Positions 1 to 64,000 of a stretch of 64,000 bases of DNA are shown here, piece by piece. The stretch spans positions 11,136-75,135 of the forward strand of contig CAYRCK010000010.1 in NCBI GenBank assembly GCA_964422745.1, in the 5' to 3' direction. How positions within the stretch are numbered: the first letter of the stretch is position 1; every line of letters begins with the position of its first letter. The notes under the pieces are model-generated. The model did not search any database and had not been told where the DNA came from. It saw nothing but the letters and a program-made list of their open reading frames with translations. The translations under genes and the position numbers were made by a program. This stretch comes from an uncultured bacterium. GTDB lineage: Bacteria > Krumholzibacteriota > Krumholzibacteriia > Krumholzibacteriales > Krumholzibacteriaceae.

Positions 1-324
1 GAGGTTGAACGGGAAATAGACCGTCTCGCCGCCGAAGGCCCCGCGCAACATGGAGGGTGAATCCGTGGTCCCGTCGGGCTCGAGACCCGGTCCGTAGACG
101 GGAAGCACATCAAGCGTTATCTCGTTGGATGCCGCCGTGAAAGTCGAGTTGTCCGCCTCGTACGTTGCGGTCGATATGCTGGAGATGGAAGAACCGGCCG
201 GGGGGATATCTCCATATGCGGCCGCGGGGAATGACAGCATGCGCATGAAAATACAGACGAAGAGGAGGTGGCCTCTCCTGTGGGGCCGCAGCCCGAATAG
301 CCTCTTTTGTTCGCTTCTCCTCAC
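1..324 (-). CDS. 5' part of a secreted DUF11-cluster surface protein, paralog of 559..3261 (runs off the window edge)
   Basis: Hand translation from GTG at 324: VRRSEQKRLFGLRPHRRGHLLFVCIFMRMLSFPAAAYGDIPPAGSSISSISTATYEADNSTFTAASNEITLDVLPVYGPGLEPDG...GETVYFPFNL. It aligns with the N-terminus of the 900-aa protein (TPAGTTIRNQASATF...SNEVTTIVLPVYGVSIIPD...GQTVYYSYDL). Not in the ORF track. Confidence 0.85.
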   Translation of the reverse strand, partial: MRRSEQKRLFGLRPHRRGHLLFVCIFMRMLSFPAAAYGDIPPAGSSISSISTATYEADNSTFTAASNEITLDVLPVYGPGLEPDGTTDSPSMLRGAFGGETVYFPFNL

Positions 325-442
325 GGCGCCGCCTCGCCGGCTCGATCGATCACAGCCTGTACAGTAGTGTATTCATAACATATTTCATATCAAGCGATTA
401 ACTCGTCGAGTCCTGTCACTGAACGTCCCAACCCCTAAATAC

Positions 443-486
443 TGATTTAGAGGCGGACCACCGACATGATGATCGCCTCTAAATCA
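443..486. repeat. Perfect 13-bp inverted repeat (TGATTTAGAGGCG-N18-CGCCTCTAAATCA)
   Basis: Arms at 443-455 and 474-486, read directly. Confidence 0.85.
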
Positions 487-504
487 CTATGAAAAAATGA
501 CATT

Positions 505-534
505 CGGTGGGGCGGTTCATATCCCGCCCCACCG
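505..534 (-). terminator. Intrinsic terminator-like hairpin after the 900-aa gene
   Basis: CGGTGGGGCGG/CCGCCCCACCG 11-bp stem, followed shortly on the minus strand by TTTTTT. Confidence 0.7.
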
Positions 535-558
535 CGTAACCATACGGATCCTCCCGCC

Positions 559-3261
559 CTACTCGGCGACGATCCGTGCTATAAAGGTTATTCCATCGGC
601 AGTGCCGTCACCTCCGGCTATCCTGCCGCTGAGCGTCCAACGTATGTTCGTCACGTTCGCATCGAAGTTCACGGGCGCTCCACCGCCTCCGCTGACGGGC
701 GCATAGGTCCAGGTCGCCCCTCCGTCATCGGAGAAATCGATGGTTATCCCTGTTATCCCCGTTGCGAGTGTCCCGTTCGCAGCGGAACCTACGCGGTACT
801 GGGTCCAAGCCGGCATGGCGTCGTATATCACGATCGTCGAGAGCGTATCCGTGCCGACATTCGAATAATCCGTCCTGTAGGTGAGCTCCGTGCCGGGAAG
901 CTGATCGCCCGAAGGGGTGACCGACTTGACGAGCACCATGTTGCCGGCGACAACGGTCGTGACATCTATCGCGCTGTCGTTAGCGCCCGTCGCGTTACCG
1001 GTAGCGGTGATTGTACCCGTTTCGATCGTTCCAACCGGGGTCGCCGGCGGGATCTCCACCCTCACGATGATATCCTCCGAAGCGCCCACTACGAGCGTCA
1101 CCGACACTATCGGATTGCTCGATAGATCGTAGAATGAGTACAGCCATCCGTTCGAGCTAACAACGCTGAGCATGAAAGTATCGTCGATATTGCCGGTGTT
1201 CGTGACGGTGTGCTGGTACAGAACCGTACCGCCTGCGGTACCGGTCCCGCTCCTGTCAGGCACAATCGTCACGGCACCCGTTGTGTTCACCGTCACCGTG
1301 TTCGCTATCTCGTCGAACACCGCCGGGTTGTTCGCCGATGTCGCCCTTGGTGTAACAGCGTAAACGCCCGGGACCTCTCCCGCCGGGACCGCTACGCGCG
1401 CTATCACGTGCACCTCTCCCCCGCCTGCCACGGGCCCGATATTGGCTATCGGGGTGAGCTCCGGCACGTCGAGCAGGCCGTTACCGTTGGCATCTTCGTA
1501 GAAGGTAACAACCCATCCAGCCGGGAATGTGCAGGAGAGAGAGAAGTTATCGACGGACCCGCTCGTGTTGATGACATCCAGCGGGAAGTCCACATCGAGA
1601 CCGGGATCGGTGTTTATGTTGGCCGGATTGTTATCGGTGCCCGCCACTCCGTCGTAGTTACCAATGTCGACGGAAGATGGATTCACCTGTGTTATCTCGT
1701 CCGTCGTGAGGTTGCTCACGGTCGGATCATTGGCCGATACGGCTTCGATCACGGCGTTGTAAGGTCCGCCGCCCGCCTCGCTGCCCGGAATAGTGATCCT
1801 GACGATGAAGTTCCCGGTGTCTCCGGAGTTGACCGTTCCGACGTCCGGAATGCCGTCGCCGCCCGAATCGGAAAGAGGTGTTACGCCGTCGCTGCGGAAG
1901 AACTGCACACTCCATGCGGCCGGGATCGTCGATGCGGCGTTCAGCGTGATGTTGATCTCGTCGGCGGCGTTGCCGTCATTTCTTACCGTATTGATGAAAT
2001 CCACGCTTGAATTTGCGTAAGCCAGGGCTATGGCCTGAACATCGTCATCGTAGTTAGGCGGTGTTCCCGCGCCGGGATTGCCGTCGGGACCGACAAGAAG
2101 ATCCGCCGTGATATTCACGTTGATCTGCGTGTTGTTCGTCGTGACGATCGTGGGATCAGGCGTGGCAACGTTGTTGTCTATGTACGCGACCGCGCCGTTG
2201 TTGCTGATGATCCCGGCGGGCATGCCGGCCGGAACCGTAAGATCATATGTAAAGCTGTAGTTCTGGGCGACAACGAGATCGCCGTTTGTGATGTAGGCCA
2301 CAGCTATGTCACCGGCGGCCGCAGACGTCGACCACGCCCATGTCTCCGGAGAGCCCGCGGTCGAGCTTCCCGTAGGCAGGTACAGGACCGTACCGCCGGC
2401 GGGAGCCCCGGCGGGAACACCCGAAATGGCCAGAGGATCGCCGGTCGAAGGATCCGTGGGAAGCACGTCGTACATAAGGACCCCGGTGAGCGTCAGCGGG
2501 ACGATCGTGACACCATGCGCGTCGTCGTTTCCGACGTTGGCGCCGCTTATCGTGTAGGTCACATCGTTGCCCGGATCTATATTCGCAGGGATCCCCGACA
2601 TCGAGGCCGTTATGGTGGCATCGCTGACCGCCGTGGTCAGGTGGTAGTTACGCGTGTCGATCTGTGCCGCGTCGCCGTTCGAGGTGGCCTGGACACCGAC
2701 GTACGCAACCTCACCGGCCGTCGCCCCCGTAGGAACCTGATAGGAGACGAGCAGGTTAACCGTCGTTCCGGCGCTGATAGGACCGAGCGGACCCGGCACA
2801 CCGCCGGATGATACAGCAGGTTCCCCTCCGTCGAGCACGCCGTTCCCGTTGAGATCGTGATAGACCGTGATGTCGCCTATGCCGATCGTCATGTTCGTGC
2901 TAGCGGCGTCGAGCAGCGGAACGATAGAGTATGTGTCGCCGTCGTTTCCGGTGTTGGTAAGATCGTAGCTGTAATAAACCGTTTGCCCGGGTATCGCATT
3001 CTGACTCATCGCCGGAACCACTGGCGGTGTCTCTCCCGAATCGTCCGGGATTATTGATACCCCGTATACGGGCAGCACGATAGTGGTGACCTCGTTCGAG
3101 GTCGTTGAATAGGTATTGCCGATAAGGTCCTCGAACGTGGCCGAGGCCTGGTTGCGTATCGTCGTTCCCGCGGGTGTCTGGGCTTGAACAGCCTCCGCAA
3201 CGAACAGCGCCGCAACAATCAGAACCGGCATTACCAGCCCTCTGTACCTTCGCAGCGTCAT
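559..3261 (-). CDS. Secreted 900-aa Ig-like repeat / DUF11 (conserved repeat domain) surface protein
   Basis: Sec signal (…AEAVQA/QT). Repeated 'Y/F.(h)TV.N.GN..D' beta modules. C-terminal DUF11-type unit LVKSV..PGTELTYRTDYSNVG..IYDAMP. DxDxDG Ca-binding-like motifs (DLNGNGVLD, DANGNGLLD). Very poor in K/R. Confidence 0.8.
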   Translation of the reverse strand: MTLRRYRGLVMPVLIVAALFVAEAVQAQTPAGTTIRNQASATFEDLIGNTYSTTSNEVTTIVLPVYGVSIIPDDSGETPPVVPAMSQNAIPGQTVYYSYDLTNTGNDGDTYSIVPLLDAASTNMTIGIGDITVYHDLNGNGVLDGGEPAVSSGGVPGPLGPISAGTTVNLLVSYQVPTGATAGEVAYVGVQATSNGDAAQIDTRNYHLTTAVSDATITASMSGIPANIDPGNDVTYTISGANVGNDDAHGVTIVPLTLTGVLMYDVLPTDPSTGDPLAISGVPAGAPAGGTVLYLPTGSSTAGSPETWAWSTSAAAGDIAVAYITNGDLVVAQNYSFTYDLTVPAGMPAGIISNNGAVAYIDNNVATPDPTIVTTNNTQINVNITADLLVGPDGNPGAGTPPNYDDDVQAIALAYANSSVDFINTVRNDGNAADEINITLNAASTIPAAWSVQFFRSDGVTPLSDSGGDGIPDVGTVNSGDTGNFIVRITIPGSEAGGGPYNAVIEAVSANDPTVSNLTTDEITQVNPSSVDIGNYDGVAGTDNNPANINTDPGLDVDFPLDVINTSGSVDNFSLSCTFPAGWVVTFYEDANGNGLLDVPELTPIANIGPVAGGGEVHVIARVAVPAGEVPGVYAVTPRATSANNPAVFDEIANTVTVNTTGAVTIVPDRSGTGTAGGTVLYQHTVTNTGNIDDTFMLSVVSSNGWLYSFYDLSSNPIVSVTLVVGASEDIIVRVEIPPATPVGTIETGTITATGNATGANDSAIDVTTVVAGNMVLVKSVTPSGDQLPGTELTYRTDYSNVGTDTLSTIVIYDAMPAWTQYRVGSAANGTLATGITGITIDFSDDGGATWTYAPVSGGGGAPVNFDANVTNIRWTLSGRIAGGDGTADGITFIARIVAE

Positions 3262-3363
3262 AAATGACCACCGTCCTTCTCTATCTCTCTACCGAGAGAT
3301 TCAATGTTTATCGCTTGAATCCCGGAACAGGAACCCAAACCTTTACTCCGGGAGCCCTAACGT

Positions 3364-3858
3364 CTAGCGTACCTGCACGCGATAAGAGACCACCAGCTCC
3401 TGCCCCACGTCCAGGACAGTGTCAACACGCCACCTGACATGAGTGATCATATCCGGCGTCGCCTCCTTGACTTCCTCCTCGCCATCCTCGTTCACGACGA
3501 CGTATGTGACAGGCGCTTCCATGTAGCTCTCCCCGCCGTCGATGCTGAAGACCGGATGCATCCCCTTTGCTGCGGTAGCGGTCTCATCAAGGTAAACCGT
3601 ACCTTCGGGTATAGGCCCCGTTAGGTTGATACCCGAGGCCGCGGCATTGCCGGAGTTGCTGTACACCAGGCGGTATTCGAGCACGTCACTCGGATACACC
3701 TTCTCCGCGGACACCGCGATTTCGCGGTTGTTCTCGTCCAACACTATCTTTAGCGCTTCCATCTGACCCTCGAGGCTCGGGCTCTGCCCAAAAGCTGGGG
3801 CGGCGGCCAGAACCGCGGTGAGAACAAGAGCAACCAGCGAGAGGCTCCTTCTCATCAA
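3364..3858 (-). CDS. Small secreted single-DUF11-domain protein
   Basis: Signal peptide (…AAPAFG/Q); PSDVLEYRLVYSNSG..GPIPEGTVY..FSIDGG..THVRW; AGGAGG RBS upstream. Confidence 0.8.
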   Translation of the reverse strand: MMRRSLSLVALVLTAVLAAAPAFGQSPSLEGQMEALKIVLDENNREIAVSAEKVYPSDVLEYRLVYSNSGNAAASGINLTGPIPEGTVYLDETATAAKGMHPVFSIDGGESYMEAPVTYVVVNEDGEEEVKEATPDMITHVRWRVDTVLDVGQELVVSYRVQVR

Positions 3859-4016
3859 ACTACCCTCCTTTTCTCCTTCTCCGGATAGACGATGCCTTCC
3901 AATGCTGATCCAGTTTCACTTGTGGAGAAATAGGTGAATACACACGGGCGGCCCCGATACGGGAACGCCCAGAATCTCCTTCGAGGCGGGCTAACGGGCA
4001 AGGTGTATTCCAACAG

Positions 4017-4032
4017 TGGGACTTACGTCACA
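4017..4032. promoter_or_regulatory. CRP/FNR-family-like site upstream of the DUF11 operon
   Basis: TGGGA-CTTACG-TCACA, one mismatch to TGTGA-N6-TCACA. Confidence 0.35.
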
Positions 4033-4303
4033 TTCCCGGCCTGAGGCGGCCGTGTAGCGCATGGGGCTTTAGTCCCCAATCAATTTCATATCAATTAGTT
4101 ACAATTGCTGCGGCCGGAAGGGATAATGGGTAATTAACGGAAACGAGAGGGAATCAGAAGGAACAATCCGACACGAATGAACCTCTGCTCGATGGGACTT
4201 TGGTCTTTCTCAATGCAATCAATTCGCAAAATGCAAGGGGCCCCGGCGGCGGGAGCAGCCACCGGTCGATAAGCAGAAATGAGGCGTTCGCCTCCATATA
4301 TAA

Positions 4304-4328
4304 TAACAGCCCCCTGTGAGGGCTGTTA
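4304..4328. terminator. Intrinsic terminator hairpin
   Basis: TAACAGCCC-N7-GGGCTGTTA with A/T-rich flanks, downstream of the small lipoprotein gene. Confidence 0.65.
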
Positions 4329-4386
4329 AAAAAGATGGAAGCCGGTTTCAGGGCGGACATTGCCCCGGCACATCGTCGTCGAGCCG

Positions 4387-4551
4387 CTATGTCGTATCAT
4401 GTCTCGCTGGGCGTTCAATCTCGATCTTTTCCTTGGTCACGTCCTCCTGACCACTGTCGACGCCCTCATCGGACTTCTTCGAATCGCCGCCCGAACAGCC
4501 CAGCGAAACCACGAAGAGAAGCGCCAGGCAAAACATGGTTAATCTCTGCAT
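4387..4551 (-). CDS. 54-aa lipoprotein (below the ORF-track length cutoff)
   Basis: MQRLTMFCLALLFVVSLGCSGGDSKKSDEGVDSGQEDVTKEKIEIERPARHDTT*; lipobox SLGC; GGAGG RBS before the ATG; terminator downstream. Confidence 0.75.
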   Translation of the reverse strand: MQRLTMFCLALLFVVSLGCSGGDSKKSDEGVDSGQEDVTKEKIEIERPARHDTT

Positions 4552-4882
4552 TCAAATTACCTCCGGAAAACGATATTTCCAAATAGCGGGTAATCCTCCA
4601 CATATCCACGACAAGAGAAAATAGCAGATTTGCCGATTCCGGTCAAGAATGTACGCACGATTCCGGTAAGGATACACCGCCCGAACGTTCTGGCACTGGC
4701 TCAGTTAAATGTAAAAGATTCAACAAATCATCCGAATAGTATAGTATCATCCCAGGGCGTCCGGCTCGGATGCACCGCAAGGACGGCCGATGCCGTGACC
4801 GCCCGATGTTGTCACATTGCCCCTATCGATCTCCACGGATCCCGGAAGAACGGTGGAGACTCGAACCGAGAAAGGAACCGGA

Positions 4883-6049
4883 ATGAGCGCTAAGGTAAAA
4901 AAGAAAGGTGGTACAAAGGCCAAGGATGCGGCGGGGCGCACCTCGAAGCCCGGGATCAAACGAATCGGGATTCTGACCGGCGGGGGAGACTGCCCCGGGC
5001 TGAACGCCGTCATCCGGGGGATCGTACGCGCGGCGATCCTCGAGCATGGCTGGGAGGTGTACGGGATACTCGACGGCTTCGACGGCCTTCTCTCCGGTGG
5101 CTCCTACAGACAGCTCAGATCGCACGATGTCCGTGGCCTTCAGACCCGCGGTGGCACGATCCTCGGCACATCCAACAGAGGCAATCCACTGAACTACCCG
5201 GTCTTAAGAGGCGGCAAGACGGTCTTCATGGATGTCACAGGAGATATAGTAAGGAACATCAAGAAAATGAAGATAGACGTCCTCGTGGCCGTGGGCGGCG
5301 ACGGGACGATGAAGATCACGCAGGCCGTGTTCGAGAAGGGAGTACCGGTCATCGGCGTGCCCAAGACGATCGATAACGACCTCGAGGCGACCGACGTAAC
5401 GTTCGGATTCAACAGCGCGGTGGCCTGCGCAACGAACGCCCTGGACAAGCTCCATACGACAGCCGAGAGCCACCACCGGGTTCTGGTGCTCGAAGTAATG
5501 GGGCGCGACTGCGGCTGGATAGCGCTCGAATCCGGCATAGCGGGCGGCGCGGATGTGATACTCATACCCGAGATACCCTTCGACCTGGGAGCCATCTGCG
5601 ACCATATTACCGCGCGCAAGAGGCGCGGCAGCAGATTCTCCATCGCGGTGGTCGCCGAGGGAGCCTATCCCGCCGGCGGCGGCAAGATATACGAGCGGGA
5701 GCCCTCCGACGACGGAGTGCCGGGCCGTCTAGGCGGTATCGGCAAGTGGGTGGGGGACAAGATATCGCTGTGCACGAGGATCGAGACACGGGTCGCGGTC
5801 CTGGGCCACCTTCAGAGGGGCGGGACACCGACGACATACGACAGGGTGCTCGCGACGAGATTCGGGGTGGAGGCGGTCAACCTGATTGCCGCGGGAAAGT
5901 TCGGACACATGGCATGCCTGAAGGGTAGGAGCATCAAGTCGACCCCGATCAAAACGGCCGTAAAGAGGCTCAAGAGGGTCAACCCCGAAGGGCAGGTCGT
6001 GCATACGGCCGAGGCCCTGGGCATAACCCTGGGCAGGTCGAATAAATAG
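4883..6049 (+). CDS. pfkA: 6-phosphofructokinase (group III / mixed-substrate type, probably ATP-dependent)
   Basis: ILTGGGDCPGLN, GGTILGTSNR, GGDGT (Gly at the 104-equivalent), PKTIDND, EVMGR, LGHLQRGG. The ATG at 4883 is preferred over the ORF-track start at 4817. Confidence 0.93.
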   Translation: MSAKVKKKGGTKAKDAAGRTSKPGIKRIGILTGGGDCPGLNAVIRGIVRAAILEHGWEVYGILDGFDGLLSGGSYRQLRSHDVRGLQTRGGTILGTSNRGNPLNYPVLRGGKTVFMDVTGDIVRNIKKMKIDVLVAVGGDGTMKITQAVFEKGVPVIGVPKTIDNDLEATDVTFGFNSAVACATNALDKLHTTAESHHRVLVLEVMGRDCGWIALESGIAGGADVILIPEIPFDLGAICDHITARKRRGSRFSIAVVAEGAYPAGGGKIYEREPSDDGVPGRLGGIGKWVGDKISLCTRIETRVAVLGHLQRGGTPTTYDRVLATRFGVEAVNLIAAGKFGHMACLKGRSIKSTPIKTAVKRLKRVNPEGQVVHTAEALGITLGRSNK

Positions 6050-6135
6050 TGATAGGGAACACCAAGACCCGGACAGCATAGATCCGTCCGGCCGCCCTGA
6101 TTATCGCGGATCGTCCGACACCGGCCGGATCCATA

Positions 6136-9100
6136 TCAGCGCATGAGTATCATCTTCCTGGTCCCGGTGAAATCCCCGGCCCTCATCCTGTAGAAGTAGA
6201 TGCCGCTCGCAACATCCGAGCCGCTGTTGTTCTCACCCCTCCACGTCACCCTGTGAGGGCCCGCCTCCCTTACACCGTTTACCAGAGTCTTCACGAGCCT
6301 TCCCGTTACGTCGTACACCTTGAGCGTAACGTGCCCTCTCTCCTTCATCCCGAATCGGATCGTCGTCGCCGGGTTGAAGGGATTGGGGTAGTTCTGCGCG
6401 AGCCCGTACCTGTATACCGGAGGCGTCTCCTCATCGCCCGTGACCACGCTGTTCGTATCGCCGTCCATCCATCCGAGCACATCCTTCGCCACGATGTTTC
6501 GCATGATGGGTGAAGAGAGCTCGGCATCCTTCATCAGCATCAGGCTGAATCCGAACCACATCGTCCTTATCTCATACCCCCCGTCATTTATGCCCGTCGA
6601 GTATATGCCGGCGTAGTACGGAAGGGCCTCGTGGTCGGGGTAGGCGAGCGCATAATCACCACTGCCCGTTTTCTCCAGGCAGTCCAGATCCTCTACATAC
6701 GGACAGCCGCTTAAAACATAGAACGAATCCCCCCATGTCGTGTGCCATAGCGGGTTGTATACATCCTCGCATGCCTCAACGAGCGGGTTCATGACTCCGC
6801 CGGTGTACCGCCCGCCTGTCATATCGAAGTAGCTGCCGTGGACATAGCAAACTCCACACATAGTAGACGTCAGCTGCGTGGGACAGGCAGCCAAAGAGGC
6901 GTCGAGATCTCGTGCTATGTTGTCCCCGCAGACCCAAAGGCCCACATCATGCGGTGAGAAATCCATCCAAGCCACCAACGCCAGACAGTCGTTACCCTTG
7001 TCGCTGTGCGTGGTACCATCGCATATTGTGCAGACATCGAGGTCGCCGCTATCCCATATGATCGTGGAGTAGGCCGTTGTCAAATGATAGCACTTCGCCC
7101 TGCCACCGAGCCCGTTAGATACACAGGAGGACGCACCGTTCACGTCGTAGCGGTCCGGCTGAACGCTCAGAACGGCCTCCAGGGTCGGCGTCCAGTAGTC
7201 CTCGACAACGCCCCCGATGGAACCGCGGCCGCTGAAATCGTCCACGAAGAGCACATCGCTTGTGAAGGTAGGAAGGCATGTGAACTCGAACCACTCGTCG
7301 GGCCCCTGCGATAGCAAGTATCCCGCACCCGGACCTGATCCTCCCCTCGGCAGAGTCGTGACGTTGCCGTCCCTGTCCTGGGCCGAGAAGTAGTACTCGA
7401 TGATGTGCCCCCTCGTGAGCAGCGAGTCGTTTAGATCAACCATGTACTTTCCGGGTACCACACCCGAGGTACCTGCTCTGGCCGTATCGCACTGGATTAT
7501 GGCCTCACACGCCACCTCGTCGCATGCGACTATGTGGCCGTAGTCGCCCTCTAGATCCCAGCAGTTTATCGGTGTGGGGGCGGGCTCTGCCCCTATGTAG
7601 GTGCACTTTACGTGCATGTACACCAACGGGCCGAATGCGTCCTCGGCAATGCCCCTGCCCATGGGGGATTCACACGAGACGACTATCGAATCACCCGGAT
7701 CGATTATAGGATCACTCGAAGGCCGTATATCTCGCGCCATATCGGCGCGGACATAGCTGTCGAGTCCGAATTCCTCTTCGGGGAAGTTGTCCTGGAAGAG
7801 ATCTAAATCGCGATAGGTCCACAGCGGGCCCGTAGCCTCGTACCTTACTATCTCAACGTTGTCGAACCACGGGGACGGGGTGTGGGCCGCACAGTAACCG
7901 TACACACCGTACCACGTAGGACACATATCGATCACACCGAGTGCGACCTGGATCGAGTCAATGCCCCCCCCGCCCCAGTAGGGGCTTATATCCTGCTCGA
8001 AGAAGAGGTACTCCTTGAAATCGCCGTAATACACAAAATTGTTGTCTCTCCAGTGACACGGACAGCCGTCGTCTATGTCCCTGACCTTCCAATAGTAAAA
8101 CACGAGGTTTATCACCGGCAGATCACGGTACACGCTGAACCTGAGAAAGCTCCCGCCCAGGTCCTCAAAGGCGGAGGGCGCTATCATGAGATCCTGGATC
8201 TCGTCTCTGCCCGAAGAGTACATAGTCATGTCGATCGGGGGAGAGACAACCATCTCCTCCTGCCCGAAGCAGCCAATATCGGCGCCGTCCTTGCAGTACG
8301 GCGTTTCGTAGAGGCCCTCGTACTCGGTGCTGGCGTGGGGAGATCCCGCGAAGAACACGATCTGACGGGAGAGGTTGTCGTTGCATGGATCAGTCTCCTG
8401 GTACAGATTTTCCCAGATATCCGAGTACATCCCGTACGGCTCGGGGACGTCCGCGCGCCAGTATAACGTGTTGAGATCGCCGTCGGCCTCGAGAGCGCCA
8501 ACTGAAGCGCTCTCGAAGTCCTCGTAGTCGATCGTCCCCGTCTCATCCGAGATCCATATGCTGTCGACGATGCATGCGCCGTCAGTATTATACAACCCAT
8601 CCTCGTCGTTCCACGTGGAGGGTGATGTGAACCTGACCCTGAACTTCGTCCTGTACTGGGGCAGCGCCAGGACGTGGTTACCAATGATATCGTCCGTGCC
8701 GTCATATACGGCTATATTACGCCAGTCCAGGCCACCGGCATCGTACTCAACGTGAACCTCATCCCAATCCTCTTCCGTGTCTATCCGCATCTTGTACACT
8801 AGGTTCAACAATCCGTTGAAATAAAATGGATCGCTGACCAGCCATTGGTCCCAATAGCTCCCGTAGCCCGGAGGCGTAGACCAACCGCATGTAATTTCAT
8901 CCTCCGGCCTGGCACCGCACCAAGCCGACTGGGTACCCTCCAGGGGATAGAGGCGTCCGAAATCACCCCCGCCGAGGCCCGCGAAGTCATCTACGTGGAA
9001 GAAGGTATCTAATTGAGCGGTATTATCGACACGGGTCCACCCCTGCCAGTCGTTATACTCGAAATCGAAGCGCACGATGACGTACGTATCTACAGAAGCC

Positions 9101-10281
9101 GACCTGTAAAGGCCGCCGGGCCCACGCTCCAGAATCGCGCTGAACTCGCCCCTCGACCAATCCTTCCTTATTACAGGCCTATCCCTGCCCTTCCTCCCAC
9201 CGGCATCTGATGACGATGTCATCAGGAGGGTGAGGCATACGAGAATCAGCGAAATCAACAGCGCACCGCCCGCTTGCTTCGAGCGCCTCCTAATGAACAC
9301 CGCCGCAACAAGGAGCATGGCGATTGCGAGCAGCAGTATCACCGGCGTGCTCAATAGCGGCACGAAGCTGGGCTCTATGACCTCTATGATCTGAACGCAG
9401 GTGTCGTAGACGGATCCCACGCCGTCGTCCCACGCTATTATCACAAGCGTATCGCGATCGTTGTGAGAGGCGCCGCTCGCGTCCATTACCCCGTACACCG
9501 TCTCGCACTCCGCCCCCTCCAATCCATAGACCGTGCCCGACTGGGGAAATCCTCCCCCAACCTGGCCCATACTAGTGATAACGAACGAGTAGTCCCTCGC
9601 TGGTGAAACCGCAGTGGGATTGCAGATCTCGAAGGGTATATACGCGGCCGGCTGCCCCTCGTCCACGTACGTCAGCGAATCCTGGTGGATCTCGAGCTCG
9701 GGTGGAGGCTCGACCACGTGCAGGATCAAGGTGTCACTCGAATAGTACGGGTTGCCCCCGTACCAGTTGGGATCCTCGCAGTCACCGCAGTCGGGCCTGC
9801 AGGTTACTTCTGCATCGCAGTACGTCACGACGACCACGAGCGTGTCATATGAGCCGACCTCCGCGCTCAGCAGTGCGGTCACATTGATATCCTGCCACCA
9901 GAGATACCCCGGATCGATCAGGTAACAGTCATCCAGATACGGATCGCCCGTAACGGTATAATCGCCGGCGTCCGAATCCGCCATGTAGGCGTGTACACAG
10001 AACGTGTCTGTGTCCGGACACGGCCAAGAGACGAATCCGAAGTTACACGGTCCGACCGTCCAGCTGAGGGCCTGTCCCACAGGGATATCGTGATAATCCT
10101 CACCGAAATCCACGTACAGCCCGGGATCCCCCTCCTTGCTGCAGCCTGCCTGCGCGAGTACCGGAACCGAGAACAACGTAAGGACCAGAACTGAAAAAAC
10201 AAGAAAGGTAAGCGGAAGTACGATCGAGCACCGTTTCATGACAACCCCCGGGGATCGAGAATGAGCAGCCGACCTATTCAT
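6136..10281 (-). CDS. 1381-aa exported multidomain protein with internal sorting/TM segments and a C-terminal FlgD-Ig/T9SS-type tail
   Basis: Signal peptide after MKRC (alternative start 10239). Internal VPLLSTPVILLLAIAMLLVAAVFIRRR plus a second hydrophobic stretch. C-terminus QNYPNPFNPATTI…SGIYFYRM…KMILMR. Confidence 0.85.
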   Translation of the reverse strand: MNRSAAHSRSPGVVMKRCSIVLPLTFLVFSVLVLTLFSVPVLAQAGCSKEGDPGLYVDFGEDYHDIPVGQALSWTVGPCNFGFVSWPCPDTDTFCVHAYMADSDAGDYTVTGDPYLDDCYLIDPGYLWWQDINVTALLSAEVGSYDTLVVVVTYCDAEVTCRPDCGDCEDPNWYGGNPYYSSDTLILHVVEPPPELEIHQDSLTYVDEGQPAAYIPFEICNPTAVSPARDYSFVITSMGQVGGGFPQSGTVYGLEGAECETVYGVMDASGASHNDRDTLVIIAWDDGVGSVYDTCVQIIEVIEPSFVPLLSTPVILLLAIAMLLVAAVFIRRRSKQAGGALLISLILVCLTLLMTSSSDAGGRKGRDRPVIRKDWSRGEFSAILERGPGGLYRSASVDTYVIVRFDFEYNDWQGWTRVDNTAQLDTFFHVDDFAGLGGGDFGRLYPLEGTQSAWCGARPEDEITCGWSTPPGYGSYWDQWLVSDPFYFNGLLNLVYKMRIDTEEDWDEVHVEYDAGGLDWRNIAVYDGTDDIIGNHVLALPQYRTKFRVRFTSPSTWNDEDGLYNTDGACIVDSIWISDETGTIDYEDFESASVGALEADGDLNTLYWRADVPEPYGMYSDIWENLYQETDPCNDNLSRQIVFFAGSPHASTEYEGLYETPYCKDGADIGCFGQEEMVVSPPIDMTMYSSGRDEIQDLMIAPSAFEDLGGSFLRFSVYRDLPVINLVFYYWKVRDIDDGCPCHWRDNNFVYYGDFKEYLFFEQDISPYWGGGGIDSIQVALGVIDMCPTWYGVYGYCAAHTPSPWFDNVEIVRYEATGPLWTYRDLDLFQDNFPEEEFGLDSYVRADMARDIRPSSDPIIDPGDSIVVSCESPMGRGIAEDAFGPLVYMHVKCTYIGAEPAPTPINCWDLEGDYGHIVACDEVACEAIIQCDTARAGTSGVVPGKYMVDLNDSLLTRGHIIEYYFSAQDRDGNVTTLPRGGSGPGAGYLLSQGPDEWFEFTCLPTFTSDVLFVDDFSGRGSIGGVVEDYWTPTLEAVLSVQPDRYDVNGASSCVSNGLGGRAKCYHLTTAYSTIIWDSGDLDVCTICDGTTHSDKGNDCLALVAWMDFSPHDVGLWVCGDNIARDLDASLAACPTQLTSTMCGVCYVHGSYFDMTGGRYTGGVMNPLVEACEDVYNPLWHTTWGDSFYVLSGCPYVEDLDCLEKTGSGDYALAYPDHEALPYYAGIYSTGINDGGYEIRTMWFGFSLMLMKDAELSSPIMRNIVAKDVLGWMDGDTNSVVTGDEETPPVYRYGLAQNYPNPFNPATTIRFGMKERGHVTLKVYDVTGRLVKTLVNGVREAGPHRVTWRGENNSGSDVASGIYFYRMRAGDFTGTRKMILMR

Positions 10282-10315
10282 ATTTTGACTATTTTAATTC
10301 TGTTAGTCGAAGACG

Positions 10316-10344
10316 ATTATAGCAGGCAATTACAATAATGTCAA
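10316..10344 (-). promoter_or_regulatory. Consensus sigma70 promoter for the 1381-aa gene
   Basis: Minus strand TTGACA-17 nt-TATAAT, with TG-N extended -10. Confidence 0.85.
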
Positions 10345-10591
10345 TGGTTTGTCAAATATGTGCGCCATGAATAAATTGGTTTCTTAATATTTAAAAAAAT
10401 ATCGTATAAAGATCGATCGCCATCGAGGTTCCATTAATCGAGGGAAATGGGGAAGGTACATCTTCATGCCTCCTCCACTATATAAGAAAGGATTTAACTG
10501 CCCCGGTCTTGGTTCCAAACAGGCCTTGGTCCCTAGATTTCCACGGCTCCCCGACGAACCGGCCCGGACCCAAAGGAATATGTGGGCAGCC

Positions 10592-12364
10592 TCACGCCGT
10601 CTCTATCCCCGCGTCCTCCTCGAGCCCGAGCTCCTCGATCGAGATCGCGCGCATCTTGTACTTCTGTATCTTCCCCGTAACCGTCATCGGGAACTCGGTC
10701 ACGAACTTCACGTAGCGCGGGATCTTGTAGTGGGCGATCTTCCCCCTGCAGAACTCCTTTATCTCCTCCTCGCCGGACGCCTCCCCCTCCTTGAGCTGTA
10801 TCCACACGCACAGCTCCTCGCCGTACTTCCTGTCCGGCACGCCGATCACCTGCGCGTCGCGGACCTTTGGATTGGTGTAGAGGAACTCCTCGATCTCTCG
10901 CGGGTATATGTTCTCCCCCCCGCGAATGATCATGTCCTTTATGCGGCCGGTTATCTTGAAGGCGCCGTCCGGGCGCATGAGGGCTATATCTCCCGTATGG
11001 ATCCATCCGGCCTCGTCGATCGACTCCTCGGTGGCCCTGGGGTTGTTGTAGTAGCCGCGCATCACCTGGTACCCCCTGCAGCATAGCTCCCCCTGCTCTC
11101 CCACCGGGACGATCCGTCCGGTCTCGGGATTTACTATCTTCACCTCGGTGTGGGGAATGGGCGGTCCGACCGTCGACGTCCTGTTCTCGAGCGTCTCGTG
11201 ATGCGGCGTCTGCGTGATCACCGGGGATGTCTCCGTCTGCCCGTAGGCTATCGTCACCTCTTTCATGTTCATCTCGTTGTTGACCCTGGTCATGACCTCG
11301 ACCGGGCACGGGGCCCCGGCCATGATTCCCGTGCGCAGCGTGCCTAGATCGAACTTCGAGAACTCCGGGTGCGTGAGCTCCGCTATGAACATCGTGGGCA
11401 CCCCGTGAAGCGCGGTGCAGCGCTCGGCCTCCACGGCCTCCAGGACCGACAGTGGATCGAAGTGCTCCGCCGGTATGACCATAGCCGAGCCGTGTGTCAC
11501 GCACGCGAGGTTCGAGAGCACCATCCCGAAGCAGTGGTAGAAGGGCACCGGTATGCATAGGCGGTCCTCCTCGGTGAGCTTCATCGCCTCCCCTACGAAG
11601 AAGCCGTTGTTCAGTATATTGTGGTGCGTCAGGCTCGCCCCCTTTGGCATGCCGGTGGTCCCGGATGTATACTGCACGTTTATGACCTCGTCGAAATCGC
11701 ATTCCGAGCCTCTCGCATCGAGCTCCTCGTCGGAGACGCCCCCGCCGAGCGCCATGAACTCGTCCCACGAGAACATCCCCGGCTCCTTCCCCCCGCCGAT
11801 CAGTACGATGTTCTTGAGAAGGGGCAGGCTCTTCGATTCGAGCTTCCCGGGCTCCGCCGTGCGCGCCTCCGGGACGACCTGGTGGACCATGTCCACGTAG
11901 TTCGAGGATTTGAACTCCGGCACGAGTATCAGTGTCTGGGTCTCCGAGTTCTTCAGTCCGTACTCGAGCTCGTGCGTCCTGTATGCGGGATTTACGGTCA
12001 CGAGTATCGCGCCGATGAGCGCCGTCGAGAACTGCGCTATGACCCATTCCGGATGGTTGGTAGCCCACACGGCTACCCTGTCCCCCCTGCCCACGCCGAG
12101 CGCCATGAAGCTCTTCGCCGCCCTGCGGCAGATATCGTGGAACTCGCTGTAGGTGTACCTCTCGCCGCCGGGCACGTTGACCAGCGCCTCGTTATCCGGG
12201 TACGCCAGCGCGATCCGCTCGAGCATCTGCCCTATCGTCTCACCTATGAGCGGGCTGCCGGAGCCCATGTAGGCGTAGCTCATTCCCCTTCCGATCTCGA
12301 GCTTCGATCCGGCACCGCCGGCCTCAGCGCCGCCATCTCTCTTCTTACCGCTCTTGGCACACAT
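10592..12364 (-). CDS. AMP-dependent acyl-CoA synthetase (fatty-acyl-CoA ligase type)
   Basis: YTSGTTGMPKG, YGQTE, TGD, GRIKDMIIRGGENIYP, TVTGKIQK. An alternative start at 12283 is possible. Confidence 0.92.
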   Translation of the reverse strand: MCAKSGKKRDGGAEAGGAGSKLEIGRGMSYAYMGSGSPLIGETIGQMLERIALAYPDNEALVNVPGGERYTYSEFHDICRRAAKSFMALGVGRGDRVAVWATNHPEWVIAQFSTALIGAILVTVNPAYRTHELEYGLKNSETQTLILVPEFKSSNYVDMVHQVVPEARTAEPGKLESKSLPLLKNIVLIGGGKEPGMFSWDEFMALGGGVSDEELDARGSECDFDEVINVQYTSGTTGMPKGASLTHHNILNNGFFVGEAMKLTEEDRLCIPVPFYHCFGMVLSNLACVTHGSAMVIPAEHFDPLSVLEAVEAERCTALHGVPTMFIAELTHPEFSKFDLGTLRTGIMAGAPCPVEVMTRVNNEMNMKEVTIAYGQTETSPVITQTPHHETLENRTSTVGPPIPHTEVKIVNPETGRIVPVGEQGELCCRGYQVMRGYYNNPRATEESIDEAGWIHTGDIALMRPDGAFKITGRIKDMIIRGGENIYPREIEEFLYTNPKVRDAQVIGVPDRKYGEELCVWIQLKEGEASGEEEIKEFCRGKIAHYKIPRYVKFVTEFPMTVTGKIQKYKMRAISIEELGLEEDAGIETA

Positions 12365-14035
12365 CTATTTCTTTCCCTCCTTGCTCCATTCCATCTTCTT
12401 CAGCTCGCCGCGCCTTATCTTGCCGCTCACAGTCTTCGGAAGATCCTTCACGTACTCTATCGCCCGCGGGTACTTGTATGGAGCTGTGACCGTCTTGACA
12501 TGATCCTGAAGCTCCTTGGTCAGCTTCTCGCTGGGCCTGAAATCCTCGGCTAGAATGACGAAGGCCTTTACTATCTCACCCCTGACCTCGTCGGGCGAGG
12601 CGACGACGGCGGCCTCGACCACCGCCGGGTGCTCGACGAGCGCGCTCTCCACCTCGAAGGGCCCTATGCGGTACCCCGCCGACAGGATCACGTCGTCGGC
12701 GCGCCCGACGAACCAGAAGTAACCGTCCTCGTCCCTGTAGGCCTTGTCACCCGTATAGTAATAATCGCCCTGGAAGACACCCGCCGTCTCCTCCGGCTTC
12801 TTCCAGTACTCCTTGAACAGGCCCACAGGCCGCTCCGGCTTGACCTTCACCGCCACGTACCCCTCCTCACCTACCGGTGCCTCCTTGCCCTCGTCGTCGA
12901 GAACCCGTACGTCGAATCCCGGTGTAGGCAGGCCCATCGATCCTATCTTGATCGGCTTGCACCGGAAGCTCGCACAGAGGTTCACCGTCTCGGTCTGGCC
13001 GTACCCGTCGTAGATCTTTAGCCCCGTCGCATTCTCCCATATGTTTATGATCTCAGGATTCAGCGGCTCGCCGGCACTCATGCAGTGGCGCAGCGACGAA
13101 AGGTCGTACTCCCCGAGCGGAAGCTGGGCGAACATCCGGTAAGCGGTCGGCGGGGCGCAGAACGTCGTTATCCCCTGGTTCTGTATCATCCTGAGCGTCA
13201 GTTTCGCGTCGAATTTCCCCCTCGAGCTGTGGTTGTATACGGCCGCTCCTGCGGTCCACTGCCCGAAGAGGCTCCCCCACGCGGCCTTCGCCCAGCCCGT
13301 ATCGGTCACGGTCCAGTGCAGATCGGTGGGCTTCAGGTCCTGCCAGAAGGTGGCGGTTATCCTGTGCCCGATGGCATACGAGGCCTGGGTGTGAAGAACC
13401 ATCTTGGGGTAGGAGACCGTGCCCGATGTGAAGTACAGCAGCATCGTGTCGTCGCTGTGCGTCTTCTCCACACCCTCTAGAACCGGTGAGGCCTTGTCCA
13501 TGACGCCGTTCCAGTCGAGCCAACCGAGCCTGCGGCCGGTGGCTAGGATGCATACCCGCAGCGACTTGCACCTGTCGAGCACCTCCTCGACCTTCGATGC
13601 GTCCTGGATATCGGTCACCACGCCGACCGCGCCCGATTCGTCCAGCCTGTAGCGTATATCCTTCGGCGTGAGCAGCGTCGTCGATGGTATGGGGATCACA
13701 CCGAGCTTTATCATCCCTATCATCGCAATGTACCACTGCGGCATCCAGTGCAGCATGAGCATCACCCGGTCGCCCTTCTTCAATCCCTGCTCCCGCAAAG
13801 CGTTGGCGAACTTGTTGGAGAGCCTGCTCACCTCGTAGAATGTTCGTTTCTTTATTATCTCGCCGTCCTCGTCGGCGATCATGAGCGCCAGCTTCGTCCT
13901 GTCCTCGGCCCACTTGTCCACAACATCGAATCCGAAGTTGAAGTACTCGGGAACCTCGAGCTCGAATTCCTCGCGCGTCTTCTCGTAGTCGGTCATGTTC
14001 GCAGGCTGGGCCCCACCGGTAACATTCATGATCAC
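12365..14035 (-). CDS. Short/medium-chain acyl-CoA synthetase (ACSM-like)
   Basis: YFTSGTVSYPK, SAGEPL, YGQTET, TGD, GYRIGPFEVES, PKTVSGKIRR. Confidence 0.92.
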   Translation of the reverse strand: MIMNVTGGAQPANMTDYEKTREEFELEVPEYFNFGFDVVDKWAEDRTKLALMIADEDGEIIKKRTFYEVSRLSNKFANALREQGLKKGDRVMLMLHWMPQWYIAMIGMIKLGVIPIPSTTLLTPKDIRYRLDESGAVGVVTDIQDASKVEEVLDRCKSLRVCILATGRRLGWLDWNGVMDKASPVLEGVEKTHSDDTMLLYFTSGTVSYPKMVLHTQASYAIGHRITATFWQDLKPTDLHWTVTDTGWAKAAWGSLFGQWTAGAAVYNHSSRGKFDAKLTLRMIQNQGITTFCAPPTAYRMFAQLPLGEYDLSSLRHCMSAGEPLNPEIINIWENATGLKIYDGYGQTETVNLCASFRCKPIKIGSMGLPTPGFDVRVLDDEGKEAPVGEEGYVAVKVKPERPVGLFKEYWKKPEETAGVFQGDYYYTGDKAYRDEDGYFWFVGRADDVILSAGYRIGPFEVESALVEHPAVVEAAVVASPDEVRGEIVKAFVILAEDFRPSEKLTKELQDHVKTVTAPYKYPRAIEYVKDLPKTVSGKIRRGELKKMEWSKEGKK

Positions 14036-14219
14036 AGCTCCTTACTATAAAATCGAGACTATCGCAGCATCCTTTCTCATATTATCAAAGGCAGATTAAT
14101 GCATGGAAAATAATCGTCTCTCACGCCCCGGGCAAGCCTATTCTCCCCTTTCGGCACGAGCAGAAGTAGAATGTTTAACGAGCAGATGGAGAGTGCTCTA
14201 TAACGGTCCCATTCCGCCA

Positions 14220-14558
14220 TCACTCCTCCCGGGATGTCGCTTCTCCGATCCATTCGAGGTAGCCCCGCAATCCCGACTCCACGGGCACCATCAGGATCTC
14301 CGGCGTTTCGTATGAGTGCATCGAGAGGATGAACGATTCCAGATCTTCGTACAGGGCGCTACGTGTCTTTATGAGAAGCAGGACTTCGTCGCCGGTATCA
14401 AGCTCGCCCTTCCAGCTGTAGTAGCTCTTGATCGGTGAAAGCTGCACACACGCAGCCAGCTTTTCCTTCACAACGGCACGCGCGAGCTCTCCGGCCTCCT
14501 CCTCGCTCCCGACGGTCGTGAGCACTATACAGAACCCTCTATTATCGGACATGCTCAC
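14220..14558 (-). CDS. cutA: Divalent-cation tolerance protein CutA
   Basis: LAACVQL..SYYSWKG..E..LLIKT..HSYETPEI. Confidence 0.92.
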   Translation of the reverse strand: MSMSDNRGFCIVLTTVGSEEEAGELARAVVKEKLAACVQLSPIKSYYSWKGELDTGDEVLLLIKTRSALYEDLESFILSMHSYETPEILMVPVESGLRGYLEWIGEATSREE

Positions 14559-14576
14559 CTCGCTGCCATACTCCGG

Positions 14577-14798
14577 TCAAACGATCCGGCGTATGAGGCT
14601 AACAAAGAGTGTCAGAGCAAATGACACAAGCAGCATCGATGTTATCGGAAGAGAGAACCTAGTATTACCGTTCTCGATCCTGATATCGCCGGGAAGCCTG
14701 CCGAACCACGAGAGCGCGCCGGCCCACATGAGCAGGCCCACGATGATGATAGCAACTCCAACGGCTATCACTATCAGACCAAGTGGGCGGGTTATCAT
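14577..14798 (-). CDS. DUF2905-like small membrane protein
   Basis: Two hydrophobic helices flanking GRLPGDIRIE…FSLPITS. Confidence 0.85.
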   Translation of the reverse strand: MITRPLGLIVIAVGVAIIIVGLLMWAGALSWFGRLPGDIRIENGNTRFSLPITSMLLVSFALTLFVSLIRRIV

Positions 14799-15022
14799 CG
14801 GCGTCCTCCCCTCGAGAATGCCATCACACGCGGCTGTTCATAGGTTAGCAGAATCCGCCCGCCCGGTTCCAGGAAAGTATTTTCTCCCGTTCCGTATGCC
14901 AGCACCCGGAGAAATTCATCGCAAGCGGGCCGATCATGGCGTATCCTCTGCAGGAACAACGCGTCCGGTTTACAGCCCGGCGCGTCAAGGCACCGAATTC
15001 CGGATTTGAAGGAGGAAGATAA

Positions 15023-15502
15023 TTGAAGATCGAATTCCGCGACATCGGTATCATCAGGACTCCACACAAGGAGACGCGGGGCATGCCTATCCAGCCGGCG
15101 GGCGCAGGGGGTATCCGGGGAACCGTCGAGATTTTCCCCCAGTTCGAGGAGGGGGTGAAGGACCTGGAAGGATTCTCCCATATCGTGCTGCTATACAACT
15201 TCCACAAAGCCGGGGAAGCGAGGCTGACGGTAACCCCCTTCCTGGATACGAAGCCCCGCGGGGTCTTCGCCACGAGAGCTCCCAGCAGGCCCAATCCGAT
15301 AGGTCTCTCCGTCGTGGCGCTGAGGAGTGTCGAGGGAAACGTCCTACACATAGAGAATGTCGATATCCTCGACGGCACCCCCCTCCTCGACATCAAGCCG
15401 TATATCCCCGATTTCGACGGCGATGACGTTATACGTACAGGCTGGTATGAGAAGCACAGGGGAAAGGTCGAAAAATGGAGGTCCGACAAGCGGTTCGAGT
15501 GA
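15023..15502 (+). CDS. trmO: tRNA t6A37-N6-methyltransferase TrmO (TsaA family)
   Basis: GVFATRAPSRPNPIGLS, DILDGTPLLDIKPY; GAAGGAGG RBS before a TTG start. Confidence 0.9.
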   Translation: MKIEFRDIGIIRTPHKETRGMPIQPAGAGGIRGTVEIFPQFEEGVKDLEGFSHIVLLYNFHKAGEARLTVTPFLDTKPRGVFATRAPSRPNPIGLSVVALRSVEGNVLHIENVDILDGTPLLDIKPYIPDFDGDDVIRTGWYEKHRGKVEKWRSDKRFE

Positions 15503-16225
15503 TCAACGAGCCAGTATCTCACAGAAGACGGATGATCCGTCGACCTCGGTGATCACGCTATCGAGTCCGAGCTCCTTCGAAATAGAGCGGAACTCCCCCG
15601 GCCCGACGGTTTCGGCCCTGAATCCGTCCCGGCACACGATGACACCGTTACCGGTCTCATCGTGATCTATCTCGCCTATCAGCCCATGTCGTGATTGTAT
15701 CTCGAACCACTCGAGCCGATGTTCCCAGAAACCGCAGGAATAGCTGGAGAACAGCACCCTGCCGCCGGGAGCGGCAACACGAACAGCCTCCTCCACCAGC
15801 CTCTTCCTGTCGGCCCTGAAGGCTGAGATGCCGTTCTGGACGCAAGCGACGATATCGAAGCATCCTCCGCTGAATCCGAGGTCGGCCGCATCCATCAGGC
15901 ACAGCATCAGATCCCCGGTGCCCCCCAGATACTCACGTGCCATCTTCAAGCTGTCCCATGAGTTATCGATGCCGGCGGCATGCCCGGCCTTTGCCGCGAG
16001 CCTGCCCAGAACCCTCCCGTACCCGCACCCTAGCTCGAGGACCAGCCCCCCGGGAGGGATCTTATCGAGAACAAAATCGATCTCCGCCTCGAGGTAACTA
16101 CTGATCGCGGGCGTCGCCAGGTCATAGCAGAGCCTCAGACGCCCGGCCGAAAGCTTATCCGCGTAATAGCCGCACATATGATGAGAGAGGATACGCCTGT
16201 GCGCCCGAACAGGCCCGAGCTTCAC
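15503..16225 (-). CDS. Class I SAM-dependent methyltransferase
   Basis: VLELGCGYGR motif I; GIDNS; MDA; FD. True start may be further downstream. Confidence 0.85.
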   Translation of the reverse strand: MKLGPVRAHRRILSHHMCGYYADKLSAGRLRLCYDLATPAISSYLEAEIDFVLDKIPPGGLVLELGCGYGRVLGRLAAKAGHAAGIDNSWDSLKMAREYLGGTGDLMLCLMDAADLGFSGGCFDIVACVQNGISAFRADRKRLVEEAVRVAAPGGRVLFSSYSCGFWEHRLEWFEIQSRHGLIGEIDHDETGNGVIVCRDGFRAETVGPGEFRSISKELGLDSVITEVDGSSVFCEILAR

Positions 16226-16276
16226 CCGAACCGAGGTTCCGCACGCACGGCCGATCGATAAACAACCGGATCGGAT

Positions 16277-16759
16277 TTAGAAAATATACCTCGCCCCCAG
16301 GCCGCCGTTCAGATCACTTTCGGTTTCCGGAACGAAATCGACTATCGGAGCGATCTCGAGAAAGACCGCTATGGGAAAATCCTCGAAAACGTACTCCACC
16401 CCTACCGGTATCCTTATGCCGACCCTCGTATCATCCTCCTCCACCCTCACACGCCCTCCTACACCGAAGTATATCGGGAACATGCCCGTATCGACATCGA
16501 AAAAGTAGAAATTATGGAATAGGTAGCTCACATGGACCTGGAACCTGGAATCCTCCTCGAATGACCATGCGGCCCCGAAATCAACAGCCTCGTCCGTGGC
16601 CGTCCACAGCTTCGCGCTCAGGCCTGTCGGCTCTCCTATCATCGCACCCACCTCCCAGCTGCCCGGATCGAAAGCCATGACCTGGCATAAGGCAGGTGAA
16701 ACGCACATCGGGATTAGGACGAATACGATAAGAGCAGAGCTCGATCTTATGATTGTCAT
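16277..16759 (-). CDS. Small outer-membrane beta-barrel protein (DUF3996-like)
   Basis: True start is ATG 16759 (ATGA overlap with the upstream stop). Signal peptide, G..IGEPTGLSAK, alternating strands, C-terminal ARYIF. Confidence 0.8.
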   Translation of the reverse strand: MTIIRSSSALIVFVLIPMCVSPALCQVMAFDPGSWEVGAMIGEPTGLSAKLWTATDEAVDFGAAWSFEEDSRFQVHVSYLFHNFYFFDVDTGMFPIYFGVGGRVRVEEDDTRVGIRIPVGVEYVFEDFPIAVFLEIAPIVDFVPETESDLNGGLGARYIF

Positions 16760-17295
16760 GACCGCCTCCGTGCCGGTTTGAGAACGAATCTGTAACTGGG
16801 AGTCAACAGAAGAGCCCCTGACATAATCAGGAGGAATGTATTCTCTATCAATTTCTTCCAGGCATACGTCGGCCCGAAACCGCAACCGCAATCGAAGTAT
16901 ACCTCGAAGAGGTTCATGCCTTCCCTTCCAACCAGCATGGACGTGCGGTACGCGACAACGGCCAGGAACACTACGTTCAGCACAAACAGGATGAAAGCGG
17001 AGCCGCGTAGAAATACGCCGCTCAGGAGTGAAAGGCCGCACACGAGCTCTATCCATGGAAGCGCAATCGCCATGATATAGAGTAACGGCCCATAACCGAT
17101 AACCTCGTACATCTCGATCTCGTCCGCAAAGACGAGCGGTTTTCCGATCTTTTGAAACGCCGCGTATATGAAAACCACTGCGAGAACCAGCCTGAGCGCC
17201 AGGATCACGTAGTCGTTGAATATCCACCGAACGGACCTCCGCCCCGACCCTTCCTCCCGGCCGCCGTTCGTGAGCAGATACTCCGTCATGTTCAT
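16756..17295 (-). CDS. DoxX/MauE-family membrane protein
   Basis: LRLVLAVVFIYAA..KI, ALPWIELVCG, DCGCGFG; four TM segments. Confidence 0.85.
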   Translation of the reverse strand: MNMTEYLLTNGGREEGSGRRSVRWIFNDYVILALRLVLAVVFIYAAFQKIGKPLVFADEIEMYEVIGYGPLLYIMAIALPWIELVCGLSLLSGVFLRGSAFILFVLNVVFLAVVAYRTSMLVGREGMNLFEVYFDCGCGFGPTYAWKKLIENTFLLIMSGALLLTPSYRFVLKPARRRS

Positions 17296-17310
17296 CCAGA
17301 TCCCCCCCGC

Positions 17311-17859
17311 TTACAAACTCGATCTCGGCCCCGTCTCGACCGGTCGCCCCGCCTCTATCCACCCCTCCATGCCTCCGGTGTAAACGGCCACCTGTTTGAA
17401 TCCCAGAATAAAGAGCTCCCGCGCAAGCATCTCAGAATCCTCGCAGTCCGGTCCGGTACAGTATACGATTATTTCATCCTCCGGAGACAGAATGGGAAGC
17501 ACCTCATCCATATATCGGCCCATCTCGTAGTAATCCAGAAGGATGGCACCGGGGATATGCCCTTCCTCGTATTCTTCCGCCGTCCGGGCATCGATGACGA
17601 AACCGCCCGCATCGGAAAGCTCCTGGACCTTCTCGATACCCACGATCGTGATGCCCTCTTCATCGGCGCCGACGGTTTCGCCGCTCAGCAACGCCACATC
17701 ATTCAGCTTTCTGAACGGATCGATCCCGTTGATGGATATGCCGTTAAACGTAAAGGCAGCCGCTGCTCCTATCAAGACGATCGCTACGGCCTGCGGTATT
17801 ATATATCTCATCATCTTCATAGATGAGAATATAACCACGAACGCTGGAAAAAGCAACAT
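17311..17859 (-). CDS. Membrane-anchored rhodanese-domain protein
   Basis: IDARTAEEYEEGHIPGA, VVYCTGPDCEDS, YTGGMEGW; N-terminal TM. Confidence 0.88.
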   Translation of the reverse strand: MLLFPAFVVIFSSMKMMRYIIPQAVAIVLIGAAAAFTFNGISINGIDPFRKLNDVALLSGETVGADEEGITIVGIEKVQELSDAGGFVIDARTAEEYEEGHIPGAILLDYYEMGRYMDEVLPILSPEDEIIVYCTGPDCEDSEMLARELFILGFKQVAVYTGGMEGWIEAGRPVETGPRSSL

Positions 17860-17914
17860 GCCCTAACTCCAAAGACGCTGATTTCAAACACAATACAATC
17901 CGGCGAAACGGGAA

Positions 17915-17943
17915 TTGACAGTGCGTGTGCACCTGTTTAGACT
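17915..17943 (+). promoter_or_regulatory. Sigma70-type promoter for nth
   Basis: TTGACA-17 nt-TAGACT. Confidence 0.65.
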
Positions 17944-17997
17944 ACCGGATCAGGTGAAAAACCGAAAATATCTCCAGGTGGATGCGGTGGCCGTCGT

Positions 17998-18672
17998 ATG
18001 AAGGAATCCTCGAAGAAGGCGCAAAAGGTTCTATCCTCGCTGAAGAAGCTGTACCCGAACCCCCGGCACTATCTCGTATTCAACAATACATTCGAGCTGC
18101 TCATCGCGACCATACTGTCGGCCCAGTGCACCGACGCTAAGGTGAACGAGGTCACCCGCGGCCTGTTCGAGCGATACCCCGGCCCCGGGGACCTCGCAGG
18201 AGAGGGCATAGAGGCCATAGAGGAGGCCGTCAGGCCGACCGGTTTCTACAGAAACAAGGCCAAGGCCGTCAAGGCCGCTTCAAAAGAGATCCTCGAGCGG
18301 TTCGGCGGAAGGGTGCCCGGCACCATGGAAGAGCTTCTGACAATTCCCGGTATCGCCAGAAAATCCGCCAACGCCATCCTTCAGCATGGATTTTCCAAGG
18401 TCGAGGGCATCGTGGTGGACACGCACGTCTCGAGGCTCGCCTCACGGCTGGGCTGGACCGCCAACAGGGATCCCGTGAAGATCGAAGGGGACCTGACGTC
18501 CCTATTCGGCCGGGAGGATTGGATCTGGATACCGTTCTACCTGAAGAACCACGGACGCTCGGTGTGCAGGGCGCGCAGTCCCAAGTGCCCGGGGTGCGCC
18601 GTCTCCAACCTGTGTCCCGCGGCGGGATCTTTCGGCAGGGACAACCGCAGAAGAGGCGGGAAGCGCGTGTGA
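17998..18672 (+). CDS. nth: Endonuclease III
   Basis: LLIATILSAQCTD, HhH LPG/IPGIARKSAN, VDTHV, 4Fe-4S motif CRARSPKCPGCAVSNLC. Confidence 0.95.
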   Translation: MKESSKKAQKVLSSLKKLYPNPRHYLVFNNTFELLIATILSAQCTDAKVNEVTRGLFERYPGPGDLAGEGIEAIEEAVRPTGFYRNKAKAVKAASKEILERFGGRVPGTMEELLTIPGIARKSANAILQHGFSKVEGIVVDTHVSRLASRLGWTANRDPVKIEGDLTSLFGREDWIWIPFYLKNHGRSVCRARSPKCPGCAVSNLCPAAGSFGRDNRRRGGKRV

Positions 18673-18681
18673 ATTCGTCCC

Positions 18682-20226
18682 CTATTCGTTCTTCAGCATG
18701 TCGATGATCTCCTGTATCAGGGCCGTGCTCTCATCCGGGGGCACCGATTCCAGGTACCTCTCGTAAGCCTCTATAGCCCTATCATTCGCCTTATGCTCCT
18801 CGTACAGCTCGCCCAGCCTCTTGAACACCCAGGGCATCTCGCGCCTGACCCTGCCCTCGTCGATTTTGCGAAGGTTTTCCAGGTCCATCATCATCAGCAC
18901 CTTGTCCCCGATTCCCTCGTGCGCCCTGAAGAACATCGTACGGATCGAGAAGTCCTTCGGCCTATGTATTGATACAGTATTCAGATAGTCAAGGGCCTCC
19001 TCGTAGCGCTTCGCATTGAGGCAGCATACGGCCTTTTGCAGCTCGACCTCGGTTTTGGACATGGTCTCCTCGAGATAGGGCGATTCTAGTATCTCGATCG
19101 CCGTCTCGAATCCTATGCCGGCGGACAGCAACCTCGCCAGCTGGATGAATCCCCTCATGTATGAGGCATCCAATTCGCTAGCTCTAGCCAGGGCCTCCCG
19201 GCTCCCAACACCGTCATCCATGAATCCTCTCACAACCGCCATTGAGAAATGGAGGCCCGGATCATTGCCGTGGGTTTCGATGAGCCTCCCGTAGAGGGCG
19301 GCCGCCGATTCGAAATTGCCCACCACCAAAGAATCCTCCGCTTCCATCATCATATTCCATTTCTCGTAGACCGGGCTGCCCAGCTTCGAGGGATCGATCA
19401 ACGATTCCCTCACCACATCCCCCAGAAACCTGATATCCATCGGGCAGATCTCGTCGAGCGTAGACAGGTTCACCGTGGCGAAACGCGTCATCATCTTTTT
19501 CTCGCGCAGAACCCCTATAACATCGAGCATGGCCCTGGTCCCCACCTGCATCTGTGGAAAGATCGACTTCTGCCCCTTCACATAGGTCAGGTCGATATCC
19601 AGTATCACCTCTTCGTCGCCTACATCGAGATTTTCCAGATTCGTGATGAGGATCGGGACACCGCCGAGCTCCCCCTTGACATACTTCCCGCTGGGCTGGA
19701 GATTCGCCAGGGACTTCTCCCTGTATCCACGGCGCTGTTTCAGAAATGCCTTCAGAGTTTCTATCGGCTCCTCGCCCGGCGGAACCCTGGCGGGAAGCAC
19801 CCATATGACCCTCTTATAAAATCCGGCCTCGTAGCCGACATTTATCGTGCCCTTCCTCTCGATTAGGGTTGCCAGCCTGTCGATGACATCGATGTTGCCG
19901 CGCTTTAGATGCGCCCCGGCGTTCTCGATGTTGTGCCTGAATTCGGTAGCGAAAACTCCTATATCGTCCAGAGCGTCTATATGGACGAGCACGTCGGCCT
20001 TCACCCTATTCTCCGCCCAGATCTTCAAAACCTGCACCTCGTTCTCCGCCTTGGACACGTTCGTTAGAGGATCCTGCCACGCTACAACAGCCTCTTCGCG
20101 GCTGCAACCGGCCGACTGGCACAGGATCAAGACCAGGGTCAGCACCGCCAGCGATCCAGCAATACTCGTTTTGCATCCAACCACGTTATCTCCCTTTCTA
20201 CAGACTGGTCGTAATCGTTTATGCAT
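18682..20226 (-). CDS. Putative lipoprotein: arginase/UPF0489-like N-terminal domain plus TPR repeats
   Basis: Lipobox QSAGC; HIDALDD and LDIDL motifs; helical TPR-like C-terminal half. Start uncertain. Confidence 0.6.
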   Translation of the reverse strand: MHKRLRPVCRKGDNVVGCKTSIAGSLAVLTLVLILCQSAGCSREEAVVAWQDPLTNVSKAENEVQVLKIWAENRVKADVLVHIDALDDIGVFATEFRHNIENAGAHLKRGNIDVIDRLATLIERKGTINVGYEAGFYKRVIWVLPARVPPGEEPIETLKAFLKQRRGYREKSLANLQPSGKYVKGELGGVPILITNLENLDVGDEEVILDIDLTYVKGQKSIFPQMQVGTRAMLDVIGVLREKKMMTRFATVNLSTLDEICPMDIRFLGDVVRESLIDPSKLGSPVYEKWNMMMEAEDSLVVGNFESAAALYGRLIETHGNDPGLHFSMAVVRGFMDDGVGSREALARASELDASYMRGFIQLARLLSAGIGFETAIEILESPYLEETMSKTEVELQKAVCCLNAKRYEEALDYLNTVSIHRPKDFSIRTMFFRAHEGIGDKVLMMMDLENLRKIDEGRVRREMPWVFKRLGELYEEHKANDRAIEAYERYLESVPPDESTALIQEIIDMLKNE

Positions 20227-20471
20227 CCGGGGTGCCGGACAGATCTCCCGCGCACCGCCGGAAATCCGGCATGTCCGCCCCCCTTATCGGTCGAGCCGGG
20301 GACGTCACCGCCGGCGCCCATGTCACGGCATCGTTCCCGGGGCCCTGACGGCGCCGTACCGGTGCTTGACATCCGTTCATTCTAAACTATATCCTTGACG
20401 GCTGTAAAGGGCTTGTACCTCAGGTGGATTCGACTTCGAGGGGCAAGTTGTCTTCCAGCAAGGAGAAATCT

Positions 20472-21677
20472 ATGCTTAAAGATCTTCTCAGACCGAACGA
20501 TTCGAAGATTATCCTCCTGATCATGGATGGGCTTGGCGGAATCAGGAACGATGATTTCCCGAAGACCGCCCTCGATGCCGCCGAGACCCCGAACCTCGAC
20601 AGGCTTGCACGAGAGGGACTTTGCGGTAGGACCATGCCGATATCGACCGGCATCACGCCGGGAAGCGGACCGGCCCATTTCGCGCTGTTCGGCTATGACC
20701 CTCTTGCGCCCGAAAACGACGTCGGGAGAGGCGCCCTCGAGATAACCGGTGTTGGATACGAACTCGCAGAGGGGGACGTGGCCATAAGGGGCAACTTCGC
20801 CACGATGGATCCTGACGGCGTGCTCACCGACAGGCGGGCAGGACGTATTCCGCACGAAGAATGCGAGCGTCTATGTGAAAAACTAGGAGAAGGGATCACG
20901 GAGATCGATGGAGCGGAAATTACGATCATGCCCGTTCGCGAATACAGATTCGGCGTCGTGCTCAAAGGTGACGGATTGTCCGCGGAAGTAGATGAAACCG
21001 ATCCTCAGCTTACTGGTGAGAGACCGCTCATCCCCAGGGCCCGCCGCAAGGAAGCGGAGCGCACGGCCAAGATCATCGGTGAGTTCGTGAAGATGTCGAA
21101 CGGGATACTCTCTGACGAGGAGAAGGCGAACACCGTGCTCATGAGGGGCATCTCCATGAAACCAGTCATCGAACCCTTCAAGGAAAGGTTCGGCCTCGAG
21201 GCCGCGGCAATAGCCGCTTACCCGCTCTACAGGGGGGTCGCCGGCCTCTGCGGAATGAAGCTTATACCAACGGGATTCACGGTAGAGGAGGAGTTCGAGA
21301 CGGTTCGCTCCATATACGGCGGCGGCTACGACTTTTTCTTCATCCACATCAAGAAGACGGACTCCTACGGGGAGGACGGCAATCTGGAGGGCAAGGTCAA
21401 GGTGATCGAGGAGGTGGACTCTAACCTCCCCGCGCTACTCGACCTGAAGCCACAGACGATAGTCGTAACCGGCGATCACTCGACCCCGTGCGCACTGAAG
21501 AGCCACTCGTGGCATCCAGTTCCATTCTTGATTAATTCGAAGTTCTGCGGCAGGGACCGAACCGGCGCGTTCAGTGAAGAGGAATGCGACCGCGGGGCCC
21601 TCGGTGTTTTCCAGGCCGAGAAGATCATGGAGCTCGCACTTGCCAACTCAGGCAAGCTGAAGAAGCACGGTGCCTAG
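20472..21677 (+). CDS. apgM: 2,3-BPG-independent phosphoglycerate mutase (archaeal-type ApgM)
   Basis: MDGLGG, A.TPNLD, PGSGPAH, GRGALE, HIKKTDSYGEDG, TGDHSTP..HSWHPVP; AGGAG RBS before ATG 20472. Confidence 0.92.
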   Translation: MLKDLLRPNDSKIILLIMDGLGGIRNDDFPKTALDAAETPNLDRLAREGLCGRTMPISTGITPGSGPAHFALFGYDPLAPENDVGRGALEITGVGYELAEGDVAIRGNFATMDPDGVLTDRRAGRIPHEECERLCEKLGEGITEIDGAEITIMPVREYRFGVVLKGDGLSAEVDETDPQLTGERPLIPRARRKEAERTAKIIGEFVKMSNGILSDEEKANTVLMRGISMKPVIEPFKERFGLEAAAIAAYPLYRGVAGLCGMKLIPTGFTVEEEFETVRSIYGGGYDFFFIHIKKTDSYGEDGNLEGKVKVIEEVDSNLPALLDLKPQTIVVTGDHSTPCALKSHSWHPVPFLINSKFCGRDRTGAFSEEECDRGALGVFQAEKIMELALANSGKLKKHGA

Positions 21678-21700
21678 CAGTGGGGATCTCCGCCAACCGC

Positions 21701-23101
21701 TCATTCCCGGCTCAAACGGAAAGTCGATACGACCTTTTCGATATTAGAGATACCCATCCTCTCCTTATCCTCGTCACCACCCGCAGCGGAGGTCAGCCTC
21801 AAGGTGTAGAGTTTACCCCCCCTGCTCATCATCGCCCACTCCCACATCCCGCCGCCCCTCTTCCCGGATTCTCTCCTGAAGGCCCACTTGCCGTAAGCGG
21901 CCAGCTCCTCCGAGTCCCCTATCGGGATTCTCTTCGAACCGTCCATCTGCATATCCCGGTCGCCCTGGGTGGCGATATACGTGGCTAATAATTCGTGAAT
22001 ATCCTGGAGTATTATCTCGCTGCGCGCCGTCGGGTGCCAATGGACCTCGAGCTCCAACAGGCCTATGTTGGATTCGGCGGCCCACTTCACCATCCCCGCT
22101 TCCCTGCTTCCGTATCCGTCCTTGACGGCGAACGCTTCGTGAAGATCGAAGGTGAAATCCGGATTCACCGTCGAGGGTATCTCGTGGCCGTAAACGGCCT
22201 GGACGTTGAAGGGAAAGAGGTTGCTCATTAGATAATTCCGTGTTCCCTGGATCTCTATCGATGAGGCGGCCTCCACGACACCGGCCCCGCGCTTCATCAT
22301 CTCTATGCATCGATTCCTCAACTCGATTATATACCCTCTCTGCGCCGCCAGCTCCTCCGGTCCGCATACATATCCGTCGCCCGGAACGATGTATTCGTGG
22401 TCCATCCCCTCCAGCACGCTCAGGGCCTCCATCCATCCGTCCAGGTCTCCCCCCGGATCTCCTAGGTTCGGATGGTATCCCCTGCTGACGAGCCCCCCCG
22501 TGAAGACGACGCCCTCCCCGGGAACGGAGACGATGCAATCTCCCTCCGTATGCGCCGGCCCCAGACTTCTCAGAAGGACGGAAACGCCTCCAAGATCCAG
22601 CGTCAGATCGCCCGAGAACGTGCTGTCCGGAAGGACGATACGAACACCCTTGAGCATCTCGTAGGCGGCGGGCTTCCTCTCCCGGTAGTATCTAAGATAA
22701 GCCCCTGAATACCTGGCCAGGTTCCTCTTGGTCGGCTCAGACGAAACCACGAGGGCCCCGGCATCCTTGAAAACCGAATTCCCCCATGCGTTCTCTGGGT
22801 GATAGTGCGTGTCCACGAGATACAGCACCGGAGAATCCGTAACGGACCGCACCGCCCCCATCAGCTCCCCGGCCAGGGCCGGAGTGTACCTGGAATCTAC
22901 AACAAGAACACCGTCCCTTCCGACAACGAATCCACAGTTGGCCCCGAGCCCCTGCTCCGCATCCGCACCTTCGGGTATGAACGCATAGACGCGCTCGGTC
23001 ACCTTCACGAGCCCTGTGCGTTCCATGCGTCCGTCGCAGCCCGAGGCGATCGATAGGGCGGCGGGGATCAGCAGTGAGACGAGTTTTTTCAAATCATGCA
23101 A
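21701..23101 (-). CDS. Metallo-beta-lactamase-fold lipoprotein with C-terminal extension
   Basis: Lipobox IASGC; ANCGFVVG..GVLVVD; THYHPEN; AHTEGD; PGDG. Confidence 0.8.
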   Translation of the reverse strand: MHDLKKLVSLLIPAALSIASGCDGRMERTGLVKVTERVYAFIPEGADAEQGLGANCGFVVGRDGVLVVDSRYTPALAGELMGAVRSVTDSPVLYLVDTHYHPENAWGNSVFKDAGALVVSSEPTKRNLARYSGAYLRYYRERKPAAYEMLKGVRIVLPDSTFSGDLTLDLGGVSVLLRSLGPAHTEGDCIVSVPGEGVVFTGGLVSRGYHPNLGDPGGDLDGWMEALSVLEGMDHEYIVPGDGYVCGPEELAAQRGYIIELRNRCIEMMKRGAGVVEAASSIEIQGTRNYLMSNLFPFNVQAVYGHEIPSTVNPDFTFDLHEAFAVKDGYGSREAGMVKWAAESNIGLLELEVHWHPTARSEIILQDIHELLATYIATQGDRDMQMDGSKRIPIGDSEELAAYGKWAFRRESGKRGGGMWEWAMMSRGGKLYTLRLTSAAGGDEDKERMGISNIEKVVSTFRLSRE

Positions 23102-23133
23102 CCCCCTTGTATAAACCTAAATCCTGCCGTCTC

Positions 23134-24750
23134 TCAGTCCGAGGCCACGAAAAGCACTAGCTCACCGGACCTGTAGAGAACATCGAGCTCGGACGGAAAC
23201 ACTCCCTGTCCGTTCAGGGCGTTCATGTCCGCCGCCGTGGATATATATATCCGCTCCTTATCCCCAGCGATCTCCCTTCCCACGTCACCCGGCTCGTAGC
23301 ACGTTCTATCCAGCGATATATCACCGTAGAAGAGAATCCTCGCCGCGTATTCACCGTAATCCAACCGGTAATTGCCCAGACGTTCACCCTTCCCCGCCAG
23401 CCTTCCGGCTACCTCGGCAATATCCTTGACCGGATCATTGTAAACCTTATGAAATCTGAGCGGCGTCATCACAAGCAGCAGCATCAGCAGGCAGAAGATT
23501 GCGATCATCGCCTGGTTGAAAGACCAGAGCCTCTTCACTCCGTCGCCGGCGATGCCCCTGTCACGCTTGTCATCGATACCTATCCCTGTATCCCCCCGCC
23601 CTGAGCCCTCCGCCGCCCGCCTTTCACCGGCCGCCTCTTTCCGGGGTGCCTCATAGCCTGTCAGAGCGCCACTCCACCTGGCGATCTCCCTGGCCGATAA
23701 AACCGCGGCAGGCGCAAGAGCCGGTACAAACGAAACCGCGCCACCCCGCCCGCCCGCGGCCGCCGCAAGTAGAATTGCGATCGTGAATACGATGAGCGTG
23801 CCGTCGATCTCCGAAAGAGCGCTCCCTTTCCTCGGTTCCCCTCTTAAGAAGACGATCCTCAATACGGCTGCCGTTGCCGGTATGGACCAAGGGAGAGATC
23901 CCTTCCAGGCTTCCCACATACCCTGCAAGAAGGCGCGGGCGACATCCGCCGGGGAGCTGAATATCCCCAATGCGGCAGTCCAAAGATCACTCCCGGAGAA
24001 GCCTTCCGATCCTGTAACAGCGGCCCATGCCAGCCACGATCCGCCTGCGGCCAAAGCAAGGGCGGTCGAGCCCAGAAAGAGGGGATCGCCCCACACCCGG
24101 CGCCCACGCCCGCTCACGATCATGCAAACGAGTGCAGCCGGCACGAGAAAGAATCCACCCGAACCGCCGGTGAGGATGCTCCCCACGAGCCCCACACCCC
24201 ACATTGCCGCTCCGCTCCTCCTGCCGGGCATTATCAGCCATCCGAGCACGGCGAGAATCGAAAAGAAGGACAGCGGCACATCACTGGTAACGTGAGGGGC
24301 GTACTTCCCAAAAAGAGGGCTCGCCGCCAGCACTATTGCCGATAGAAGACCGATCGCTCTCGCGCGGGTGATCCACCCGAGGCCGGCGGAGATCCCACGA
24401 TCGCCCAGGGCACCGACGAGGAAAACAATATAAAGTGTCATTACGGAGAATAGGACGAACGGCAGACGCGCGGCGAAAACATTCGAACCGAATGTCTTGA
24501 TTGAAAGGGCTATAGCCCATGGGGTGACCGGCGGGACACCGAGCACCCGATCGCCGTCCAGAGTCAGGATCCAGGGTCTCCCGCCTATTGCCGCCTCGCG
24601 TCCCGTTTCAGCGATCTCCACCTCACCGGGCCATGGGAGCGCACCCTCCCATGTTCCCCATCCCGCCACCACCATGGCCGAGACGAAGAACAGCAGCACA
24701 AGAAGAGGACCCTTGCCCTGCTCTCCCGTTAGAAAGGGCAGTTCGGACAA
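23134..24750 (-). CDS. GT-C (ArnT/PMT, GT39/83-like) membrane glycosyltransferase
   Basis: Many TM helices; PP..W.IALS..FG...AARLP; D.PL motif. Confidence 0.75.
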   Translation of the reverse strand: MSELPFLTGEQGKGPLLVLLFFVSAMVVAGWGTWEGALPWPGEVEIAETGREAAIGGRPWILTLDGDRVLGVPPVTPWAIALSIKTFGSNVFAARLPFVLFSVMTLYIVFLVGALGDRGISAGLGWITRARAIGLLSAIVLAASPLFGKYAPHVTSDVPLSFFSILAVLGWLIMPGRRSGAAMWGVGLVGSILTGGSGGFFLVPAALVCMIVSGRGRRVWGDPLFLGSTALALAAGGSWLAWAAVTGSEGFSGSDLWTAALGIFSSPADVARAFLQGMWEAWKGSLPWSIPATAAVLRIVFLRGEPRKGSALSEIDGTLIVFTIAILLAAAAGGRGGAVSFVPALAPAAVLSAREIARWSGALTGYEAPRKEAAGERRAAEGSGRGDTGIGIDDKRDRGIAGDGVKRLWSFNQAMIAIFCLLMLLLVMTPLRFHKVYNDPVKDIAEVAGRLAGKGERLGNYRLDYGEYAARILFYGDISLDRTCYEPGDVGREIAGDKERIYISTAADMNALNGQGVFPSELDVLYRSGELVLFVASD

Positions 24751-24949
24751 TCGTTCCCCCGTTCGACACGTTGATCACCTTAGTGATCGGATCAATTCAG
24801 CGATCAGTAAATCCCCCACACGCCCGTATGGCGGCTACGGGGACCGGAATCCAACAGGTAAGAATATAGACCAGATGCGCAAATATTTCCATGCGAACCT
24901 ATAAGGCTAAACGGAGTTCAACATCCGCCTCTTGAATTTCACCGGGCCA

Positions 24950-25279
24950 TCAGCCCAGTGCCTTGTCTATAAACTCCTTTAGATACTCCTTCGGGGCCGC
25001 TCCCGACATCGAATCTATCTCACCGCCGTCCCTGAAGATCTTCAGCGTGGGAATTCCCATGATCCCGTACTTGGCAGCCGTCTCCCGGTTGTTGTCGGTG
25101 TTCAGCTTGGCGAACTTCACCTTCTCCCCGTATTCCTTCGCCAGCTCCTCTATGGCAGGGGCTATGATATTGCACGGAGCGCACCATGGCGCCCAGAAGT
25201 CCACCACCACGGGGACCTCCGACTTAAGCACCTTGTCCTCGAAATCGCCGTCACCGACATGCATCAAATCGTCACTCAT
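24950..25279 (-). CDS. trxA: Thioredoxin
   Basis: DFWAPWCAPC, KLNTD, GIPTL. Confidence 0.95.
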   Translation of the reverse strand: MSDDLMHVGDGDFEDKVLKSEVPVVVDFWAPWCAPCNIIAPAIEELAKEYGEKVKFAKLNTDNNRETAAKYGIMGIPTLKIFRDGGEIDSMSGAAPKEYLKEFIDKALG

Positions 25280-25297
25280 CTCGTCCTTCCTTATGTC

Positions 25298-25636
25298 TCA
25301 ATCCTTATTACCGCATCTATTCAAGCAACTGAGTAAATTAATTATCCCCTTGTCCTTCAAGCTGTAATACGCAAACGGAACCTCCTTCCTGCACTTGACA
25401 ATATTATTTAACCGTAGATTTTTCAACTGTTGGGATACCTGAGACTGCTTAAGCCCCGAAAGCTCGCAGAGCTCCGATACCGTCCACTCACCCCCCGACA
25501 GCATGTTCACGAGCAGCAGCCTGGCCGGATTCGCCAATGACTTCAGAACCTCCGCACATCTTTCGATATCGGCCTCCGGCAGCGGCCATGCGCCCTTCGC
25601 CCCGCTCCCATAGCTGTCGCCCTTTCCTTTCATCAT
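25298..25636 (-). CDS. ArsR/SmtB-family transcriptional regulator
   Basis: LKSLANPARL..V.EL..SQVSQQL..LR..YYSL. Confidence 0.9.
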   Translation of the reverse strand: MMKGKGDSYGSGAKGAWPLPEADIERCAEVLKSLANPARLLLVNMLSGGEWTVSELCELSGLKQSQVSQQLKNLRLNNIVKCRKEVPFAYYSLKDKGIINLLSCLNRCGNKD

Positions 25637-25642
25637 GATATC

Positions 25643-25670
25643 ATTATATTATAATATAAAAATAATGCAA
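25643..25670 (-). promoter_or_regulatory. Promoter of arsR-trxA overlapped by a perfect 16-bp palindrome
   Basis: TTGCAT-16 nt-TATAAT on the minus strand; TTATATTATAATATAA at 25644-25659 is self-complementary. Confidence 0.6.
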
Positions 25671-25724
25671 GATAAATCTCTTCCCATCGAAAAAACATAA
25701 AAATCGACTGACGAGCTAATCTGC

Positions 25725-25754
25725 TTGACACCCCTTCAAGAAACTACTTAGAGT
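25725..25754 (+). promoter_or_regulatory. Sigma70-type promoter for dapAB
   Basis: TTGACA-18 nt-TAGAGT. Confidence 0.5.
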
Positions 25755-25902
25755 CGAATCGATACCTAGCGAGTGATATCGGGTAACCGTGAAGTGCCCT
25801 CAATATAGACCTTTCCCGCAGGGAGTGGTACAGGGGGTGAGTTTTGTCGCAGCTGCGCCTTAACTTCGGAGCGGGGCAGTGAGATAGAAGGAGGTAGGGG
25901 CC

Positions 25903-26790
25903 ATGTTAAGAGGGTTGTATGTCGCGCTTGTGACACCGTTCAACGCCGACAGCAGCTTGAACGAGGAAAAGCTGAGAGAGCTGGTCAGGTTTCATGTCGA
26001 TGCCGGTACCGACGGTCTCGTCCCGTGCGCGACTACGAGCGAGAATCCCGCATACACATGGGAAGAGCACTTTAAAATAATGGAGACGGTGGTTGACGAA
26101 GCCGCCGGAAGGTTGAATGTCGTCGCGGGCTGTGGAACGAATTCGACCACCAAATCCATCGAGAACATAGTGAAGGGCCGGGAGCTGGGCATAGACGGCG
26201 CAATGGTTGTAACACCTTACTACAACAAGCCTACCCAGGAAGGGCTCTACGCGCACTTCATGAAGCTCGCGGACGAAGGCGGCCTGCCCCTCATGCTCTA
26301 CAACGTCCCCGGACGAACCGGAGTGAATATGAAGCCTTCGACCGTTGCGAGGCTCGCCAAGCACGATAATATCGTGGCTGTAAAGGAGGCCAGCGGAAAC
26401 GTCGAGCAGATGTCCGAGATCATCCATCTGTGCGGTTCCGACATATCTCTGCTGTCGGGGGACGACGCCATAACACTCCCCATACTGTCCATCGGGGGGA
26501 AGGGCGTCGTAAGCGTTGTCGGAAACATCGTGCCGAAGGACGTGCTCTCGATGATCGCGGCGTTCGAAAAGGGGAACATGGCCGAAGCGCTCGAATGGCA
26601 CTACAAGCTTCTGCCCCTGAACCAGTCGATGTTCATAGAGACCAACCCGATGCCGGTCAAAGAGGCGATGAACATCATCGGCATGGAGGTTGGAGATGTA
26701 AGGCTGCCGCTGGTCAGGATGCTCCCCGAGAACAGGGAGAAGCTGAGGGGCGCGCTCGAGGAATACGGCCTGCAGAAGGTGGCCGTCTAG
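25903..26790 (+). CDS. dapA: 4-hydroxy-tetrahydrodipicolinate synthase
   Basis: ALVTPF, ATTSE, PYYNKP.QEG, LYNVPGRT, KEASG, LSGDD, FIETNP.PVK. Confidence 0.95.
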   Translation: MLRGLYVALVTPFNADSSLNEEKLRELVRFHVDAGTDGLVPCATTSENPAYTWEEHFKIMETVVDEAAGRLNVVAGCGTNSTTKSIENIVKGRELGIDGAMVVTPYYNKPTQEGLYAHFMKLADEGGLPLMLYNVPGRTGVNMKPSTVARLAKHDNIVAVKEASGNVEQMSEIIHLCGSDISLLSGDDAITLPILSIGGKGVVSVVGNIVPKDVLSMIAAFEKGNMAEALEWHYKLLPLNQSMFIETNPMPVKEAMNIIGMEVGDVRLPLVRMLPENREKLRGALEEYGLQKVAV

Positions 26791-26813
26791 ATCGAAATCC
26801 GGGGTTGTTTGCA

Positions 26814-27578
26814 ATGATAAGGATAATCATCAATGGAGCCCTAGGCAGGATGGGCAGATTGATCACCGAAGAGGTGGAAGCGGATAACGGCCTCGAGCTC
26901 GCCGGTGCGGTCGAAGCCGCCGGTCATGAAGGGCTGGGAACCGCCGTTTCGGGAATAGAGGTAACGGACAGCCTGCGGGAGATCATTGAAAAAGGAGACG
27001 TGATCGTAGATTTCACGAATCCGGAGTCGGCGCTCGGCCTCATCCATGCATGCTCCGAATCCAAGAAAGCGGCGGTTGTGGGCACGACGGGATTCTCGGT
27101 GGAGCAGCTCGTAGAGATTCGAAAGGCATCCGAAAAAACCGCGCTGTTCATGAGCCCTAATATGTCGGTAGGCGTCAATCTGATGTTCAAGGTGACCGGG
27201 GACGTGGCGGCGGCGCTTCCCGATTTCGACATCGAGATATCGGAGATCCATCACAACAGGAAAAAGGACTCGCCCAGCGGAACCGCCTCCAAGCTTGCGG
27301 ATATCGTAGAGGAGGCGAGGCCCGGGGCCGATCGCGTCCACGGACGCCGCGGCATGGTCGGCACACGCAACAAGAAGGAGATAGGGATACACTCGCTTCG
27401 GGGCGGGGATGTCGTGGGCGAACACACCGTGGTCTTCGCGGGCGAAGGAGAGCGTTTCGAATTGACTCACAGGGCGCACTCGCGCAGAACGTTCGCGCGC
27501 GGCGCCATCCGGGCCATGCATTTCATCTCGAACAAGAGGCCCGGGCTGTACTCCATGGCCGACGTACTCGGATTCTGA
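26814..27578 (+). CDS. dapB: 4-hydroxy-tetrahydrodipicolinate reductase
   Basis: GALGRMG, DFT.P, GTTG, EIHHNRKKDSPSGTA, FARGA. True start ATG 26814; the ORF-track extension to 26430 overlaps dapA. Confidence 0.95.
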   Translation: MIRIIINGALGRMGRLITEEVEADNGLELAGAVEAAGHEGLGTAVSGIEVTDSLREIIEKGDVIVDFTNPESALGLIHACSESKKAAVVGTTGFSVEQLVEIRKASEKTALFMSPNMSVGVNLMFKVTGDVAAALPDFDIEISEIHHNRKKDSPSGTASKLADIVEEARPGADRVHGRRGMVGTRNKKEIGIHSLRGGDVVGEHTVVFAGEGERFELTHRAHSRRTFARGAIRAMHFISNKRPGLYSMADVLGF

Positions 27579-27590
27579 TGATCCCAGGGG

Positions 27591-29012
27591 CTACAGGTTG
27601 AAGCATACGACCCTCGGCTCGGTCATCTCCTGCAACGCGAATTTAATGCCCTCGCGTCCAAGCCCGCTGTTTTTCACACCGCCGAACGGCATCATGTCGA
27701 TCCTGTAATCGGTGGAGTCGTTTACCATGACACCGCCGACGTCCAAACCCCGTATCGCCCTGAAGGCATTACCGAGATCCTTAGTGAAGATGGCGGCGTG
27801 CAGGCCGAAGTCAACATCATTGGCCCGTTCAATGGCCTCGTCCAGGTCATCCACCGGGTATAGATTCACTGTCGGAGCGAACACCTCTTCCCTGTCAACC
27901 TTGCTCCCCGCAGGAACATCGGCGAGTACCGTCGGATCATATACGGCGCCCTTTCGATTCCCGCCGGTCAGCACCCTCGCACCGTCTTTCACGGCCTCCT
28001 TGACCCAGGCCTCTATCCTCTTGGCCTCCTCCTCGTTGATCATCGGCCCCATATCCGTATCCTCTTCGAGCTTTGGTCCCACCTTCATCCTTCGGGTGCC
28101 GGCCACGAAGAGCGTCTCGAAGCGTTTGTATATCCCCTTTTCGATGTAAATGCGCTGCACGCCGATACAGTTCTGCCCCGCTGCCCAGAATGCGCCCGAT
28201 ATGCACGATCCGACGGCCTGATCGAGCTCGCAGTCGCCGCACACTATAACGGGCGAGTTCGAACCGAGCTCCATGCCGATCTTCTTGAGCCCGGCCTTCT
28301 TTGCTATCTCGCTACCCGCTTCCACTCCGCCCGTGAAGCTGATCATCCTGATACGCGGATCGGTGACGAGCGCATCCCCGATCTTCGAGCCGTACCCCGT
28401 TACGATATTTAGAACATCGGCCGGCAGCCCGGCATCCATCAGTGCCTTTCCCAGCATTAGAGCCGAGAGCGGGGTCACCGTGGCCGGTTTCAGAACAACG
28501 GAGTTACCCGCCGCTATCGCCGGACCGAGCTTGTGCGCCACCAGGTTCAGCGGATCGTTGAACGGCGTGATCGCCGCGATTATCCCGATCGGGAACCTGA
28601 AGTAGTATCCCAGCCGGTTCTCCGAGCCCGGTGATGAACTAAAGGGAATGGTCTCGCCATCTATCCGCCGCGCCTCTTCCGCGGATATCGTCATCGTCTG
28701 TACGGCGCGGGCCACCTCTTTCCTGGCCTCCCGTATGGTCTTGCTTCCCTCGCAGGCGATCGTCCTTGCATATTCCTCAGAGCTGCCCTCAACGACCGAA
28801 GCGGCATTCTTCAGTATCTCCATGCGTTTGTGCACCGGGAGGCCGCTGTTGACGGCGAATCCCCTCTGTGCGGATTCTATCGCGGCTTCCACGTCCTTCT
28901 CGGTGCCCGACGGAACGGTATCCAGAACGGAGTTATCGTACGGGTCGCGAACCTCGATCGTCTCTTTCCTATCTATCCATTTACCAGCAATAAGCATCTT
29001 CATGTCGGCCAT
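27591..29012 (-). CDS. NAD(P)-dependent aldehyde dehydrogenase (lactaldehyde-DH/GapN-like subgroup)
   Basis: ITPFNDP, KPA..TP, FTGG, MELGSN, GQNCIG, EEVFAP, MPFGGVKNSG.GREG. Confidence 0.92.
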   Translation of the reverse strand: MADMKMLIAGKWIDRKETIEVRDPYDNSVLDTVPSGTEKDVEAAIESAQRGFAVNSGLPVHKRMEILKNAASVVEGSSEEYARTIACEGSKTIREARKEVARAVQTMTISAEEARRIDGETIPFSSSPGSENRLGYYFRFPIGIIAAITPFNDPLNLVAHKLGPAIAAGNSVVLKPATVTPLSALMLGKALMDAGLPADVLNIVTGYGSKIGDALVTDPRIRMISFTGGVEAGSEIAKKAGLKKIGMELGSNSPVIVCGDCELDQAVGSCISGAFWAAGQNCIGVQRIYIEKGIYKRFETLFVAGTRRMKVGPKLEEDTDMGPMINEEEAKRIEAWVKEAVKDGARVLTGGNRKGAVYDPTVLADVPAGSKVDREEVFAPTVNLYPVDDLDEAIERANDVDFGLHAAIFTKDLGNAFRAIRGLDVGGVMVNDSTDYRIDMMPFGGVKNSGLGREGIKFALQEMTEPRVVCFNL

Positions 29013-29091
29013 TCCCTTTCTATTGAATCAGTTCGACCGGCCAACCGGCACGCGCGGCGTTGCGTCCATCCGCGCTGCGCCGGATGAGCCG

Positions 29092-30123
29092 TTATTCGGC
29101 TTTGGACATCCTGTGAATGGCGAGCAGATCCGCAAGCAGCGAGAATCCGGTCTCCACCTTTCCAGCCCCCGGCCCCACGATTGTTATCTCACCCAGGAGG
29201 TCGGTTACGAATGTAAGGGCGTTTGTCGCGCCTCCGACCGATGCCAGCGGATCCGTCAGGTCGACCCTCTCGGGTTTCACCGATGCGCGCACTCCGTCCT
29301 TTTCCCTGGTGACCTTGGCGATAAGCTTCCAGCGCTTGCCCTCCCGCTTCGCCTCTTCGATATCATCGAGCGAGATTCCAGTTATCCCGGTCCTGTCCAC
29401 ATCCTTTACGGTGATATCCGCGCCCATCACGCTCTTCGCCAGAATCATGACCTTGGCCAGGGCGTCCCATCCCTCGACATCCGCATCCGGCTTTGCCTCG
29501 GCATACCCGAGCTCCTGAGCCTCCTTCAGAACATCGGCGTAATCGCGGCCCTCCTCCATATTGCACAGTATGAAGTTCGTCGTGCCGTTCATGATCCCCC
29601 TGATCTCGCTCACTTCGTTCCCGGCCAGGCAGAACTCCTCCAAGTTCAAAGCCGGCGTTCCGGCGAGAACCGTCCCCTCGTACCTGAACTGCACGCCTTT
29701 GCCGGCCGCCAGCTCGGCCAGCTCATGGAAATACAGTGCCGTCGGACCCTTGTTGGTCGTTATCAGGTGCTTCCCCGATTCGAGGGCGGCCCTGAAGTGA
29801 CTGTAAGCCGGTTCACCTGTCTCTATGTCCGTGAATGATACCTCGATCACGACATCGGCACCTGAGGCCTCTATCGTTTCCAGGGCGTCCTTTCCCGTCT
29901 CCGCGCCCGGGTAATCGGAGATCCTGTCCCCGGCGGCGAGCTCGAGAAGCTTGCCGGCGTCCAGCCCCTCCGGATTCATGGCCGAGCCCTTCTTGAAATC
30001 GCTCACGGCGACAACCGAATAATCGAATCCGAACATCCTTTTGAGATCCTTCCCCTTCTTCAGAAGGATCTCGGCCAGACCCTGCCCAACGACACCAAAT
30101 CCTATGAATGCGAGCTTCAGCAT
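29092..30123 (-). CDS. hom: Homoserine dehydrogenase (short form, no ACT domain)
   Basis: IGFGVVG, ITTNKGP, YEGTVLAG.P, GIMNGTTNFIL, AQELGYAE.P.ADVEG.D..AK, GPGAG..ET; GGAGG RBS before ATG 30123. Confidence 0.92.
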   Translation of the reverse strand: MLKLAFIGFGVVGQGLAEILLKKGKDLKRMFGFDYSVVAVSDFKKGSAMNPEGLDAGKLLELAAGDRISDYPGAETGKDALETIEASGADVVIEVSFTDIETGEPAYSHFRAALESGKHLITTNKGPTALYFHELAELAAGKGVQFRYEGTVLAGTPALNLEEFCLAGNEVSEIRGIMNGTTNFILCNMEEGRDYADVLKEAQELGYAEAKPDADVEGWDALAKVMILAKSVMGADITVKDVDRTGITGISLDDIEEAKREGKRWKLIAKVTREKDGVRASVKPERVDLTDPLASVGGATNALTFVTDLLGEITIVGPGAGKVETGFSLLADLLAIHRMSKAE

Positions 30124-30204
30124 CTCTTTCCTCCTTCGAAATATCCCCTTTTCCAAAACATCCAGGGAATGCCCCGGCAACTCTCGGAAACCCCGGCCGA
30201 CGAA

Positions 30205-30228
30205 CGGCGATCGGCGATCGGCGATCGG
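30205..30228. repeat. Heptamer tandem repeat (CGGCGAT)x3.4
   Basis: Read directly; lies between the lyase gene and hom. Confidence 0.85.
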
Positions 30229-30252
30229 AAGCGCCGCATCCCCGGTCTCCGG

Positions 30253-31440
30253 CTATACGGCGTTCAGGGCATTATCCAGATCATCCATCAGATCCTGAGC
30301 GTCCTCTAGGCCCGCCGAATAGCGTATCATATTATCGGGAACGCCGGCCTTCGCCCGTTCCTCGGGTCCGAGCTGATAATGCGTTGTCGCCGCAGGTTGG
30401 ATCGCCACGGTCTGAGACGAACCCAGGTGCGTCGTATGCACGGCTATGCTCAGGTTATCGATGACCTTCCGTGTCGATTCCAGGCCGCCCTTGACGTTGA
30501 AACTCATCATGGAAGAATACGCGCTCATCGTCTTCTTTGCGGCTTCGTGCTGCGGGTGCGACGGCAGGCCGGGATAGCTGACCGCTTCGATCTTCGGGTG
30601 GTCTTCGAGGAACTTGGCCACTTTCATCGCGTTGCTGCTGTGCCTCTCCATCCTCAGCGACAGGCTCTCGAGCCCCAGCAGGCACAGCCACGAATTGAAC
30701 GGTGAGATCGACGGCCCGATGTTCCTGTATCCTATATGCCTCACATGGTCTATGAACTTCTTCTTCCCGACGATCGCTCCCGACAGGCTGGTCGCGTTCC
30801 CGCTTATGTACTTCGTGGCCGAGTGTATGACTATATCAGCCCCCATCTCTATAGGCCGCATGAGGGCCGGCGTGCAGATGGTGTTATCCACCATCAGGGG
30901 GATCCCCCTCGATTTCGCGAGCCTCACTACCTCGGGAAGGTCCGCGACGAAGAGGTTCGGATTGCTCGGCGACTCGACATGCAGGAGCTTGGTCTTGGGA
31001 GTTATCGCCTTCTCCCAGCTCTCGATCTTGTCGGGCTCCAAAACCCAATTCGTCTTGATCCCCATCCTGGGCATGGATTCCGCGAAGAGCTGTTGGGTCC
31101 CCCCGTACACTCTGACCGAAGATGTGATCTCCTCGCCGGCCTCGACGAGATGATGGGCGACCATGAAAACAGCGGCCATCCCCGATGCCGTGGCGAGCCC
31201 CGCCTCCGCGCCCTCGAGCATCGCAAGCCTCTTCTCGAAGATGTCGTTAGTCGGGTTGTTGATCCTGCCGTACGCGAATCCCTCGATCTTGTAGCTGTAC
31301 AGATCAGCGGCCCATTCGGCGGACTCATACGGGAATACGGCGCTCTGTATGATCGGAGGAGCCATTGTCCTGTATCGAAGCTGCTCCTCCCAGTCGAATC
31401 CACCCTTAACCGCCACCGTATCAAAACGCTTGCCTTTCAC
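30253..31440 (-). CDS. PLP-dependent Cys/Met-metabolism (trans-sulfuration) family enzyme, divergent
   Basis: YGRINNPT, SGMAA, YGGT, ESPSNP, DNT, HSATKY (PLP lysine), V.YPGL, IRYSAGLED. AGGAGG RBS supports GTG 31440. Confidence 0.88.
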   Translation of the reverse strand: MKGKRFDTVAVKGGFDWEEQLRYRTMAPPIIQSAVFPYESAEWAADLYSYKIEGFAYGRINNPTNDIFEKRLAMLEGAEAGLATASGMAAVFMVAHHLVEAGEEITSSVRVYGGTQQLFAESMPRMGIKTNWVLEPDKIESWEKAITPKTKLLHVESPSNPNLFVADLPEVVRLAKSRGIPLMVDNTICTPALMRPIEMGADIVIHSATKYISGNATSLSGAIVGKKKFIDHVRHIGYRNIGPSISPFNSWLCLLGLESLSLRMERHSSNAMKVAKFLEDHPKIEAVSYPGLPSHPQHEAAKKTMSAYSSMMSFNVKGGLESTRKVIDNLSIAVHTTHLGSSQTVAIQPAATTHYQLGPEERAKAGVPDNMIRYSAGLEDAQDLMDDLDNALNAV

Positions 31441-31548
31441 TTTCAAGCCTCCTTTCGACGATCCACAATCATTCAGTATAATGTCCCTTACATCCAATCG
31501 CTCGCGGCTTATCCTTGAATCCCGACAACTGCCGCCCTAGCTTTACCT

Positions 31549-32100
31549 TCACACCGCTTCTTTTTTCCCCGGACCTCCCTTCTTTCCGTTCACCAGGCGG
31601 CCATAATCCCTTTCACCGACGCTCCAGCTTACGGGCAGCGCCGTCTCCTTCTTCAATACGGAGAGGACGAACATCGTCTTAACCTTATCGATACCCTTGA
31701 TCCTCGTCAGCGCGTTAAGCAGGAAATCCTCGTAATCGTCGATATCCCTCGAATAGATCTTGAGAAGATAATCCTCGCCTCCAGCCAAGTGGTAGCACTC
31801 GAGAACGTTCTCGCACATACCGATGAACCTGTGAAAATTCTCGATCGAATCCGACCTGTGCATATTCAGCGAGACGGATGCGAACGCCACCGTTCCCAGG
31901 CCTGTCTTTTTGTTGTCCACGATGGCCGTGTACCTCTCGATCACCTCCCTATCCTCCAGCTTGCGTACGCGCTCGAGGACCGCCGGCGGGCTGAGCCCGA
32001 CCTCGGCGGCCAGCTGAACGTTCGGTATCCGGCCCTGCTCCTGAAGGATCTCTATGATCCGCCGGTCGATAGGATGTAAATCACACTCCTCGTTAGCCAT
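31549..32100 (-). CDS. Lrp/AsnC-family transcriptional regulator
   Basis: DRRIIEILQ..GRI.N..LA..VGLSPPAVLERVRKLE; ECYHLAG..DYLLK. Confidence 0.93.
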   Translation of the reverse strand: MANEECDLHPIDRRIIEILQEQGRIPNVQLAAEVGLSPPAVLERVRKLEDREVIERYTAIVDNKKTGLGTVAFASVSLNMHRSDSIENFHRFIGMCENVLECYHLAGGEDYLLKIYSRDIDDYEDFLLNALTRIKGIDKVKTMFVLSVLKKETALPVSWSVGERDYGRLVNGKKGGPGKKEAV

Positions 32101-32150
32101 ACGACCCCTATTACCTTTCATTATTAATGAATAATGCTAATCTGCCGAAT

Positions 32151-32179
32151 ATTTTAAAGTAATACTAGAAATAAGTCAA
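32151..32179 (-). promoter_or_regulatory. Sigma70 promoter for the lrp-lyase-hom-ALDH unit
   Basis: TTGACT-17 nt-TAAAAT on the minus strand, in an AT-rich stretch. Confidence 0.7.
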
Positions 32180-32249
32180 TAATTATTCTGAAAATGGAGG
32201 CTCATTTCCACCTCCAAACCGCTAACCATCACGCACACATGCCGATACG

Positions 32250-32486
32250 ATGTGCCCGGATACCGCTCACGGCCGTAAGTATTGCTTGCCTATTCGAAAG
32301 GAGGATGTCGTAACCTTCGAGGGCGGTTCATTCGTCACAGATCCGGACGGTCGGATCATCGCGAAGGCGCCCCTTGGAGAGGATTGTATCCTTTACTGCG
32401 ATATGGATCTCGGAACCGTCGAGGCCTCTCACGCGAGGAGGCACTTCCTGAAAGGCCGAAGGCCCGGTATCTACGGAGAGCTCTGA
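32250..32486 (+). pseudogene. C-terminal remnant of a carbon-nitrogen hydrolase (nitrilase family, N-carbamoylputrescine amidase-like)
   Basis: EDVVTFEGGSFVTDPDGRIIAKAPLGEDCILYCDMDL…RRHFLKGRRPGIY matches the family C-terminus; the catalytic E/K/C region is absent. Confidence 0.7.
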
Positions 32487-32495
32487 ATGCGGGGC

Positions 32496-33713
32496 CTACT
32501 CGAACAGCTCGAGGTATTCCCCGTACCCCTCCTTCTCCAGATCCTCTTTCGGTATGAACCTGAGCGAGGCTGAGTTTATGCAGTATCTCATGCCGGCAGG
32601 TCCCGGACCGTCACTGAATAGATGACCGAGATGGGAACCGCCGCCCCTGCTTCTCACCTCGATCCGGACCATCGAATGGCTGAGGTCCTCGTGCTCGGTA
32701 ATGTTATCCTCCTCGAGAGGACGAGTGAAGCTGGGCCACCCGGATCCGGAGTCGTACTTGTCGAGCGAGCAGAAGAGGGGCTCCCCCGTCACCACATCGA
32801 CATATATCCCCTCCCGCTTGTTATCCCAGTACTCGTTTCTGAACGGCGGCTCCGTGCCGCAGTTCTGCGTCACCTTGAACTGCATGGGCGTAAGCTTCTC
32901 TTTGAGGACGGAGATATCGGGCTTCCTATATCCCCTCTCGGACATACCGGCATCCCCGATCGAGCCCGCACCTTTCTCCCCCGGCAGCTCCCCATCTACC
33001 CTATCCCGGGATCCCCGATTCTTTTCCCCGGCGGCATCATCATTCTTCATGGAATCGGCTCCACCGATCCCGGCCGGCACCCCGCCCCCACCCCAAACCC
33101 TATCCAGAAAACGGTCGCGGCCCGATCCCGACCTGTAGCGCTTGTAGCGGGCCGGACATGCCCTGTAATACCCCTGGTGATACCCCTCCGCCTCGTAGAA
33201 GGCATCGAATTCGATCACCGGTGTGACTATCTCGCCTTCGAATACGCCGGAGGAGGCCAGCGCCCTCTTCGAAGCCTCCGCGGCCGCCTTCTGATCGTCG
33301 TTGTGATAGAATATCGCCGTCCGGTACTGCGATCCCCTGTCGACAAACTGTCCTCCCGGATCTGTTGGATCGACGATTCTCCAGAAAACATCCAGGAGTT
33401 TCTCGTAGGAGACCACATCCGGATCGAAATAGACCTGCACGGCTTCAAAGTGGCCTGTATTGCCCGAGCAGACCTCCTCGTAGGATGGATTCCTCTTCGA
33501 TCCACCGGTATACCCAGATATGACCTTTTCCACTCCATCGATTCTTTCGAAGTCCGCCTCCGTACACCAGAAGCATCCCCCTGCAAATGTGGCGACGGCC
33601 GTCCCGCCCCTTCCTACTTCGGTATTCACAACATCCTCCTCACCGGCATAACCTGCATGGCATATGCACAAGATCAACGCAAGCAACGCGGGTATACTAC
33701 GGTACGAATTCAT
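32496..33713 (-). CDS. msrAB: Exported bifunctional methionine sulfoxide reductase MsrA/MsrB
   Basis: Signal peptide; GGCFWC, QYRTAIF (MsrA); [32 protein letters not shown] (MsrB). Confidence 0.95.
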
Positions 33714-33809
33714 ATCAAATCACCTGCTCCTGTCTCTTCCGTGACGGTCGACCTCAGGGGCTGATCCCGGCGGATCAAGCCACCCCGGACGGTCCGTGAC
33801 AGTGCCGCC

Positions 33810-34511
33810 TCAGAAAATCACCGACACACCTATGTATATTGCGAGGAGGTCGGTCTTCGACTCTTCGACATCGTAAAGCACACGCCCGTCCTCGCGCCTG
33901 ATCGACCCCTCCTTTAGATACTGCGCCTCGCCTCCCTTGAGATACCGCGCACCTATGTCCGCGTATACCTTGAAGGGCTTCGATCGCAGTTTCTCCCCCC
34001 CGGCCAGGATCTCGAACATGATCCCCCCGCCGCCCCCGTAGCTGAGCACCCCGTCGTCCCAGTTCGTGTCGCTGGCTACGTTTTCCGCCTGACTCTCGAT
34101 GCTGGTCTGTGTGAACAGGTAATGGAAGCCGATGACGCCGTCTATATAAGGCCGGAAAAGACCCGAGGGAGGCTGGAGCCTGAGGACCGCGTGGCCGGTC
34201 AGGATATAGTTCCTCGTTTCGACATCCACAGTCACATCGGGGATCGTCATGCTGAACGGCTCCTCGCGCGACTCGCTCCCGTAGATGAGACCGCCCAACG
34301 ACGCACCGATCGCCACGGGGGATGACGGCATGAAGAACAGCGCCTGCCCCGTGAAACCGTACCCGTTGTTCTCGACCTTCTCGTCGAACTCGCCCTTCGG
34401 CAGCGCTACCGTGAAATGTCCGCCTACGCCCACCTGGCACAGGGCGGGAGGTGACGGCAGCAGCGTTATTACGGCAGCGGCGACGGCGCAGATACAAGCG
34501 GCTCTTCTCAT
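33810..34511 (-). CDS. Outer-membrane beta-barrel protein
   Basis: Signal peptide; alternating amphipathic strands; C-terminal GVSVIF. Confidence 0.75.
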   Translation of the reverse strand: MRRAACICAVAAAVITLLPSPPALCQVGVGGHFTVALPKGEFDEKVENNGYGFTGQALFFMPSSPVAIGASLGGLIYGSESREEPFSMTIPDVTVDVETRNYILTGHAVLRLQPPSGLFRPYIDGVIGFHYLFTQTSIESQAENVASDTNWDDGVLSYGGGGGIMFEILAGGEKLRSKPFKVYADIGARYLKGGEAQYLKEGSIRREDGRVLYDVEESKTDLLAIYIGVSVIF

Positions 34512-34776
34512 CTCTACTTCCTTTCATCCATACGGCTCGACTAATCGACGATCGAGGATCGATCACATAGAATCCATCCCGTAATACGAAGATAACGTGA
34601 ATATCGTTTCTCGGTCAAATCAACTCTACACGGACCGCTCGTGAACGGAGGACTGCTGCAATACGTTAAATTTTTTTACGGCTGGCGTAAAAGCGTATCA
34701 ATCACCCCAGCATTGGGATATCGCCCACGGCATCTCGTCGGATTGCGGCCCAAACCGGCTATGATATACAATATAC

Positions 34777-34805
34777 TTGACTTATCCCATGATAGCTGAT
34801 ATCAT
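34777..34805 (+). promoter_or_regulatory. Sigma70-type promoter about 190 nt upstream of the propeller gene
   Basis: TTGACT-17 nt-TATCAT. Confidence 0.6.
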
Positions 34806-34996
34806 TTGTAATGGTAATTCGTTCTGTTTTGGCTCTTTGCCCCGATATGACAGCGGGCGCTCAGCCTGCGGAATATGGAGGGGTTTGCCGTGCGCTGTGA
34901 AGTAAAGTAAATGCAACCAGGGAGCTTTGTATCAGGCCCATAACCTACTCTCCAACCTTACGTTAAGGCTCCTCCAATTACTTTGCCCGAGGAGAT

Positions 34997-36976
34997 GTGC
35001 TTATGCGCAGGTATAGTATCAGTATCTCATTACTGCTCATAATCCCGCAGCTGGCATTCGCCGGCATCCCGATACTCTACCCAAACTGGCTCATTGACGG
35101 AGCCCCTGTGACTACAGAAACCGGTACGCAGTGGTTCCCGAGGCTCGTGGCCGATGGCGAGGGCGGAGCCATCATAGCCTGGATGGACAAACGCTCGAAA
35201 GACTACTACGACATCTACGCCCAGAGGATCGACACCGATGGATACATCCTCTGGACAACGGACGGCATCCCAGTCTGCACCGCCGGCGGGGACCAGCGCG
35301 AGCACTGGATCGCCACGGACGGTTCGGGCGGGGCGATCGTTACATGGGCCGATTACCGCAGCGGATCCGACTCGGATATCTACGCCCAGAGGATCGATCC
35401 GAACGGCAACACGATGTGGACCGGCGACGGCGTAGCCGTGTGCTCCGCCGAAGGGGACCAGACCTCACCGCAGATCGTCGAGGACGGCTCGGGCGCAACG
35501 GTGATAACGTGGGTCGACGCGAGAAGCGGCGCGGGTGAAGAGGACATATACGCAATGAAGATCGACCCGGATGGAAATGCGCTCTGGACCTGGCAGGGGG
35601 TCGCCGTCACGGCGGCTTCGCACGATCAATATGCACCGCAGATCACTTCAGACGGCGCCGGAGGCGCCATCATTGCATGGGAGGACAAAAGAGCGGGGGG
35701 AAATCCCGACATCTACGCCCAGAGGATCGACAGCGGGGGAAATGCGCTTTGGACGGCTGACGGCGTGATGGTGAGCCTCTCGGACAGCGCGGACTGCAAT
35801 CTGCGCATGGCGTACGATGAAGACGGCGGAGCTATCTTAACGTGGGATAACAACGGCGGGGGATCCTTCGATATCTTCGCCCAGCGGCTGGATGCCTCTG
35901 GGAATCCCCTTTGGGCTCCCGGAGGTCTGGGCGTTTGCACGGCGCCCTCTCCCCAGATCAAACCGGAGATCGTATCGGATATGGCATCCGGAGCCATCAT
36001 AGCGTGGACCGATCTGCGCAACGTCCTGGGATCGGATATCTACGCCCAGAGAGTCGACGCCGGGGGCGGCATAATGTGGTCCGCCGACGGCGTACTGGTC
36101 TGCGGAGCGGAGAGCAATCAGAGTTATCATAAAATCGCAACGGACGGGCTGGGCGGAGCGGTCATCACCTGGCGTGACGAGCGCGTCGATAACAACAACG
36201 CCGACATATACGCCCAGCGGGTCGATCACGACGGTGGAATTCAATGGACCGAAGGCGGTGTCCGCATTTGCGCCGCAGACGGTCTCCAGACAAAGCCGCA
36301 GCTCGTATATGAGGGCTACTGCGGAGTCATAATCGCCTGGGCCGATTTTCGCAACCTGTACGACTCGGACATATACGCCATGAAGGTATGCGAGGGATTG
36401 CCCCCTGTGGCTACCCTCCTCCAGAGCTCGTCGTGTTCGATCGATGGAGCCGATGTGGTCATAGAATGGACGCTGACCGAAACCGGACCCGACGTTGATT
36501 TCCACGTCTACCGGGCGCCTGCTTATTCAGCCACGTTCGTGGAAATATTCGATCCGCAAATAATAAGGAGCAACCTCAATTTCTCGTTCAGGGACAGGGG
36601 AACGGAACCGGGGCGCTCATACCGGTATGCGGTAGAGATGGAGGACGAATCGGGAAGAAGCACACTGTTCATGACGGATGACGTAACCGTTCCCGCTGCG
36701 TTTCTATCATTGGAGCAGAACCACCCTAATCCATTCAATCCGGTTACGACTATAGGCTATTACGTTCCGCGTGAATGCCGGATCGAGCTCGGCGTTTACG
36801 ATGTTTCCGGCACGCTCGTCAAGCGTGTCACAAGCGGAAGTGTCCCGGCGGGTCATCATAAAGCGACGTGGAGCGGCATCGACGAATCGGGGAGGCCGGC
36901 CGCTTCCGGTGTATACTTCTACCGTCTCAGAGCAGGCAAGGAAGTGATAACCCGCAAGATGACGCTTCTCAGGTGA
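34997..36976 (+). CDS. Secreted 8-repeat beta-propeller-like protein with FlgD-Ig/T9SS-type tail
   Basis: Eight ~55-aa repeats W..DG..V…Q..P.I..DG.GGAII.W.D.R…DIYAQRID; C-terminus QNHPNPFNPVTTI…SGVYFYRL…KMTLLR. Confidence 0.85.
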   Translation: MLMRRYSISISLLLIIPQLAFAGIPILYPNWLIDGAPVTTETGTQWFPRLVADGEGGAIIAWMDKRSKDYYDIYAQRIDTDGYILWTTDGIPVCTAGGDQREHWIATDGSGGAIVTWADYRSGSDSDIYAQRIDPNGNTMWTGDGVAVCSAEGDQTSPQIVEDGSGATVITWVDARSGAGEEDIYAMKIDPDGNALWTWQGVAVTAASHDQYAPQITSDGAGGAIIAWEDKRAGGNPDIYAQRIDSGGNALWTADGVMVSLSDSADCNLRMAYDEDGGAILTWDNNGGGSFDIFAQRLDASGNPLWAPGGLGVCTAPSPQIKPEIVSDMASGAIIAWTDLRNVLGSDIYAQRVDAGGGIMWSADGVLVCGAESNQSYHKIATDGLGGAVITWRDERVDNNNADIYAQRVDHDGGIQWTEGGVRICAADGLQTKPQLVYEGYCGVIIAWADFRNLYDSDIYAMKVCEGLPPVATLLQSSSCSIDGADVVIEWTLTETGPDVDFHVYRAPAYSATFVEIFDPQIIRSNLNFSFRDRGTEPGRSYRYAVEMEDESGRSTLFMTDDVTVPAAFLSLEQNHPNPFNPVTTIGYYVPRECRIELGVYDVSGTLVKRVTSGSVPAGHHKATWSGIDESGRPAASGVYFYRLRAGKEVITRKMTLLR

Positions 36977-37007
36977 CCTTCGCTCCATATGCCGCGGTTC
37001 AACCAAG

Positions 37008-37033
37008 AAGGGGAGCCTGCACAGGCTCCCCTT
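37008..37033. terminator. Bidirectional terminator between convergent genes
   Basis: AAGGGGAGCCT-GCAC-AGGCTCCCCTT, perfect 11-bp stem. Confidence 0.8.
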
Positions 37034-37065
37034 TAGCATCAGTCATCACGAACTCGAACAGGCCG

Positions 37066-38322
37066 TCAGTCCTTCTTCAAGTAGATGCTCCCGTTCACCG
37101 TCTTGATCCTTATCGTGTGCTTTCCGCCGCGCACGCTGCCGGTCCCGTATACATACTTCTTCTTCTCACCACGCCACCAGCTCCCCTCCCACTCGGATGT
37201 CCTCTCGATATCGATGTCGAAATCACTCACTATCTTGTAATTCCTTCTGCTGCTCTTCGTATATGCGATCTCCACGTCGAACTCCATCGACAGATCCTCC
37301 GGGACGACGAGCTCGATATCACCTCCCATGGAGGTTATCTCCACGTCCCTTCTCCCCCTGTCCGGGTCCCCCACCATCCTGACTTCCACATCCCCTCCCA
37401 TCGTAGTGGCCTTCACCCATCCGTCGACCGCATCCACCTCTATATCGCCGCCCATCGTGTGCGCCACGACGTAGCCTCCCGCCGAATGTATGCTCACATC
37501 ACCGCCCATCGTCTTGACTTTCGCCCCGGAAGGCGCCTTATCCACATTGATGTCCCCTCCCATCGTGGTCACATTCACCTCTTCACCCTCAGAGATATCG
37601 ATATCGCCTCCGAACGTCTTCGCCTTCACCTTCCTACCCGGGTGGCCCGCCTCTATATCACCGCCGAATGTTGTGATACTGATCTCCTTGTCGCCGGACT
37701 TATCCTTACGTCCGGTGACGTTTTTGTATACAACCTTTCCCCCCATAGTCGATCCTTCCAGATCGCCTGTCACATCCTCGATAACGACGCGCCCTCCCAT
37801 CGTCTTCACCCTGCCGTCCAGCTCGGAATCATGCACGGATACGTCTCCGCCCATCGTCGTAAAGCGCAGGTCGCCCTTCAATCTCTCGAATTCCAGATCA
37901 CCGCCCATCGTCTTACCTTTGATATCACCCTCAACGCCGGCGATAAGGACATCCCCGCCGCAGGTTTCGACGCTCAGGTCGAACCTTTCGGGAACCATGA
38001 TCTCGACCTCGAGATCGCTGCTCCGGTTCCTTCTTCGTCCGGAATACTCAATGTCGATCTCGAGCCCGCGTGACCCGGTGTCGAATTCAACTTCCACATC
38101 ATCCCGATCCCTCCCGCGGATCGAGATCCTCACACCAACCAGGCTCTTATCCCATCCCTTGATCTCCATGTCACCGCCGGTGTCGATGTAGAGCTCGAGA
38201 TTACCTCCCCTCTCCATCTCGAATTCCCTCTCGATAACCCTTTCACGTCCGGCAAATATGCTCTCCGGGGTGCAGATCCCCAAAAGCAAAACGATCAATA
38301 ACGCAGATAACAGCCTGTTCAT
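37066..38322 (-). CDS. DUF4097-like beta-strand repeat protein, secreted
   Basis: Signal peptide from MNRLLSALL (ATG 38322); many T(M/F)GGD repeats; ends KTVNGSIYL. Confidence 0.85.
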   Translation of the reverse strand: MNRLLSALLIVLLLGICTPESIFAGRERVIEREFEMERGGNLELYIDTGGDMEIKGWDKSLVGVRISIRGRDRDDVEVEFDTGSRGLEIDIEYSGRRRNRSSDLEVEIMVPERFDLSVETCGGDVLIAGVEGDIKGKTMGGDLEFERLKGDLRFTTMGGDVSVHDSELDGRVKTMGGRVVIEDVTGDLEGSTMGGKVVYKNVTGRKDKSGDKEISITTFGGDIEAGHPGRKVKAKTFGGDIDISEGEEVNVTTMGGDINVDKAPSGAKVKTMGGDVSIHSAGGYVVAHTMGGDIEVDAVDGWVKATTMGGDVEVRMVGDPDRGRRDVEITSMGGDIELVVPEDLSMEFDVEIAYTKSSRRNYKIVSDFDIDIERTSEWEGSWWRGEKKKYVYGTGSVRGGKHTIRIKTVNGSIYLKKD

Positions 38323-38556
38323 CGCCTTTTCCCTTCTCCACGCGTATGCCATGTAATGTTTCGCCACACCGGCCCACTCTTCACCCTCCAGCATCAGCAG
38401 GAGAGATCGAGTTTCACTGATCACCCATTTTCGTTTATGCTAGTAATACGGATCGCCTTCCAGCATTGTTTCACGGACGATTCCGAACCTTTGGGCTTTC
38501 AAGAGCGGCCTCACCGGTGGTACAATCGCCTTATCCGGCAGGAGTGATATCTACAC

Positions 38557-40305
38557 ATGTGTGCGACGAGATCAAAGATACGCATAGGGCTCGCCCAGGT
38601 TAACCCCACAGTGGGTGATCTCGCCGGAAACCTGGGCATGGTCAGACGGATGATAGGAGAGGCAAAGAGAGCGGGCGTTCAGCTGCTGGCCTTCCCCGAG
38701 CTCGTTCTATGCGGCTATCCCCCCGAGGATCTCCTGCTCAAGCCGAGCTTTCTCAGAGACTGCGAAGCGGTCCTGCATGAGGCCGCACGCACCGCAAGGG
38801 GGATCGCCGTCATCGTCGGATCCCCCGAACCCCCCACAGCTCCGGGGGAGGAGCTCCACAACGACGCGTGCATCCTCTTTCGTGGAAAGATCGCGGCACG
38901 CTACAGGAAGATCTACCTTCCCAATTACGGTGTTTTCGACGAAAAGCGGTATTTCGGACCTGGGGACAGGGCGCTGGTGGCAGGATTCGGCCGTGTGCGT
39001 ATAGGAGTCAATATCTGCGAGGACATCTGGGCCGAGAACGGCCCGATGCCGGCTCAGGTATTCGAGGGGGGCGCAGGGGTTGTGATCAATATTTCCGCTT
39101 CTCCCTACCACAGGCGGAAGGGCCCCGAGAGGGAAAGGTTGATGAGGCGCAGGGCCCGGGAAAACCACTCGTACCTATGTTATGTGAACCTGCTCGGAGG
39201 CCAGGACGAGCTGGTCTTCGACGGCGGAAGCGTGATCATGTCGCCGGACGGCGAATGTGTGGCACGCGGCAGGCCGTTCGAGGAAGATCTGATAATCGCC
39301 GATATCACTCCGCCTCCCGCGAGTCACGACCCGGACAGGGCCCGCCTGCGAGGCTGCAAGCACCCCATAGAGCTGGTCGATCTCCCGGACCTGCCCGGAC
39401 GTCGTCCCGTACGTTCCGGAAGAAGGAGAATGCCGGAGCATCCGGCTCCAGACGAGGAGCTCTACAGGGCGCTCGTTCTCGGCACGAGGGATTATACCGA
39501 TAAAAACCGTTTCAAGGGAGTCACCATCGGCCTCAGTGGAGGTATCGACTCCGCACTCACCGCCTCTATCGCCGTCGATGCCCTCGGATGCGACCGTGTT
39601 CTGGGGATCACCATGCCCTTCACCTACACATCGGACCTGACACTGCGCGATTCGAGGATCCTTGCTGAAAACCTGGGGATCCGCCTGCTCGAAATCCCCA
39701 TCACCGATCACTACAGGGCATACGTCGATTCGCTTCGCGAAGCTTTCCGTGGCACCGCCCGGGACTCGACGGAGGAGAACATCCAGGCACGCGTGCGGGG
39801 CAACATCCTCATGGCCGTTTCGAACAAGTTCGATCTGCTGGTCCTGACAACGGGGAACAAGAGTGAGATCGCGGTCGGATACTGCACGTTATACGGCGAT
39901 ATGGCAGGCGGGTTCGCGGTTCTCAAGGATGTACCCAAGACCCTTGTGTATTCACTCTGCCGTTACAGAAACAGGGCGGCAGGCCGGAAGCTCATACCGG
40001 CCTCGATCATACGCCGTAAACCGTCCGCGGAGCTGAGGCCCGGTCAGCTCGATGAGGATACGCTCCCCCCCTACGGAACACTGGACAGGATCGTGGAGCT
40101 GTACGTCGAGCATGATCTGTCATTCGATGAGATCACGGAAAAGGGGCTTGATCCGGATGCCGTAGAGTGGACGATCAGGATGATCGACAGGAACGAATAC
40201 AAGCGCAGGCAGGGGCCTCCGGGCATCAAGATCACCCCGAAAGCCTTCGGCAGGGACCGCAGGATGCCGATTACAAGCAGGTACGCTGGCTCGCGTAGGG
40301 GATGA
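38557..40305 (+). CDS. nadE: Glutamine-dependent NAD+ synthetase
   Basis: Nitrilase domain (FPEL, Y.VFDEKRYF, ICEDIW) plus GLSGGIDS, EN.QAR.R, TTGNKSE, YGD, SAELRPGQ.D, EYKRRQ.P. Confidence 0.95.
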   Translation: MCATRSKIRIGLAQVNPTVGDLAGNLGMVRRMIGEAKRAGVQLLAFPELVLCGYPPEDLLLKPSFLRDCEAVLHEAARTARGIAVIVGSPEPPTAPGEELHNDACILFRGKIAARYRKIYLPNYGVFDEKRYFGPGDRALVAGFGRVRIGVNICEDIWAENGPMPAQVFEGGAGVVINISASPYHRRKGPERERLMRRRARENHSYLCYVNLLGGQDELVFDGGSVIMSPDGECVARGRPFEEDLIIADITPPPASHDPDRARLRGCKHPIELVDLPDLPGRRPVRSGRRRMPEHPAPDEELYRALVLGTRDYTDKNRFKGVTIGLSGGIDSALTASIAVDALGCDRVLGITMPFTYTSDLTLRDSRILAENLGIRLLEIPITDHYRAYVDSLREAFRGTARDSTEENIQARVRGNILMAVSNKFDLLVLTTGNKSEIAVGYCTLYGDMAGGFAVLKDVPKTLVYSLCRYRNRAAGRKLIPASIIRRKPSAELRPGQLDEDTLPPYGTLDRIVELYVEHDLSFDEITEKGLDPDAVEWTIRMIDRNEYKRRQGPPGIKITPKAFGRDRRMPITSRYAGSRRG

Positions 40306-40346
40306 TCCCGACTTGTCGGCCCGCCGTCACCAATCCACCGGAAATA

Positions 40347-41600
40347 TCAAACAACGAACTCGTCCGGCACATTCCCGATCCTGGCCACATCCTCGATCCT
40401 GGCCTTGACATCGAATCCCATCGCACAATCGACCCTGCAGTGAGAGCACTCACTGCACGCTATTTTCGAAAGATCGACTCCGGCAAGCGCCTCCTTGGCC
40501 GAACCCAGGTTCCTGTAGCCGTATACATACATGTAGCTCCTCATCAGCAGCGGAATGTCCATTCCCTTTGCGCACTGTGGGATGCATCTGCCGCACTGCT
40601 GGCAGTAGAGGCCCGGCTCGCCCAGCCGCCGGCCGAGCTGCAAATCCTCCTTCTCTTCGGGGGTGAGGGAGATATCCTCCATGACGGACAGATCGGCCTC
40701 CAACTGATCGAAGGTCGTCATGCCCGGTATCGCCGTATGAACGTACTCTTTCCGAAGCGCCCACTTCAGCGCCGCCTTCATGTTGATCGGATTTTGCCTT
40801 TCGGCGTCCCAGAAAACACCCGCTTGGGTTTTCATCACGACAACCCCCAACCCGGCGGCATGCGCCTCGGCCATCGCCTTTTCCACCTCTTCTACATGAG
40901 GCTGGCGGAAGTTGTACGCGGTGAGGACCACATCGTGCACTCCGCTTTCTACAGCCGCCCTTATCACCTCGGGCTCGTTCGAGTGGGTGGAAACTCCGAT
41001 GAAGCGTGTCTTCCCCTCCTTCTTGAGCTTCTGCATCGCCGACAGGAACGTCTCGAACAGTACCGACTCCCTCTTGACGACACTGTGAAGGTAAAGTATA
41101 TCAACGTATTCCAGCCCCAGCCTGCCAAGGCTGGCCTCGAACTTCTCGATGAACGGCCCCGCCTTCGCCCCCTTCTTGAAGAGCCCCGTCTTCCTGTCCT
41201 CCGGGGATCCCGCGACCTTCGTCGCAATCACGAACGAATCGCGTGGACGACCCTTGATCACGCCGCCGATCATCTCTTCGTTCCTTCCTCCCTGATAGCC
41301 GTTGGCCGTGTCCAGGAGCACTATCCCCGCATCGAGCGCCGCCCTTACAAGCTCAGGATTGTTAACATGCCCCACTCCCATGCTCACAACCGGCAGCTTG
41401 ATGCCGGTCTTTCCCAGGGTTCTGAATACCGCCTTGGTTCTCCTACCGGTCCCCGCTTCATCATCCCGGTTACCTGTGCCCAGCATTGATGGAAGAACGG
41501 CCATGCCGGCCATCCCGCTCAGCCCCTTTTTCAAAAAGCTTCTACGGCTCTCGCTCGTCTCTTTCTTTCTCACAATCGGCCTCCCGGTGTTACTGCACAT
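40347..41600 (-). CDS. Tat-signal aldo/keto reductase with C-terminal Fe-S cysteine clusters (COG1453-like)
   Basis: SRRSFLK; FRTLGKTG; DTANGY; IATK; GVSTH; MKTQAG; CQQCGRC..QC and CSECSHC..DC. Confidence 0.88.
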   Translation of the reverse strand: MCSNTGRPIVRKKETSESRRSFLKKGLSGMAGMAVLPSMLGTGNRDDEAGTGRRTKAVFRTLGKTGIKLPVVSMGVGHVNNPELVRAALDAGIVLLDTANGYQGGRNEEMIGGVIKGRPRDSFVIATKVAGSPEDRKTGLFKKGAKAGPFIEKFEASLGRLGLEYVDILYLHSVVKRESVLFETFLSAMQKLKKEGKTRFIGVSTHSNEPEVIRAAVESGVHDVVLTAYNFRQPHVEEVEKAMAEAHAAGLGVVVMKTQAGVFWDAERQNPINMKAALKWALRKEYVHTAIPGMTTFDQLEADLSVMEDISLTPEEKEDLQLGRRLGEPGLYCQQCGRCIPQCAKGMDIPLLMRSYMYVYGYRNLGSAKEALAGVDLSKIACSECSHCRVDCAMGFDVKARIEDVARIGNVPDEFVV

Positions 41601-41625
41601 CCTGGTTGATTCACGGTTCCCCGAC

Positions 41626-42363
41626 CTAACCGCCCCGCAGGTCCCCCAGAGTTAATCTCTCCTTCTCTATGAAACCATCGGGGGCGGAGTAGATTCCAGC
41701 AGGCGGATCCCTCTCCTCCATCTCCACGATCGTCTCCGTCGTCTTGACTCCGAACCCCTTTATGTACATGATCCTTTCGGATGCGATCATGTATCCCCTT
41801 ATCCTCATCATCGATTCCGCGAATTCATCACTGTAGTTACGGAGCCTGAGCAGCTGCTCGTGGATCCTGCCGAACATATCGAGATCGATGGGAACATCGT
41901 CGCTGAAACATGCAGCATCCTCCGTCTCCCTGTACTTTATATCCTCGTACGGAATCCATGTATTGAGCTCGTAGCATCTGCACTTCATTCCACCTATCTC
42001 TTTTTCCCCGCTGCTCTCCCCTATCGTGCCCACGGTTTTATATGCCTCCACCTGCGCAAGCGCCTCTTCCGTAACAAGGGCGGACCAATCCAGCGGCAGT
42101 GCGGTTTCGGCATATGTCGAATCATCCTTGTTGACGAACGTCAGCATCCCCCTCTCCAGGTCCAGGATGATTCTGCGATGAAGGTAATCGTACGACGCCC
42201 TTCCGGCGCCGATCCAAACATCCACGACCCTGTCCACCGGCTCGGTGATCCTGCCGCCGTAGTAGTAGCCGTCCGTATGGATCTCGTGCTTAACGTAGGT
42301 ATCCGCATCGGCCTGCATCGGCAAGATCATAAGGCAGACAACCGCTGAATAGAGTATCTTCAT
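41626..42363 (-). CDS. Secreted DUF4412-like protein
   Basis: Signal peptide; K.IGG.KCRCY; ends F..P.G-like (YSAPDGF). Confidence 0.6.
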   Translation of the reverse strand: MKILYSAVVCLMILPMQADADTYVKHEIHTDGYYYGGRITEPVDRVVDVWIGAGRASYDYLHRRIILDLERGMLTFVNKDDSTYAETALPLDWSALVTEEALAQVEAYKTVGTIGESSGEKEIGGMKCRCYELNTWIPYEDIKYRETEDAACFSDDVPIDLDMFGRIHEQLLRLRNYSDEFAESMMRIRGYMIASERIMYIKGFGVKTTETIVEMEERDPPAGIYSAPDGFIEKERLTLGDLRGG

Positions 42364-42457
42364 GCCTCCTCCTCGATTTGAGTCTTAACTTTCGGATAAC
42401 AACCTGCTCCAAAGCTAGAGGTGCGCTGCCGGCCGGTTTATGCCCGGAGGACATCGA

Positions 42458-43072
42458 TCATCCCCCACCACTTCCGGAGGTATAATACCGCATGATCGGT
42501 CTAGTCTCCGATCGCCGGGCGACCTCTTCGAATCCCACCCGGCGGAAAGCCGAAGCCAATCCGTGGTAGGCGAAGGCATCCGGGATCGCCTTCTTCCTCG
42601 GTTCAACGGCATACCCCTCGACGATCGCCGCGCCCCGGTCGGCTGCATAATCGACGGCCGCCTCGAGAATGGCTATGGATATCCCCCTTCTCCTGTGCTC
42701 CTTCGAGATGAAGAGGCACACTATGGACCAAACCGGCAGATCATCTATCCTCTTGAGAATCCTGGATCGCTCCAGCCTGGGAAAATCCTCTCTCGGAGCC
42801 ACCGAGCACCACCCTACCGCCTCCCCACCGAGATAGGCCAGGATTCCCGGAACCCGGCCCGAATCAACGATCCGCTTCATCCTCTTCTTGTTCGTCGCGC
42901 CTTTCCCCGCCTCGAACTCCTTGTGGGTGAGCCTCCACCACATGCACCAGCATCCCCCGCAGGCCCCCCGGCTCCCGAAGAGGCTCACGAAATCATCCCA
43001 TCTCTCCGGTGTCAGGGGCCTGAACTCCAGATCCGATCCTCCCGGCCCATCGTTCAAGTTTCTCTCCCGCAT
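42458..43072 (-). CDS. GNAT-family N-acetyltransferase
   Basis: CWCMWWR, VGWCSVAPRE, CLFI..HRRRG, VEGY, F…GF. Confidence 0.88.
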   Translation of the reverse strand: MRERNLNDGPGGSDLEFRPLTPERWDDFVSLFGSRGACGGCWCMWWRLTHKEFEAGKGATNKKRMKRIVDSGRVPGILAYLGGEAVGWCSVAPREDFPRLERSRILKRIDDLPVWSIVCLFISKEHRRRGISIAILEAAVDYAADRGAAIVEGYAVEPRKKAIPDAFAYHGLASAFRRVGFEEVARRSETRPIMRYYTSGSGGG

Positions 43073-43103
43073 AACGTCGTTCCCAACGGCCTCGAATTAC
43101 CCG

Positions 43104-45332
43104 TCAAACCAGGCTCCCGGAGAATTCGCTCGCGTTTCTCACGAATATCACCGAGTTGAGCTCCTTCGAGAGCTCGATCAACCTCTCGGCATAATCCCCC
43201 TCTTCCCCGACCTCGGGAATCATCAAACCTATGAATATGATATCCGCGGCACTGCTGTTGATCTGTATTATCTCGCTGATCGTCCTGTCCGGGAATTTGA
43301 CTATCACCTTGGCGTCCGCCTCGATCCTGACCGAACTGATCAGATCGTCGAGGCTCTTCTCCATGCTCTCCTTTTCATCCGCGCTCTCGACAACAGAGTG
43401 CAGCACTATGCTGGCCTTCTCCCACTCGCGATTCATCCTGAGCAGATGCGCCAGCAGGAGCATGAGATCGCCGTTGTACTCCATGCCCCCCCACCAAATG
43501 TCGATTCTTCTCTTGAGCGAGTTCCTGTCCACCCGGGTCAGCCGGGATATAAGCGTGCTCTTTCCAATCCTTGAAATCGTCCTCATGACGCGGAGCTGCG
43601 ATACCAGCTTTTCCTTCTTCGCCGGCCATCCAAGCATGACCGTATTCGAGTGCAGGCCGGCGATGCCGTTCGCCTGAACCGTATTGACGGCCCCGGTCAC
43701 GAAATCCGGAGCCACATTGACGTCACAGAAGGCGAGGATGTCGTTCTTCTTCAAGGTCCTGTTCATCTCCTGTTCCGCCCTGTGAACGTCGAGGGAAGCA
43801 CTATCGAGGTCCCCCTCGATAATCTTGCATGCCGTAATTATTCCGTGCTTCTGATTCAAACAGTTCGCTATGTAGACCAGATCGACCTCTTTCTCCACAT
43901 CCTCCGTGAATGTTATGATATGAGGTCTCCAGTTCCTGGGTTCGATCTGATGTTTCTTTAGTTTCAGAAGCGAGAACCTGGCCATCGAAAGCCACATACC
44001 GGCCCTGACATCCCCCCACCTCTTGCTGAGCGTTTTCTTTCGGAGATAGAAGTAAAGGCATATCACAAGAAAGATCGCTATCCCGCATACCTTCGCGCTC
44101 AGCAGGAACATCACGAACAGCGCACCCGCGGAGCCGAGGAGGGACACGTGCCAGGGAACGTTTATCTTCGGTCTGTACGAAGGATCCCCGACCAGCTTCT
44201 CTATCGCCGCGCTGAAATTGATTATAACATAGAGGGTCAGAAACAGAATGGTCACGAATTGGGCGACGGCGTTGAGGTTCCCCAGCGTCACGGCGGCAAG
44301 GGCTAGTGTCCCGGTGATCCATGTGGAGATGGTCGGCTGACCCTTGCCGGAAAGACGTGCGAGGAATCTCGGGGCAAGCCCGTCCCTGGAAAGAGCCTGA
44401 AGAACCCTCGGTCCGGCGAGCACGCTTCCGAAGGCCGATGATAGTATTGCCCCCCACATGCCCGCGAAGACCAATAGAGGACCGAACAGTGCGGTCGATA
44501 CCCAGGCTCCTATCCCCGGCTCCGCGAGCTCCTCGGCGCTTAGATCACCCGCCAGGGCCAGAAAGAACGGTATGATGACGTAGACCGCGGCCCCCGTCAA
44601 CACGGCCAGCATCGTACCTTTGGGGATACTCCGCCTGGGATCACGCAGGTCTCCGCTCATCCCGATCCCGGCGGTGAATCCCGTGACCGCGGGGAAAAAG
44701 ACCGCGAAGACGTACCAGAATCCCCGGGGAGCCGTCCTGAATGTCGCCTCCATCTCCGGGGCCTTGAGATCGTTCGAGAGAACGCCTATGACCAGGGCCG
44801 CAATCGACAGCCCCACCGCTATTATTATCGGCACCTGGAGCTTCAGGGCGAGAGAGGCGCTTTTGCCGGAAAGCGCCGTAATAACTATGATTATCAAAGC
44901 GGTCAGCAGCTGGATCGTGTGCGGCGGCATCACTCCCAGGCTTGACGGCCAGAGCACCGCGAGGCTCTCCGCCAATCCGAAACTATAGAACGTGATGCTG
45001 AGGGTCCGGCACAGGTATAGGGGTATACCAATCGCCCCTCCGAGCTCTAGCCCCAGGCTGTGGGCTATCAAGTAATACTCCCCGCCGACACCGACCCGCA
45101 TATTCGTGGATATGGCGGACGCGCTCAAACCCGTTATGAATGTGATCGAGCTCGATAGGATAACCACCATAATGGTCAGCGGAAGCCCGAGGTTGCCCAC
45201 GACCCAGCCGAACCTCAGAAACATTATCAGGCCGATTATTGTCAGAACACTCGGTGTGTACACACCGAGGAACGTCCCGAACTTCGGGGCCTCGCCGGCG
45301 GTTTGCACGCCCGCATCCGCGTCAGCGCTCAT
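43104..45332 (-). CDS. SLC12-like cation-chloride cotransporter / APC permease
   Basis: FGTFLGVYTPSVLTIIG, GGEYYLI, FFPAVTGFTAG..MSGDL..P..SIP.GT, C-terminal NWRP domain. Start ATG 45332 preferred. Confidence 0.88.
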   Translation of the reverse strand: MSADADAGVQTAGEAPKFGTFLGVYTPSVLTIIGLIMFLRFGWVVGNLGLPLTIMVVILSSSITFITGLSASAISTNMRVGVGGEYYLIAHSLGLELGGAIGIPLYLCRTLSITFYSFGLAESLAVLWPSSLGVMPPHTIQLLTALIIIVITALSGKSASLALKLQVPIIIAVGLSIAALVIGVLSNDLKAPEMEATFRTAPRGFWYVFAVFFPAVTGFTAGIGMSGDLRDPRRSIPKGTMLAVLTGAAVYVIIPFFLALAGDLSAEELAEPGIGAWVSTALFGPLLVFAGMWGAILSSAFGSVLAGPRVLQALSRDGLAPRFLARLSGKGQPTISTWITGTLALAAVTLGNLNAVAQFVTILFLTLYVIINFSAAIEKLVGDPSYRPKINVPWHVSLLGSAGALFVMFLLSAKVCGIAIFLVICLYFYLRKKTLSKRWGDVRAGMWLSMARFSLLKLKKHQIEPRNWRPHIITFTEDVEKEVDLVYIANCLNQKHGIITACKIIEGDLDSASLDVHRAEQEMNRTLKKNDILAFCDVNVAPDFVTGAVNTVQANGIAGLHSNTVMLGWPAKKEKLVSQLRVMRTISRIGKSTLISRLTRVDRNSLKRRIDIWWGGMEYNGDLMLLLAHLLRMNREWEKASIVLHSVVESADEKESMEKSLDDLISSVRIEADAKVIVKFPDRTISEIIQINSSAADIIFIGLMIPEVGEEGDYAERLIELSKELNSVIFVRNASEFSGSLV

Positions 45333-45348
45333 GATGCCTTCAAACCCA

Positions 45349-45924
45349 TTACATGCTCCGACCCTGTTCCGGCTTCTCCCACAGCACCGTCCGGCTTCTG
45401 GCCACGTCCGGATTACTGACAATCTCGAATCCCGTTTTTGAAGCGGTGGAAACGGTTATCCCGAACTCGTCTTCGGAAATGTGCCCCTTGGGCTCCGCAA
45501 GAAACATACGCCCCCCTTGCTTCAACGCCCGATAAACTTGCGAGAACATGGCCGCCGAGTCCGGAACCTCGTGCGCGACGGCGAAAGCGCACGCGAAATC
45601 CATCTGCCCATCGAGATCTTCGATACCCAGAGAGTCCCGCCCGCAAACGCGCGTTTCGATAATCTCCAGCAGGCCGGCCCTGCGTGCCCGCTTGACGAGA
45701 ACGTCGATCATCCTCTGCTGCACGTCGACACAGATCACCCTGCCCCCCGGCCCGACAATCCTCGCCATCTGAAGGCTGAAGAAACCCATGGCGCATCCTA
45801 TATCGAGAACCTTCATGCCATCGGCAAGGTACGGAGACAGTATCTTTTTCGGATTTTGAACGAGCTTCCTCAAGGGGATGGAAAGAAAATAACCAACCCA
45901 TATAGGGCATACTCCATGTGCCAC
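45349..45924 (-). CDS. Class I SAM-dependent methyltransferase
   Basis: VLDIGCAMGFF, VDVQ..M, HEVPD, LKQGG..AEP; GGAGG RBS before GTG 45924. Confidence 0.88.
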   Translation of the reverse strand: MAHGVCPIWVGYFLSIPLRKLVQNPKKILSPYLADGMKVLDIGCAMGFFSLQMARIVGPGGRVICVDVQQRMIDVLVKRARRAGLLEIIETRVCGRDSLGIEDLDGQMDFACAFAVAHEVPDSAAMFSQVYRALKQGGRMFLAEPKGHISEDEFGITVSTASKTGFEIVSNPDVARSRTVLWEKPEQGRSM

Positions 45925-46110
45925 TGTACCTCCCCGGCAAAACGTCCGGGCACCGGTTCCATCCCTAATCAAAATCAAATCATGTGCATCGGCCTAAAAC
46001 GGCCCTCAAAGCTTATGCCATCGAATAACTCATGTCAACAACCTCCACAACCGCCGGATGGGCAACGGCCTTTGCCCCGGGGCGTCGGGTTCCGAATATT
46101 CTGTTGAGGT

Positions 46111-46138
46111 TGCAACAATTTACACTCGCTTAACGTAA
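46111..46138 (+). promoter_or_regulatory. Possible ECF-sigma (SigW-like) promoter
   Basis: TGCAAC-17 nt-CGTAA. Confidence 0.35.
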
Positions 46139-46149
46139 TATTAACAGAT

Positions 46150-47421
46150 ATGCACGATCGAACCTGGAGGTGGGATATCATGAGGAGAAGTATATGCGCC
46201 GTAGTAGCCGCCGTGCTTGCACTTGCCTTTTCAACAGCGGCTTATGCGGACAACAGCGGGAGAATCCACGGGAAGATAACGACCGTAGACGGAGATGTCT
46301 TCGTCGGCCTTATCAGGTGGGATAAGAACGAGGCATCGTGGATCGACATACTGCACGGAAACAAGGAAATGACGCGGGACAGCAAGAGACGGCATAACAA
46401 GAAGAAATACTACAAGAAGAAATCGATCAAGATATTCGGCATACCTATAGGGCACTCGACGAGCTATTCGTACGACTACGGAGCATCCCAGTCCGGCATG
46501 CGCTTCGGACATATCAAGGCGATAGAGGCCATAGACGACGATGCCGCTCTTATAATCCTCAAATCGGGCCTGAAGGTCGAACTCGAAAGCGGTTCCTCCG
46601 ACGTCGGCGATGCTATCAGGGAGCTTATCATCGAGGATGTGAACGAGGGAGAGATCGAATTCGATTGGGAAGATCTCGAGATGGTCGAGCTCAGCCAGGG
46701 CGATGCAGATCTTGATTCCTACTACGGTGAGCGCCTTTACGGAACGTTGACCACCGATCGTGGTGATGAATTCACGGGATGGGTATGCTGGGACGTGGAC
46801 GAGCTATTCACCGGCGATGTGCTGGACGGCGAACAGAAGCACCGCAACCGCAAGGTGAAGTTCGGGAAGATCGCAGCCATCGAAAGGCACAACTCCGGCG
46901 CTGCGCTGGTTATCATGAAAAACGGAGAGGATATGGTGCTTCGGGGCACCAATGACGTCAACGATTCCAACCGCGGCATAGTCATTTCGGAATACGGCTC
47001 CGGGCAGATCGTAGTGGATTGGGACGAGTTCGAACGGCTGGAATTCAAACAGCCTCCCGCGCCCGAAAGATACGCCGACTTCGATGGCGGACACCGCCTC
47101 AGCGGAACCGTCTTCACGGAAGACGGGGAGGAGTTCACCGGATGGATACGTTGGGATGACGACGAGGAATACTCCTGGGAGATCCTCGACGGCGAGTACC
47201 GCGGCGTGGAATTCGACATCGAGTTCGGAAACATCAAGGCCTTAGAGAGGAAGGGCAGCCGGTCGTCGATCGTTACACTCTGGGACGGGAGAACATACCG
47301 GCTCAGGGGCACAAACGATGTCGACGACGACAACAAGGGGATCTTCATAGAGATGGAGAACGGGGACGAGGAGGAAATCGACTGGTACGATCTGGACAAG
47401 GTGGAATTCTCGAAGAGATAG
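46150..47421 (+). CDS. Secreted protein of unknown function with three ~130-aa repeats
   Basis: Signal peptide (…AAYA); three copies of G…T..G..F.G…WD..E…..L.G; two copies of LRGTNDV.D.N.GI. Confidence 0.75.
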   Translation: MHDRTWRWDIMRRSICAVVAAVLALAFSTAAYADNSGRIHGKITTVDGDVFVGLIRWDKNEASWIDILHGNKEMTRDSKRRHNKKKYYKKKSIKIFGIPIGHSTSYSYDYGASQSGMRFGHIKAIEAIDDDAALIILKSGLKVELESGSSDVGDAIRELIIEDVNEGEIEFDWEDLEMVELSQGDADLDSYYGERLYGTLTTDRGDEFTGWVCWDVDELFTGDVLDGEQKHRNRKVKFGKIAAIERHNSGAALVIMKNGEDMVLRGTNDVNDSNRGIVISEYGSGQIVVDWDEFERLEFKQPPAPERYADFDGGHRLSGTVFTEDGEEFTGWIRWDDDEEYSWEILDGEYRGVEFDIEFGNIKALERKGSRSSIVTLWDGRTYRLRGTNDVDDDNKGIFIEMENGDEEEIDWYDLDKVEFSKR

Positions 47422-47434
47422 CCGCGTCAGGGCC

Positions 47435-47821
47435 TCAGTACCTCTCGTAGGATTTGATATCGGTGATCCTCGATGAGAGCATCTCATCTATACGCCGCTT
47501 TACGGCGGCACGGAGATCATTCGTCTTGTAAACCGAACGTGCGAGCTCTATAAAGCGGCTCCCGAAATCCCCATCCCGTTCGCATTCGCGTATCTCATTT
47601 TCCGTATCCCACAGCTTTTCGTTGATCTCCTTGAGCTCCGCAGTCAATCTCTCCAGCTCCTCATTCCCGCGGATATCCCTTTCAAACGCCTCGAGGAGCA
47701 TTTCCAGCTCTGCCCTTATGTGCCCCAGGGCCTCCTCTCCCTCTATGCGCTCGCTCTTTATCCTGAGGATCGTGATCCTGTCGATGAGTTCGCCGGGGCC
47801 GATCTCGACTCTTATGCTCAT
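47435..47821 (-). CDS. DUF6165-like protein
   Basis: GELIDRITIL.IK, L..IN..LW..E..IR, F..LARSVY..ND.R..VK, K.Y. Confidence 0.8.
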   Translation of the reverse strand: MSIRVEIGPGELIDRITILRIKSERIEGEEALGHIRAELEMLLEAFERDIRGNEELERLTAELKEINEKLWDTENEIRECERDGDFGSRFIELARSVYKTNDLRAAVKRRIDEMLSSRITDIKSYERY

Positions 47822-47945
47822 GTTTCAATCCCCCTCGGGATCCGATCGAGGATAGAGGACGCCTGACGCAGGCTGAACGGGCCCGGCGCCGCGAACGCCC
47901 CTATGTGCCGTCTTTGTCGCAACCGCGGGTTGCCCGGGAAGCCGC

Positions 47946-48236
47946 TCACCTGTTCACCTTGACCATCACTATGTCGGCATGCGAGGCCCTGTGCCTGTGC
48001 TTTGCAAGCTCCTGATACTCAGCGGAATCATACCAGCGCCTGGCTTCTTCCTCGCTCGGGAACCTCATAAGCACGGTTCGAGTGCAATTCCAATCCCCCT
48101 CGAAGACGATCGGATCCTCATCGACTATCAGCACCTTGCCCCTAAAGCCGGCGAAGATCTCGTCGAAGCCTTCCTCGTACTTGCGGTACTCATCCCTGTC
48201 ATGAATCGTGATCTGAGCGATGACGAAACAGCTCAT
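47946..48236 (-). CDS. DUF1330 protein
   Basis: FEGDW…VL..FPS.E.A..WY.S.EYQ. Confidence 0.88.
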   Translation of the reverse strand: MSCFVIAQITIHDRDEYRKYEEGFDEIFAGFRGKVLIVDEDPIVFEGDWNCTRTVLMRFPSEEEARRWYDSAEYQELAKHRHRASHADIVMVKVNR

Positions 48237-48567
48237 TGATCGCTCTCCGTTTCGGTTCAATCCAGCCTCCATATATCTAATAACTCAAATAACCCCACCT
48301 TGTCCAAGTTTTTAAAGCCCGTTATCCTTCCCCCCGCGGCAATCCCATCAATTGTACTGCTGTAGTAGCATCAACGAAAAGGGAGGCCGGGTGCCATTAT
48401 GCTGAAACGTCCGAATAACCGTACAAATTGACTCGGCGGCCGTTTTTTTATAATATTGATCCGTCACTGCGGTCCGGGATCCCGGCTGCAGTGTGTTTAA
48501 TCGAAAACAGCGCAATAGCCGGTCCGTGCGGACTGTCGCGAACCATCGTATCGAGAAGGAGAGAAGT

Positions 48568-49020
48568 ATGGAGTTCAAGAGCGTTGACGAGATCCTCGAT
48601 TACGCGATCGGGCAGGAAGAGGAGGCCGCGCGTTTCTACACAGACCTTGCGGAGAAGGTGAAGCACGGCAACATGAAAGAGATATTCTTAAGCTTCGCGG
48701 AGGAGGAGAAGGGGCACAAGGCCAAACTGGAGAAGATAAAGTCCGGCAAGCTTCTTCTGACCGACGAGACGAAGGTCCTGGACCTCAAGATCGCCGAGCT
48801 GGTCGAAGACGTCGATGTCTCGGAGAACCTGGATTACCAGGAGGCCCTGATAATCGCCATGAAATCGGAGAAGGCGGCCTTCAGGATGTACAGCGACCTG
48901 GCAGGCGCAACGGACGATCCGGAGCTAGAGGTGATGCTGCTCGGGCTGGCACAGGAAGAGGCAAAGCACAAGCTTCGTTTCGAGATCGAATACGATGACG
49001 TGGTGCTCAAGGAGGATTGA
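48568..49020 (+). CDS. Rubrerythrin/ferritin-like di-iron protein
   Basis: AI..EEEA..FY, F..EE..H, A…E..A…Y, L..EE..H. Confidence 0.88.
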   Translation: MEFKSVDEILDYAIGQEEEAARFYTDLAEKVKHGNMKEIFLSFAEEEKGHKAKLEKIKSGKLLLTDETKVLDLKIAELVEDVDVSENLDYQEALIIAMKSEKAAFRMYSDLAGATDDPELEVMLLGLAQEEAKHKLRFEIEYDDVVLKED

Positions 49021-49182
49021 CCGGCGGCGTACCGGAGTAGGGCGAGAATGTCCGGGGGGGTGCGTACGGGCGGTCAGCATGGATATCCGGGCGTGGTCGT
49101 AGGTTCGGAAGCGGTCAACGGCGGTCATTGCAGACCGGGATCAGCCCCATAGGGCCGAACAGCTCGAAGCCATATAAGTATG

Positions 49183-49218
49183 AGGGGCGTCTCGCAGATA
49201 AAATCGCGAAACGCCCCT
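49183..49218. terminator. Terminator-like hairpin between convergent genes
   Basis: AGGGGCGT…ACGCCCCT outer stem with an inner TCGC/GCGA stem. Confidence 0.55.
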
Positions 49219-49236
49219 TCTCATCACATCGGCAAA

Positions 49237-51003
49237 TCAGTCCCTGTACTGGATAACCGTTCCATTGTATCCCACAACGAATATGTTGGCGGTCGAGCTG
49301 CAGTCGATACCATAGAGGGTGTTCCACGTTAAATTCTGGTGCATATCCATCAACTCGGAGCCGTCGTAATGAACGACCGTGCCGCTCCCGGCGAAGTAGA
49401 CATCATCCCCACCGGCACCAGAAACATCGTTGAAGCGGCTGTAATAATCCGAACCTATGGTATTCCAGCTAGAGCCGTCGTATTTCAGGATAAGGCCGTT
49501 ATCACCGCATGCGAAAACGTTGCCCGAAGAGGACGCCCACACGCCCTCCAGGTCCAGCTCCTCGAATCCCGTATCCATCTCGACCCAGTCGGTGCCGTTG
49601 TAGTATATCGCCGTGCCATCATTGCCCACGGCATACACATCATCCACGGCGGTTCCATGAATGCTCAGGAGTGTCACCGAGACGACCGGTGTGAAGGTCT
49701 CCCATGTTGACCCGTCGTAATGGTAGACATAGCCCGAGTTCCCGGCTGCGAACACATGATCGCCGATCACGAATACATCGTACAGGCCGGCCGAGCCCTG
49801 CCCGTGGCCGACCTCGCTCCAGGAGGAGCCGTCGTAGTGGTACACCATGCCTCCACTCCCCACGGCGTAGAGGTTCGATCCCGTGCCGTCTATACCCTGG
49901 AAATCCGAAGACGTGGCGATACTGCTGTCCCCCCACGCCCCGCCGCTGTAGTGATATATAGCACCGTCTCTGCCGACGGCTACCGCCGTGCTCTTGTCCT
50001 GTGTCCAAACATCGTAGAAATAGGGGAAGCCGCCCACCTCCAGCTCCCAATCCGCCCCGTCGTAGGCACTGATATAGCCTGAAGATCCGGCCGTATATAC
50101 GGCTGCGCTTCCCACGTACATGCAGTATTGGCTGGATCCGACGTTATTATATATATCCGTCCAGGAGCTGCCGTCGAAATGGTACAGGTAGTAGTATGAC
50201 ATAATATAGACATCATTCCACGCCCTTCCACCGACGGCGTCCATGTAATTGGTGCCGAAGACCGGATCGGTCACCGTGCTCCAGGATGTGCCGTTGCAGA
50301 AGCGCACGGTGCCGCTATACCCACAGGCGTATATATGCTCGTCGTCACTGCCCCAGACCGCATTCAGCTGCTCCGTCGTCCCCGATGACATCGGGCTCCA
50401 TGCAGAGCCGTTGTAGTGGAAGACGACTCCGTTGTAGCCGACCGTGTAGATATCGTTATATGCCGCTCCCCATACATCATACAGGTTGTAATAGTCTCCC
50501 AGGCCGAAATACTCCCATTCGGTTCCGTCGAAGTGAGCTATTTCATAACCGCTTCCTACAACCCATATATCCGATGCCGAGCTCCCCCAGATAGCTACAC
50601 TATAAAAATCCCTCTCCAGCAGCTCTATGCTCCAACCGGAGCCGTCGAAGTGGTAGATGCTCCTCGTACCGGTCACGGCGTACATGTTGTCCGGGCCGGT
50701 TCCCCAGAAATCCTGGACGGAGTTGCTTGTGCTGATATCTATGCTCCGCCACTCCGACCCGTCGTAGCGCGCCGCCGATCCCCTATCTCCACCAACGAAG
50801 ATGTTGTCGTCCGAGCTGCCCCCCATTGCATAGTAAGTCGAACCTCCCAGCGGCGGGTAGAGCGATACCCACCGCGCATCTCCCGGGCAGATGGTGGGCG
50901 AGCAGGATGATCCTCCACCCGAGTCGCTGTCACAACCCGGCAGAAATACAACGGCCAATACAGCCGTAGCGATCAGGCCGAGACATAACCGTTTTCGTTC
51001 CAT
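49237..51003 (-). CDS. Lipoprotein with ~14 beta-propeller repeats
   Basis: Lipobox LPGC; repeats L..VWG….DIYAVG..G.V.HYDG..W. Confidence 0.8.
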   Translation of the reverse strand: MERKRLCLGLIATAVLAVVFLPGCDSDSGGGSSCSPTICPGDARWVSLYPPLGGSTYYAMGGSSDDNIFVGGDRGSAARYDGSEWRSIDISTSNSVQDFWGTGPDNMYAVTGTRSIYHFDGSGWSIELLERDFYSVAIWGSSASDIWVVGSGYEIAHFDGTEWEYFGLGDYYNLYDVWGAAYNDIYTVGYNGVVFHYNGSAWSPMSSGTTEQLNAVWGSDDEHIYACGYSGTVRFCNGTSWSTVTDPVFGTNYMDAVGGRAWNDVYIMSYYYLYHFDGSSWTDIYNNVGSSQYCMYVGSAAVYTAGSSGYISAYDGADWELEVGGFPYFYDVWTQDKSTAVAVGRDGAIYHYSGGAWGDSSIATSSDFQGIDGTGSNLYAVGSGGMVYHYDGSSWSEVGHGQGSAGLYDVFVIGDHVFAAGNSGYVYHYDGSTWETFTPVVSVTLLSIHGTAVDDVYAVGNDGTAIYYNGTDWVEMDTGFEELDLEGVWASSSGNVFACGDNGLILKYDGSSWNTIGSDYYSRFNDVSGAGGDDVYFAGSGTVVHYDGSELMDMHQNLTWNTLYGIDCSSTANIFVVGYNGTVIQYRD

Positions 51004-51270
51004 TTCTCCTCCTTATCTGAAGCGGCTTAACCCTCTAGAATGAAATGAATTTAAAAACTCTGCGCATTCTATCAGCTAATCCTTGCGCGATCAAGCCCAT
51101 TCGACCGGAAACCGAACCCGGGATCATCGCCCACGCCCCCCCTATACCCGCCTGCCTCTTGATACCTCGCCGGATTCATGCTATAATCACCGCCGCATCG
51201 ATCCGCATAACTTCAACGATCGAAAAGCTATCGAGCCCACCGCACGTAATGGCTTCTCCGGGAGGGTGGT

Positions 51271-53853
51271 ATGTTACGCAAGGCCGCATGTCCTGTAGCG
51301 CTCATATGCCTGGCCGCCCTGCTGACCGTGGCGTCGGATGCCTGCGCCGGCAATGCCCACAATCATAGATTCCAGGATGTTCTAGACTGCCGATTCCGCA
51401 TCGATTCAGCGCTCGACCTGGGCTACTCAAGACTCGCCGGGGCCGTATCGACGGCCGCGGCGGGGGACACGAACGCATTAAAAACCAGCGTCGCCGAATA
51501 CTTCATCACACACAAACGGCGGTGCAAGATAAAGCAATGGCCGCCCCATGAAAACTCAAAACTCAGGGCGGACGCTTTCCTCGAGGATGAATACATACTA
51601 GGCATACACCCAGGATACCGCCTGAAGAGATCCCTGACATGGAGGGAAAATCCGGCGAAGTCCGATAACTGGATGTTCATGCTGAATGCATTCGACATAC
51701 TGAGAAGCGTCACCGATACCTACAGGGCAAGCGGTGACACGAGATACTCCGAAAAGGCCAAGAACCTGATACTCGACTTTATCGAGGATAATTACGACTT
51801 CAGGCGCCTCCCCGGCAGGTATTCATGGTACGACCACGCGGTGGCCTACAGGGCCATATATCTGGTTGATTTCTATATACATTGCATTTATATGCATGAC
51901 TGTGACGCCGGTTTCATGCTCGAGCTCCTCGAGCTCGTATGGCGTCACGCCGTCTATCTTTCAAAGAGCAGATACTATTCGAGCAAGACAAACCACGGCA
52001 TGTTCAGCAACATCGCCCTACTTAGGATCTCGCTCGCCTTTCCGGAGTTTCGCGACTCTGAAAGTTGGAGGGATACGGCCGTATCCCGCATGGAGCGCCA
52101 GGTGCAGGACAACTTCACAGAATGCGGCGTGCACAAGGAGTACTCCCCCGGTTATCATGTTCTAACCACGAAACTCATCGAACGGTTCGTGGAGGACTGC
52201 CGGGTGGACAGGCGTATCGAACTCTCGAGTGATCTCAAGGACAGAATGAAATCGATAAAAACGAACATACCGTACTTCTTCCTTCCCGACGGGATGTACT
52301 CCCTGATCGGGGACACACAGCTTTTACCTGCGGAAGAGGCGCTTAGACCGCTTGCGGCGCATAATCCGTACATTCGATACGTGCAGACGAGTGGGAAAAG
52401 GGGGCGGCCCCCTCGAGGCAGATCGAAGGCCATGCGCGACGCCCAGATCTTCGTCATGAGAAGCGGGTGGGGAGAGGAGCGGCCGTACGAAGAGGAGTCC
52501 TGCCTGATAGCCGATTTAACCGCATACGGAAACGCCCACCAGCACAAGGATTTCATGTCTTTCGAGCTGTACGCGAAAGGCTATAGATGGATCACCGATC
52601 TCGGGCCCTTCTCATACAACTTCAGTGATCCCAGAAGAATATACATAAAATCGAGCATCGCCCATAATGTCGTCGTGCCTTACAGGGAAGAAACAAAACA
52701 TCTTGTCAGGAAGTCGAGGTTGGAATACGAAAGCCCCTCTCCTACCACCAGGCCCCGGCGGCTGGACCCCCTAGAAGTCAAGCTGAACCAGATCGCGATG
52801 ATTGGAAACACAGAGGATAGGATTTCACTGCTCGAGGGATTGCTCTCGGATTATGTCGGTGATTTCGAGGACAGGATACTCATCATGCTGGCATTCAGCT
52901 ACCTGGAAACCGACACCGATTCCAAGGCGGCTGAAGACTGCCTGATGAGGGTGATAGACAAGGGCTCTCAAAACGAGTACTACGATGTCGCCTCGGAGTT
53001 GCTTTCCCTGAAAGACGAAATACCCGACCTCAACGATCTCGAAAAGAAGGGAAGCGATGACGACCACCACAGGGAACCGGTCCAGGCCGGCACCCGTGGC
53101 GTTGAAATAAAGAGCAGGGGGAAAAACGCCACCCTGCCCGGTGATCCAAGCTCGCGCGAAAATCTTTCGAATAAATCCGGGCTTCATGCAATAGAGGCAG
53201 ATCAAAGAAACAGGCCCGTAGTGGACCACTGGCTTTCGGAGAGTAATTACGATTACCTCGAAGGGCATTTCAATTACACCTGGTTTTTCAAGCATTCACG
53301 ATCGATTCTCTTCGTCAGGCCTCATTATTTTCTGGTGGTTGACAGGCTCGACACCGAAGATCCGTGCACCTTCAGGCAGCTTTTTCACATGCCGCCCGAC
53401 GTGGAGGTGCTAGAGCGCAGTGGCGGGTACACTCTCTCTGTCGGGGATTCGCTGAAATGCCTCTTTCTGCGAATAGCCGGGCCCGGAGAACTACGTGGAA
53501 GGATCGTGAGGGGACATAGAGACCCGGAACTCCAGGGCTGGTACTCGGGAAAGTTCGGCAACTTCGAGGCTGCCCCGGTAGTCGAATACTCGTTCGAGGC
53601 CGAAGAGGGCAGCTACTTTCTGGCCCATCTCTTCGTTCCGGCGGGGAAGGAGGACATATCGGGATTCGAGGTGGAAATCCGTAACGGAGAGAGTTGGGAT
53701 CCCGGAGAGCTCGAGCCTCTTCACCTCGTGATAACCGAACCGCACCACCGCACAAGTATCAAGCTCATGCCGTCTTCGATCTTCGTTCCCTCTCCGAAAG
53801 GCCCGATGGCGGACGAAGATCCGCACATCAAGGTAGCCCGCAGGCGGAAATGA
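51271..53853 (+). CDS. Heparinase II/III-like polysaccharide lyase with internal insertion
   Basis: Signal peptide; NHG, G.HKEYSPGYH, FVMRSGW, HQHKD..SFEL…DLG..Y, AHN, H.RSILF…FLVVD, QLFH. Confidence 0.82.
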   Translation: MLRKAACPVALICLAALLTVASDACAGNAHNHRFQDVLDCRFRIDSALDLGYSRLAGAVSTAAAGDTNALKTSVAEYFITHKRRCKIKQWPPHENSKLRADAFLEDEYILGIHPGYRLKRSLTWRENPAKSDNWMFMLNAFDILRSVTDTYRASGDTRYSEKAKNLILDFIEDNYDFRRLPGRYSWYDHAVAYRAIYLVDFYIHCIYMHDCDAGFMLELLELVWRHAVYLSKSRYYSSKTNHGMFSNIALLRISLAFPEFRDSESWRDTAVSRMERQVQDNFTECGVHKEYSPGYHVLTTKLIERFVEDCRVDRRIELSSDLKDRMKSIKTNIPYFFLPDGMYSLIGDTQLLPAEEALRPLAAHNPYIRYVQTSGKRGRPPRGRSKAMRDAQIFVMRSGWGEERPYEEESCLIADLTAYGNAHQHKDFMSFELYAKGYRWITDLGPFSYNFSDPRRIYIKSSIAHNVVVPYREETKHLVRKSRLEYESPSPTTRPRRLDPLEVKLNQIAMIGNTEDRISLLEGLLSDYVGDFEDRILIMLAFSYLETDTDSKAAEDCLMRVIDKGSQNEYYDVASELLSLKDEIPDLNDLEKKGSDDDHHREPVQAGTRGVEIKSRGKNATLPGDPSSRENLSNKSGLHAIEADQRNRPVVDHWLSESNYDYLEGHFNYTWFFKHSRSILFVRPHYFLVVDRLDTEDPCTFRQLFHMPPDVEVLERSGGYTLSVGDSLKCLFLRIAGPGELRGRIVRGHRDPELQGWYSGKFGNFEAAPVVEYSFEAEEGSYFLAHLFVPAGKEDISGFEVEIRNGESWDPGELEPLHLVITEPHHRTSIKLMPSSIFVPSPKGPMADEDPHIKVARRRK

Positions 53854-53902
53854 AATCCCCCGCGACCACGCGATGCTGACCAACAATTAAGGAATGCTTA
53901 AG

Positions 53903-53931
53903 TTGTATTTCTGCAAGCACTTAAATATAAT
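53903..53931 (+). promoter_or_regulatory. Sigma70 promoter for the serpin gene
   Basis: TTGTAT-17 nt-TATAAT. The ORF-track start at 53932 abuts the -10 box, so the real start is downstream. Confidence 0.65.
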
Positions 53932-53982
53932 ATGAACGAACGGTCAAATGACACGCACTGGCTTGATCCGAAAGGAGATGTA

Positions 53983-55194
53983 ATGCCCGCCCATCGCTGT
54001 ATCAAATGGTGCTTGCTGATTTCCCTGTTCATCATGGTCTTCCCACCCACTAAGGCAGCAGCCGGAGAAAAATCCCGCGCGGGTATGCTCGCAACTGGGA
54101 ATGCGGCCTTCGCGCTCGATCTCTACTCCACATTCGTGGATATGGAAGGCAATATCGTCATGTCGCCCTACAGCATATCGGCGGCGCTCGCCATGACATA
54201 TGCCGGAGCCAGAGGCAATACCGCGGCCCAGATGGAGCGAACGCTGCACTTTCCCTTGCAGGGCGGCGAGCTGCACGCCGGATTCGCGGCGCTCGAAAAA
54301 AGGCTGCGAGAGATACAGGAAGAGGGCTGCGTGACCCTTCATTCGGCCAATTCACTATGGCCTCAGCAGGGATATCCGTTCCTTGAAGAATTCCTCTCAT
54401 CGACGAGGGATCACTACGGCAGCACGGTCACACCGGTCGATTTCCTGAGAGCGCCCGATCTGGCGGCGGAGGTGATCAACGCCTGGATCGAAGAGAGGAC
54501 CGCCGGCAGGATCCCGGATCTCATCCGCAGCGGGGACATCGATCCGGTCACGGTGCTCGTCCTTGTAAACGCCATATATTTCAAAGGGAACTGGCAACAT
54601 CCCTTCGGCGGAAAAAACACCCACGATGCAGAATTCAAAACGCCGGACGGCGCGATGAAGGATGTCAGAATGATGTGCGCCAGGGGGGACTTCAGACTGG
54701 GCGAGTATGAAAGCGCTCAGGTGCTGGAGCTCCCGTATGAATCCGGAGACCTGTCATTCTGCGTTATCCTGCCCCGTGAGGAAAGATCCCTGAGCGAGAT
54801 AGAGCAGACCCTGACGACCGAGCTGCTCGGTTCGTGGATTCGCGGCACATCCAAAAAAGAGCTCCTCGTATATCTGCCGAGATTCACCGCCGAATGGGGT
54901 ACCGTAGATATCTCGAGCAACCTGATATCGCTCGGCATGACCGACGCGTTCAAGAGATTGGTGGCCGACTTCTCCGGCATGGACGGCAGCAGGAATCTGT
55001 TCATCGGGGTGGTGTTCCACAAGGCATTCATCGAGGTCAACGAGGAGGGAACCGAGGCCGCGGCGGCGACCGCCGTTCTGATGAAGAGAGGCGGTCCAGT
55101 ATTTCGCGCCAACCGTCCCTTCCTGTTCCTTATAAGGGAACGAGCAACCGGCAGCATACTGTTCATGGGTAGAATCGTAGATCCGTCTGCATAA
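53983..55194 (+). CDS. Secreted serpin (serine protease inhibitor)
   Basis: SPYSI..ALAMTY.GA.G.T, LVNAIYFKG.W..PF, ELPY, PRF, EV.EEGTEAAAAT, A.RPFLF.I, ILFMGR; AGGAG RBS before ATG 53983. Confidence 0.95.
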   Translation: MPAHRCIKWCLLISLFIMVFPPTKAAAGEKSRAGMLATGNAAFALDLYSTFVDMEGNIVMSPYSISAALAMTYAGARGNTAAQMERTLHFPLQGGELHAGFAALEKRLREIQEEGCVTLHSANSLWPQQGYPFLEEFLSSTRDHYGSTVTPVDFLRAPDLAAEVINAWIEERTAGRIPDLIRSGDIDPVTVLVLVNAIYFKGNWQHPFGGKNTHDAEFKTPDGAMKDVRMMCARGDFRLGEYESAQVLELPYESGDLSFCVILPREERSLSEIEQTLTTELLGSWIRGTSKKELLVYLPRFTAEWGTVDISSNLISLGMTDAFKRLVADFSGMDGSRNLFIGVVFHKAFIEVNEEGTEAAAATAVLMKRGGPVFRANRPFLFLIRERATGSILFMGRIVDPSA

Positions 55195-55296
55195 GAGCGC
55201 AGCAACCGGCTGAGGCGGTTGACGCAAATACGATGTTTATCTCGAGGCGGAGAGGTACTACAATATAACCCTGGACCGAGGATCGGAGAGAACCCT

Positions 55297-55980
55297 TTGC
55301 ACATACTTGTCATCGAAGACGAACAGAAGGTCGCCGGAGCCGTGCGTAAAGGCCTCGAGGCCGAGCACTACGAGGTGACTGTCGCATCAAGCGGAGAGGA
55401 GGGATTCTATCTCGCCTCGACACGTACCTTCGACCTGATCCTTCTTGATCTCATGCTGCCCGGCCGCAGCGGCCTCGAGATACTCTCCTCCCTTCGCGAC
55501 CGGAAATGCGAAACCCCCGTTCTGATTTTAACCGCCAGAGACACGGTCGAAGAACGCGTGCTGGGACTCGACAGCGGCGCCGATGACTACCTCGTGAAGC
55601 CATTCGCCTTTCCCGAGCTTCTCGCGCGTATCCGTGCACTCACCAGGAGGGGAAGGACCGATCAGGCCTTGAGGCTTAAGCTCGCCGATCTCGAATTGGA
55701 CTGCGTGACAAGAAAGGTCGAGAGGGGAGGCGGGGAGATCCACCTGACGGCAAAGGAGTTCGAGCTTCTCGAATACCTGATGCGCAACATGGGGCGCCCG
55801 GTATCACGAGAGATGCTGGCCTCAGACGTCTGGCGGGTCACCGAAAGGGCGACACCTCTCGATAACGTGATCGACGTTCATATTACGAGGCTGCGCCGCA
55901 AGATCGACGCGCCGTTCGAGAAAAAGCTTCTCAAGACGATCCGCGGTGTCGGCTTCGTCCTTCAGGAAGAAGATCCGTGA
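55297..55980 (+). CDS. OmpR-family response regulator (CusR-like)
   Basis: ILVIEDE, LDLMLPG..G, LTARD, GADDYLVKPF, LT.KEF.LL, NVIDVHI.RLR.K, TIRGVG. Confidence 0.93.
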   Translation: MHILVIEDEQKVAGAVRKGLEAEHYEVTVASSGEEGFYLASTRTFDLILLDLMLPGRSGLEILSSLRDRKCETPVLILTARDTVEERVLGLDSGADDYLVKPFAFPELLARIRALTRRGRTDQALRLKLADLELDCVTRKVERGGGEIHLTAKEFELLEYLMRNMGRPVSREMLASDVWRVTERATPLDNVIDVHITRLRRKIDAPFEKKLLKTIRGVGFVLQEEDP

Positions 55981-57338
55981 GACTCAGAAATCCCAGCATC
56001 CGGCTCCGCCTTACGATCTGGTACGCAGCGTTCTTGCTGATCATACTCGGGTCCGTATCGATCGGCGTCTATACCCTGATGCGGCACAATATGGAATCCA
56101 TGCTGAGGAGCAAGCTCGACGGCGGCTACTCCACGGTCGAAGCCGTCGTAAGGAACTCGGGCGGAGATATGATGGATGTCGTTCACCTGGGTCAGGAGGA
56201 GATGTTCGAGATCTCCAGGGACGGCAGCCCGGTCTATAGAACCATCGCATGGGACAGGGTAGTTATGGAGACCGGCCTGGACACTCTCGGACACGATACA
56301 TACGGATCGTTCAGGGCGCCCGGCGGCCGATCGTACAGGTTGAGGGCTGGATCCATCCCGGAACTGGGATACGATCTCACCCTGGCACAGGAGACAACGG
56401 AAATCGAGAATGTTCTAGGCAGGCTTGCCCTGATCCTTCTCACCGTCATGCCCTCCGCCATCATGCTCGCGGTCGTGAGCGGCTACCTGCTGGCGGGCCG
56501 CGCGCTCTCTCCTGTCGACAGGATCACGTCGAAGGCGAGGGAAATAACGGCGGACCGCCTTTCGGAACGCCTTCCGTCACCCAATCCGGATGACGAAATA
56601 GGCCGCCTCGCTGCGGTATTCAACGACACGCTGGCCCGCCTCGAGGATTCCTTCGAGCGGATGCGCAGGTTTACGGCCGATGCCTCGCACGAGCTCAGAA
56701 CACCACTGACCTCTATCAGAAGCGTGGGTGAGGTGGCGCTGCGTGGACCGCAGGACGGTGATTCATACCGAGAATCGATCGGAAGCATCCTCGAAGAAAT
56801 AGACCGCCTGACCTACGTGGTGGACGATCTGCTGATCCTGGCGCGTGGAGACTCGAGCGGCGCGTCGTTGTCCCCACAGAAGCTCGACCTGCACTCTCTC
56901 GTATCCAGGGTCGTGGACGAGCTGAACGTTCTGGCTGAGGAGAAGGACCAGACGCTGACGATCACCGGAGCCGGACCGGTTTTCGCCATTCTAGATCGGG
57001 CAACGATGCACAGGGCCATCGCCAACGTCGTCCATAATGCAGTCAGGTATACCCAAAACGGAGGGGTGATAGAGGTAAGCACGGCCTTTGCGGCCCGGGA
57101 GTCTGTATCGGTGGAGATAACCGACAACGGGCCCGGGATCCCGGCGGAGGAACGAGAACGGGTATTCAAGAGGTTCTACCGTATCGACGAGGCACGATCG
57201 AGGGCAGAGGGTGGGGCGGGCCTCGGGCTGGCCATAGCCCGCTGGGCGGTGGAGGCGAACGGAGGGCGCATAGAGTTTTGCGACGTCGACGGCCCCGGGA
57301 CCTGCTGCAGGATGACCTTTCCACCGGCCGGTGCTTAA
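55977..57338 (+). CDS. Sensor histidine kinase (TM-HAMP-HisKA-HATPase)
   Basis: Two TMs, DEIG.LA..FN, ASHELRTPL, NA.RY, DNGPGI, GLGLAI. Confidence 0.93.
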   Translation: MRLRNPSIRLRLTIWYAAFLLIILGSVSIGVYTLMRHNMESMLRSKLDGGYSTVEAVVRNSGGDMMDVVHLGQEEMFEISRDGSPVYRTIAWDRVVMETGLDTLGHDTYGSFRAPGGRSYRLRAGSIPELGYDLTLAQETTEIENVLGRLALILLTVMPSAIMLAVVSGYLLAGRALSPVDRITSKAREITADRLSERLPSPNPDDEIGRLAAVFNDTLARLEDSFERMRRFTADASHELRTPLTSIRSVGEVALRGPQDGDSYRESIGSILEEIDRLTYVVDDLLILARGDSSGASLSPQKLDLHSLVSRVVDELNVLAEEKDQTLTITGAGPVFAILDRATMHRAIANVVHNAVRYTQNGGVIEVSTAFAARESVSVEITDNGPGIPAEERERVFKRFYRIDEARSRAEGGAGLGLAIARWAVEANGGRIEFCDVDGPGTCCRMTFPPAGA

Positions 57339-57580
57339 AGGGGGGGCTTTTACTCGGGGCGCGGCCGGTGCACTGTTCCCGATTCATCGGCAAATCCGTA
57401 CATCCACGGCGGCACAGGATACCCGGGAACGTGCTTGCTATTTTATAATTCAATAGTATATTTCAGTATAGCATCGAGGGTGGTCTCTAACCATGAATAC
57501 CCCACATAAAACAAGAATAATGGGCTTCTCCATACCGTCCAAAGCATCATCTTTCATTTCCCGAACAGGAGGGTAACGCC

Positions 57581-59818
57581 ATGCGTTGTGCCAGATATGT
57601 ACTCGGTGCCCTTGCGGCACTGCTTGTATCGTTGCTGCCGTACGGACCGGCCGATGCAGCCAATGACATTCCATCGGCCCACCAGCAGGGACAGAAGTTT
57701 ATTAACCGCGTCTTGGTCACAGACGGCACCAACGTCCATAACGTAGGGCGGCTCCATGTCCATGTGGGTAATTGGGGAGTCTTCGGCTCTTATCCCGGCA
57801 CCTCGTATCCCTTCTCCAGCGTACCCTCGGCTCAATGGCCGGCCAGCAGCGGGGTGGAATACCTGTATGCCTGCGGATTGTGGGTGGGAGCGGAAAAAAA
57901 CGGAATCCAATCCGTTTCGACTTCCATGTACGAGTGGGAACTGCTTCCGACGATGAGCGTCACAGACATCATATACAACTCGTACGAGGGGGCCCTCGGT
58001 GGCACCAGGCTTCCGGATCCAGGGTCGGACGATGACGGCGACGGATGCACGGATGAGGATTGGCTGGATGGACGCGACAACGACGGCGACGGATGCATAG
58101 ACGAGGACTACGCGGCCATATCCGCTCAGATGTTCAGCTGCTGGTATACCGATGACCAACCCGATGCTACAGCCTACTATCCAGAGCACAAACCCCTGAA
58201 CATCACGGTCAGGCAGGAAAGCTATCAATGGGAAGAGAAGTCATTTTACGATTTCGTCGGCATCAGGTACATAGTAACGAATACGGGTAATGATTTACTG
58301 GAGAACGTCTATCTCGGATTCTTCGTCGATCCCGACGTCGGCCCTCGGAGCAGACCGTATTACTGGCAGGACGATGCTGTGGCAAGCTGGCGCGGCCTCA
58401 TGTGCACGGAGAACGGGCCGGTCTCACTGGATATGGGATACGCGTACGACGTGGACGCAGACGGGGGGCAGACGCCGGGGTACGCCGGATTCATGCTTCT
58501 CGGTCATACAACGGATCCCCTCGGTATCAAGGCCCCCGAAAGGGCGGGGATTGCCTCCCTGCAGTACTTCGAGGGAGAACTGCCTTACGAGTACGGTGGA
58601 GACCCTACATCCGACTACCAGCGGTACGAGCTCATGTCGTCGGGCCGTTTCGACAGGGATTCAGGCTCCCCGGGAGATCACAGGATGCTGATCAGCACAG
58701 GGCCTTTCCCCAGGCTCGCCCCCGGCGAGACGATAGAAATACACCTAGCGATAGTTCTCGGGATGGGGCGGCAGGGCATGCTCGAAAACGCCGCCGCCGC
58801 GCAGGATCTCTTCAACGGCGTTTGGTGCGATATAGATGGAGATCCTCTGACGGGAATCGACCGGAGGGAAACTCCGGTGCACGGCCCCGCCCAGGTAGTG
58901 ATCGACGCCTGCCGCCCCGAATTGAGCGATCCGGTAACTGTCCCCCGGGGATCCGTCGTCTGGATCAACAGCGACTGCGGGCAGGAGGATGACTATAGGG
59001 ACAGCTGCGGCTACGGAGAGCAGGACAGCCTGTTGTTCCGTACCGGTGTCGCGGGCAGAGAGCACCGGATCAACTGGCTCTCCGAGGGTCAGTCCATTTC
59101 CCTGGACATCCTCGACATCCTCCCCTGTGTTTGCCCCAACCCGTTCCCGATGAGCCTGTTCAACACGAATGACAGGCTGGATCCATCCGCGTGGGACATT
59201 CTCCCCGTGGCCGTGCTGGGCAATCCGTCCTTGGACGTTCGAGAGATAGACATATCCACCGTCCTGCTCGAAGGTGTCGCTCCCACCGTTCATCACAGCA
59301 TCAGGGACAAGGCGGGGCTCACCGAGGGCAGGCAGGACTGCGAGTGCACTACAGCCGGGCCCGACGGGCTGGATGACCTGATGCTGAAATTTCCGACTGT
59401 GGACCTCGTGGAGGTCTTGAGCATGGACGGCATCCCCACGCGCGGGGAGGAGAGGATGCTGACGCTGACGGGGCTGCTGCTGGACGGAACCGCTTTCCGT
59501 GCTTCCGACTGCCTGAGATTCGTCGGCGAGATGGATCTCCCCGAGCATACGCATCTGGAGCCACGTATCACCGCTGCATATCCCAACCCGTTCAACCCTG
59601 TCACCCGCCTCTCGTACTACATACCCGATGGCCGGCACGTGCGCCTATCGGTGTACGACGTGTCGGGAAGGCTGATCGAGGTGCTGGTCGACGGGTACAA
59701 GACCGCCGGGGATCATACAGTGAGCTGGAACGCGGAAGGATTGGGGAGCGGAGTTTACTTCCAGCTTCTGGAGTCAGGCGATTATTCGGTATCCGGAAAG
59801 TTGATTTTGCTGAGATAG
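57581..59818 (+). CDS. Secreted multidomain protein with T9SS/FlgD-type tail
   Basis: Signal peptide; HNVG..NWG.FG..WP..SG.EYL..GLWVG; DDDGDG/DNDGDG Ca-type motifs; AYPNPFNP…SGVYF…KLILLR. Confidence 0.8.
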   Translation: MRCARYVLGALAALLVSLLPYGPADAANDIPSAHQQGQKFINRVLVTDGTNVHNVGRLHVHVGNWGVFGSYPGTSYPFSSVPSAQWPASSGVEYLYACGLWVGAEKNGIQSVSTSMYEWELLPTMSVTDIIYNSYEGALGGTRLPDPGSDDDGDGCTDEDWLDGRDNDGDGCIDEDYAAISAQMFSCWYTDDQPDATAYYPEHKPLNITVRQESYQWEEKSFYDFVGIRYIVTNTGNDLLENVYLGFFVDPDVGPRSRPYYWQDDAVASWRGLMCTENGPVSLDMGYAYDVDADGGQTPGYAGFMLLGHTTDPLGIKAPERAGIASLQYFEGELPYEYGGDPTSDYQRYELMSSGRFDRDSGSPGDHRMLISTGPFPRLAPGETIEIHLAIVLGMGRQGMLENAAAAQDLFNGVWCDIDGDPLTGIDRRETPVHGPAQVVIDACRPELSDPVTVPRGSVVWINSDCGQEDDYRDSCGYGEQDSLLFRTGVAGREHRINWLSEGQSISLDILDILPCVCPNPFPMSLFNTNDRLDPSAWDILPVAVLGNPSLDVREIDISTVLLEGVAPTVHHSIRDKAGLTEGRQDCECTTAGPDGLDDLMLKFPTVDLVEVLSMDGIPTRGEERMLTLTGLLLDGTAFRASDCLRFVGEMDLPEHTHLEPRITAAYPNPFNPVTRLSYYIPDGRHVRLSVYDVSGRLIEVLVDGYKTAGDHTVSWNAEGLGSGVYFQLLESGDYSVSGKLILLR

Positions 59819-59847
59819 AGCCCTTAACGCATCCCGCACAGAGGAGC

Positions 59848-60900
59848 TCATCCGGTCACCGGCTCGAGCCTAACGGAGTATGATACTGCCTCTATTCCCG
59901 GCAGATCCCCGCAATCGACGGCGGTTCTAGATATAACGTAGCTCCCCGTTTTCTCCAATTCCCTTTCGAAAAACGGCAGGCCGGGGGCATAGTAAACGGT
60001 CCCGCCTTCTTTCAGGGACGAGATGATCTTCATGAACAGCGCGGCGTATCTCGCTGCGCCCTGCCCGCTGTGGAGGTGATTGAATATGAAATGAGTCGAG
60101 ATCGACTGGTGCGCGATGACGGTCCCCCAGGGACAAATGCCGTAATCGTAATCGAACCAGTCCTGCTTGAAAAAATTCCCGCCCGAAGGTGCGAACCTGT
60201 CCACACCGTATGATTCGATCCCCACTCCGTCAAGGTAACCCACAAGCCTCCCCGAAGCACCGCACCCGACGTCAAGAACCGGCTCGAGCAATTCCGATAT
60301 CTCGATATTCAGCACCCCAAGCTGGAATTCCGCCGAGTACTCCTCGTTCGGCACATTCCCGAGCAGCGGGCTCTCCTCGACCGATGCCTCTACGCTCGCC
60401 ACGCAGTATGAATACAGCAACATCCTAAGCTTCTCCAGATGGAATCCGAGGATATCGGAGTACGAACCGGTCAGCGATTCGATATCCTTCGACGCCTCCA
60501 ATGCGCCCCTAAGGCGCTCCAGAAAGGCCGAGTACTCCTCACGCAGCGCCGTTTCGTACGATCCGGAAATGTTTAAGAATTGATTCCGCCTCGAGATGTA
60601 TTCCTCTACGGAGTGGATCAGATGCTTGACGAGCCGGTCACGCCGCCCATCATCAGAAAGATATTCGATTATCTCATCCCTCGTCTCGAAGGCGAATTCC
60701 ACCAGGTCCGGATCCACGGCGCGGAACTTCTCGTTGGAGAACAGAAATTCCCTCAATGTATTCGCCGAGTGCCGCTCGTGCTTACGATCGATGAATCCGA
60801 TCAGCTTGGCTTGGATATCCTCGTCTTTCATACCCTCGAATGAAGTTCCGGATAGAATAGTAGGAATATTTTTCACGACGGATGCCCCCACTCCATTCAC
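59848..60900 (-). CDS. Hypothetical protein with C-terminal SAM-methyltransferase-like domain
   Basis: VLDVGCGASG, GVD in the C-terminal third; helical N-terminal part. Confidence 0.65.
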   Translation of the reverse strand: MNGVGASVVKNIPTILSGTSFEGMKDEDIQAKLIGFIDRKHERHSANTLREFLFSNEKFRAVDPDLVEFAFETRDEIIEYLSDDGRRDRLVKHLIHSVEEYISRRNQFLNISGSYETALREEYSAFLERLRGALEASKDIESLTGSYSDILGFHLEKLRMLLYSYCVASVEASVEESPLLGNVPNEEYSAEFQLGVLNIEISELLEPVLDVGCGASGRLVGYLDGVGIESYGVDRFAPSGGNFFKQDWFDYDYGICPWGTVIAHQSISTHFIFNHLHSGQGAARYAALFMKIISSLKEGGTVYYAPGLPFFERELEKTGSYVISRTAVDCGDLPGIEAVSYSVRLEPVTG

Positions 60901-60949
60901 AACAAAACTCCTGGACCGGGAGCATTGCCGCAGCTGTTCTCTTGCCCGC

Positions 60950-61969
60950 TCAATCTACAGCAAGCAGATGAACCTCACTGAGCGCCTTCACCGCCCTGTC
61001 GGAGAAGAAATCGGCACTGGGTAACAACTTGAACGCCCCCCCATGATCCTCGCCGCCCTCTACAACCAGAACCTCGGATTGGTCGTTTCTGTTCATGACC
61101 TCGCTGTAGGAGAAGACGCACCTGTACCCGTCGACGGCCGCCGCCACGAAATAGCCCCTTTGTATCGATTCCGCGGATAAGGGAAAATAGCTTTCGAGTA
61201 TCGCCTTGAGCCTCACGCCCCGGAACGACCTCACGCCGTGAATCCCGCGGCCCCGTCCATAGAAGACGACCGGATAGGATACTTGATCCAAATAGGAGGG
61301 ATAGGCCCCCAATGTTTCGAGCCTTTCGGCTCCGGCGAAGAGCTCCAACTGAGGGGAGTGAAGAGGCGCATCCCTGTCCACCGTGAACGAGAGGGGCGCC
61401 GAGACAACCGTGACATAGCGTGGATCGGAGATGTTCCTCTCGGTGTAGAGATCCGTTGCGACGATCAGCTTCGTCCTGACGGGAACCGGCCAGCGATCCT
61501 CTGATTTAGTTGGAAATATCGGTGAAACCCTCGTCGCGATGATTATATTGTGCCGATCGGCCGGATAGTAGATCTCGCCCCAGCTCAAGACCGCGGCATC
61601 TCCCCTCCCGTTTTCCACCCTCACAAGAAGATCGATCAGCCTTCTGAATTCATCCTTGTTCTTCTTGTTGATCTCGAAGAGGTCGAGGACGTCGCTCAAG
61701 GAATACCCGTCATATCGGAAGGCCCCGCTGAATTCGCCCTCGTTGCCGGTCCAGCGCACCTCCTTCACGACAACGGAACGCAGCGGAAGCTTTCTGAGAT
61801 CGACCGTGCCGGGGTCCGCGACCTCCCCGCCGATATGGATAACGGGCTCTCCCTCGAGATCCAGCGTCTCGAACTCGTCGTATAGATCGTTGGTCTGCGC
61901 GGCCGATGAATCGGCAATAGCCGTAATCGAAACCAGACAAATGATCCAAAGGGCATTTTTCATAAACAT
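60950..61969 (-). CDS. Secreted protein with duplicated molybdopterin-oxidoreductase-like domains
   Basis: Sec signal from MKNALW; two related halves (…G.SL.D.L…DG…V.S..E(I/V)). Confidence 0.55.
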   Translation of the reverse strand: MFMKNALWIICLVSITAIADSSAAQTNDLYDEFETLDLEGEPVIHIGGEVADPGTVDLRKLPLRSVVVKEVRWTGNEGEFSGAFRYDGYSLSDVLDLFEINKKNKDEFRRLIDLLVRVENGRGDAAVLSWGEIYYPADRHNIIIATRVSPIFPTKSEDRWPVPVRTKLIVATDLYTERNISDPRYVTVVSAPLSFTVDRDAPLHSPQLELFAGAERLETLGAYPSYLDQVSYPVVFYGRGRGIHGVRSFRGVRLKAILESYFPLSAESIQRGYFVAAAVDGYRCVFSYSEVMNRNDQSEVLVVEGGEDHGGAFKLLPSADFFSDRAVKALSEVHLLAVD

Positions 61970-62039
61970 TTCCGTCAACGCTCCAGGCTGAGGACACTCC
62001 GGCCCGCGCGGTGCATTCACATCCCAGGTATCAGGCGGC

Positions 62040-62858
62040 TCACTCACTCTTGAAGAGGTGAACGTCGCTCTGCGGATACGGGATAGAGATCCCCTCCTGA
62101 TCGAAAGTCAACTTGACGTTCTCGTGCATATCGAAGTATATGCCCCAGTAATCAGCCGAGTCGCACCATGCCCTAACGGTGAAATTCACCGAGCTGTCGG
62201 CGAGCTCCGAGAGCAGAATCGCTGGTTCCGGATCCTTGAGAATCCGGCTGTCCCCATCGACCAGCCTCTGAAGAATCCCCTTCACCTTCTTGACGTCGTC
62301 ATCGTAGCTGACCCCGAAAACCATATCGACACGTCTCTGGGGTTCCGTGGAATAGTTCGTTATATTGCCCCCCGAAAGCGGGCCGTTCGGGATAATGACC
62401 GTTTTGTTGTCTACAGTGCTGAGCACTGTGTTGAAGATCCGTATTTTCTTCACCACACCCTTGAACCCCTGGGCATCGATAAAATCACCCGCCCTGAACG
62501 GCTTGAACAGCAATATCAGCACACCTCCGGCGAAGTTCGCCAGGCTGCCCTGAAGAGCAAAACCGACCGCCAGGCCCGCGGCTCCGAGCACCGCCACAAA
62601 GGACGTCGTCGCGATGCCTATCATCGAGGCGACGCTGATCACGAGCAGCACCTTCAATATCACGGAGATGAGGCTCGATAGAAACGACCTCAGCGATTCA
62701 TCGACCTTGCTCCTCTCCATGGACTTGCGCGACACCTTTACTATACCCTTGATCACCCAAAGCCCGATTACCAGCACGACGATCGCCAGAATCAGCTTGG
62801 GAGCGTACCTCATGATCAGATCCACCGCCTTTTCGAGATAAAGACCCGAATTATCCAT
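62040..62858 (-). CDS. mscS: Small-conductance mechanosensitive channel
   Basis: GAAGLAVGFALQGSL.NFAGG..KPF..GD, IPNG, RRVD..GVSY, IPYPQ. Confidence 0.95.
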   Translation of the reverse strand: MDNSGLYLEKAVDLIMRYAPKLILAIVVLVIGLWVIKGIVKVSRKSMERSKVDESLRSFLSSLISVILKVLLVISVASMIGIATTSFVAVLGAAGLAVGFALQGSLANFAGGVLILLFKPFRAGDFIDAQGFKGVVKKIRIFNTVLSTVDNKTVIIPNGPLSGGNITNYSTEPQRRVDMVFGVSYDDDVKKVKGILQRLVDGDSRILKDPEPAILLSELADSSVNFTVRAWCDSADYWGIYFDMHENVKLTFDQEGISIPYPQSDVHLFKSE

Positions 62859-62998
62859 AGCTCCTCCTCCGTTGGTGTTGCCGTTTTTTCATCTTCCTAC
62901 GAACGACCGCGATACCCCGGTCAGGTGTGTCCAGCGAACTGAAACGAGAATATCAGTGATGAGCTTCACGCTGTCAAACTTATAAACCCGAATCCGCT

Positions 62999-63724
62999 TC
63001 AGCGATCCTTACCCTTACGCGCCTTCTTCAGTCTTTCCAAAAACGACTTGTAGAGAAAACTTCCCTTGTCCAGACAGCACAACCTCTCGAACATCGGCTT
63101 TGTCACGGTGAAGGCCAGGATCTCGGGAGGGAGATACTGCCTCATGGCGATATCCGTCGCCCCGACGATCGCCTGGGGAGCGGTAAGGTCGGCGAAGCAG
63201 GATACGAGCTGCATGCAACCCGATCCGAATGGTGCTATCACAGGCAAGGCGTCACCCGGAGCGCTGTCGTACTGGGCGCCCAATGCGAGCATACTGAGCT
63301 GGTCCGGATCGACTAGGAACGTCATGCTCTTGAGATATTCATATTGATCTTCGTTCGCGGGGCCGACGAGAATGTGCCCATGCTCCTGCATGTAGCCCTT
63401 GTTGCTATCGAGCCATTCATTCATGAGGGCGTGCGACGACTTGAGCCCCTCCTCATCCGCCAGAAACCTCACGAAGTCTTCCCTCGATCTTGTCTGCACG
63501 CCGCATATGTGATACCCCGCGCCGCCGCATCCGAAGTTGTCCTTCGTTATGTGAAGGGTCTTCCCGCAAAGCCATTGCTTGTAATACGCAAAGAGGCAAG
63601 ACCACTTTCCGGGCTCAGGTACAACAAGCGGCTCGAAGGGCTCAACCTCCGGCGCATCGTAAAAACCGATCAACGGTGACTCGAGACCGATCTTCTCCAT
63701 CAGCGCGGATGCATCAGGCTGCAA
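62999..63724 (-). CDS. DUF169-like protein
   Basis: CL…G…T…GCGG; PFGSGC; G..D…R…E..AF..P. Confidence 0.75.
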   Translation of the reverse strand: MQPDASALMEKIGLESPLIGFYDAPEVEPFEPLVVPEPGKWSCLFAYYKQWLCGKTLHITKDNFGCGGAGYHICGVQTRSREDFVRFLADEEGLKSSHALMNEWLDSNKGYMQEHGHILVGPANEDQYEYLKSMTFLVDPDQLSMLALGAQYDSAPGDALPVIAPFGSGCMQLVSCFADLTAPQAIVGATDIAMRQYLPPEILAFTVTKPMFERLCCLDKGSFLYKSFLERLKKARKGKDR

Positions 63725-63842
63725 AGGATATCCTCCGGTTCAATCGAAAGCGGCATTCGTCTAAGCCGGCACAAAATGCAATACCGGCCTCCACGGCGCG
63801 CTGAAAGCGGCACGGTCGGCATTGTAAACCGATCGCCTCGTC

Positions 63843-64000
63843 CTACCCTTCGGTCTTCGACTGAGCGATCTTCTTCAGCTTATCGTTCGCCATGATGGCG
63901 ATCTCGACCCTGCGGTTGGCCTGACGCCCCTCGGGTGTCTCGTTCGATGCTATAGGCTGCGATTCGCCATACCCCATCATCGTAAATCTCGTGGGATCGA
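63843..64000 (-). CDS. 3' end of an OmpA-family peptidoglycan-binding protein (partial)
   Basis: Hand translation: DPTRFTMMGYGESQPIASNETPEGRQANRRVEIAIMANDKLKKIAQSKTEG*. Confidence 0.9.
   Translation of the reverse strand, partial: DPTRFTMMGYGESQPIASNETPEGRQANRRVEIAIMANDKLKKIAQSKTEG

Follow-up and report, generated by a model that had tools for sequence, protein, structure and literature searches.

Three secreted proteins encoded side by side at the left end of a 64,000-nucleotide stretch of DNA from an uncultured bacterium (GCA_964422745.1 CAYRCK010000010.1:11136-75135, called the window here) raise the question of whether they build a surface structure together and, if so, how its parts would be joined and exported. 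A first-pass annotation had proposed that they are the major, minor and helper subunits of a polymer assembled by an unrecognised route. This interpretation was partly supported by the analysis below.

Organization of the gene cassette

The minus strand of window positions 1-3858 contains three co-oriented ORFs for secreted proteins of the DUF11/CLIPPER type, g1, g2 and the start of g3, and in agreement with the first-pass annotation each begins with a Sec-type signal peptide with an AxA-like site at its end. On the full contig they belong to a four-gene cassette with the order g1-g2-g3-g4. The C-terminal CLIPPER (DUF11) domains of g1, g2 and g4 lack the last β-hairpin, strands 8-9, and are termed acceptors. 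The mature N-termini of g2 and g3 are orphan strand 8-9 hairpins (TPAGTxIxNxAxAxY...SNxV) and are termed donors, giving the cassette three acceptors against two donors. The features within the window are:

3364..3858, minus strand: g1, 163 aa from the ATG at 3855, or 164 aa from the TTG at 3858
559..3261, minus strand: g2, 900 aa, secreted, about eight tandem Ig-like domains
3064..3180, minus strand: g2 donor hairpin, residues 28-66, QTPAGTTIRNQASATFEDLIGNTYSTTSNEVTTIVLPVY; N37 codon at 3151-3153
562..942, minus strand: g2 acceptor domain, residues 774-900; K779 codon at 925-927, D814 codon at 820-822
505..534, minus strand: GC-rich stem-loop directly past the g2 stop codon, 11 pairs, 10 of them G-C
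1..324, minus strand: start of g3, first 108 aa, GTG at 324; continues beyond the left window edge
211-324, minus strand: g3 signal peptide
94-210, minus strand: g3 donor hairpin, DIPPAGSSISSISTATYEAD...SNEITLDVLPVY, with Ser in place of g2 Asn37

Hairpins of other sequence occupy the position past g2 in most related loci examined. The stem-loop is probably an attenuator or mRNA stabiliser that sets g1 and g2 above g3 and g4, and because it follows g2 it suggests that g1 and g2 are made in excess of g3.

The 900-aa protein had been described as having no transmembrane anchor, sortase motif or T9SS tail, and all three were absent on checking; g2 also has no lipobox and no hydrophobic run past the signal peptide. 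No LPxTG motif was found in g1, g2 or g4; the strings LPASG and LPFSG occur in them by chance, a long way from the C-termini, there is no hydrophobic tail, and no sortase Pfam domain was found on the neighbouring genes. Sortase-assembled pili were rejected, as their three hallmarks (LPXTG signal, C-terminal membrane anchor, sortase gene) are all missing. T9SS cargo was rejected because g1-g4 have no C-terminal sorting domain of the Por_Secre_tail or FlgD_ig type. T9SS C-terminal domains do occur on three other secreted proteins from this window. The cassette itself encodes no known export route, in keeping with the unrecognised route of the earlier interpretation.

Properties of g1 and g2

Past its signal peptide g1 consists of one CLIPPER/DUF11-like domain that stops after strand 7, an acceptor with no donor hairpin. 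The acceptor Lys is conserved (K36, numbered from the ATG), and the catalytic-acid position is occupied by Gly (LTGPIP). The reported homology between the 164-aa protein and the last domain of the 900-aa protein was reproduced by BLASTP (g2 residues 779-877, E=6e-5, 28% identity over 110 aa), and both domains map to the same canonical CLIPPER profile. Identity among g1 sequences was 51-68% over 70 clusters. The assignment of these proteins to DUF11 was clear for g3 and g4 (58.5 and 60.7 bits, cut-off 24.6) and held for g1 by TIGR01451 (27.6 bits, cut-off 24), but g1 and g2 remained under the Pfam cut-off at 22.9 and 15.1 bits. Alignment of g2 to canonical repeats with hhalign gave E=5e-10.

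The length of g2 is steady, at approximately 894-903 aa in most of the orthologues listed. K779 is the sole Lys of g2, and orthologues contain 1-5 Lys with the K779 equivalent always among them. N37, K779 and D814 are invariant in 50 g2 orthologues of 59-77% identity, and the densest invariant stretch in this set is the N-terminal hairpin, which begins at the predicted signal-peptidase site. The third gene had been noted to share the g2 N-terminus; this kinship is far wider, with 29% identity between g2 and g3 over approximately 460 residues (E=2e-35). In the AlphaFold2 monomer model of g2, residues 775-897 form seven strands and the overall pTM is only 0.42. The N-terminal hairpin is modelled with a pLDDT of 82-92, so it may pack in cis on the first or the C-terminal domain.

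An apparent split domain

Alignment with hhalign revealed that g1 and the C-terminal domain of g2 cover the canonical CLIPPER domain to strand 7, each stopping at its own last residue, and all non-barrel cassette proteins examined in detail from several phyla stop after the same strand. The donor motif lies directly after the signal peptide in g2, g3, the 701- and 1778-aa proteins of Psychrobacter and the 853- and 511-aa proteins of Nostoc, and the N-terminus of a Fidelibacterota stalk protein aligns in register with the hairpins that end the tandem repeats of that same protein. The halves were joined in silico and scored against these tandem repeats with hhalign. The donor profile alone aligned to columns 96-126 (E=1e-3) and the acceptor alone to columns 5-58 with a score of 61.6, while acceptor and donor together spanned columns 5-126 with a score of 81.5 (E=4e-13); controls with a reversed or shuffled donor scored 60.8. 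Appending the g2 hairpin to g1 raised the Pfam DUF11 score from 22.9 bits (positions 8-62) to 28.9 bits (positions 8-99). A divergent internal domain of g3, used as a reference, gave a profile gain of only +3.5, and PDB profile searches gave no link from the acceptor-donor chimera to the solved CLIPPER domain 9IFR.

The nine-strand domain 9IFR has Lys715 close to its N-terminal end, Asp748, and Asn806 in the last-but-one strand (10.1101/2025.04.25.650565). The first-pass annotation had called for a check of the geometry of a Lys, Asn and acidic triad. Neither g1 nor the last domain of g2 contains a closed intramolecular set of this kind: neither is a complete CnaA-like sandwich of nine strands with all three residues, and the Asn-bearing strand is missing from both. 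The last domain of g2 retains the Lys and Asp, and the corresponding strands are found in the cassette at the N-termini of g2 and, with Ser, g3. Among 59 non-barrel donors, 54 have the donor Asn and 56 the SN of the second hairpin strand. Reported CLIPPER folds contain seven to nine strands, so that a seven-strand domain could be complete alone.

The barrel protein g3 and its neighbour g4

An outer-membrane component had been suspected to the left of the window. It was located immediately beyond the window edge, within g3 itself, as an OmpA domain and a barrel of approximately 35 strands. The full g3 on the contig has 1934 aa, arranged as a g2-like stalk, DUF11, an SdrD_B-like domain, OmpA (PF00691, residues 800-898, 40.7 bits with the cut-off at 27.2, E=3e-10), two Ig domains and the C-terminal barrel at residues ~1140-1924. 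The AlphaFold2 model of the barrel (pLDDT 82.7, pTM 0.70) places the two Ig domains before the ~35 strands and a β-sandwich domain inserted near the barrel start. The C-terminus, ...FHVRLRWKF, resembles the β-signal of outer-membrane proteins. The barrel region gave no Pfam match even at E<=10 and no PDB sequence match, and its family contains 3158 clusters at E<=1e-30. The top Foldseek matches were SprA, LptD, Deinococcus SlpA and MtrB, with TM-scores of only 0.15-0.22 and identities of 7-10%. Versions from Krumholzibacteriota and Latescibacterota keep the OmpA domain, which is missing from those of Psychrobacter, Nostoc, Sulfurovum and Nitrospiraceae; cyanobacterial homologues carry an Invasin_D3-like Ig domain ahead of the barrel.

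The division into major, minor and helper subunits did not hold. g3 is best explained as an anchor, with OmpA and the barrel fused to a stalk, and not as a simple helper, and g1, with an acceptor domain and no donor, could not repeat as a major subunit.

The next gene, g4, encodes a 1324-aa Ig-repeat protein with adhesin-like modules that ends in an acceptor domain with Lys and Asp present and has no donor. Its N-terminus appeared lectin-like when judged by eye.

Distribution

The order g1, g2-like protein, barrel protein was found in Krumholzibacteriota, Latescibacterota, Nitrospiraceae, Desulfobulbaceae and Geobacteraceae, and also in Fidelibacterota, Sulfurovum, Psychrobacter and Nostoc. 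Donor seeds were gathered by regular expression, and the loci scored with the profiles were also those that had supplied them, so the locus counts are partly circular: of 60 informative loci, which represent at least eight lineages, 54 have a donor-bearing protein upstream of the barrel gene, 46 a g1-like protein and 47 a donor on the barrel protein itself. The expectation that the genes would be syntenic elsewhere was thus borne out. Genes for c-di-GMP signalling or biofilm-type regulators lie downstream of the cassette in other phyla. No PapD-like chaperone (PF00345, PF02753) was found on the cassette genes or the neighbours examined, and no publication describing such a system was found in the literature.

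A model for assembly

The observations are the sequence anatomy, the synteny and the predicted barrel fold. From these we infer a polymer, how its subunits are ordered and exported, complementation in trans and a covalent bond. The resulting proposal, which we hold with about as much doubt as belief, is that the g1-g2-g3-g4 cassette builds a surface fibre by split-domain complementation. The donor hairpin of one protein would enter the acceptor of the next, head-to-tail, comparable to donor-strand complementation, giving a chain that starts at the g3 barrel and stalk, continues with at least one copy of g2 and ends in a tip of g4 or the small cap g1. Where an acceptor with Lys and Asp (K779 and D814 in g2, also present in g4) meets a donor with Asn (N37 in g2), the joint may be locked autocatalytically by an intermolecular Lys-Asn isopeptide, a natural counterpart of SpyTag/SpyCatcher. 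The joints made by g1 and by the g3 donor would be non-covalent, the acid being absent from g1 and the Asn replaced by Ser in the g3 donor of this clade.

As the anchor, g3 would be embedded in the outer membrane by its C-terminal barrel and would bind peptidoglycan through its OmpA domain. The stalk of g3 and the other subunits would probably traverse the barrel lumen in an usher-like manner, and the β-sandwich inserted near the barrel start recalls the usher plug. The stalk could also remain periplasmic, because the periplasmic OmpA domain sits between stalk and barrel.

Comparison with known systems

The closest parallels are with the chaperone-usher pili (Fim, Pap and the archaic CupE/Csu). 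The last Ig-like domain of the secreted cassette proteins appears incomplete, as that of pilus subunits is, and by sequence profile it is clearly complementary to an N-terminal extension that would complete the neighbouring subunit; g4, an acceptor without a donor, resembles a FimH-like tip, and g3, a donor without an acceptor, a PapH/FimI-like terminator or anchor. A large barrel with an inserted β-sandwich and flanking Ig-like periplasmic domains, and a stem-loop past the gene of the abundant subunit, are also shared. The cassette differs in having no PapD-like chaperone and no Usher (PF00577) Pfam match, and the g3 barrel has ~35 strands compared to 24 for the usher, with a TM-score to FimD or PapC of 0.17-0.24. 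In addition the cassette donor is a CLIPPER hairpin of two strands where pilus subunits donate one, its anchor subunit and barrel form one polypeptide, and a covalent lock is possible. Other very large barrels (SprA of the T9SS with 36 strands, LptD, Deinococcus SlpA and MtrB) are likewise single chains of comparable size, but their domain context differs and their similarity to g3 is low, as the TM-scores above indicate. A search for type V secretion (autotransporters, intimin/invasin, two-partner) gave no 12- or 16-strand barrel, POTRA or LysM Pfam matches, and the barrel has ~35 strands.

SpyTag/SpyCatcher is an engineered split CnaB2 domain in which one partner carries the Lys and acid and the other bonding residue lies on a short strand, and the bond forms spontaneously on docking. 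The lock proposed for the cassette is similar in that an isopeptide domain would be split between partners; SpyTag/SpyCatcher differs in being engineered, in its CnaB fold, its Asp/Lys pair and its single strand. The CLIPPER fibrillar adhesins, which form beads-on-a-string stalks in Gram-negative surface proteins, belong to the same family as the cassette proteins and have an early Lys, followed at about +33-35 by an acid, with an Asn in the penultimate strand (10.1101/2025.04.25.650565). In these giant single-chain adhesins the bond is intramolecular and lies inside a nine-strand domain, whereas any isopeptide bond in the cassette would be intermolecular because the terminal domains are split between proteins. 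Monomers of BsaA (TasA family, 'exchange and lock') from Clostridium perfringens are reportedly joined by intermolecular isopeptide bonds (10.1101/2024.11.04.621531), and Sulfolobus threads are reinforced by isopeptide bonds (PMC9715654). These two resemble the cassette in proposed principle only, in that an N-terminal segment inserts into the sheet of the next subunit; they are small homopolymers of unrelated folds and sequences, from monoderm and archaeal hosts with no outer-membrane barrel. No Pfam matches to a TasA/camelysin-type fold or a SipW-type signal peptidase were found in the cassette.

Alternative explanations

The N-terminal hairpin might instead be a sorting or docking signal, with the barrel exporting several independent Ig-repeat adhesins. 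A periplasmic Ig domain of the barrel protein or its inserted sandwich would bind the hairpin by β-augmentation, as the usher N-terminal domain or the TpsB POTRA domain recognises cargo, and the seven-strand C-terminal domains would be complete, which the seven to nine strands possible in CLIPPER folds would allow. In favour of this, the motif occupies the mature N-terminus, its conservation across phyla is far above that of the remaining protein sequence, the g2 monomer model folds the hairpin with confidence, and the barrel is the sole outer-membrane component of the cassette. This explanation is nevertheless unlikely, as it accounts neither for the N-terminal motif of the barrel protein itself (47/60 loci) nor for the match of the hairpin in register and profile to strands 8-9 of canonical repeats, and it leaves unexplained why the partners all stop exactly ahead of these strands with a lone invariant Lys and Asp at the isopeptide-partner positions for the donor Asn. 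Closure in cis, in which the g2 hairpin completes its own C-terminal domain as a ring or packs on domain 1 to leave monomers and no polymer, would suit the presence of donor and acceptor in one chain of g2-like proteins and the high pLDDT of both in the monomer model. The low pTM of that model gives no support for a closed ring, however, and g3 and its homologues have a donor without a terminal acceptor while g1 and g4 have the reverse, so that at least g3-type proteins and g1 or g4 would have to pair in trans, each having only one half; we consider a purely cis arrangement very unlikely.

It is also quite unlikely that g3 tethers the outer membrane to peptidoglycan with g1, g2 and g4 as an Ig layer beneath the outer membrane. 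A model for such a scaffold is chlamydial OmcB, which contains DUF11 repeats and for which an envelope-layer role has been proposed. With OmpA between stalk and barrel the simplest topology does give a periplasmic stalk, a g2 that keeps to ~900 aa suggests a structural ruler and not a variable adhesin, and the nearest Foldseek matches of the barrel include SlpA-type tethers, though at TM-scores of only ~0.2. Against this, several versions of the barrel protein (Psychrobacter, Nostoc, Sulfurovum, Nitrospiraceae) have no OmpA, a ~35-strand barrel with an inserted sandwich is too large for a mere anchor, and g4 has adhesin-like modules and the cassettes of other phyla have c-di-GMP and biofilm-type regulators as neighbours. 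Finally, DUF11 repeats occur commonly, with a G..I.N.A strand as part of their consensus, so the genes could be unrelated adhesins adjacent by chance, their shared motifs being ordinary repeat consensus. This is scarcely credible: the gene order is kept in several bacterial phyla, a synteny that comes close to refuting it, g1 is 51-68% identical over its 70 clusters, and the orphan hairpin occurs at the signal-peptide cleavage site in g2-like and barrel proteins alike.

Implications

Split-domain complementation remains the preferred reading. In its fullest form, put forward tentatively and as rather doubtful, the cassette would represent an unrecognised, widespread diderm pilus or adhesin pathway that is hairpin-polymerised, isopeptide-sealed, and extruded through and fused to new ~35-strand barrels, and g1, lacking the acid, would serve donor hairpins as a reversible cap or chaperone. 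If the complementation model itself is right, the cassette would be a new kind of surface-fibre assembly system, present in many bacterial phyla and built on a previously undescribed giant outer-membrane barrel.

Organization of the cassette

The left end of the window contains the first three genes, g1, g2 and g3, of a cassette encoding secreted Ig-like proteins with DUF11 (PF01345) domains, also called CLIPPER domains. The features of this region are as follows.

3855/3858..3364, minus strand: g1, 163/164 aa
3261..559, minus strand: g2, 900 aa
925-927, minus strand: codon for Lys779 of g2
505-534, minus strand: long GC-rich perfect stem-loop, directly 3' of the g2 stop codon
324 to the window edge, minus strand: start of g3 (GTG at 324), 108 aa and then beyond the edge

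The first-pass annotation had described three secreted, co-oriented proteins at 1-3858, and this was confirmed: all lie on the minus strand and begin with a Sec-type signal peptide. The homology it saw between g1 and the last domain of g2 was recovered by BLASTP (E=6e-5), and the N-terminal likeness of g2 and g3 reached further than it had reported, the two proteins being paralogous across ~460 residues (E=2e-35). It had also described g2 as unanchored, and no LPxTG motif, lipobox, T9SS tail or hydrophobic segment beyond the signal peptide was detected in g2.

The position of the stem-loop after g2, though not its sequence, is kept in most of the related loci examined, with hairpins in the g2-g3 spacers of loci L004, L007, L012, L016, L022, L060 and L062. 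The stem-loop looks like an attenuator or mRNA-stabilizing hairpin that sets the subunit ratio; it suggests that g1 and g2 are more abundant than g3 and g4, a pattern known from fimbrial operons. Upstream of g1 the window has a 54-aa ORF at ~4150-4330 (L001 8711-8875), in the position taken on related contigs by a YHS-domain gene of 92-97 aa, and a terminator-like hairpin follows at 4304-4328; this ORF is possibly a YHS gene that is truncated or was miscalled. No tRNA gene or Rfam family was found within the window. The 860-aa heparinase II/III-like polysaccharide lyase encoded at 51271-53853 (plus strand) is unrelated to the cassette.

A CLIPPER domain split between proteins

The main new point of the analysis is a split domain. 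In canonical tandem CLIPPER repeats each domain closes with the hairpin '..G..I.N.A.....SN.V..V', and the solved domain 9IFR has nine strands, with an isopeptide bond from Lys715, near the domain start, to Asn806, in the strand before last, and Asp748 nearby (10.1101/2025.04.25.650565). The g1, g2 and g4 proteins reach their C-terminus no more than a few residues past the strand before this hairpin, as do all other non-barrel cassette proteins whose termini were read, from several phyla. The AlphaFold2 model of g2 has seven strands in residues 775-897. A copy of the hairpin is found immediately behind the signal-peptidase site of g2, g3 and their homologues; in g2 this site lies between AVQA and the hairpin sequence QTPAGTTIRNQASATFEDLIGNTYSTTSNEVTTIVLPVY. 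The truncated terminal domain is referred to here as the acceptor, and the N-terminal hairpin, corresponding to strands 8-9, as the donor.

Complementation was scored against a profile of seven tandem repeats from a Fidelibacterota stalk protein. The donor profile aligned with columns 96-126 of this reference (E=1e-3), while the acceptor alone scored 61.6 and covered columns 5-58 only. Joining acceptor and donor raised the score to 81.5 (E=4e-13), with an alignment that ran across the junction from column 5 to 126, compared with 60.8 when the donor was reversed or shuffled. Addition of the g2 hairpin to g1 likewise increased the Pfam DUF11 score from 22.9 to 28.9 bits and moved the model end position from 62 to 99. 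The gain of the chimera was small when it was scored against the divergent CLIPPER domain inside g3. Searches of the PDB with g1 plus hairpin, the acceptor profile and the chimera profile returned nothing useful; 9IFR came up for the acceptor profile alone, at no better than E=0.32, and was absent for the chimera.

Across 50 g2 orthologues (59-77% identity), invariant positions are most densely packed in the hairpin (T29 P30 A31 G32 T33 I35 N37 ... S55 N56), and Lys779 and Asp814 of the acceptor are invariant. Lys779 is the sole lysine in the 900 residues of g2; the orthologues contain 1-5 lysines each, always including its equivalent. The acceptor Lys and Asp are shared by g4. The Lys is kept in the g1 family, where Gly, Gln or Leu stands in place of the acid. 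Ser replaces the Asn in the g3 donor of this clade, the Asn being retained in 20 of 53 barrel-protein donors.

The g3 barrel and g4

Sediment and seawater metagenomes contain 79-kb contigs that also encode the 900-aa g2 protein; these contigs supply the sequence to the left of the window and give a full length of 1934 aa for g3. The outer-membrane or OmpA-type partner that had been sought there is present, and is the third gene itself. From the N-terminus, g3 consists of a signal peptide, a g2-like stalk, a DUF11 domain (58.5 bits), an SdrD_B/CarboxypepD_reg-like domain, a Pro/Gly/Glu-rich linker, an OmpA domain (residues 800-898, E=3e-10) and ~1030 further residues. These last residues have no Pfam, NCBIfam or PDB sequence match: a Pfam and NCBIfam scan of the C-terminal 1034 aa gave no family, and a PDB sequence search with the barrel region gave nothing useful. 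The protein ends in ...FHVRLRWKF, which resembles in sequence the beta-signal of outer-membrane proteins. The next gene, g4, encodes 1324 aa with NPCBM_assoc, SdrD_B and DUF11 domains, and by eye its N-terminus reads as a putative lectin or CBM jelly-roll.

The barrel model is that of a g3 homologue, P0077 (50% identity across 98% of the region; 85 homologues), and has a pLDDT of 82.7 and a pTM of 0.70. The model contains two Ig-like domains followed by ~35 long beta-strands, and a beta-sandwich of ~125 residues is inserted behind the first three barrel strands. This insert contains the family's most conserved motifs, YYPxYGD, DGTSGFYFL and DYDINYxDGSILFKEP. Foldseek matched the barrel solely to other very large barrels (SlpA, LptD, SprA, FimD, MtrB) with TM-scores of ~0.2, and matched g2 to generic Ig/MG arrays only. 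The barrel profile retrieved 3158 clusters (50% identity) at E<=1e-30 and 7694 at E<=1e-3, and literature searches turned up neither the cassette nor the barrel; the family is large and undescribed.

Distribution and gene neighbourhoods

The g1 protein has 70 close relatives of ~160 aa (51-68% identical), and the order g1, g2, g3, g4 is retained in other Krumholzibacteriota-type contigs. The window locus itself was detected in sediment and seawater DNA metagenomes only, with no RNA run containing it. Barrel homologues are present in Psychrobacter, Sulfurovum, Hyphomonadaceae, Nostoc and Sphaerotilus; both Psychrobacter pacificensis and Nostoc sp. MS1 have genes for a small g1-like protein and for Ig-repeat proteins with the g2 N-terminus ahead of the barrel gene. 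A scan of one genome per species added 80 loci, from Krumholzibacteriota, Latescibacterota, Nitrospiraceae, Desulfobulbaceae, Geobacteraceae/Geomonas, Deferrimicrobiaceae, Fidelibacterota, Sulfurovum and Campylobacteraceae. In 60 loci, the window's own among them, the barrel-gene 5' end was complete and no less than 3.5 kb of upstream sequence was available. A protein carrying the N-terminal (donor) motif was found upstream in 54/60, a g1-like protein by a strict test in 46/60 and a donor motif on the barrel protein itself in 47/60, counts that are partly circular because the profiles were built from the same families.

Some loci depart from this arrangement. Four Geomonas spp. loci (L048, L051, L057, L059) have barrel homologues, but the profiles detected no g1-like protein or donor motif; either the cassette has diverged there or the barrel is used differently. 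Nostoc sp. MS1 (L009 8469-13801) and a Fidelibacterota locus (L070 2773-12196) encode stalk and barrel in separate genes, with the donor hairpin on the stalk protein; the annotation of the Nostoc barrel protein, TonB-dependent receptor, looks wrong. Contigs labelled Patescibacteria, Micrarchaeota and Bathyarchaeia (L014, L042, P0079) carry the diderm cassette at 57-82% identity to Krumholzibacteriota versions, probably through MAG mis-binning or mislabelling.

In Nitrospiraceae (by gene sizes only), Desulfobulbaceae and Geobacteraceae, the cassette is followed by genes for a FecR-like protein, a sensor kinase and a GGDEF response regulator, in some cases with an EAL domain as well, which are the usual neighbours of biofilm and adhesion genes. 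In these neighbourhoods (L053 13709-19155, L050 14218-18349, L054 13687-18898), the Desulfobulbaceae and Geobacteraceae genes 3' of the barrel gene encode a FecR-like/Ig protein, a histidine kinase of the Cache-HAMP type and a GGDEF (sometimes EAL) response regulator, and the barrel proteins there carry ~470-650 additional residues C-terminal to the barrel. A Nitrospiraceae locus resembles them by downstream gene size alone.

Discussion

These features point to a model in which the donor of one protein would complete the acceptor of another. A polar chain would then run from the g3 barrel and its stalk, with a distal donor, through one or several copies of g2 to a tip formed by a protein with an acceptor and no donor, either g4 or the small g1. 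An intermolecular isopeptide could seal those joints that have Lys, Asp and Asn. Joints with g1 or the g3 donor would be non-covalent, and g1 could therefore be a reversible cap or chaperone. The g3 protein would fix the fibre to the outer membrane and, via OmpA, to the peptidoglycan, its barrel being the sole candidate conduit in the cassette. The outline proposed by the first-pass annotation is kept, with a polymer of secreted subunits as the putative product, and its division of the genes into major, minor and helper subunits is not.

On sequence grounds the cassette is rated a putative variant of the donor-strand-complemented surface fibre; a distinct, covalently locked pathway is a tentative and rather unlikely reading. 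Counting against the fibre model, this cassette has three acceptors versus two donors. The g2 hairpin may instead pack in cis, since the monomer model places it confidently (pLDDT 82-92), and the seven-strand CLIPPER variants may be complete folds. A periplasmic scaffold would also fit the cassette, given the fixed g2 length of ~900 aa and the position of the OmpA domain between stalk and barrel.

A donor-strand-complemented fibre of this kind would work like a chaperone-usher pilus, but the cassette has no PapD-like chaperone or usher family match and its barrel has ~35 strands where ushers have 24, which excludes it from the classical group. Membership tests also rejected sortase pili, T9SS cargo and type V autotransporters. 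T9SS C-terminal sorting domains (Por_Secre_tail or FlgD_ig) occur on three other secreted proteins of the window, at 6136-10281 (minus), 34997-36976 (plus) and 57581-59818 (plus), so the organism uses T9SS, though not for g1-g4. The cassette domains belong to the CLIPPER family, whose described bonds are, by contrast, intramolecular and within single giant adhesins (10.1101/2025.04.25.650565). The nearest mechanistic precedents, both of unrelated fold, are BsaA, whose monomers are reportedly joined by donor-strand exchange and then intermolecular isopeptide bonds (10.1101/2024.11.04.621531), and archaeal threads, in which donor-strand complementation and isopeptide bonds occur together (PMC9715654).

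Cultured carriers in Psychrobacter, Nostoc and Sulfurovum make the system directly testable. If the model is correct, the cassette would be a natural source of protein pairs that ligate themselves in the manner of SpyTag/SpyCatcher, would explain the start and stop points of many 'DUF11 domain-containing proteins' and would give a function to a barrel family of >3000 sequence clusters for which Pfam lacks a model. It would also constitute a surface-fibre pathway independent of chaperone-usher, type IV, type V, T9SS and sortase systems, common to diderms as varied as sediment Krumholzibacteriota and Latescibacterota, Psychrobacter, Sulfurovum, Geobacteraceae and cyanobacteria.

Follow-up and report, generated by a model that had tools for sequence, protein, structure and literature searches.

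C-terminal sorting signals are defined by their terminal position, and exosortase H is the enzyme paired with the IPTL-CTERM signal. In flaviviruses and bunyaviruses, the host signal peptidase cleaves the polyprotein after internal signal sequences, and the cytochrome b-c1 precursor FbcH of Bradyrhizobium also contains an internal signal sequence. The bunyavirus case of a polyprotein cut by signal peptidase is mentioned in PMC6784171. The locus described here resembles these polyproteins in that a transmembrane or stop-transfer element is followed by an internal signal, whose cleavage separates two mature proteins in those cases and would do so here. They are not homologous to it, however, and none of them is known to join its internal signal to a sorting signal of the exosortase type plus a T9SS domain.

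Exosortase and archaeosortase systems include PEP-CTERM/XrtA, IPTL-CTERM/XrtH, VPXXXP-CTERM/ArtB, and PGF-CTERM/ArtA (Haft and co-workers, bioRxiv 10.1101/2023.06.07.544157). As in these systems, the signal studied here is tripartite, there are many substrate paralogs per genome, and one substrate gene adjoins the gene for a small polytopic enzyme with conserved Cys, Arg, and His. In contrast to these systems, its motif VPLFTxP (VPLLSTP in the window, the whole 64-kb stretch of Krumholzibacteriota DNA that was analyzed) matches no curated signal HMM, and the window signal is located in the middle of a protein rather than at the C-terminus. By its name, the curated family NF033207 (midcut-by-XrtH) has been proposed to carry an exosortase-H-type signal in mid-protein, where the window signal also lies. 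That family is small (its model has 175 positions), whereas the window signal precedes a T9SS cargo of 1000 aa for which a separate signal-peptidase site is predicted. A literature search found no publication that deals with the NF033207 family.

The window contains a single stop-free ORF of 1381 aa plus stop at 6136..10281 on the minus strand, where all features described below are also located. The sequence-only reading of this DNA had described one ORF with a signal peptide, a Cys-rich acidic domain, and a long C-terminal part, and the translation bore this out. The peptide that it quoted across the middle of the protein, VPLLSTPVILLLAIAMLLVAAVFIRRR-SKQAGG-ALLISLILVCLTLLMTSSSDA, was also correctly placed at aa 307-360 (nt 9363-9202). 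A hydropathy scan found exactly three hydrophobic segments in the ORF (aa 17-46, 304-332, and 336-358). The first belongs to a Sec-type signal peptide (aa 1-45, 10147..10281; h-region at aa ~17-40, AQA before G46), which aligns with the signal peptides of standalone proteins of the N-terminal family. Translation could equally well start at an in-frame ATG further on, at aa 15 (nt 10239; MKRCSIV...).

The N-module (aa 46-305, 9367..10146) is Cys-rich and acidic, with 12 Cys, 44 Asp + Glu versus 4 Lys + Arg, and a pI of 4.05. Its AlphaFold2 model (pLDDT 81) is all-beta followed by a helix and contains two beta-sandwich domains, and the structure matches were generic tandem Ig-like only. In Krumholzibacteriota, members of this N-family are usually proteins of ~311 aa or the C-terminal module of larger proteins. 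Standalone members with C-terminal tails were collected from 69 protein clusters, 45 genome loci, and 30 metagenome loci. Their tails (n = 129) end 5-9 aa past a basic cluster, and all complete standalone copies terminate just past it. The N-family is a predicted surface-protein family that normally ends in a C-terminal sorting signal consisting of a motif, a transmembrane helix, and RRR. In size and layout, the standalone N-family resembles the Methylomirabilis S-layer protein mela_00855 (~312 aa), which starts with a signal peptide and ends in an IPTL-CTERM sorting domain (PMC8671808); this likeness does not imply any similarity in sequence. That the N-family forms an S-layer is no more than a guess, made because of signs of very high expression. 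It is probably a very abundant surface protein in this uncultured phylum.

In the window, the N-module is followed by the same signal in a mid-protein position (aa 306-333, 9283..9366): FVPLLSTP abuts a 17-aa helix, TM1 (VILLLAIAMLLVAAVFI), and RRR follows. When scored with a family tail HMM built from 91 unique standalone N-family tails, aa 307-335 gave 38.4 bits, compared with 2.3 bits for the highest-scoring of 449 background sequences, and therefore the layout is beyond chance. By this score, the mid-protein signal is a homolog of the tail that closes the standalone proteins (consensus VPVPLFTAPVVTILVLAMILAAAVFMRRRAASRA). A C-terminal position is true of 129/129 standalone tails but not of the window signal, which has 1048 residues beyond the basic cluster. 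The signal had been proposed at first sight to be of the exosortase type, like IPTL-CTERM or PEP-CTERM. The tripartite design was confirmed, but matches to the HMMs of those two signals were not. IPTL-CTERM (TIGR04174) had no match at E <= 10 in any of the five fused tails, that of the window included, or in the standalone ones, and PEP-CTERM (TIGR02595) reached 8.5 bits (E = 4) against a cut-off of 16 bits, over the transmembrane part only. The other curated sorting-signal HMMs also gave no match to the window signal. NF033207 scored 18.8 bits with the N-terminal 364 aa and 22.7 bits with a 90-aa linker (cut-off 45), in a match that spans both mid-protein hydrophobic segments (model positions 34-86). 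These scores are far below the cut-off. Because none of the other four fused junctions matches this model, the match probably reflects transmembrane composition.

An XrtH-like exosortase gene is located directly downstream of the N-family gene in 28 loci, and ECT, N..R, and H (the Cys, Arg, and His residues) are invariant in 26 unique exosortase sequences. The best subfamily model for this neighbor is exosortase H (TIGR04177), at 80.2 bits against a cut-off of 86; the ArtB model gave 70.6 bits, and the exosortase/archaeosortase signature TIGR04178 gave 62.2 bits against a cut-off of 23. By these models, the neighbor gene encodes a member of the exosortase/archaeosortase superfamily, and XrtH, with a score just below the cut-off, is the candidate subfamily.

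Between TM1 and the C-terminal part of the protein is the loop SKQAGG (aa 334-339, 9265..9282), which is predicted to be cytoplasmic, followed by a signal-peptide-like segment (aa 340-360, 9202..9264) with h-region ALLISLILVCLTLLM and c-region TSSSDA. The segment was compared by eye with the layout of a Sec signal peptide, in which a positively charged n-region precedes an h-region of 7-15 hydrophobic residues and small residues occupy -3 and -1. By inspection, RRRSK is the n-region of this putative internal signal, so RRR-SKQAGG would have a double role, and the same pattern of n-region, h-region, and cleavage-site residues (S-D-A in the window) was seen in the other four fused proteins and in standalone homologs. 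Signal peptidase I is predicted to cut between A360 and G361. An in-frame GTG (Val328, 9298..9300) is a possible start codon. Initiation there would produce a full signal peptide of the classical kind, MFIRRRSKQAGG-ALLIS...SSDA, and hence possibly a separate translation product.

By position, the internal segment is the homolog of the signal peptide that begins the members of a standalone family of ~1030-aa proteins (e.g., MKK...TYA|REKK and VSA|RDP). This C-family, of which ~95 standalone proteins with their own signal peptide and CTD were found, has a cleavable-looking signal peptide and a T9SS CTD, and its genes are sometimes in tandem arrays. The standalone proteins share the standard layout of T9SS type A cargo, that is, signal peptide, passenger, and CTD, while the Sec signal of the window's cargo is internal, behind an exported module and a stop-transfer helix. 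The C-module of the window (aa 361-1296, 936 aa; 6394..9201) is predicted to be a large multi-domain secreted protein, modeled (pLDDT 79) as beta-sandwich/jelly-roll domains and one alpha/beta domain. Its structure matches were partial and jelly-roll/GH2-accessory-like only (TM at most 0.17), and no PDB sequence match was found outside the CTD.

The C-terminal domain (aa 1297-1381, 6139..6393; NYPNPFNP...ILMR) had been read as a FlgD/T9SS-type tail, and this was supported by three curated models above their cut-offs: TIGR04183 (32.8 bits, cut-off 23), PF18962 (28.8 bits, cut-off 27), and PF13860 FlgD_ig (40.6 bits, cut-off 27). All matches are at aa 1298-1378 of 1381, and they identify a T9SS type A sorting domain. 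The domain also scored 137 bits on the family CTD HMM and had PDB sequence matches to the CTDs of FlgD and PorU. Genes for the T9SS machinery (SprA/Sov, PorU, PorV, GldKLMN) were not seen among the ORFs scanned in the window. There are two further ORFs with a T9SS CTD in the window, suggesting that a T9SS is in use.

The N-family and the C-family are normally separate, and their genes are not neighbors elsewhere. Whether the halves occur apart or joined had been posed as a question about their homologs, and both were found: there are five fused examples (the window protein, P0001, P0002, L053, and P0083) at 42-52% identity. The fusion is, by sequence comparison, rare and old. In all five, the motif, TM1, the basic cluster, TM2 (the internal signal), and a small-x-small site are kept (SDA|GG in the window; ASS|RE, SEA|KE, VKA|TG, and LHA|NK in the others), and the N-family basic cluster leads directly into the h-region of the signal peptide that comes from the C-family. 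The loop is 2-11 aa long, and there is no variation in VP, in one Ala of TM1, or in one Arg. The five proteins formed one clade in the C-domain NJ tree and clustered in the N-domain tree, although bootstrap values for a single origin were weak in these simple NJ trees (33/100 and 22/100). Since the five relatives keep both signals at 42-52% identity, a functional hairpin precursor is plausible. Their sorting signals scored 38.4, 24.8, 24.7, 11.3, and 9.7 bits on the tail HMM, compared with 36.7-75.1 bits (median 67.8) for standalone tails, a comparison that is biased toward the latter because they trained the model. With scores that reach only the low end of the standalone range or fall beneath it, the fused signals suggest relaxed or altered constraint on exosortase recognition.

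Our preferred reading, to which we give a probability of roughly 0.55, is that the ORF is an old, conserved Krumholzibacteriota fusion encoding a doubly sorted secretory precursor with a helical-hairpin linker. The N-terminal signal peptide would initiate Sec export of the N-module, TM1 would halt the transfer, leaving RRR-SKQAGG in the cytoplasm, and TM2 would resume translocation, now of the C-module. Cleavage by signal peptidase I after SDA360 would free the C-module in the periplasm, and the T9SS would take it over the outer membrane via its C-terminal domain. The N-module, held by TM1, would be cleaved at or near VPLLSTP by an exosortase-family enzyme and then moved to a surface anchor, like its standalone paralogs. 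A single message would thereby yield two proteins, surface-bound or secreted, at a fixed 1:1 ratio.

That the long ORF is an artefact, with a sequencing or assembly error masking a stop codon or a contig that is a chimera of two genes, can almost be dismissed. Fused members are just 5 among >200 family members, and one fused relative sits on a contig with ~4x coverage. However, positions 8900-9700 had 0 mismatches and 0 gaps against contigs from four public DNA runs, the same in-frame junction occurs in five different sequences from different samples, and the fused proteins cluster in the trees. A sequencing error hiding a stop near 9280, which had been named as an outcome that would overturn the sequence-only reading, was rejected on the unchanged junction in the four runs. 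The alternative offered with that reading, a recent fusion through loss of a stop codon, is contradicted because the fusion is old (42-52% identity) and the two families are not adjacent elsewhere. It is also quite improbable that the ORF gives two products, with the C-module made mainly from the internal GTG at 9300-9298 (MFIRRRSKQ...SSDA), a relic start, and with read-through tolerated but unselected. The in-frame GTG is just ahead of RRR in the window, and a Met immediately precedes RRR in P0001 and lies within the loop in P0083, but a corresponding Met is missing from L053 and P0002. Moreover, there is no stop codon and therefore every ribosome on the N-module continues into the C-module, the search for promoter-like sites turned up none on the minus strand from 9300 to 10281, and the loss of the stop codon has persisted over the divergence of the fused proteins.

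Two other explanations accept the hairpin but not all of the cuts. Signal peptidase I may free the T9SS cargo while the mid-protein signal is defunct as an exosortase substrate, so that the N-module stays anchored in the inner membrane or serves as a disposable leader or chaperone for the C-module. The low tail scores of the fused proteins fit this explanation, as do the P0083 motif, which has no second Pro (HVPLLSPF), and the exosortase searches, since tblastn found no homolog in the 64-kb window and none was found near the fused genes in L001 or L053. We nevertheless consider it unlikely, since 5/5 fused proteins have an unchanged VP and basic cluster and a motif that still adjoins the transmembrane helix, the window score of 38.4 bits overlaps the standalone range, and the MAG carrying L053 (GCA_016926065.1) retains a substrate-exosortase cassette (L037). 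With a defunct signal, TM1 (with a TM2 remnant) would hold the N-module on the inner membrane, facing the periplasm. Alternatively, the protein could be an uncleaved hairpin membrane protein, with both modules on the periplasmic side and still attached to the inner membrane, and with the CTD and sorting motif as evolutionary leftovers. The topology agrees with the positive-inside rule, but this explanation is very unlikely: the CTD shows good conservation and scores above curated cut-offs, 5/5 fused proteins have a small-x-small site and then a charged stretch, like standalone signal peptides, and the TM2 h-region is only ~15 residues, which is typical of signal peptides.

The doubly sorted precursor can also be read more widely as a secretory polyprotein that selection has kept over deep divergence within Krumholzibacteriota, with back-to-back signals that deliver two envelope proteins via two unrelated machineries, an XrtH-like exosortase and the T9SS, at 1:1; we rate this wider reading slightly below an even chance. 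If it is true, one ORF yields two mature envelope proteins because of the back-to-back hairpin signals, exosortase-family enzymes are able to act on internal sites, the exosortase and T9SS export routes are stoichiometrically coupled, and bacteria use polyproteins processed by host peptidases for envelope proteins, as some viruses do. Its corollary would be an uncurated sorting system, flagged here in the uncultured and little-known phylum Krumholzibacteriota, in which a tail of the VPLFTxP type goes with an XrtH-like exosortase and with a conserved membrane partner of 155 aa. One ORF with three predicted cuts is a simple genetic handle on the poorly characterized specificity of exosortases. 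If the protein is unprocessed, it is merely an unusual domain fusion.

Upstream of the ORF, a sigma-70-type promoter-like site is located at 10316..10344 (TTGACA-17-TATAAT, with TG before the -10 element). It had been called a perfect consensus promoter, and the match is indeed 12/12, with the -10 hexamer ending 35 nt upstream of the first ATG. A similar site, TTGACC-17-(TG)TATCAT, is found upstream of a standalone N-family gene at locus L068.

The ORF at 6136-10281 (-) reads without a stop codon for 1381 aa, and the junction peptide quoted in the sequence-only reading (aa 307-360) is found in its translation at nt 9363-9202 (-). By a Kyte-Doolittle scan, the protein has three hydrophobic segments in all (aa 17-46, 304-332, and 336-358), the first being the N-terminal signal peptide. 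The N-module (aa 46-305) contains 12 Cys, has 44 acidic vs 4 basic residues, and has a pI of 4.05. The C-terminal ~85 aa are a T9SS type A sorting domain (TIGR04183, 32.8 bits vs a cut-off of 23; PF18962, 28.8 vs 27; FlgD_ig, 40.6 vs 27), as the proposed FlgD/T9SS-type tail implied; apart from this domain, no Pfam or NCBIfam domain was found in the ORF. The perfect consensus promoter was also confirmed at 10344-10316 (-) (TTGACA-17-TATAAT preceded by TG, 12/12 match). With the strict pattern, this promoter was absent from the upstream regions of relatives, and a near-consensus one (TTGACC-17-(TG)TATCAT) is present in the homologous locus L068. Contigs of four public DNA runs matched 8900-9700 with 0 mismatches and 0 gaps, and thus there is no hidden stop codon. 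A look for RNA runs turned up none, and the contig index held no entry identical to the protein. Together with five independent fused sequences, these four identical runs rule out the sequencing error that had been considered at the junction.

The sequence-only reading had also asked whether homologs of the two halves are separate or fused. They are mostly separate genes, and five proteins are fused. For the N-half, aa 40-335 as query gave 69 clusters. Almost all are ~311-aa proteins (N-family) in which a signal peptide is followed by this Cys-rich module and by a tail of consensus VPVPLFTAPVVTILVLAMILAAAVFMRRRAASRA, and they end 5-9 residues past the basic cluster. When genomes were scanned at one per species, 45 loci emerged. 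All are in Krumholzibacteriota-type MAGs, a single genome often having several, and every complete copy ends alike, just after the basic cluster. Thirty further copies from a metagenome scan all end 45-47 aa past a conserved DTCVQ. These uniform endings place the N-half in a family that has a true C-terminal sorting signal of the tripartite kind. The AlphaFold2 model of the N-module has two beta-sandwich domains followed by a TM helix (pLDDT 81), and a fold search gave only generic tandem Ig-like matches with low TM-scores.

A few N-family members carry other passenger domains ahead of the Cys-rich module. The module and tail form a C-terminal anchor module in the larger proteins P0158, P0162, P0175, P0189, P0155, and P0001, where the passengers are repeats, DUF4347, an NlpC/P60-like PF05708 domain, and an Ig-like PF18998 domain. 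Since the anchor module also follows varied N-terminal passengers, P0001, whose aa 1-470 (L001:2276-3690) are such an extra passenger, would be a three-part precursor. In a subgroup of tails (loci L004:7405-8388, L010, L011, L087, L097, and L105), a Cys-Cys motif (..DCCLAPLTPQ.., ..NCCIPFLTPQ.., ..PCCIPVLTAP..) replaces PVPVPLFT before the TM helix; these may represent a second signal flavour or lipidation-type processing. One MAG labelled 'Patescibacteria group bacterium' (DATKWS01; contigs L009, L011, L022, L040, L041, and L043) has at least six N-family loci and an exosortase cassette, otherwise typical of Krumholzibacteriota, and its label or bin is probably wrong.

For the C-half, a whole-protein search returned ~95 proteins of 1017-1056 aa (C-family) whose alignments cover just the last ~75% of the query and which, where named, are annotated as Krumholzibacteria or Krumholzibacteriota. 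Each has its own Met, a classical signal peptide (e.g., MKK...GDTYA/REKK and ...TSVSA/RDP, slash at the cleavage site), and a T9SS domain at the end. On one Krumholzibacteriota contig (L007:1-11099), four such paralogues lie in tandem, and each of them has a signal peptide and a CTD of its own. AlphaFold2 predicted several beta-sandwich/jelly-roll domains and one alpha/beta domain for the C-module (pLDDT 79); the fold search gave weak, partial matches to carbohydrate-binding or GH2 accessory domains with low TM-scores. Outside the CTD, neither module had a PDB sequence match, and no enzymatic function can be assigned to either. Two other ORFs in the window, 34997-36976 (+) and 57581-59818 (+), have T9SS-type CTDs (100 and 80 bits with the HMM for the CTD of the family; FlgD_ig and Por_Secre_tail by Pfam) and otherwise no recognised domains.

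In the window ORF, the motif of the internal sorting signal is FVPLLSTP, the second hydrophobic segment (TM1) is followed by RRRSKQAGG, and the third (TM2) ends at SDA/GG. The corresponding elements are FVPLMGTP, RRRAA, and ASS/RE in P0001 (1789 aa, L001 2276-7645), YVPVFSAP, KKRSKISTN, and SEA/KE in P0002 (1242 aa), YVPVVSTP, HRRSSKNLKTG, and VKA/TG in L053:607-4809 (1400 aa), and HVPLLSPF, KRRCGGMPVRP, and LHA/NK in P0083 (784 aa, truncated where its contig ends). The deposited gene call for L053 (P0035, 973 aa; GCA_016926065.1, JAFGPI010000063.1) begins at an internal Met ~70 aa into the C-module, and thus the fusion is hidden in public annotation; the true 1400-aa ORF adds the N-module and the hairpin.

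Fusion is seen in five of more than 200 family members, and pairwise identities among the five are 42-52%. Four full-length fused proteins formed exactly one clade in a tree of 97 C-modules (bootstrap 33/100), and the three scored in the N-module tree (window, P0001, and L053) fell within a clade of five with P0083 (fused) and standalone P0175; both are simple neighbor-joining trees with weak support. N- and C-family genes were never within 6 kb of each other (45 genome loci, 56 metagenome loci). From this identity, the tree grouping, and the lack of neighbouring families, the fusion is rare, probably of single origin, and long kept in frame. The alternative raised earlier, a recent loss of a stop codon between neighbour genes, is therefore excluded.

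To compare the internal signals with free C-termini, a tail HMM was built from 91 unique standalone N-family tails. The window signal (aa 307-335) scored 38.4 bits and is the best preserved of the five fused ones; P0002, L053, P0083, and P0001 scored 24.8, 24.7, 11.3, and 9.7 bits. The background maximum was 2.3 bits (449 sequences, among them ~100 signal peptides and every six-frame ORF of the window), and standalone tails scored 36.7-75.1 bits (median 67.8), values that are inflated since those tails trained the model. The fused signals are thus clearly homologous to the standalone tails, yet they have diverged further than any of those. TM2 retains the hallmarks of a signal peptide in all five fused proteins. 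The basic cluster of the sorting signal doubles as its n-region, the h-region spans ~15 residues, positions -3 and -1 are occupied by small residues, and a charged stretch comes after the site. The signal peptides of standalone C-family proteins show the same features.

A candidate sorting enzyme is encoded next to N-family genes. In 28 loci, a ~190-aa polytopic protein is encoded ~35-120 nt downstream of one N-family gene, and the next gene along specifies a conserved 155-aa membrane protein. The ~190-aa protein passes the exosortase/archaeosortase signature TIGR04178 (62.2 bits vs a cut-off of 23). Among subfamily models, it scores highest with exosortase H (80.2 bits, cut-off 86), followed by archaeosortase B (70.6, cut-off 150). 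IPTL-CTERM signals are paired with exosortase H, and the earlier suggestion of an IPTL-CTERM-like signal therefore pointed at the right enzyme family, but the IPTL-CTERM HMM itself did not match the tails. Neither did the PEP-CTERM, VPXXXP, or other curated signal models, and the sorting signal is an uncurated flavour. The cassette has the same many-substrates-to-one-enzyme, gene-neighbour pattern as defined exosortase systems. Across 26 unique sequences of the ~190-aa protein, ECT, N..R, and H do not vary; Cys/Arg/His is the proposed catalytic triad of the family (bioRxiv 10.1101/2023.06.07.544157). By tblastn, no exosortase was found in the 64-kb window, and comparison of the four runs with a related cassette (L040) gave only spurious 35-nt matches. 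MAG GCA_016926065.1 carries both a fused gene (L053) and a substrate-exosortase cassette (L037). The 155-aa multi-TM protein (L002:2611-3078 and homologs in 17 further loci) is invariably encoded right after the XrtH-like exosortase. It has no Pfam or NCBIfam match and is a possible, uncharacterised partner in sorting.

Many exosortase-adjacent N-family genes sit on 1.3-1.5-kb contigs from different samples (L006, L058, L060, L065, L069-L071, L079, L085, L086, L096, L098, and L103). Except for L006, L058, and L060, most begin at variants of one conserved sequence, CCCAGG(CCCAGG)nAGATCGCACAGGGTCAG, with the ATG about 250-310 nt further downstream, and the contigs break off a short, varying distance into the exosortase gene. 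In genomic L068 (3092-3170), the conserved start lies ~20 nt downstream of the near-consensus promoter. These contigs look like assembled abundant mRNAs with a ~300-nt 5' UTR. If so, the exosortase-adjacent N-family protein would be very highly expressed, perhaps as an S-layer-like surface protein.

The anatomy of the fused protein, the homology of its elements to ones that work in separately encoded proteins, and the long-term conservation of the fusion are established. From these we infer a double-sorting mechanism, to which we give a probability of about 0.55. Sec would export the N-module, TM1 would stop transfer with the basic loop inside the cell, and TM2 would re-initiate translocation. 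Signal peptidase I would cut after A360, the C-module would then be exported by T9SS, and an exosortase would cut the N-module at the VPLLSTP motif. A less likely outcome, still deserving some weight, is that the signal-peptidase cut alone works and the N-module remains membrane-anchored. Separate translation of the C-module from an in-frame GTG at 9300 is improbable, and such a start cannot stop read-through from upstream. That the protein stays an uncleaved hairpin seems more doubtful again, and an artefact, excluded by the long in-frame conservation of the fusion, has a negligible chance.

The closest named family is NF033207 ('midcut-by-XrtH protein', NCBIfam), and the likeness is in concept only. 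The window protein scored 18.8-22.7 bits against a cut-off of 45 and the four orthologous fused junctions gave no match, so membership was rejected. We found no publication on this family and nothing specific in the literature on 'midcut', XrtH, or bacterial internal signal peptides. NF058595 ('lipo-invert putative C-terminal anchoring domain'), also a curated model of a hairpin-like anchor, scored 10.7-16.4 bits on aa 313-355 of the window ORF (nt ~9217-9345) and 13.1 bits on the P0001 junction (cut-off 37); these weak matches probably reflect TM composition. The exosortase-type signal, Sec signal peptide, and T9SS CTD are known parts, and what is new is their back-to-back arrangement in one conserved ORF. 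The window neighbours (PFK, two acyl-CoA synthetases, a methyltransferase, TPR and MBL-fold proteins) showed no functional link to the fused gene. Farther along, 53932-55194 (+) encodes a full-length bacterial serpin (PF00079, 381 bits) that adjoins a heparinase II/III-like protein (51271-53853, +).

Follow-up and report, generated by a model that had tools for sequence, protein, structure and literature searches.

A conserved Lrp–PLP enzyme–homoserine dehydrogenase–aldehyde dehydrogenase cluster of Krumholzibacteriota as a candidate route from a gamma-substituted amino acid through homoserine to aspartate

Canavanine gamma-lyase (CangL) has been demonstrated to remove the gamma-substituent of its substrate and to add water, and in the Pseudomonas counterpart of this pathway the route from homoserine through aspartate to fumarate was reconstituted in vitro with homoserine dehydrogenase (HSD), aldehyde dehydrogenase (ALDH) and aspartase (PMC9533460). 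The corresponding clusters of plant-associated proteobacteria encode a PLP enzyme of the PF01053 family, an ACT-less HSD and an ALDH, with an Lrp/AsnC regulator and dapA nearby (PMC9533460). A second precedent is the pRL8 locus of Rhizobium leguminosarum/johnstonii 3841, whose gene pRL80071 was, according to Vanderlinde et al. (2014) as cited in PMC10228743, induced in the pea rhizosphere and close to homoserine catabolism genes. An "oxidation-only" HSD family described in Arthrobacter nicotinovorans uses NAD only and has GxGxxN as its proposed hallmark (bioRxiv 10.1101/2021.02.09.430557). A further cluster, on a plasmid of Priestia megaterium/aryabhattai, contains eutB, pdxS, an M24 peptidase, a cyclodeaminase, a CGS-family PLP enzyme (PRK08249), an M20 peptidase, a homoserine dehydrogenase, an ALDH and an MFS transporter. 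It is known to us from annotation only, and we know of no experimental study of it. Finally, in ectoine degradation, DoeD and DoeC (Atf and Ssd) produce aspartate semialdehyde (ASA) by a class-III transaminase and oxidize it to aspartate by an ALDH, respectively, under the AsnC/Lrp regulator DoeX.

Here, we analyzed a 64,000-nucleotide stretch of DNA (the window) from a Krumholzibacteriota metagenome-assembled genome of an uncultured sediment bacterium. A previous reading of the sequence only had proposed that positions 27591-32100 hold four co-oriented genes, encoding an Lrp/AsnC regulator, a PLP enzyme, an ACT-less homoserine dehydrogenase (Hom) and an ALDH, behind a single promoter. Gene calls, Pfam and NCBIfam recovered all four genes, intact and on the minus strand:

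32151..32179, minus strand: putative sigma-70-like promoter motif, TTGACT-17 nt-TAAAAT (consensus scan, 10/12 positions; sequence read directly)
31549..32100, minus strand: Lrp/AsnC-family regulator, 183 aa (Pfam HTH_AsnC-type, HTH_24 and AsnC_trans_reg); alternative ATG at 32121
30253..31440, minus strand: Cys/Met-metabolism PLP enzyme, 395 aa, GTG start (PF01053, Cys_Met_Meta_PP, 426 bits); open reading frame reaches 31497
30162..30177, minus strand: weak hairpin with a T-run in the PLP-Hom spacer, 6 pairs (terminator-like scan)
29092..30123, minus strand: monofunctional ACT-less homoserine dehydrogenase, 343 aa (NF004912, 434 against a cutoff of 373; Pfam NAD_binding_3 and Homoserine_dh only)
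27591..29003, minus strand: non-phosphorylating ALDH, 470 aa, predicted aspartate-semialdehyde dehydrogenase (PF00171, Aldedh, 522 bits); open reading frame starts at 29012
26850-27578, plus strand: dapB (TIGR00036, 250 against a cutoff of 122)
25903-26790, plus strand: dapA (TIGR00674, 345 against a cutoff of 206)

The promoter motif is present as claimed, approximately 50 nt 5′ of the Lrp ATG at 32100 and inside an AT-rich spacer. Shuffles gave 2.2 ± 1.4 promoter-like sites and the region 5, which makes the motif plausible but statistically not compelling, and its consensus may not suit the host phylum. Its service as the one promoter of all four genes did not find support, with intergenic gaps of 108, 129 and approximately 88 nt, the last being the Hom-ALDH spacer. 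No convincing terminator was found between the four genes by the terminator-like scan; the sole candidate, the 6-bp hairpin, is probably without significance, and the count of terminator-like sites in the region was not above that in shuffles. The dapA and dapB genes are convergent with the ALDH gene and adjoin the cluster or lie within 5 kb of it in most Krumholzibacteriota loci, and they are probably conserved neighbors outside the operon. Both of their products use up ASA. The reported lack of metX/metA, thrB/thrC, lysC and asd in the window was confirmed by tblastn (asd, aspartate kinase, thrC and thrH queries), by Pfam scans of the other large open reading frames and by gene calls across 21-41 kb.

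The window shares its architecture with the canavanine cluster on pRLG201 of R. leguminosarum WSM2304, to which its proteins are 48% (Hom), 52% (ALDH), 37% (DapA) and 33% (PLP enzyme) identical, and a dapA paralogue is likewise held by Rhizobium Hom-ALDH clusters (our own comparison; also PMC9533460). However, the PLP enzyme of the window comes from a different clade, the ALDH cofactor motif is KPATVTP instead of KPSEFTP, the host belongs to an uncultured phylum of the FCB group, and gene calls and Pfam scans of the other large open reading frames revealed no aspartase, Gdx guanidine exporter or ABC importer in the window. As in the window, the HSD gene of the pRL8 locus is directly followed by an ALDH gene, and an Lrp/AsnC regulator is present; Hom is 47% identical to the HSD (pRL80071, WP_011654697.1) and the ALDH 53% identical to its overlapping ALDH. 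In contrast to the window, pRL8 carries ABC transporter genes and a nonhomologous class-V PLP enzyme, and its HSD, like that of A. nicotinovorans, is NAD-only with GxGxxN where Hom has GFGVVG. The closest Hom-ALDH pair of a cultured organism is that of Priestia (56% and 62% identity), in which Hom likewise carries GFGVVG, with G where the oxidation-only HSDs carry N, and a PF01053 enzyme is encoded upstream; nevertheless, the latter is only 36% identical and of another subfamily, and the ectoine/hydroxyectoine-type hydrolase genes and the transporter of Priestia are missing from the window. The reaction predicted for the ALDH is identical to that of DoeC, but the window lacks the transaminase, DoeA and DoeB, and ASA would be reached via Hom.

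The Lrp-PLP-Hom-ALDH order was detected in approximately 22 of 24 informative Krumholzibacteriota species representatives, with varying flanks, as well as on one contig of Fidelibacterota and one of the archaeal Geothermarchaeota, the last with a divergent Lrp; the co-localization in other genomes proposed as a check was thus observed. Because it is conserved across phyla, the four-gene arrangement is far beyond chance. The regulator stays the first gene of the cluster, with identities of 62-79% in Krumholzibacteriota, 46% in Fidelibacterota and 43% on the unclassified contig L093, where a paralogous long MetY-like PLP enzyme occupies the PLP slot. Its top NCBIfam model was Lrp, with 107 bits where 233 are required, which places the regulator in the family but not among the Lrp orthologues.

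The robust core of the cluster is the Hom-ALDH pair. A co-oriented Hom gene lies directly upstream of the ALDH relative in 41 of 55 metagenome loci, mostly touching it (median extrapolated gap of approximately −8 nt), and the ALDH is therefore clearly syntenic with hom elsewhere. This adjacency extends over several bacterial phyla, one archaeon and plasmids of cultured bacteria, the genes usually overlapping or touching, and Acidobacteria and another contig have the pair by itself. Upstream of the pair, the same slot is taken in different loci by one of at least five modules that are unrelated or paralogous to one another: a PLP enzyme of the short clade; a PLP enzyme of the long clade; the CGS-family enzyme (PRK08249) together with an M20 peptidase; an X protein and a cupin accompanying a MocR-like aminotransferase; or CangL with Gdx. 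In genome bin44, an aminotransferase and protein X replace the PLP gene, while Lrp, Hom and ALDH are kept together, and the long PLP clade is found in clusters of seven genes that include those for aminotransferase, SDR, cupin and X. Judged from gene content, such varied upper modules over a constant pair display the pattern of a common lower pathway.

The top PDB match of Hom was the Archaeoglobus fulgidus HSD 3DO5, and its motifs are GFGVVG and VAVSD; it is 47-48% identical to catabolic HSDs of the Rhizobium pRL80071 type and 59% identical to Hom of candidate division B38. The ALDH carries both the general-base Glu (MELGS) and the catalytic Cys (GQNC) and would, for this reason, run from aldehyde to acid only. 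It reached no NCBIfam cutoff, the best model being methanogen lactaldehyde dehydrogenase (528 against 650 bits) and archaeal GapN scoring 353 against 780. NAD-specific ALDHs have Glu at the cofactor-discriminating position. The Thr at this site in KPATVTP suggests use of NADP+ or of both cofactors, so the earlier designation "NAD-type" was either wrong or unproven. The top PDB match was moss ALDH21, an NADP-dependent succinate-semialdehyde dehydrogenase, and relatives are labeled NADP-dependent GAPDH by JGI. The protein falls into one subfamily (≥51% identity) with the Hom-adjacent ALDHs of Rhizobium and Priestia (51-62%) and is only 31% identical to an unrelated ALDH within the same Rhizobium locus; other subfamily members (46-54%) have a class-III aminotransferase as their partner, both in NGR234 (y4uB/y4uC) and in loci from metagenomes, an arrangement of the DoeD/DoeC kind that likewise leads to ASA.

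The PLP enzyme scored under every NCBIfam equivalog cutoff (TIGR01326, its best family model, 423.7/495.1; OSHS, 406/522; MGL, 389/550), and we therefore rejected its assignment to the standard MetY and MetZ enzymes or to methionine gamma-lyase (MGL). It shares fold and family with these enzymes and keeps the PLP lysine, the YGGT motif and the carboxylate-binding Arg, but lacks the MetY insertion (395 aa; the model matches in two separate parts) and a metX or metA partner. Its nearest solved structure was Citrobacter freundii MGL (352 bits; approximately 45% identity, estimated by eye from the alignment), from which it differs by Gly at the MGL-specific Cys site and by R-N in place of K-D. Identity to the Rhizobium canavanine gamma-lyase is at an ordinary intersubfamily level (33%), and orthology to it was likewise rejected; no guanidine exporter or transporter is linked to the gene. 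The enzyme appears to belong to an uncharacterized "short MetY-like" clade, closer to sulfhydrylases and MGL than to CangL, and YGGT together with TIGR01326 lends this clade a sulfhydrylase-like look.

We consider it about an even bet (probability of roughly 0.5) that the cluster is an Lrp-controlled catabolic or salvage unit around the homoserine node, converting a gamma-substituted amino acid to homoserine, ASA and aspartate. In this scheme, the PLP enzyme would take a gamma-substituted 2-aminobutyrate, eliminate its gamma-substituent and introduce water to yield homoserine, Hom would oxidize L-homoserine to L-aspartate 4-semialdehyde, and the ALDH would irreversibly convert the latter to L-aspartate, Hom and ALDH together giving two NAD(P)H, while the Lrp/AsnC protein would turn the genes on upon an amino-acid ligand. 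The gene order PLP, Hom, ALDH matches the order of the pathway. The previous proposal of substituent removal followed by oxidation of homoserine fared differently in its two halves. That Hom and ALDH act as one unit oxidizing homoserine via ASA to aspartate is well supported by synteny in many phyla, frequent translational coupling and homology to the Rhizobium pairs, and homology to the experimentally studied clusters makes the direction toward aspartate the most likely one. For the PLP half, we only infer that homoserine is the product, as we do for its substrate and for the ligand of the regulator; candidates include canavanine- or canaline-like compounds, 2,4-diaminobutyrate, O-acyl- or O-alkyl-homoserines and, possibly, a SAM-type sulfonium. 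Thioether hydrolysis is strongly uphill, as seen from the SAH hydrolase equilibrium, and O- or N-substituted homoserine analogues are thermodynamically easier substrates than methionine or homocysteine. The Hom-ALDH lower pathway is known from the rhizobial and Pseudomonas homoserine and canavanine routes; what would be new here is its feeding by a different PLP enzyme.

Several observations sit uneasily with this catabolic reading and raise its main, though less probable, alternative, namely, that the PLP enzyme serves methionine biosynthesis as a homocysteine synthase, its short MetY/MetZ-like clade being an unusual one. PLP enzyme and a biosynthetic Hom would then make homocysteine, with Lrp as a feedback regulator, O-phosphohomoserine or even unactivated homoserine plus abundant habitat sulfide may be the substrate, and the ALDH would be a side branch returning ASA or homoserine to aspartate or would act on another aldehyde. 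In candidate division B38, the ALDH position behind the orthologous Lrp-PLP (70%)-Hom (59%) genes is taken by asd and aspartate kinase, at face value a biosynthetic operon from aspartate to homocysteine that holds all steps to homoserine plus the PLP enzyme. The best family models of the PLP enzyme are sulfhydrylases and YGGT is present; its clade lies beside thrC and thrH in Bacteroidales and relatives and beside thrC and the "proposed homoserine kinase" TIGR02535 on another contig, and in some lineages the gene is alone amid housekeeping genes. The products of thrH/TIGR02535 and thrC make and use O-phosphohomoserine, and within the FCB group, O-phosphohomoserine-dependent methionine synthesis has reportedly been found in the Chlorobi branch, which would favor this alternative. 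Hom belongs with the archaeal biosynthetic HSDs and carries GxGxxG instead of GxGxxN, the adjoining genuine dapA and dapB genes lend the locus a touch of aspartate-family biosynthesis, the ALDH is absent within 10 kb of Lrp-PLP-Hom in two Krumholzibacteriota genomes (L009 and L010), and no linked transporter or upstream catabolic enzyme was found in this phylum.

The B38 and Bacteroidales contexts thus also fit a methionine-biosynthetic role. However, such a role leaves unexplained the most conserved link, that of Hom to a translationally coupled, irreversible ALDH, and it would be wasteful to make an enzyme that destroys ASA together with biosynthetic enzymes that consume it. Neither metX/metA nor homoserine kinase, a SAM riboswitch or a T-box adjoined the PLP-Hom unit in the clusters examined, and no Hom-containing cluster carried an acyltransferase or kinase. 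The exchange of the PLP gene in bin44 also speaks against this role, the seven-gene clusters of the long clade do not resemble methionine synthesis, and the thrC/thrH context would fit equally well if the PLP enzymes yielded homoserine and then threonine.

An improbable sub-case of the homoserine-to-aspartate route would absorb B38 as a fermentation variant: after the PLP and Hom steps, ASA would be converted to aspartate either by the ALDH without ATP or, in B38, by reversed asd and aspartate kinase with one ATP, a substrate-level phosphorylation comparable to GAPDH plus PGK as opposed to GapN. Both reactions are reversible, the two genes sit downstream of Hom exactly where sister lineages have the ALDH, and peptidases and an amidohydrolase border the B38 loci. 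On the other hand, asd with a dapG-type aspartate kinase behind it is a classical arrangement for biosynthesis, a second asd in B38 is not in evidence, and we know of no in vivo precedent for the reversal.

Least probable of all is a merely historical adjacency, with the ALDH having no functional tie to its neighbors and oxidizing, for example, glyceraldehyde 3-phosphate (as GapN does), lactaldehyde or succinate semialdehyde; the JGI label, the lactaldehyde dehydrogenase model, the ALDH21 match and the 88-nt spacer in the window speak for this, but the scores fall below the curated cutoffs and the adjacency to Hom recurs across bacterial phyla, an archaeon and plasmids.

The region 27591-32121 of the window contains four intact, co-oriented open reading frames (ORFs) on the minus strand, and ORF analysis, Pfam, NCBIfam and the public gene calls bore out the protein families that the sequence-only reading had named:

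31549-32100, minus strand: Lrp/AsnC regulator, 183 aa (Pfam, NCBIfam, public gene calls)
30253-31440, minus strand: PF01053 Cys/Met-family PLP enzyme, 395 aa from a GTG start
29092-30123, minus strand: homoserine dehydrogenase (Hom), 343 aa, with NAD_binding_3 and Homoserine_dh domains only, ACT-less; NF004912 434 bits, cutoff 373
27591-29003, minus strand: PF00171 aldehyde dehydrogenase (ALDH), 470 aa

The TTGACT-17-TAAAAT motif that had been proposed to drive all four genes is present at 32179..32151 (-), about 50 nt before the start of the Lrp gene, in an AT-rich spacer. A consensus scan revealed 5 promoter-like motifs in the region compared with 2.2 ± 1.4 in shuffled sequences, and the motif is therefore a reasonable candidate promoter, although this count is not proof. 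The intergenic gaps measure 108, 129 and approximately 88 nt, and the median extrapolated gaps across relatives are 28, 44 and 84 nt, with Hom and ALDH touching in several species. As the genes are co-oriented and a terminator-like scan found no convincing internal terminator between them, their co-transcription is plausible. None of the Rfam families, including the SAM, lysine and T-box leaders, was found in the window, and control by a riboswitch or T-box was set aside, as none was detected there or in 17 related loci. A horizontal-island composition was likewise rejected, since the GC content of the cluster (0.57-0.60) equals that of the rest of the window.

Several features surround the putative promoter. 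A 12-pair hairpin and the A/T-rich tail behind it (32187-32218, minus strand) directly precede the -35 hexamer of the putative Lrp promoter; the hairpin could be either a terminator of the upstream msrAB gene or a regulator-binding palindrome. Directly upstream of the cluster, 32496-33713 (-) encodes a fused MsrA-MsrB methionine sulfoxide reductase, which has PMSR and SelR domains and, at its N-terminus, a hydrophobic segment resembling a signal sequence. This neighbourhood is not conserved in other genomes, except for a SelR gene near one compared locus (L004), and the adjacency is therefore probably coincidental. The short ORF at 32292-32483 (+), publicly called as a 66-aa product, matches only residues 207-270 of a 270-aa carbon-nitrogen hydrolase (59% identity). 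Sister genomes carry a full carbon-nitrogen hydrolase in this slot, between DUF4097 and the cluster, and the ORF is probably a truncated remnant of it.

The absence of metX/metA, thrB/thrC, lysC and asd from the window, previously taken to speak against an ordinary Met/Thr biosynthetic cluster, held as far as it could be tested by tblastn (asd, aspartate kinase, thrC and thrH), by Pfam searches of the remaining large ORFs and by gene calls over 21-41 kb. Neither metX nor metA was found in the flanks of approximately 30 related clusters; the comparison covered the 64-kb window and 20 kb of flanking sequence in relatives. The ORF at 20472-21677 (+) was rejected as a TIGR02535 'alternative homoserine kinase' (187 vs 446) and represents an apgM-type cofactor-independent phosphoglycerate mutase (NF003160, 539 vs a cutoff of 468). 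Bona fide dapA and dapB genes are convergent with the ALDH gene.

To analyze the link between Hom and ALDH, we searched metagenome contigs with an alignment of ALDHs headed by the archaeal protein and counted those loci in which 1.2 kb or more of sequence preceded the ALDH gene. A co-oriented Hom gene was located directly upstream in 41 of 55 loci, at a median extrapolated gap of about -8 nt and with 31 of the 41 gaps not exceeding 20 nt. The synteny with Hom, on which the sequence-only reading had made its pathway depend, is found in several phyla. ALDH relatives at approximately 70% identity, from Acidobacteria, Aminicenantes and other lineages, adjoin a Hom gene; the pair stands alone in Acidobacteria and behind dnaE in L094, and elsewhere it lies beside a pair of Hom and a PLP enzyme of the long clade, a MetY-like clade paralogous to the short clade of the window enzyme. 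In a neighbor-joining tree, these ALDHs grouped into a single subfamily, sharing 51% identity or more with the window ALDH (51-53% for the Rhizobium and 62% for the Priestia enzymes), whereas an unrelated ALDH of the same Rhizobium locus reached only 31%. Some of the remaining ALDHs (46-54% identity) are paired with a class-III aminotransferase, as are y4uB/y4uC on pNGR234a; such DoeD/DoeC-type logic, combining an aminotransferase with an ALDH, also yields aspartate semialdehyde (ASA).

Catalytic motifs are retained in both proteins, namely, DVEGWDALAK in Hom and MELGS, with the hydrolytic Glu, and GQNC, with the catalytic Cys, in the ALDH. Judged from these two residues, the window ALDH is predicted to be an irreversible, non-acylating oxidizing enzyme. 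Its earlier label as 'NAD-type' is doubtful, because NAD-specific ALDHs carry a Glu at the cofactor position where the window motif KPATVTP has a Thr; the Rhizobium motif KPSEFTP has the Glu. Identification as GapN or lactaldehyde dehydrogenase was rejected on scores (NF040648, 528 vs 650; NF040869, 353 vs 780) and on the contrary synteny, and automatic labels such as 'NADP-dependent GAPDH' are probably wrong whichever function the cluster serves. Among solved structures, the best match is moss ALDH21; this succinate-semialdehyde dehydrogenase acts on the deaminated analogue of ASA. Taken alone, the Hom-ALDH pair would quite probably convert homoserine to aspartate. Among the ALDH relatives (P0124-P0240), identity between Krumholzibacteriota, Acidobacteria, Aminicenantes and Fidelibacterota amounts to 68-71%, whereas the adjacent Hom proteins are only 52-57% identical across the same four lineages. 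This difference suggests either a very strong constraint on the ALDH or its lateral exchange among co-resident sediment lineages.

Comparison with plasmids linked the pair to studied systems. A search with the Hom protein yielded 126 plasmid records, with the best matches in Priestia (56%) and 47-48% identity on many rhizobial plasmids; some ALDH match was present on 2327 plasmids, and the best matches to the window ALDH were largely Hom-adjacent. The match on pRL8 of R. johnstonii 3841 is WP_011654697.1, the product of pRL80071. This homoserine dehydrogenase (HSD) is the one to which the use of homoserine in the pea rhizosphere has been ascribed (PMC10228743), and it belongs to an 'oxidation-only' HSD family (10.1101/2021.02.09.430557). 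On pRL8 the ALDH gene directly follows the HSD gene with a stop/start overlap, its product is 53% identical to the window ALDH, and genes for a homoserine kinase, an Lrp/AsnC regulator and an ABC transporter lie close by. However, while pRL8 HSD contains GFGGVN, window Hom contains GFGVVG and so lacks GxGxxN, the NAD-only hallmark of the 'oxidation-only' family. The Priestia HSD, which lies in a catabolic context, also has the G, and the hallmark may therefore not be universal.

A second plasmid, pRLG201 of strain WSM2304, carries genes for an ABC transporter, a PF01053 enzyme, an SMR/Gdx guanidine exporter, HSD, ALDH, DapA, (aspartase) and AsnC, in the order of the rhizobial canavanine cluster of PMC9533460. 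In that study, a purified rhizobial gamma-lyase converted canavanine to homoserine, and the steps from homoserine through aspartate to fumarate were reconstituted with the Pseudomonas HSD, ALDH and aspartase (PMC9533460). The window proteins are 33% (PLP), 48% (Hom), 52% (ALDH) and 37% (DapA) identical to their WSM2304 counterparts, but the Gdx/SMR exporter and the ABC importer are found neither within 10 kb on either side of the window cluster nor among its conserved neighbours in Krumholzibacteriota. The lower pathway and the architecture of a PLP gamma-enzyme, HSD and ALDH plus Lrp/AsnC are already known from Rhizobiales and Pseudomonas. A further arrangement occurs in a cultured host, Priestia aryabhattai, on plasmid pG5MAi6_1 (L089, record 16673-28037; similar in L144, L159 and L161). 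It comprises eutB, pdxS, an M24 peptidase, a cyclodeaminase, a CGS-family PLP enzyme (PRK08249, 764 bits), an M20 peptidase, Hom, ALDH and an MFS transporter, and it recurs in marine metagenome contigs. This cluster looks like an ectoine/hydroxyectoine-type degradation unit that reaches ASA via a PLP gamma-enzyme and homoserine and not by the usual diaminobutyrate transaminase.

Close relatives of the window PLP protein are labelled Latescibacteria or Krumholzibacteriota, and the window itself has a match in a JGI metagenome contig of 79 kb. An alignment of these relatives, scanned against one genome per GTDB species, gave 80 loci, which were then searched by tblastn with the window proteins. 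The Lrp-PLP-Hom-ALDH order recurred in approximately 22 of the 24 Krumholzibacteriota representatives with enough sequence (PLP 77-91%, Hom 67-78% and ALDH 70-80% identical to the window proteins), and a Fidelibacterota contig carries all four genes as well (PLP 65%, Hom 55%, ALDH 68%), which confirmed the expected conserved co-localization. The flanks vary among the Krumholzibacteriota genomes, with dapB-dapA usually adjacent or within 5 kb, and two members of the phylum (L009 and L010) possess Lrp-PLP-Hom without ALDH. In the complete genome of bin44 (CP070727.1), the PLP gene remains by itself at the ancestral site, and Lrp, a MocR-like aminotransferase, a 419-aa protein X, Hom and ALDH are encoded elsewhere. 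A Geothermarchaeota contig contains PLP-Hom-ALDH (52%, 49% and 53%) and a divergent Lrp/AsnC gene, and L093 combines Lrp, a different, 465-aa MetY-like enzyme of the long clade, Hom and ALDH, the four genes being spaced 27, 19 and 6 nt apart. No transporter is linked to the cluster in Krumholzibacteriota, either in gene calls within 10 kb on each side or among conserved neighbours, which suggests that the substrate is intracellular or imported by general systems.

The upstream partners of Hom-ALDH also include a family of approximately 412-419 aa with no Pfam or NCBIfam match and an N-terminal 'YGGPKEI' motif (L137 5480-6718, L133, L134, L145, L150 and L165). It is the most frequent such partner in the metagenome survey (family 3, 14 loci). 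A small Cupin_2 protein usually accompanies it, and a MocR-like class-I aminotransferase and an SDR often do so too. Protein X of bin44 (L085 4558-5817) is a distant member (21-23% identity, E value down to 6e-10) and likewise matches nothing in Pfam or NCBIfam. The family may represent an uncharacterized enzyme feeding the homoserine node.

The window PLP enzyme reached none of the curated NCBIfam cutoffs, falling short for TIGR01326 (423.7 vs 495.1, in two stretches), NF006003 (OSHS; 406 vs 522), TIGR01325 (385 vs 510) and TIGR01328, the methionine gamma-lyase (MGL) model (389 vs 550). The nearest structures are C. freundii MGL (352 bits) and an OAH/OAS sulfhydrylase (335 bits). MGLs are marked by an active-site Cys (P. 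putida Cys116) and a Lys240/Asp241 pair. Both are absent from the window enzyme, which in the alignment to C. freundii MGL reads YGGT, with Gly at the Cys position, and R-N instead of K-D. Its identity to the long clade (L093, L087 and L070) is 36-38%, and it shares 36% with the Priestia enzyme and 33% with canavanine gamma-lyase (CangL). By the measure of these sub-cutoff scores, missing MGL residues and low identities, the enzyme belongs to a distinct, so far uncharacterized clade.

Orthology with CangL was rejected, as the gene in the CangL position of WSM2304 pRLG201 is no closer, at 33% identity, than other PF01053 subfamilies. Two other candidates for CangL, the 'class V' PLP enzyme of pRL8 and the CB782 'aminotransferase', are a class-V and a class-III enzyme, respectively, and are unrelated to the window enzyme. 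Canavanine, which had headed the list of candidate substrates, is consequently unlikely, there being neither a CangL orthologue nor Gdx near the cluster. A thermodynamic argument based on the SAH hydrolase equilibrium implies that thioethers and thiols would be poor sources for hydrolytic release of homoserine, and that O- or N-linked gamma-substituents or sulfonium compounds would be easier. That the PLP enzyme forms homoserine at all is a tentative assignment, which we put slightly below even odds.

We rank first, with a probability of about 0.5, a catabolic 'homoserine funnel' in which the PLP enzyme would release homoserine from a gamma-substituted amino acid, Hom would oxidize it to ASA and the ALDH would oxidize ASA to aspartate. 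This reading accounts for the gene order, for upper modules that vary while the lower one stays constant and for the rhizobial homology. At 50-57% identity, the short clade extends to Heimdallarchaeota and other lineages without Hom or ALDH close by, once among rpsO, pnp, tig and clpPX. In Bacteroidales/Marinilabiliales MAGs (L066, L067, L070, L071, L073, L076 and L078), a conserved cluster at about 8.4-15.3 kb of each locus consists of a long PLP, a short PLP (approximately 51%), thrC, thrH, an SDR and a third, MGL-like PLP gene; in L078 an esterase follows. ThrH is a phosphoserine phosphatase/homoserine phosphotransferase. Three gamma-family PLP enzymes thus stand beside enzymes making and using O-phosphohomoserine. 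In L069, the short clade adjoins thrC and a TIGR02535 'proposed homoserine kinase', a family taken up in the GapMind discussion. The thrC/thrH context fits the catabolic reading if homoserine made by the PLP enzyme is converted there to threonine. Both MetY-like clades lie at the homoserine node in every context; what differs is whether homoserine or its ester is the product or the substrate.

The main rival reading, methionine biosynthesis, appears less probable, although it explains these thrC/thrH neighbours naturally and suits the sulfhydrylase-like sequence of the PLP enzyme. It also accounts naturally for the operon of candidate division B38, in which Lrp-PLP(70%)-Hom(59%)-asd-aspartate kinase (L032 6871-12015; L099 7153-12257) places asd and the kinase in the exact slot of the Krumholzibacteriota ALDH, flanked by peptidases and an amidohydrolase. 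The unit is kept on a second contig of 182 kb. The best 120 matches listed for the B38 Asd were all proteins of other lineages (61-100% identical), a list that does not bear on asd in Krumholzibacteriota. No homoserine-activating enzyme is present in this operon, which is either a compact Asp-to-homocysteine operon without activation or the catabolic route in a phosphorylating form; the catabolic reading here requires either that the operon be interpreted separately, as biosynthetic, or that asd and aspartate kinase work in reverse. However, biosynthesis leaves unexplained the most conserved fact, the coupling of a predicted irreversible ASA-oxidizing enzyme to Hom. It likewise does not account for bin44, where Lrp stays with Hom-ALDH though the PLP gene is exchanged for an aminotransferase and protein X, or for the seven-gene clusters in which the long clade occurs with aminotransferase, SDR, cupin and X genes, divergent from Hom-ALDH. 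Moreover, an acyltransferase, a kinase or a methionine-type leader was never linked to the Hom-containing clusters examined. A limited literature search returned nothing usable on amino-acid auxotrophy in Krumholzibacteriota or on O-phosphohomoserine-dependent methionine synthesis in the FCB group.

An extension of the catabolic reading to a wide funnel shared by sediment and subsurface lineages (Krumholzibacteriota, Fidelibacterota, Aminicenantes, Acidobacteria, B38 and Geothermarchaeota) is a long shot: different gamma-substituted amino acids would be turned into homoserine by several unrelated upper modules, namely the two MetY-like PLP clades, the PRK08249 enzyme with the M20 peptidase, and the MocR-like aminotransferase with protein X and cupin, the window enzyme would be a new homoserine-forming gamma-lyase/hydrolase, and homoserine would leave to aspartate either by the non-phosphorylating ALDH or, in B38, by asd and aspartate kinase in reverse with a gain of ATP, analogous to GapN versus GAPDH plus PGK.

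The new elements are the wide distribution of the module across uncultured phyla of sediment and the subsurface, with at least one archaeon among its carriers, its association with two uncharacterized MetY-like clades and other upper modules, and the presence of asd and aspartate kinase at the ALDH position in a sister lineage. If the catabolic reading is correct, the homoserine-to-aspartate route would be a common lower pathway of these phyla, with a range well beyond an Arthrobacter and the handful of proteobacteria that live with plants. Some of their enzymes auto-annotated as 'O-acetylhomoserine sulfhydrylase' would be lyases with a different job, metabolic reconstructions would over-call methionine prototrophy and under-call an amino-acid degradation route, and the clusters would lead to gamma-lyases with new substrates and new chemistry. 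If the biosynthetic reading holds instead, the clusters would be a sign that methionine is made in sulfidic habitats with no homoserine-activating enzyme encoded in linkage. In practice, the annotation of 'O-acetylhomoserine sulfhydrylase' and 'GapN' genes in MAGs is affected.

Elsewhere in the window, we noted a tandem pair of genes for AMP-binding, acyl-CoA synthetase-like proteins (590 and 556 aa) at 10592-14035 (-), a PFK-family gene at 4817-6049 and a 772-aa SLC12-type amino-acid permease fusion at 43104-45422. The window also encodes several large proteins that are secreted and end in FlgD_ig or T9SS-type domains, for example at 34997-36976, consistent with an organism of the FCB group.
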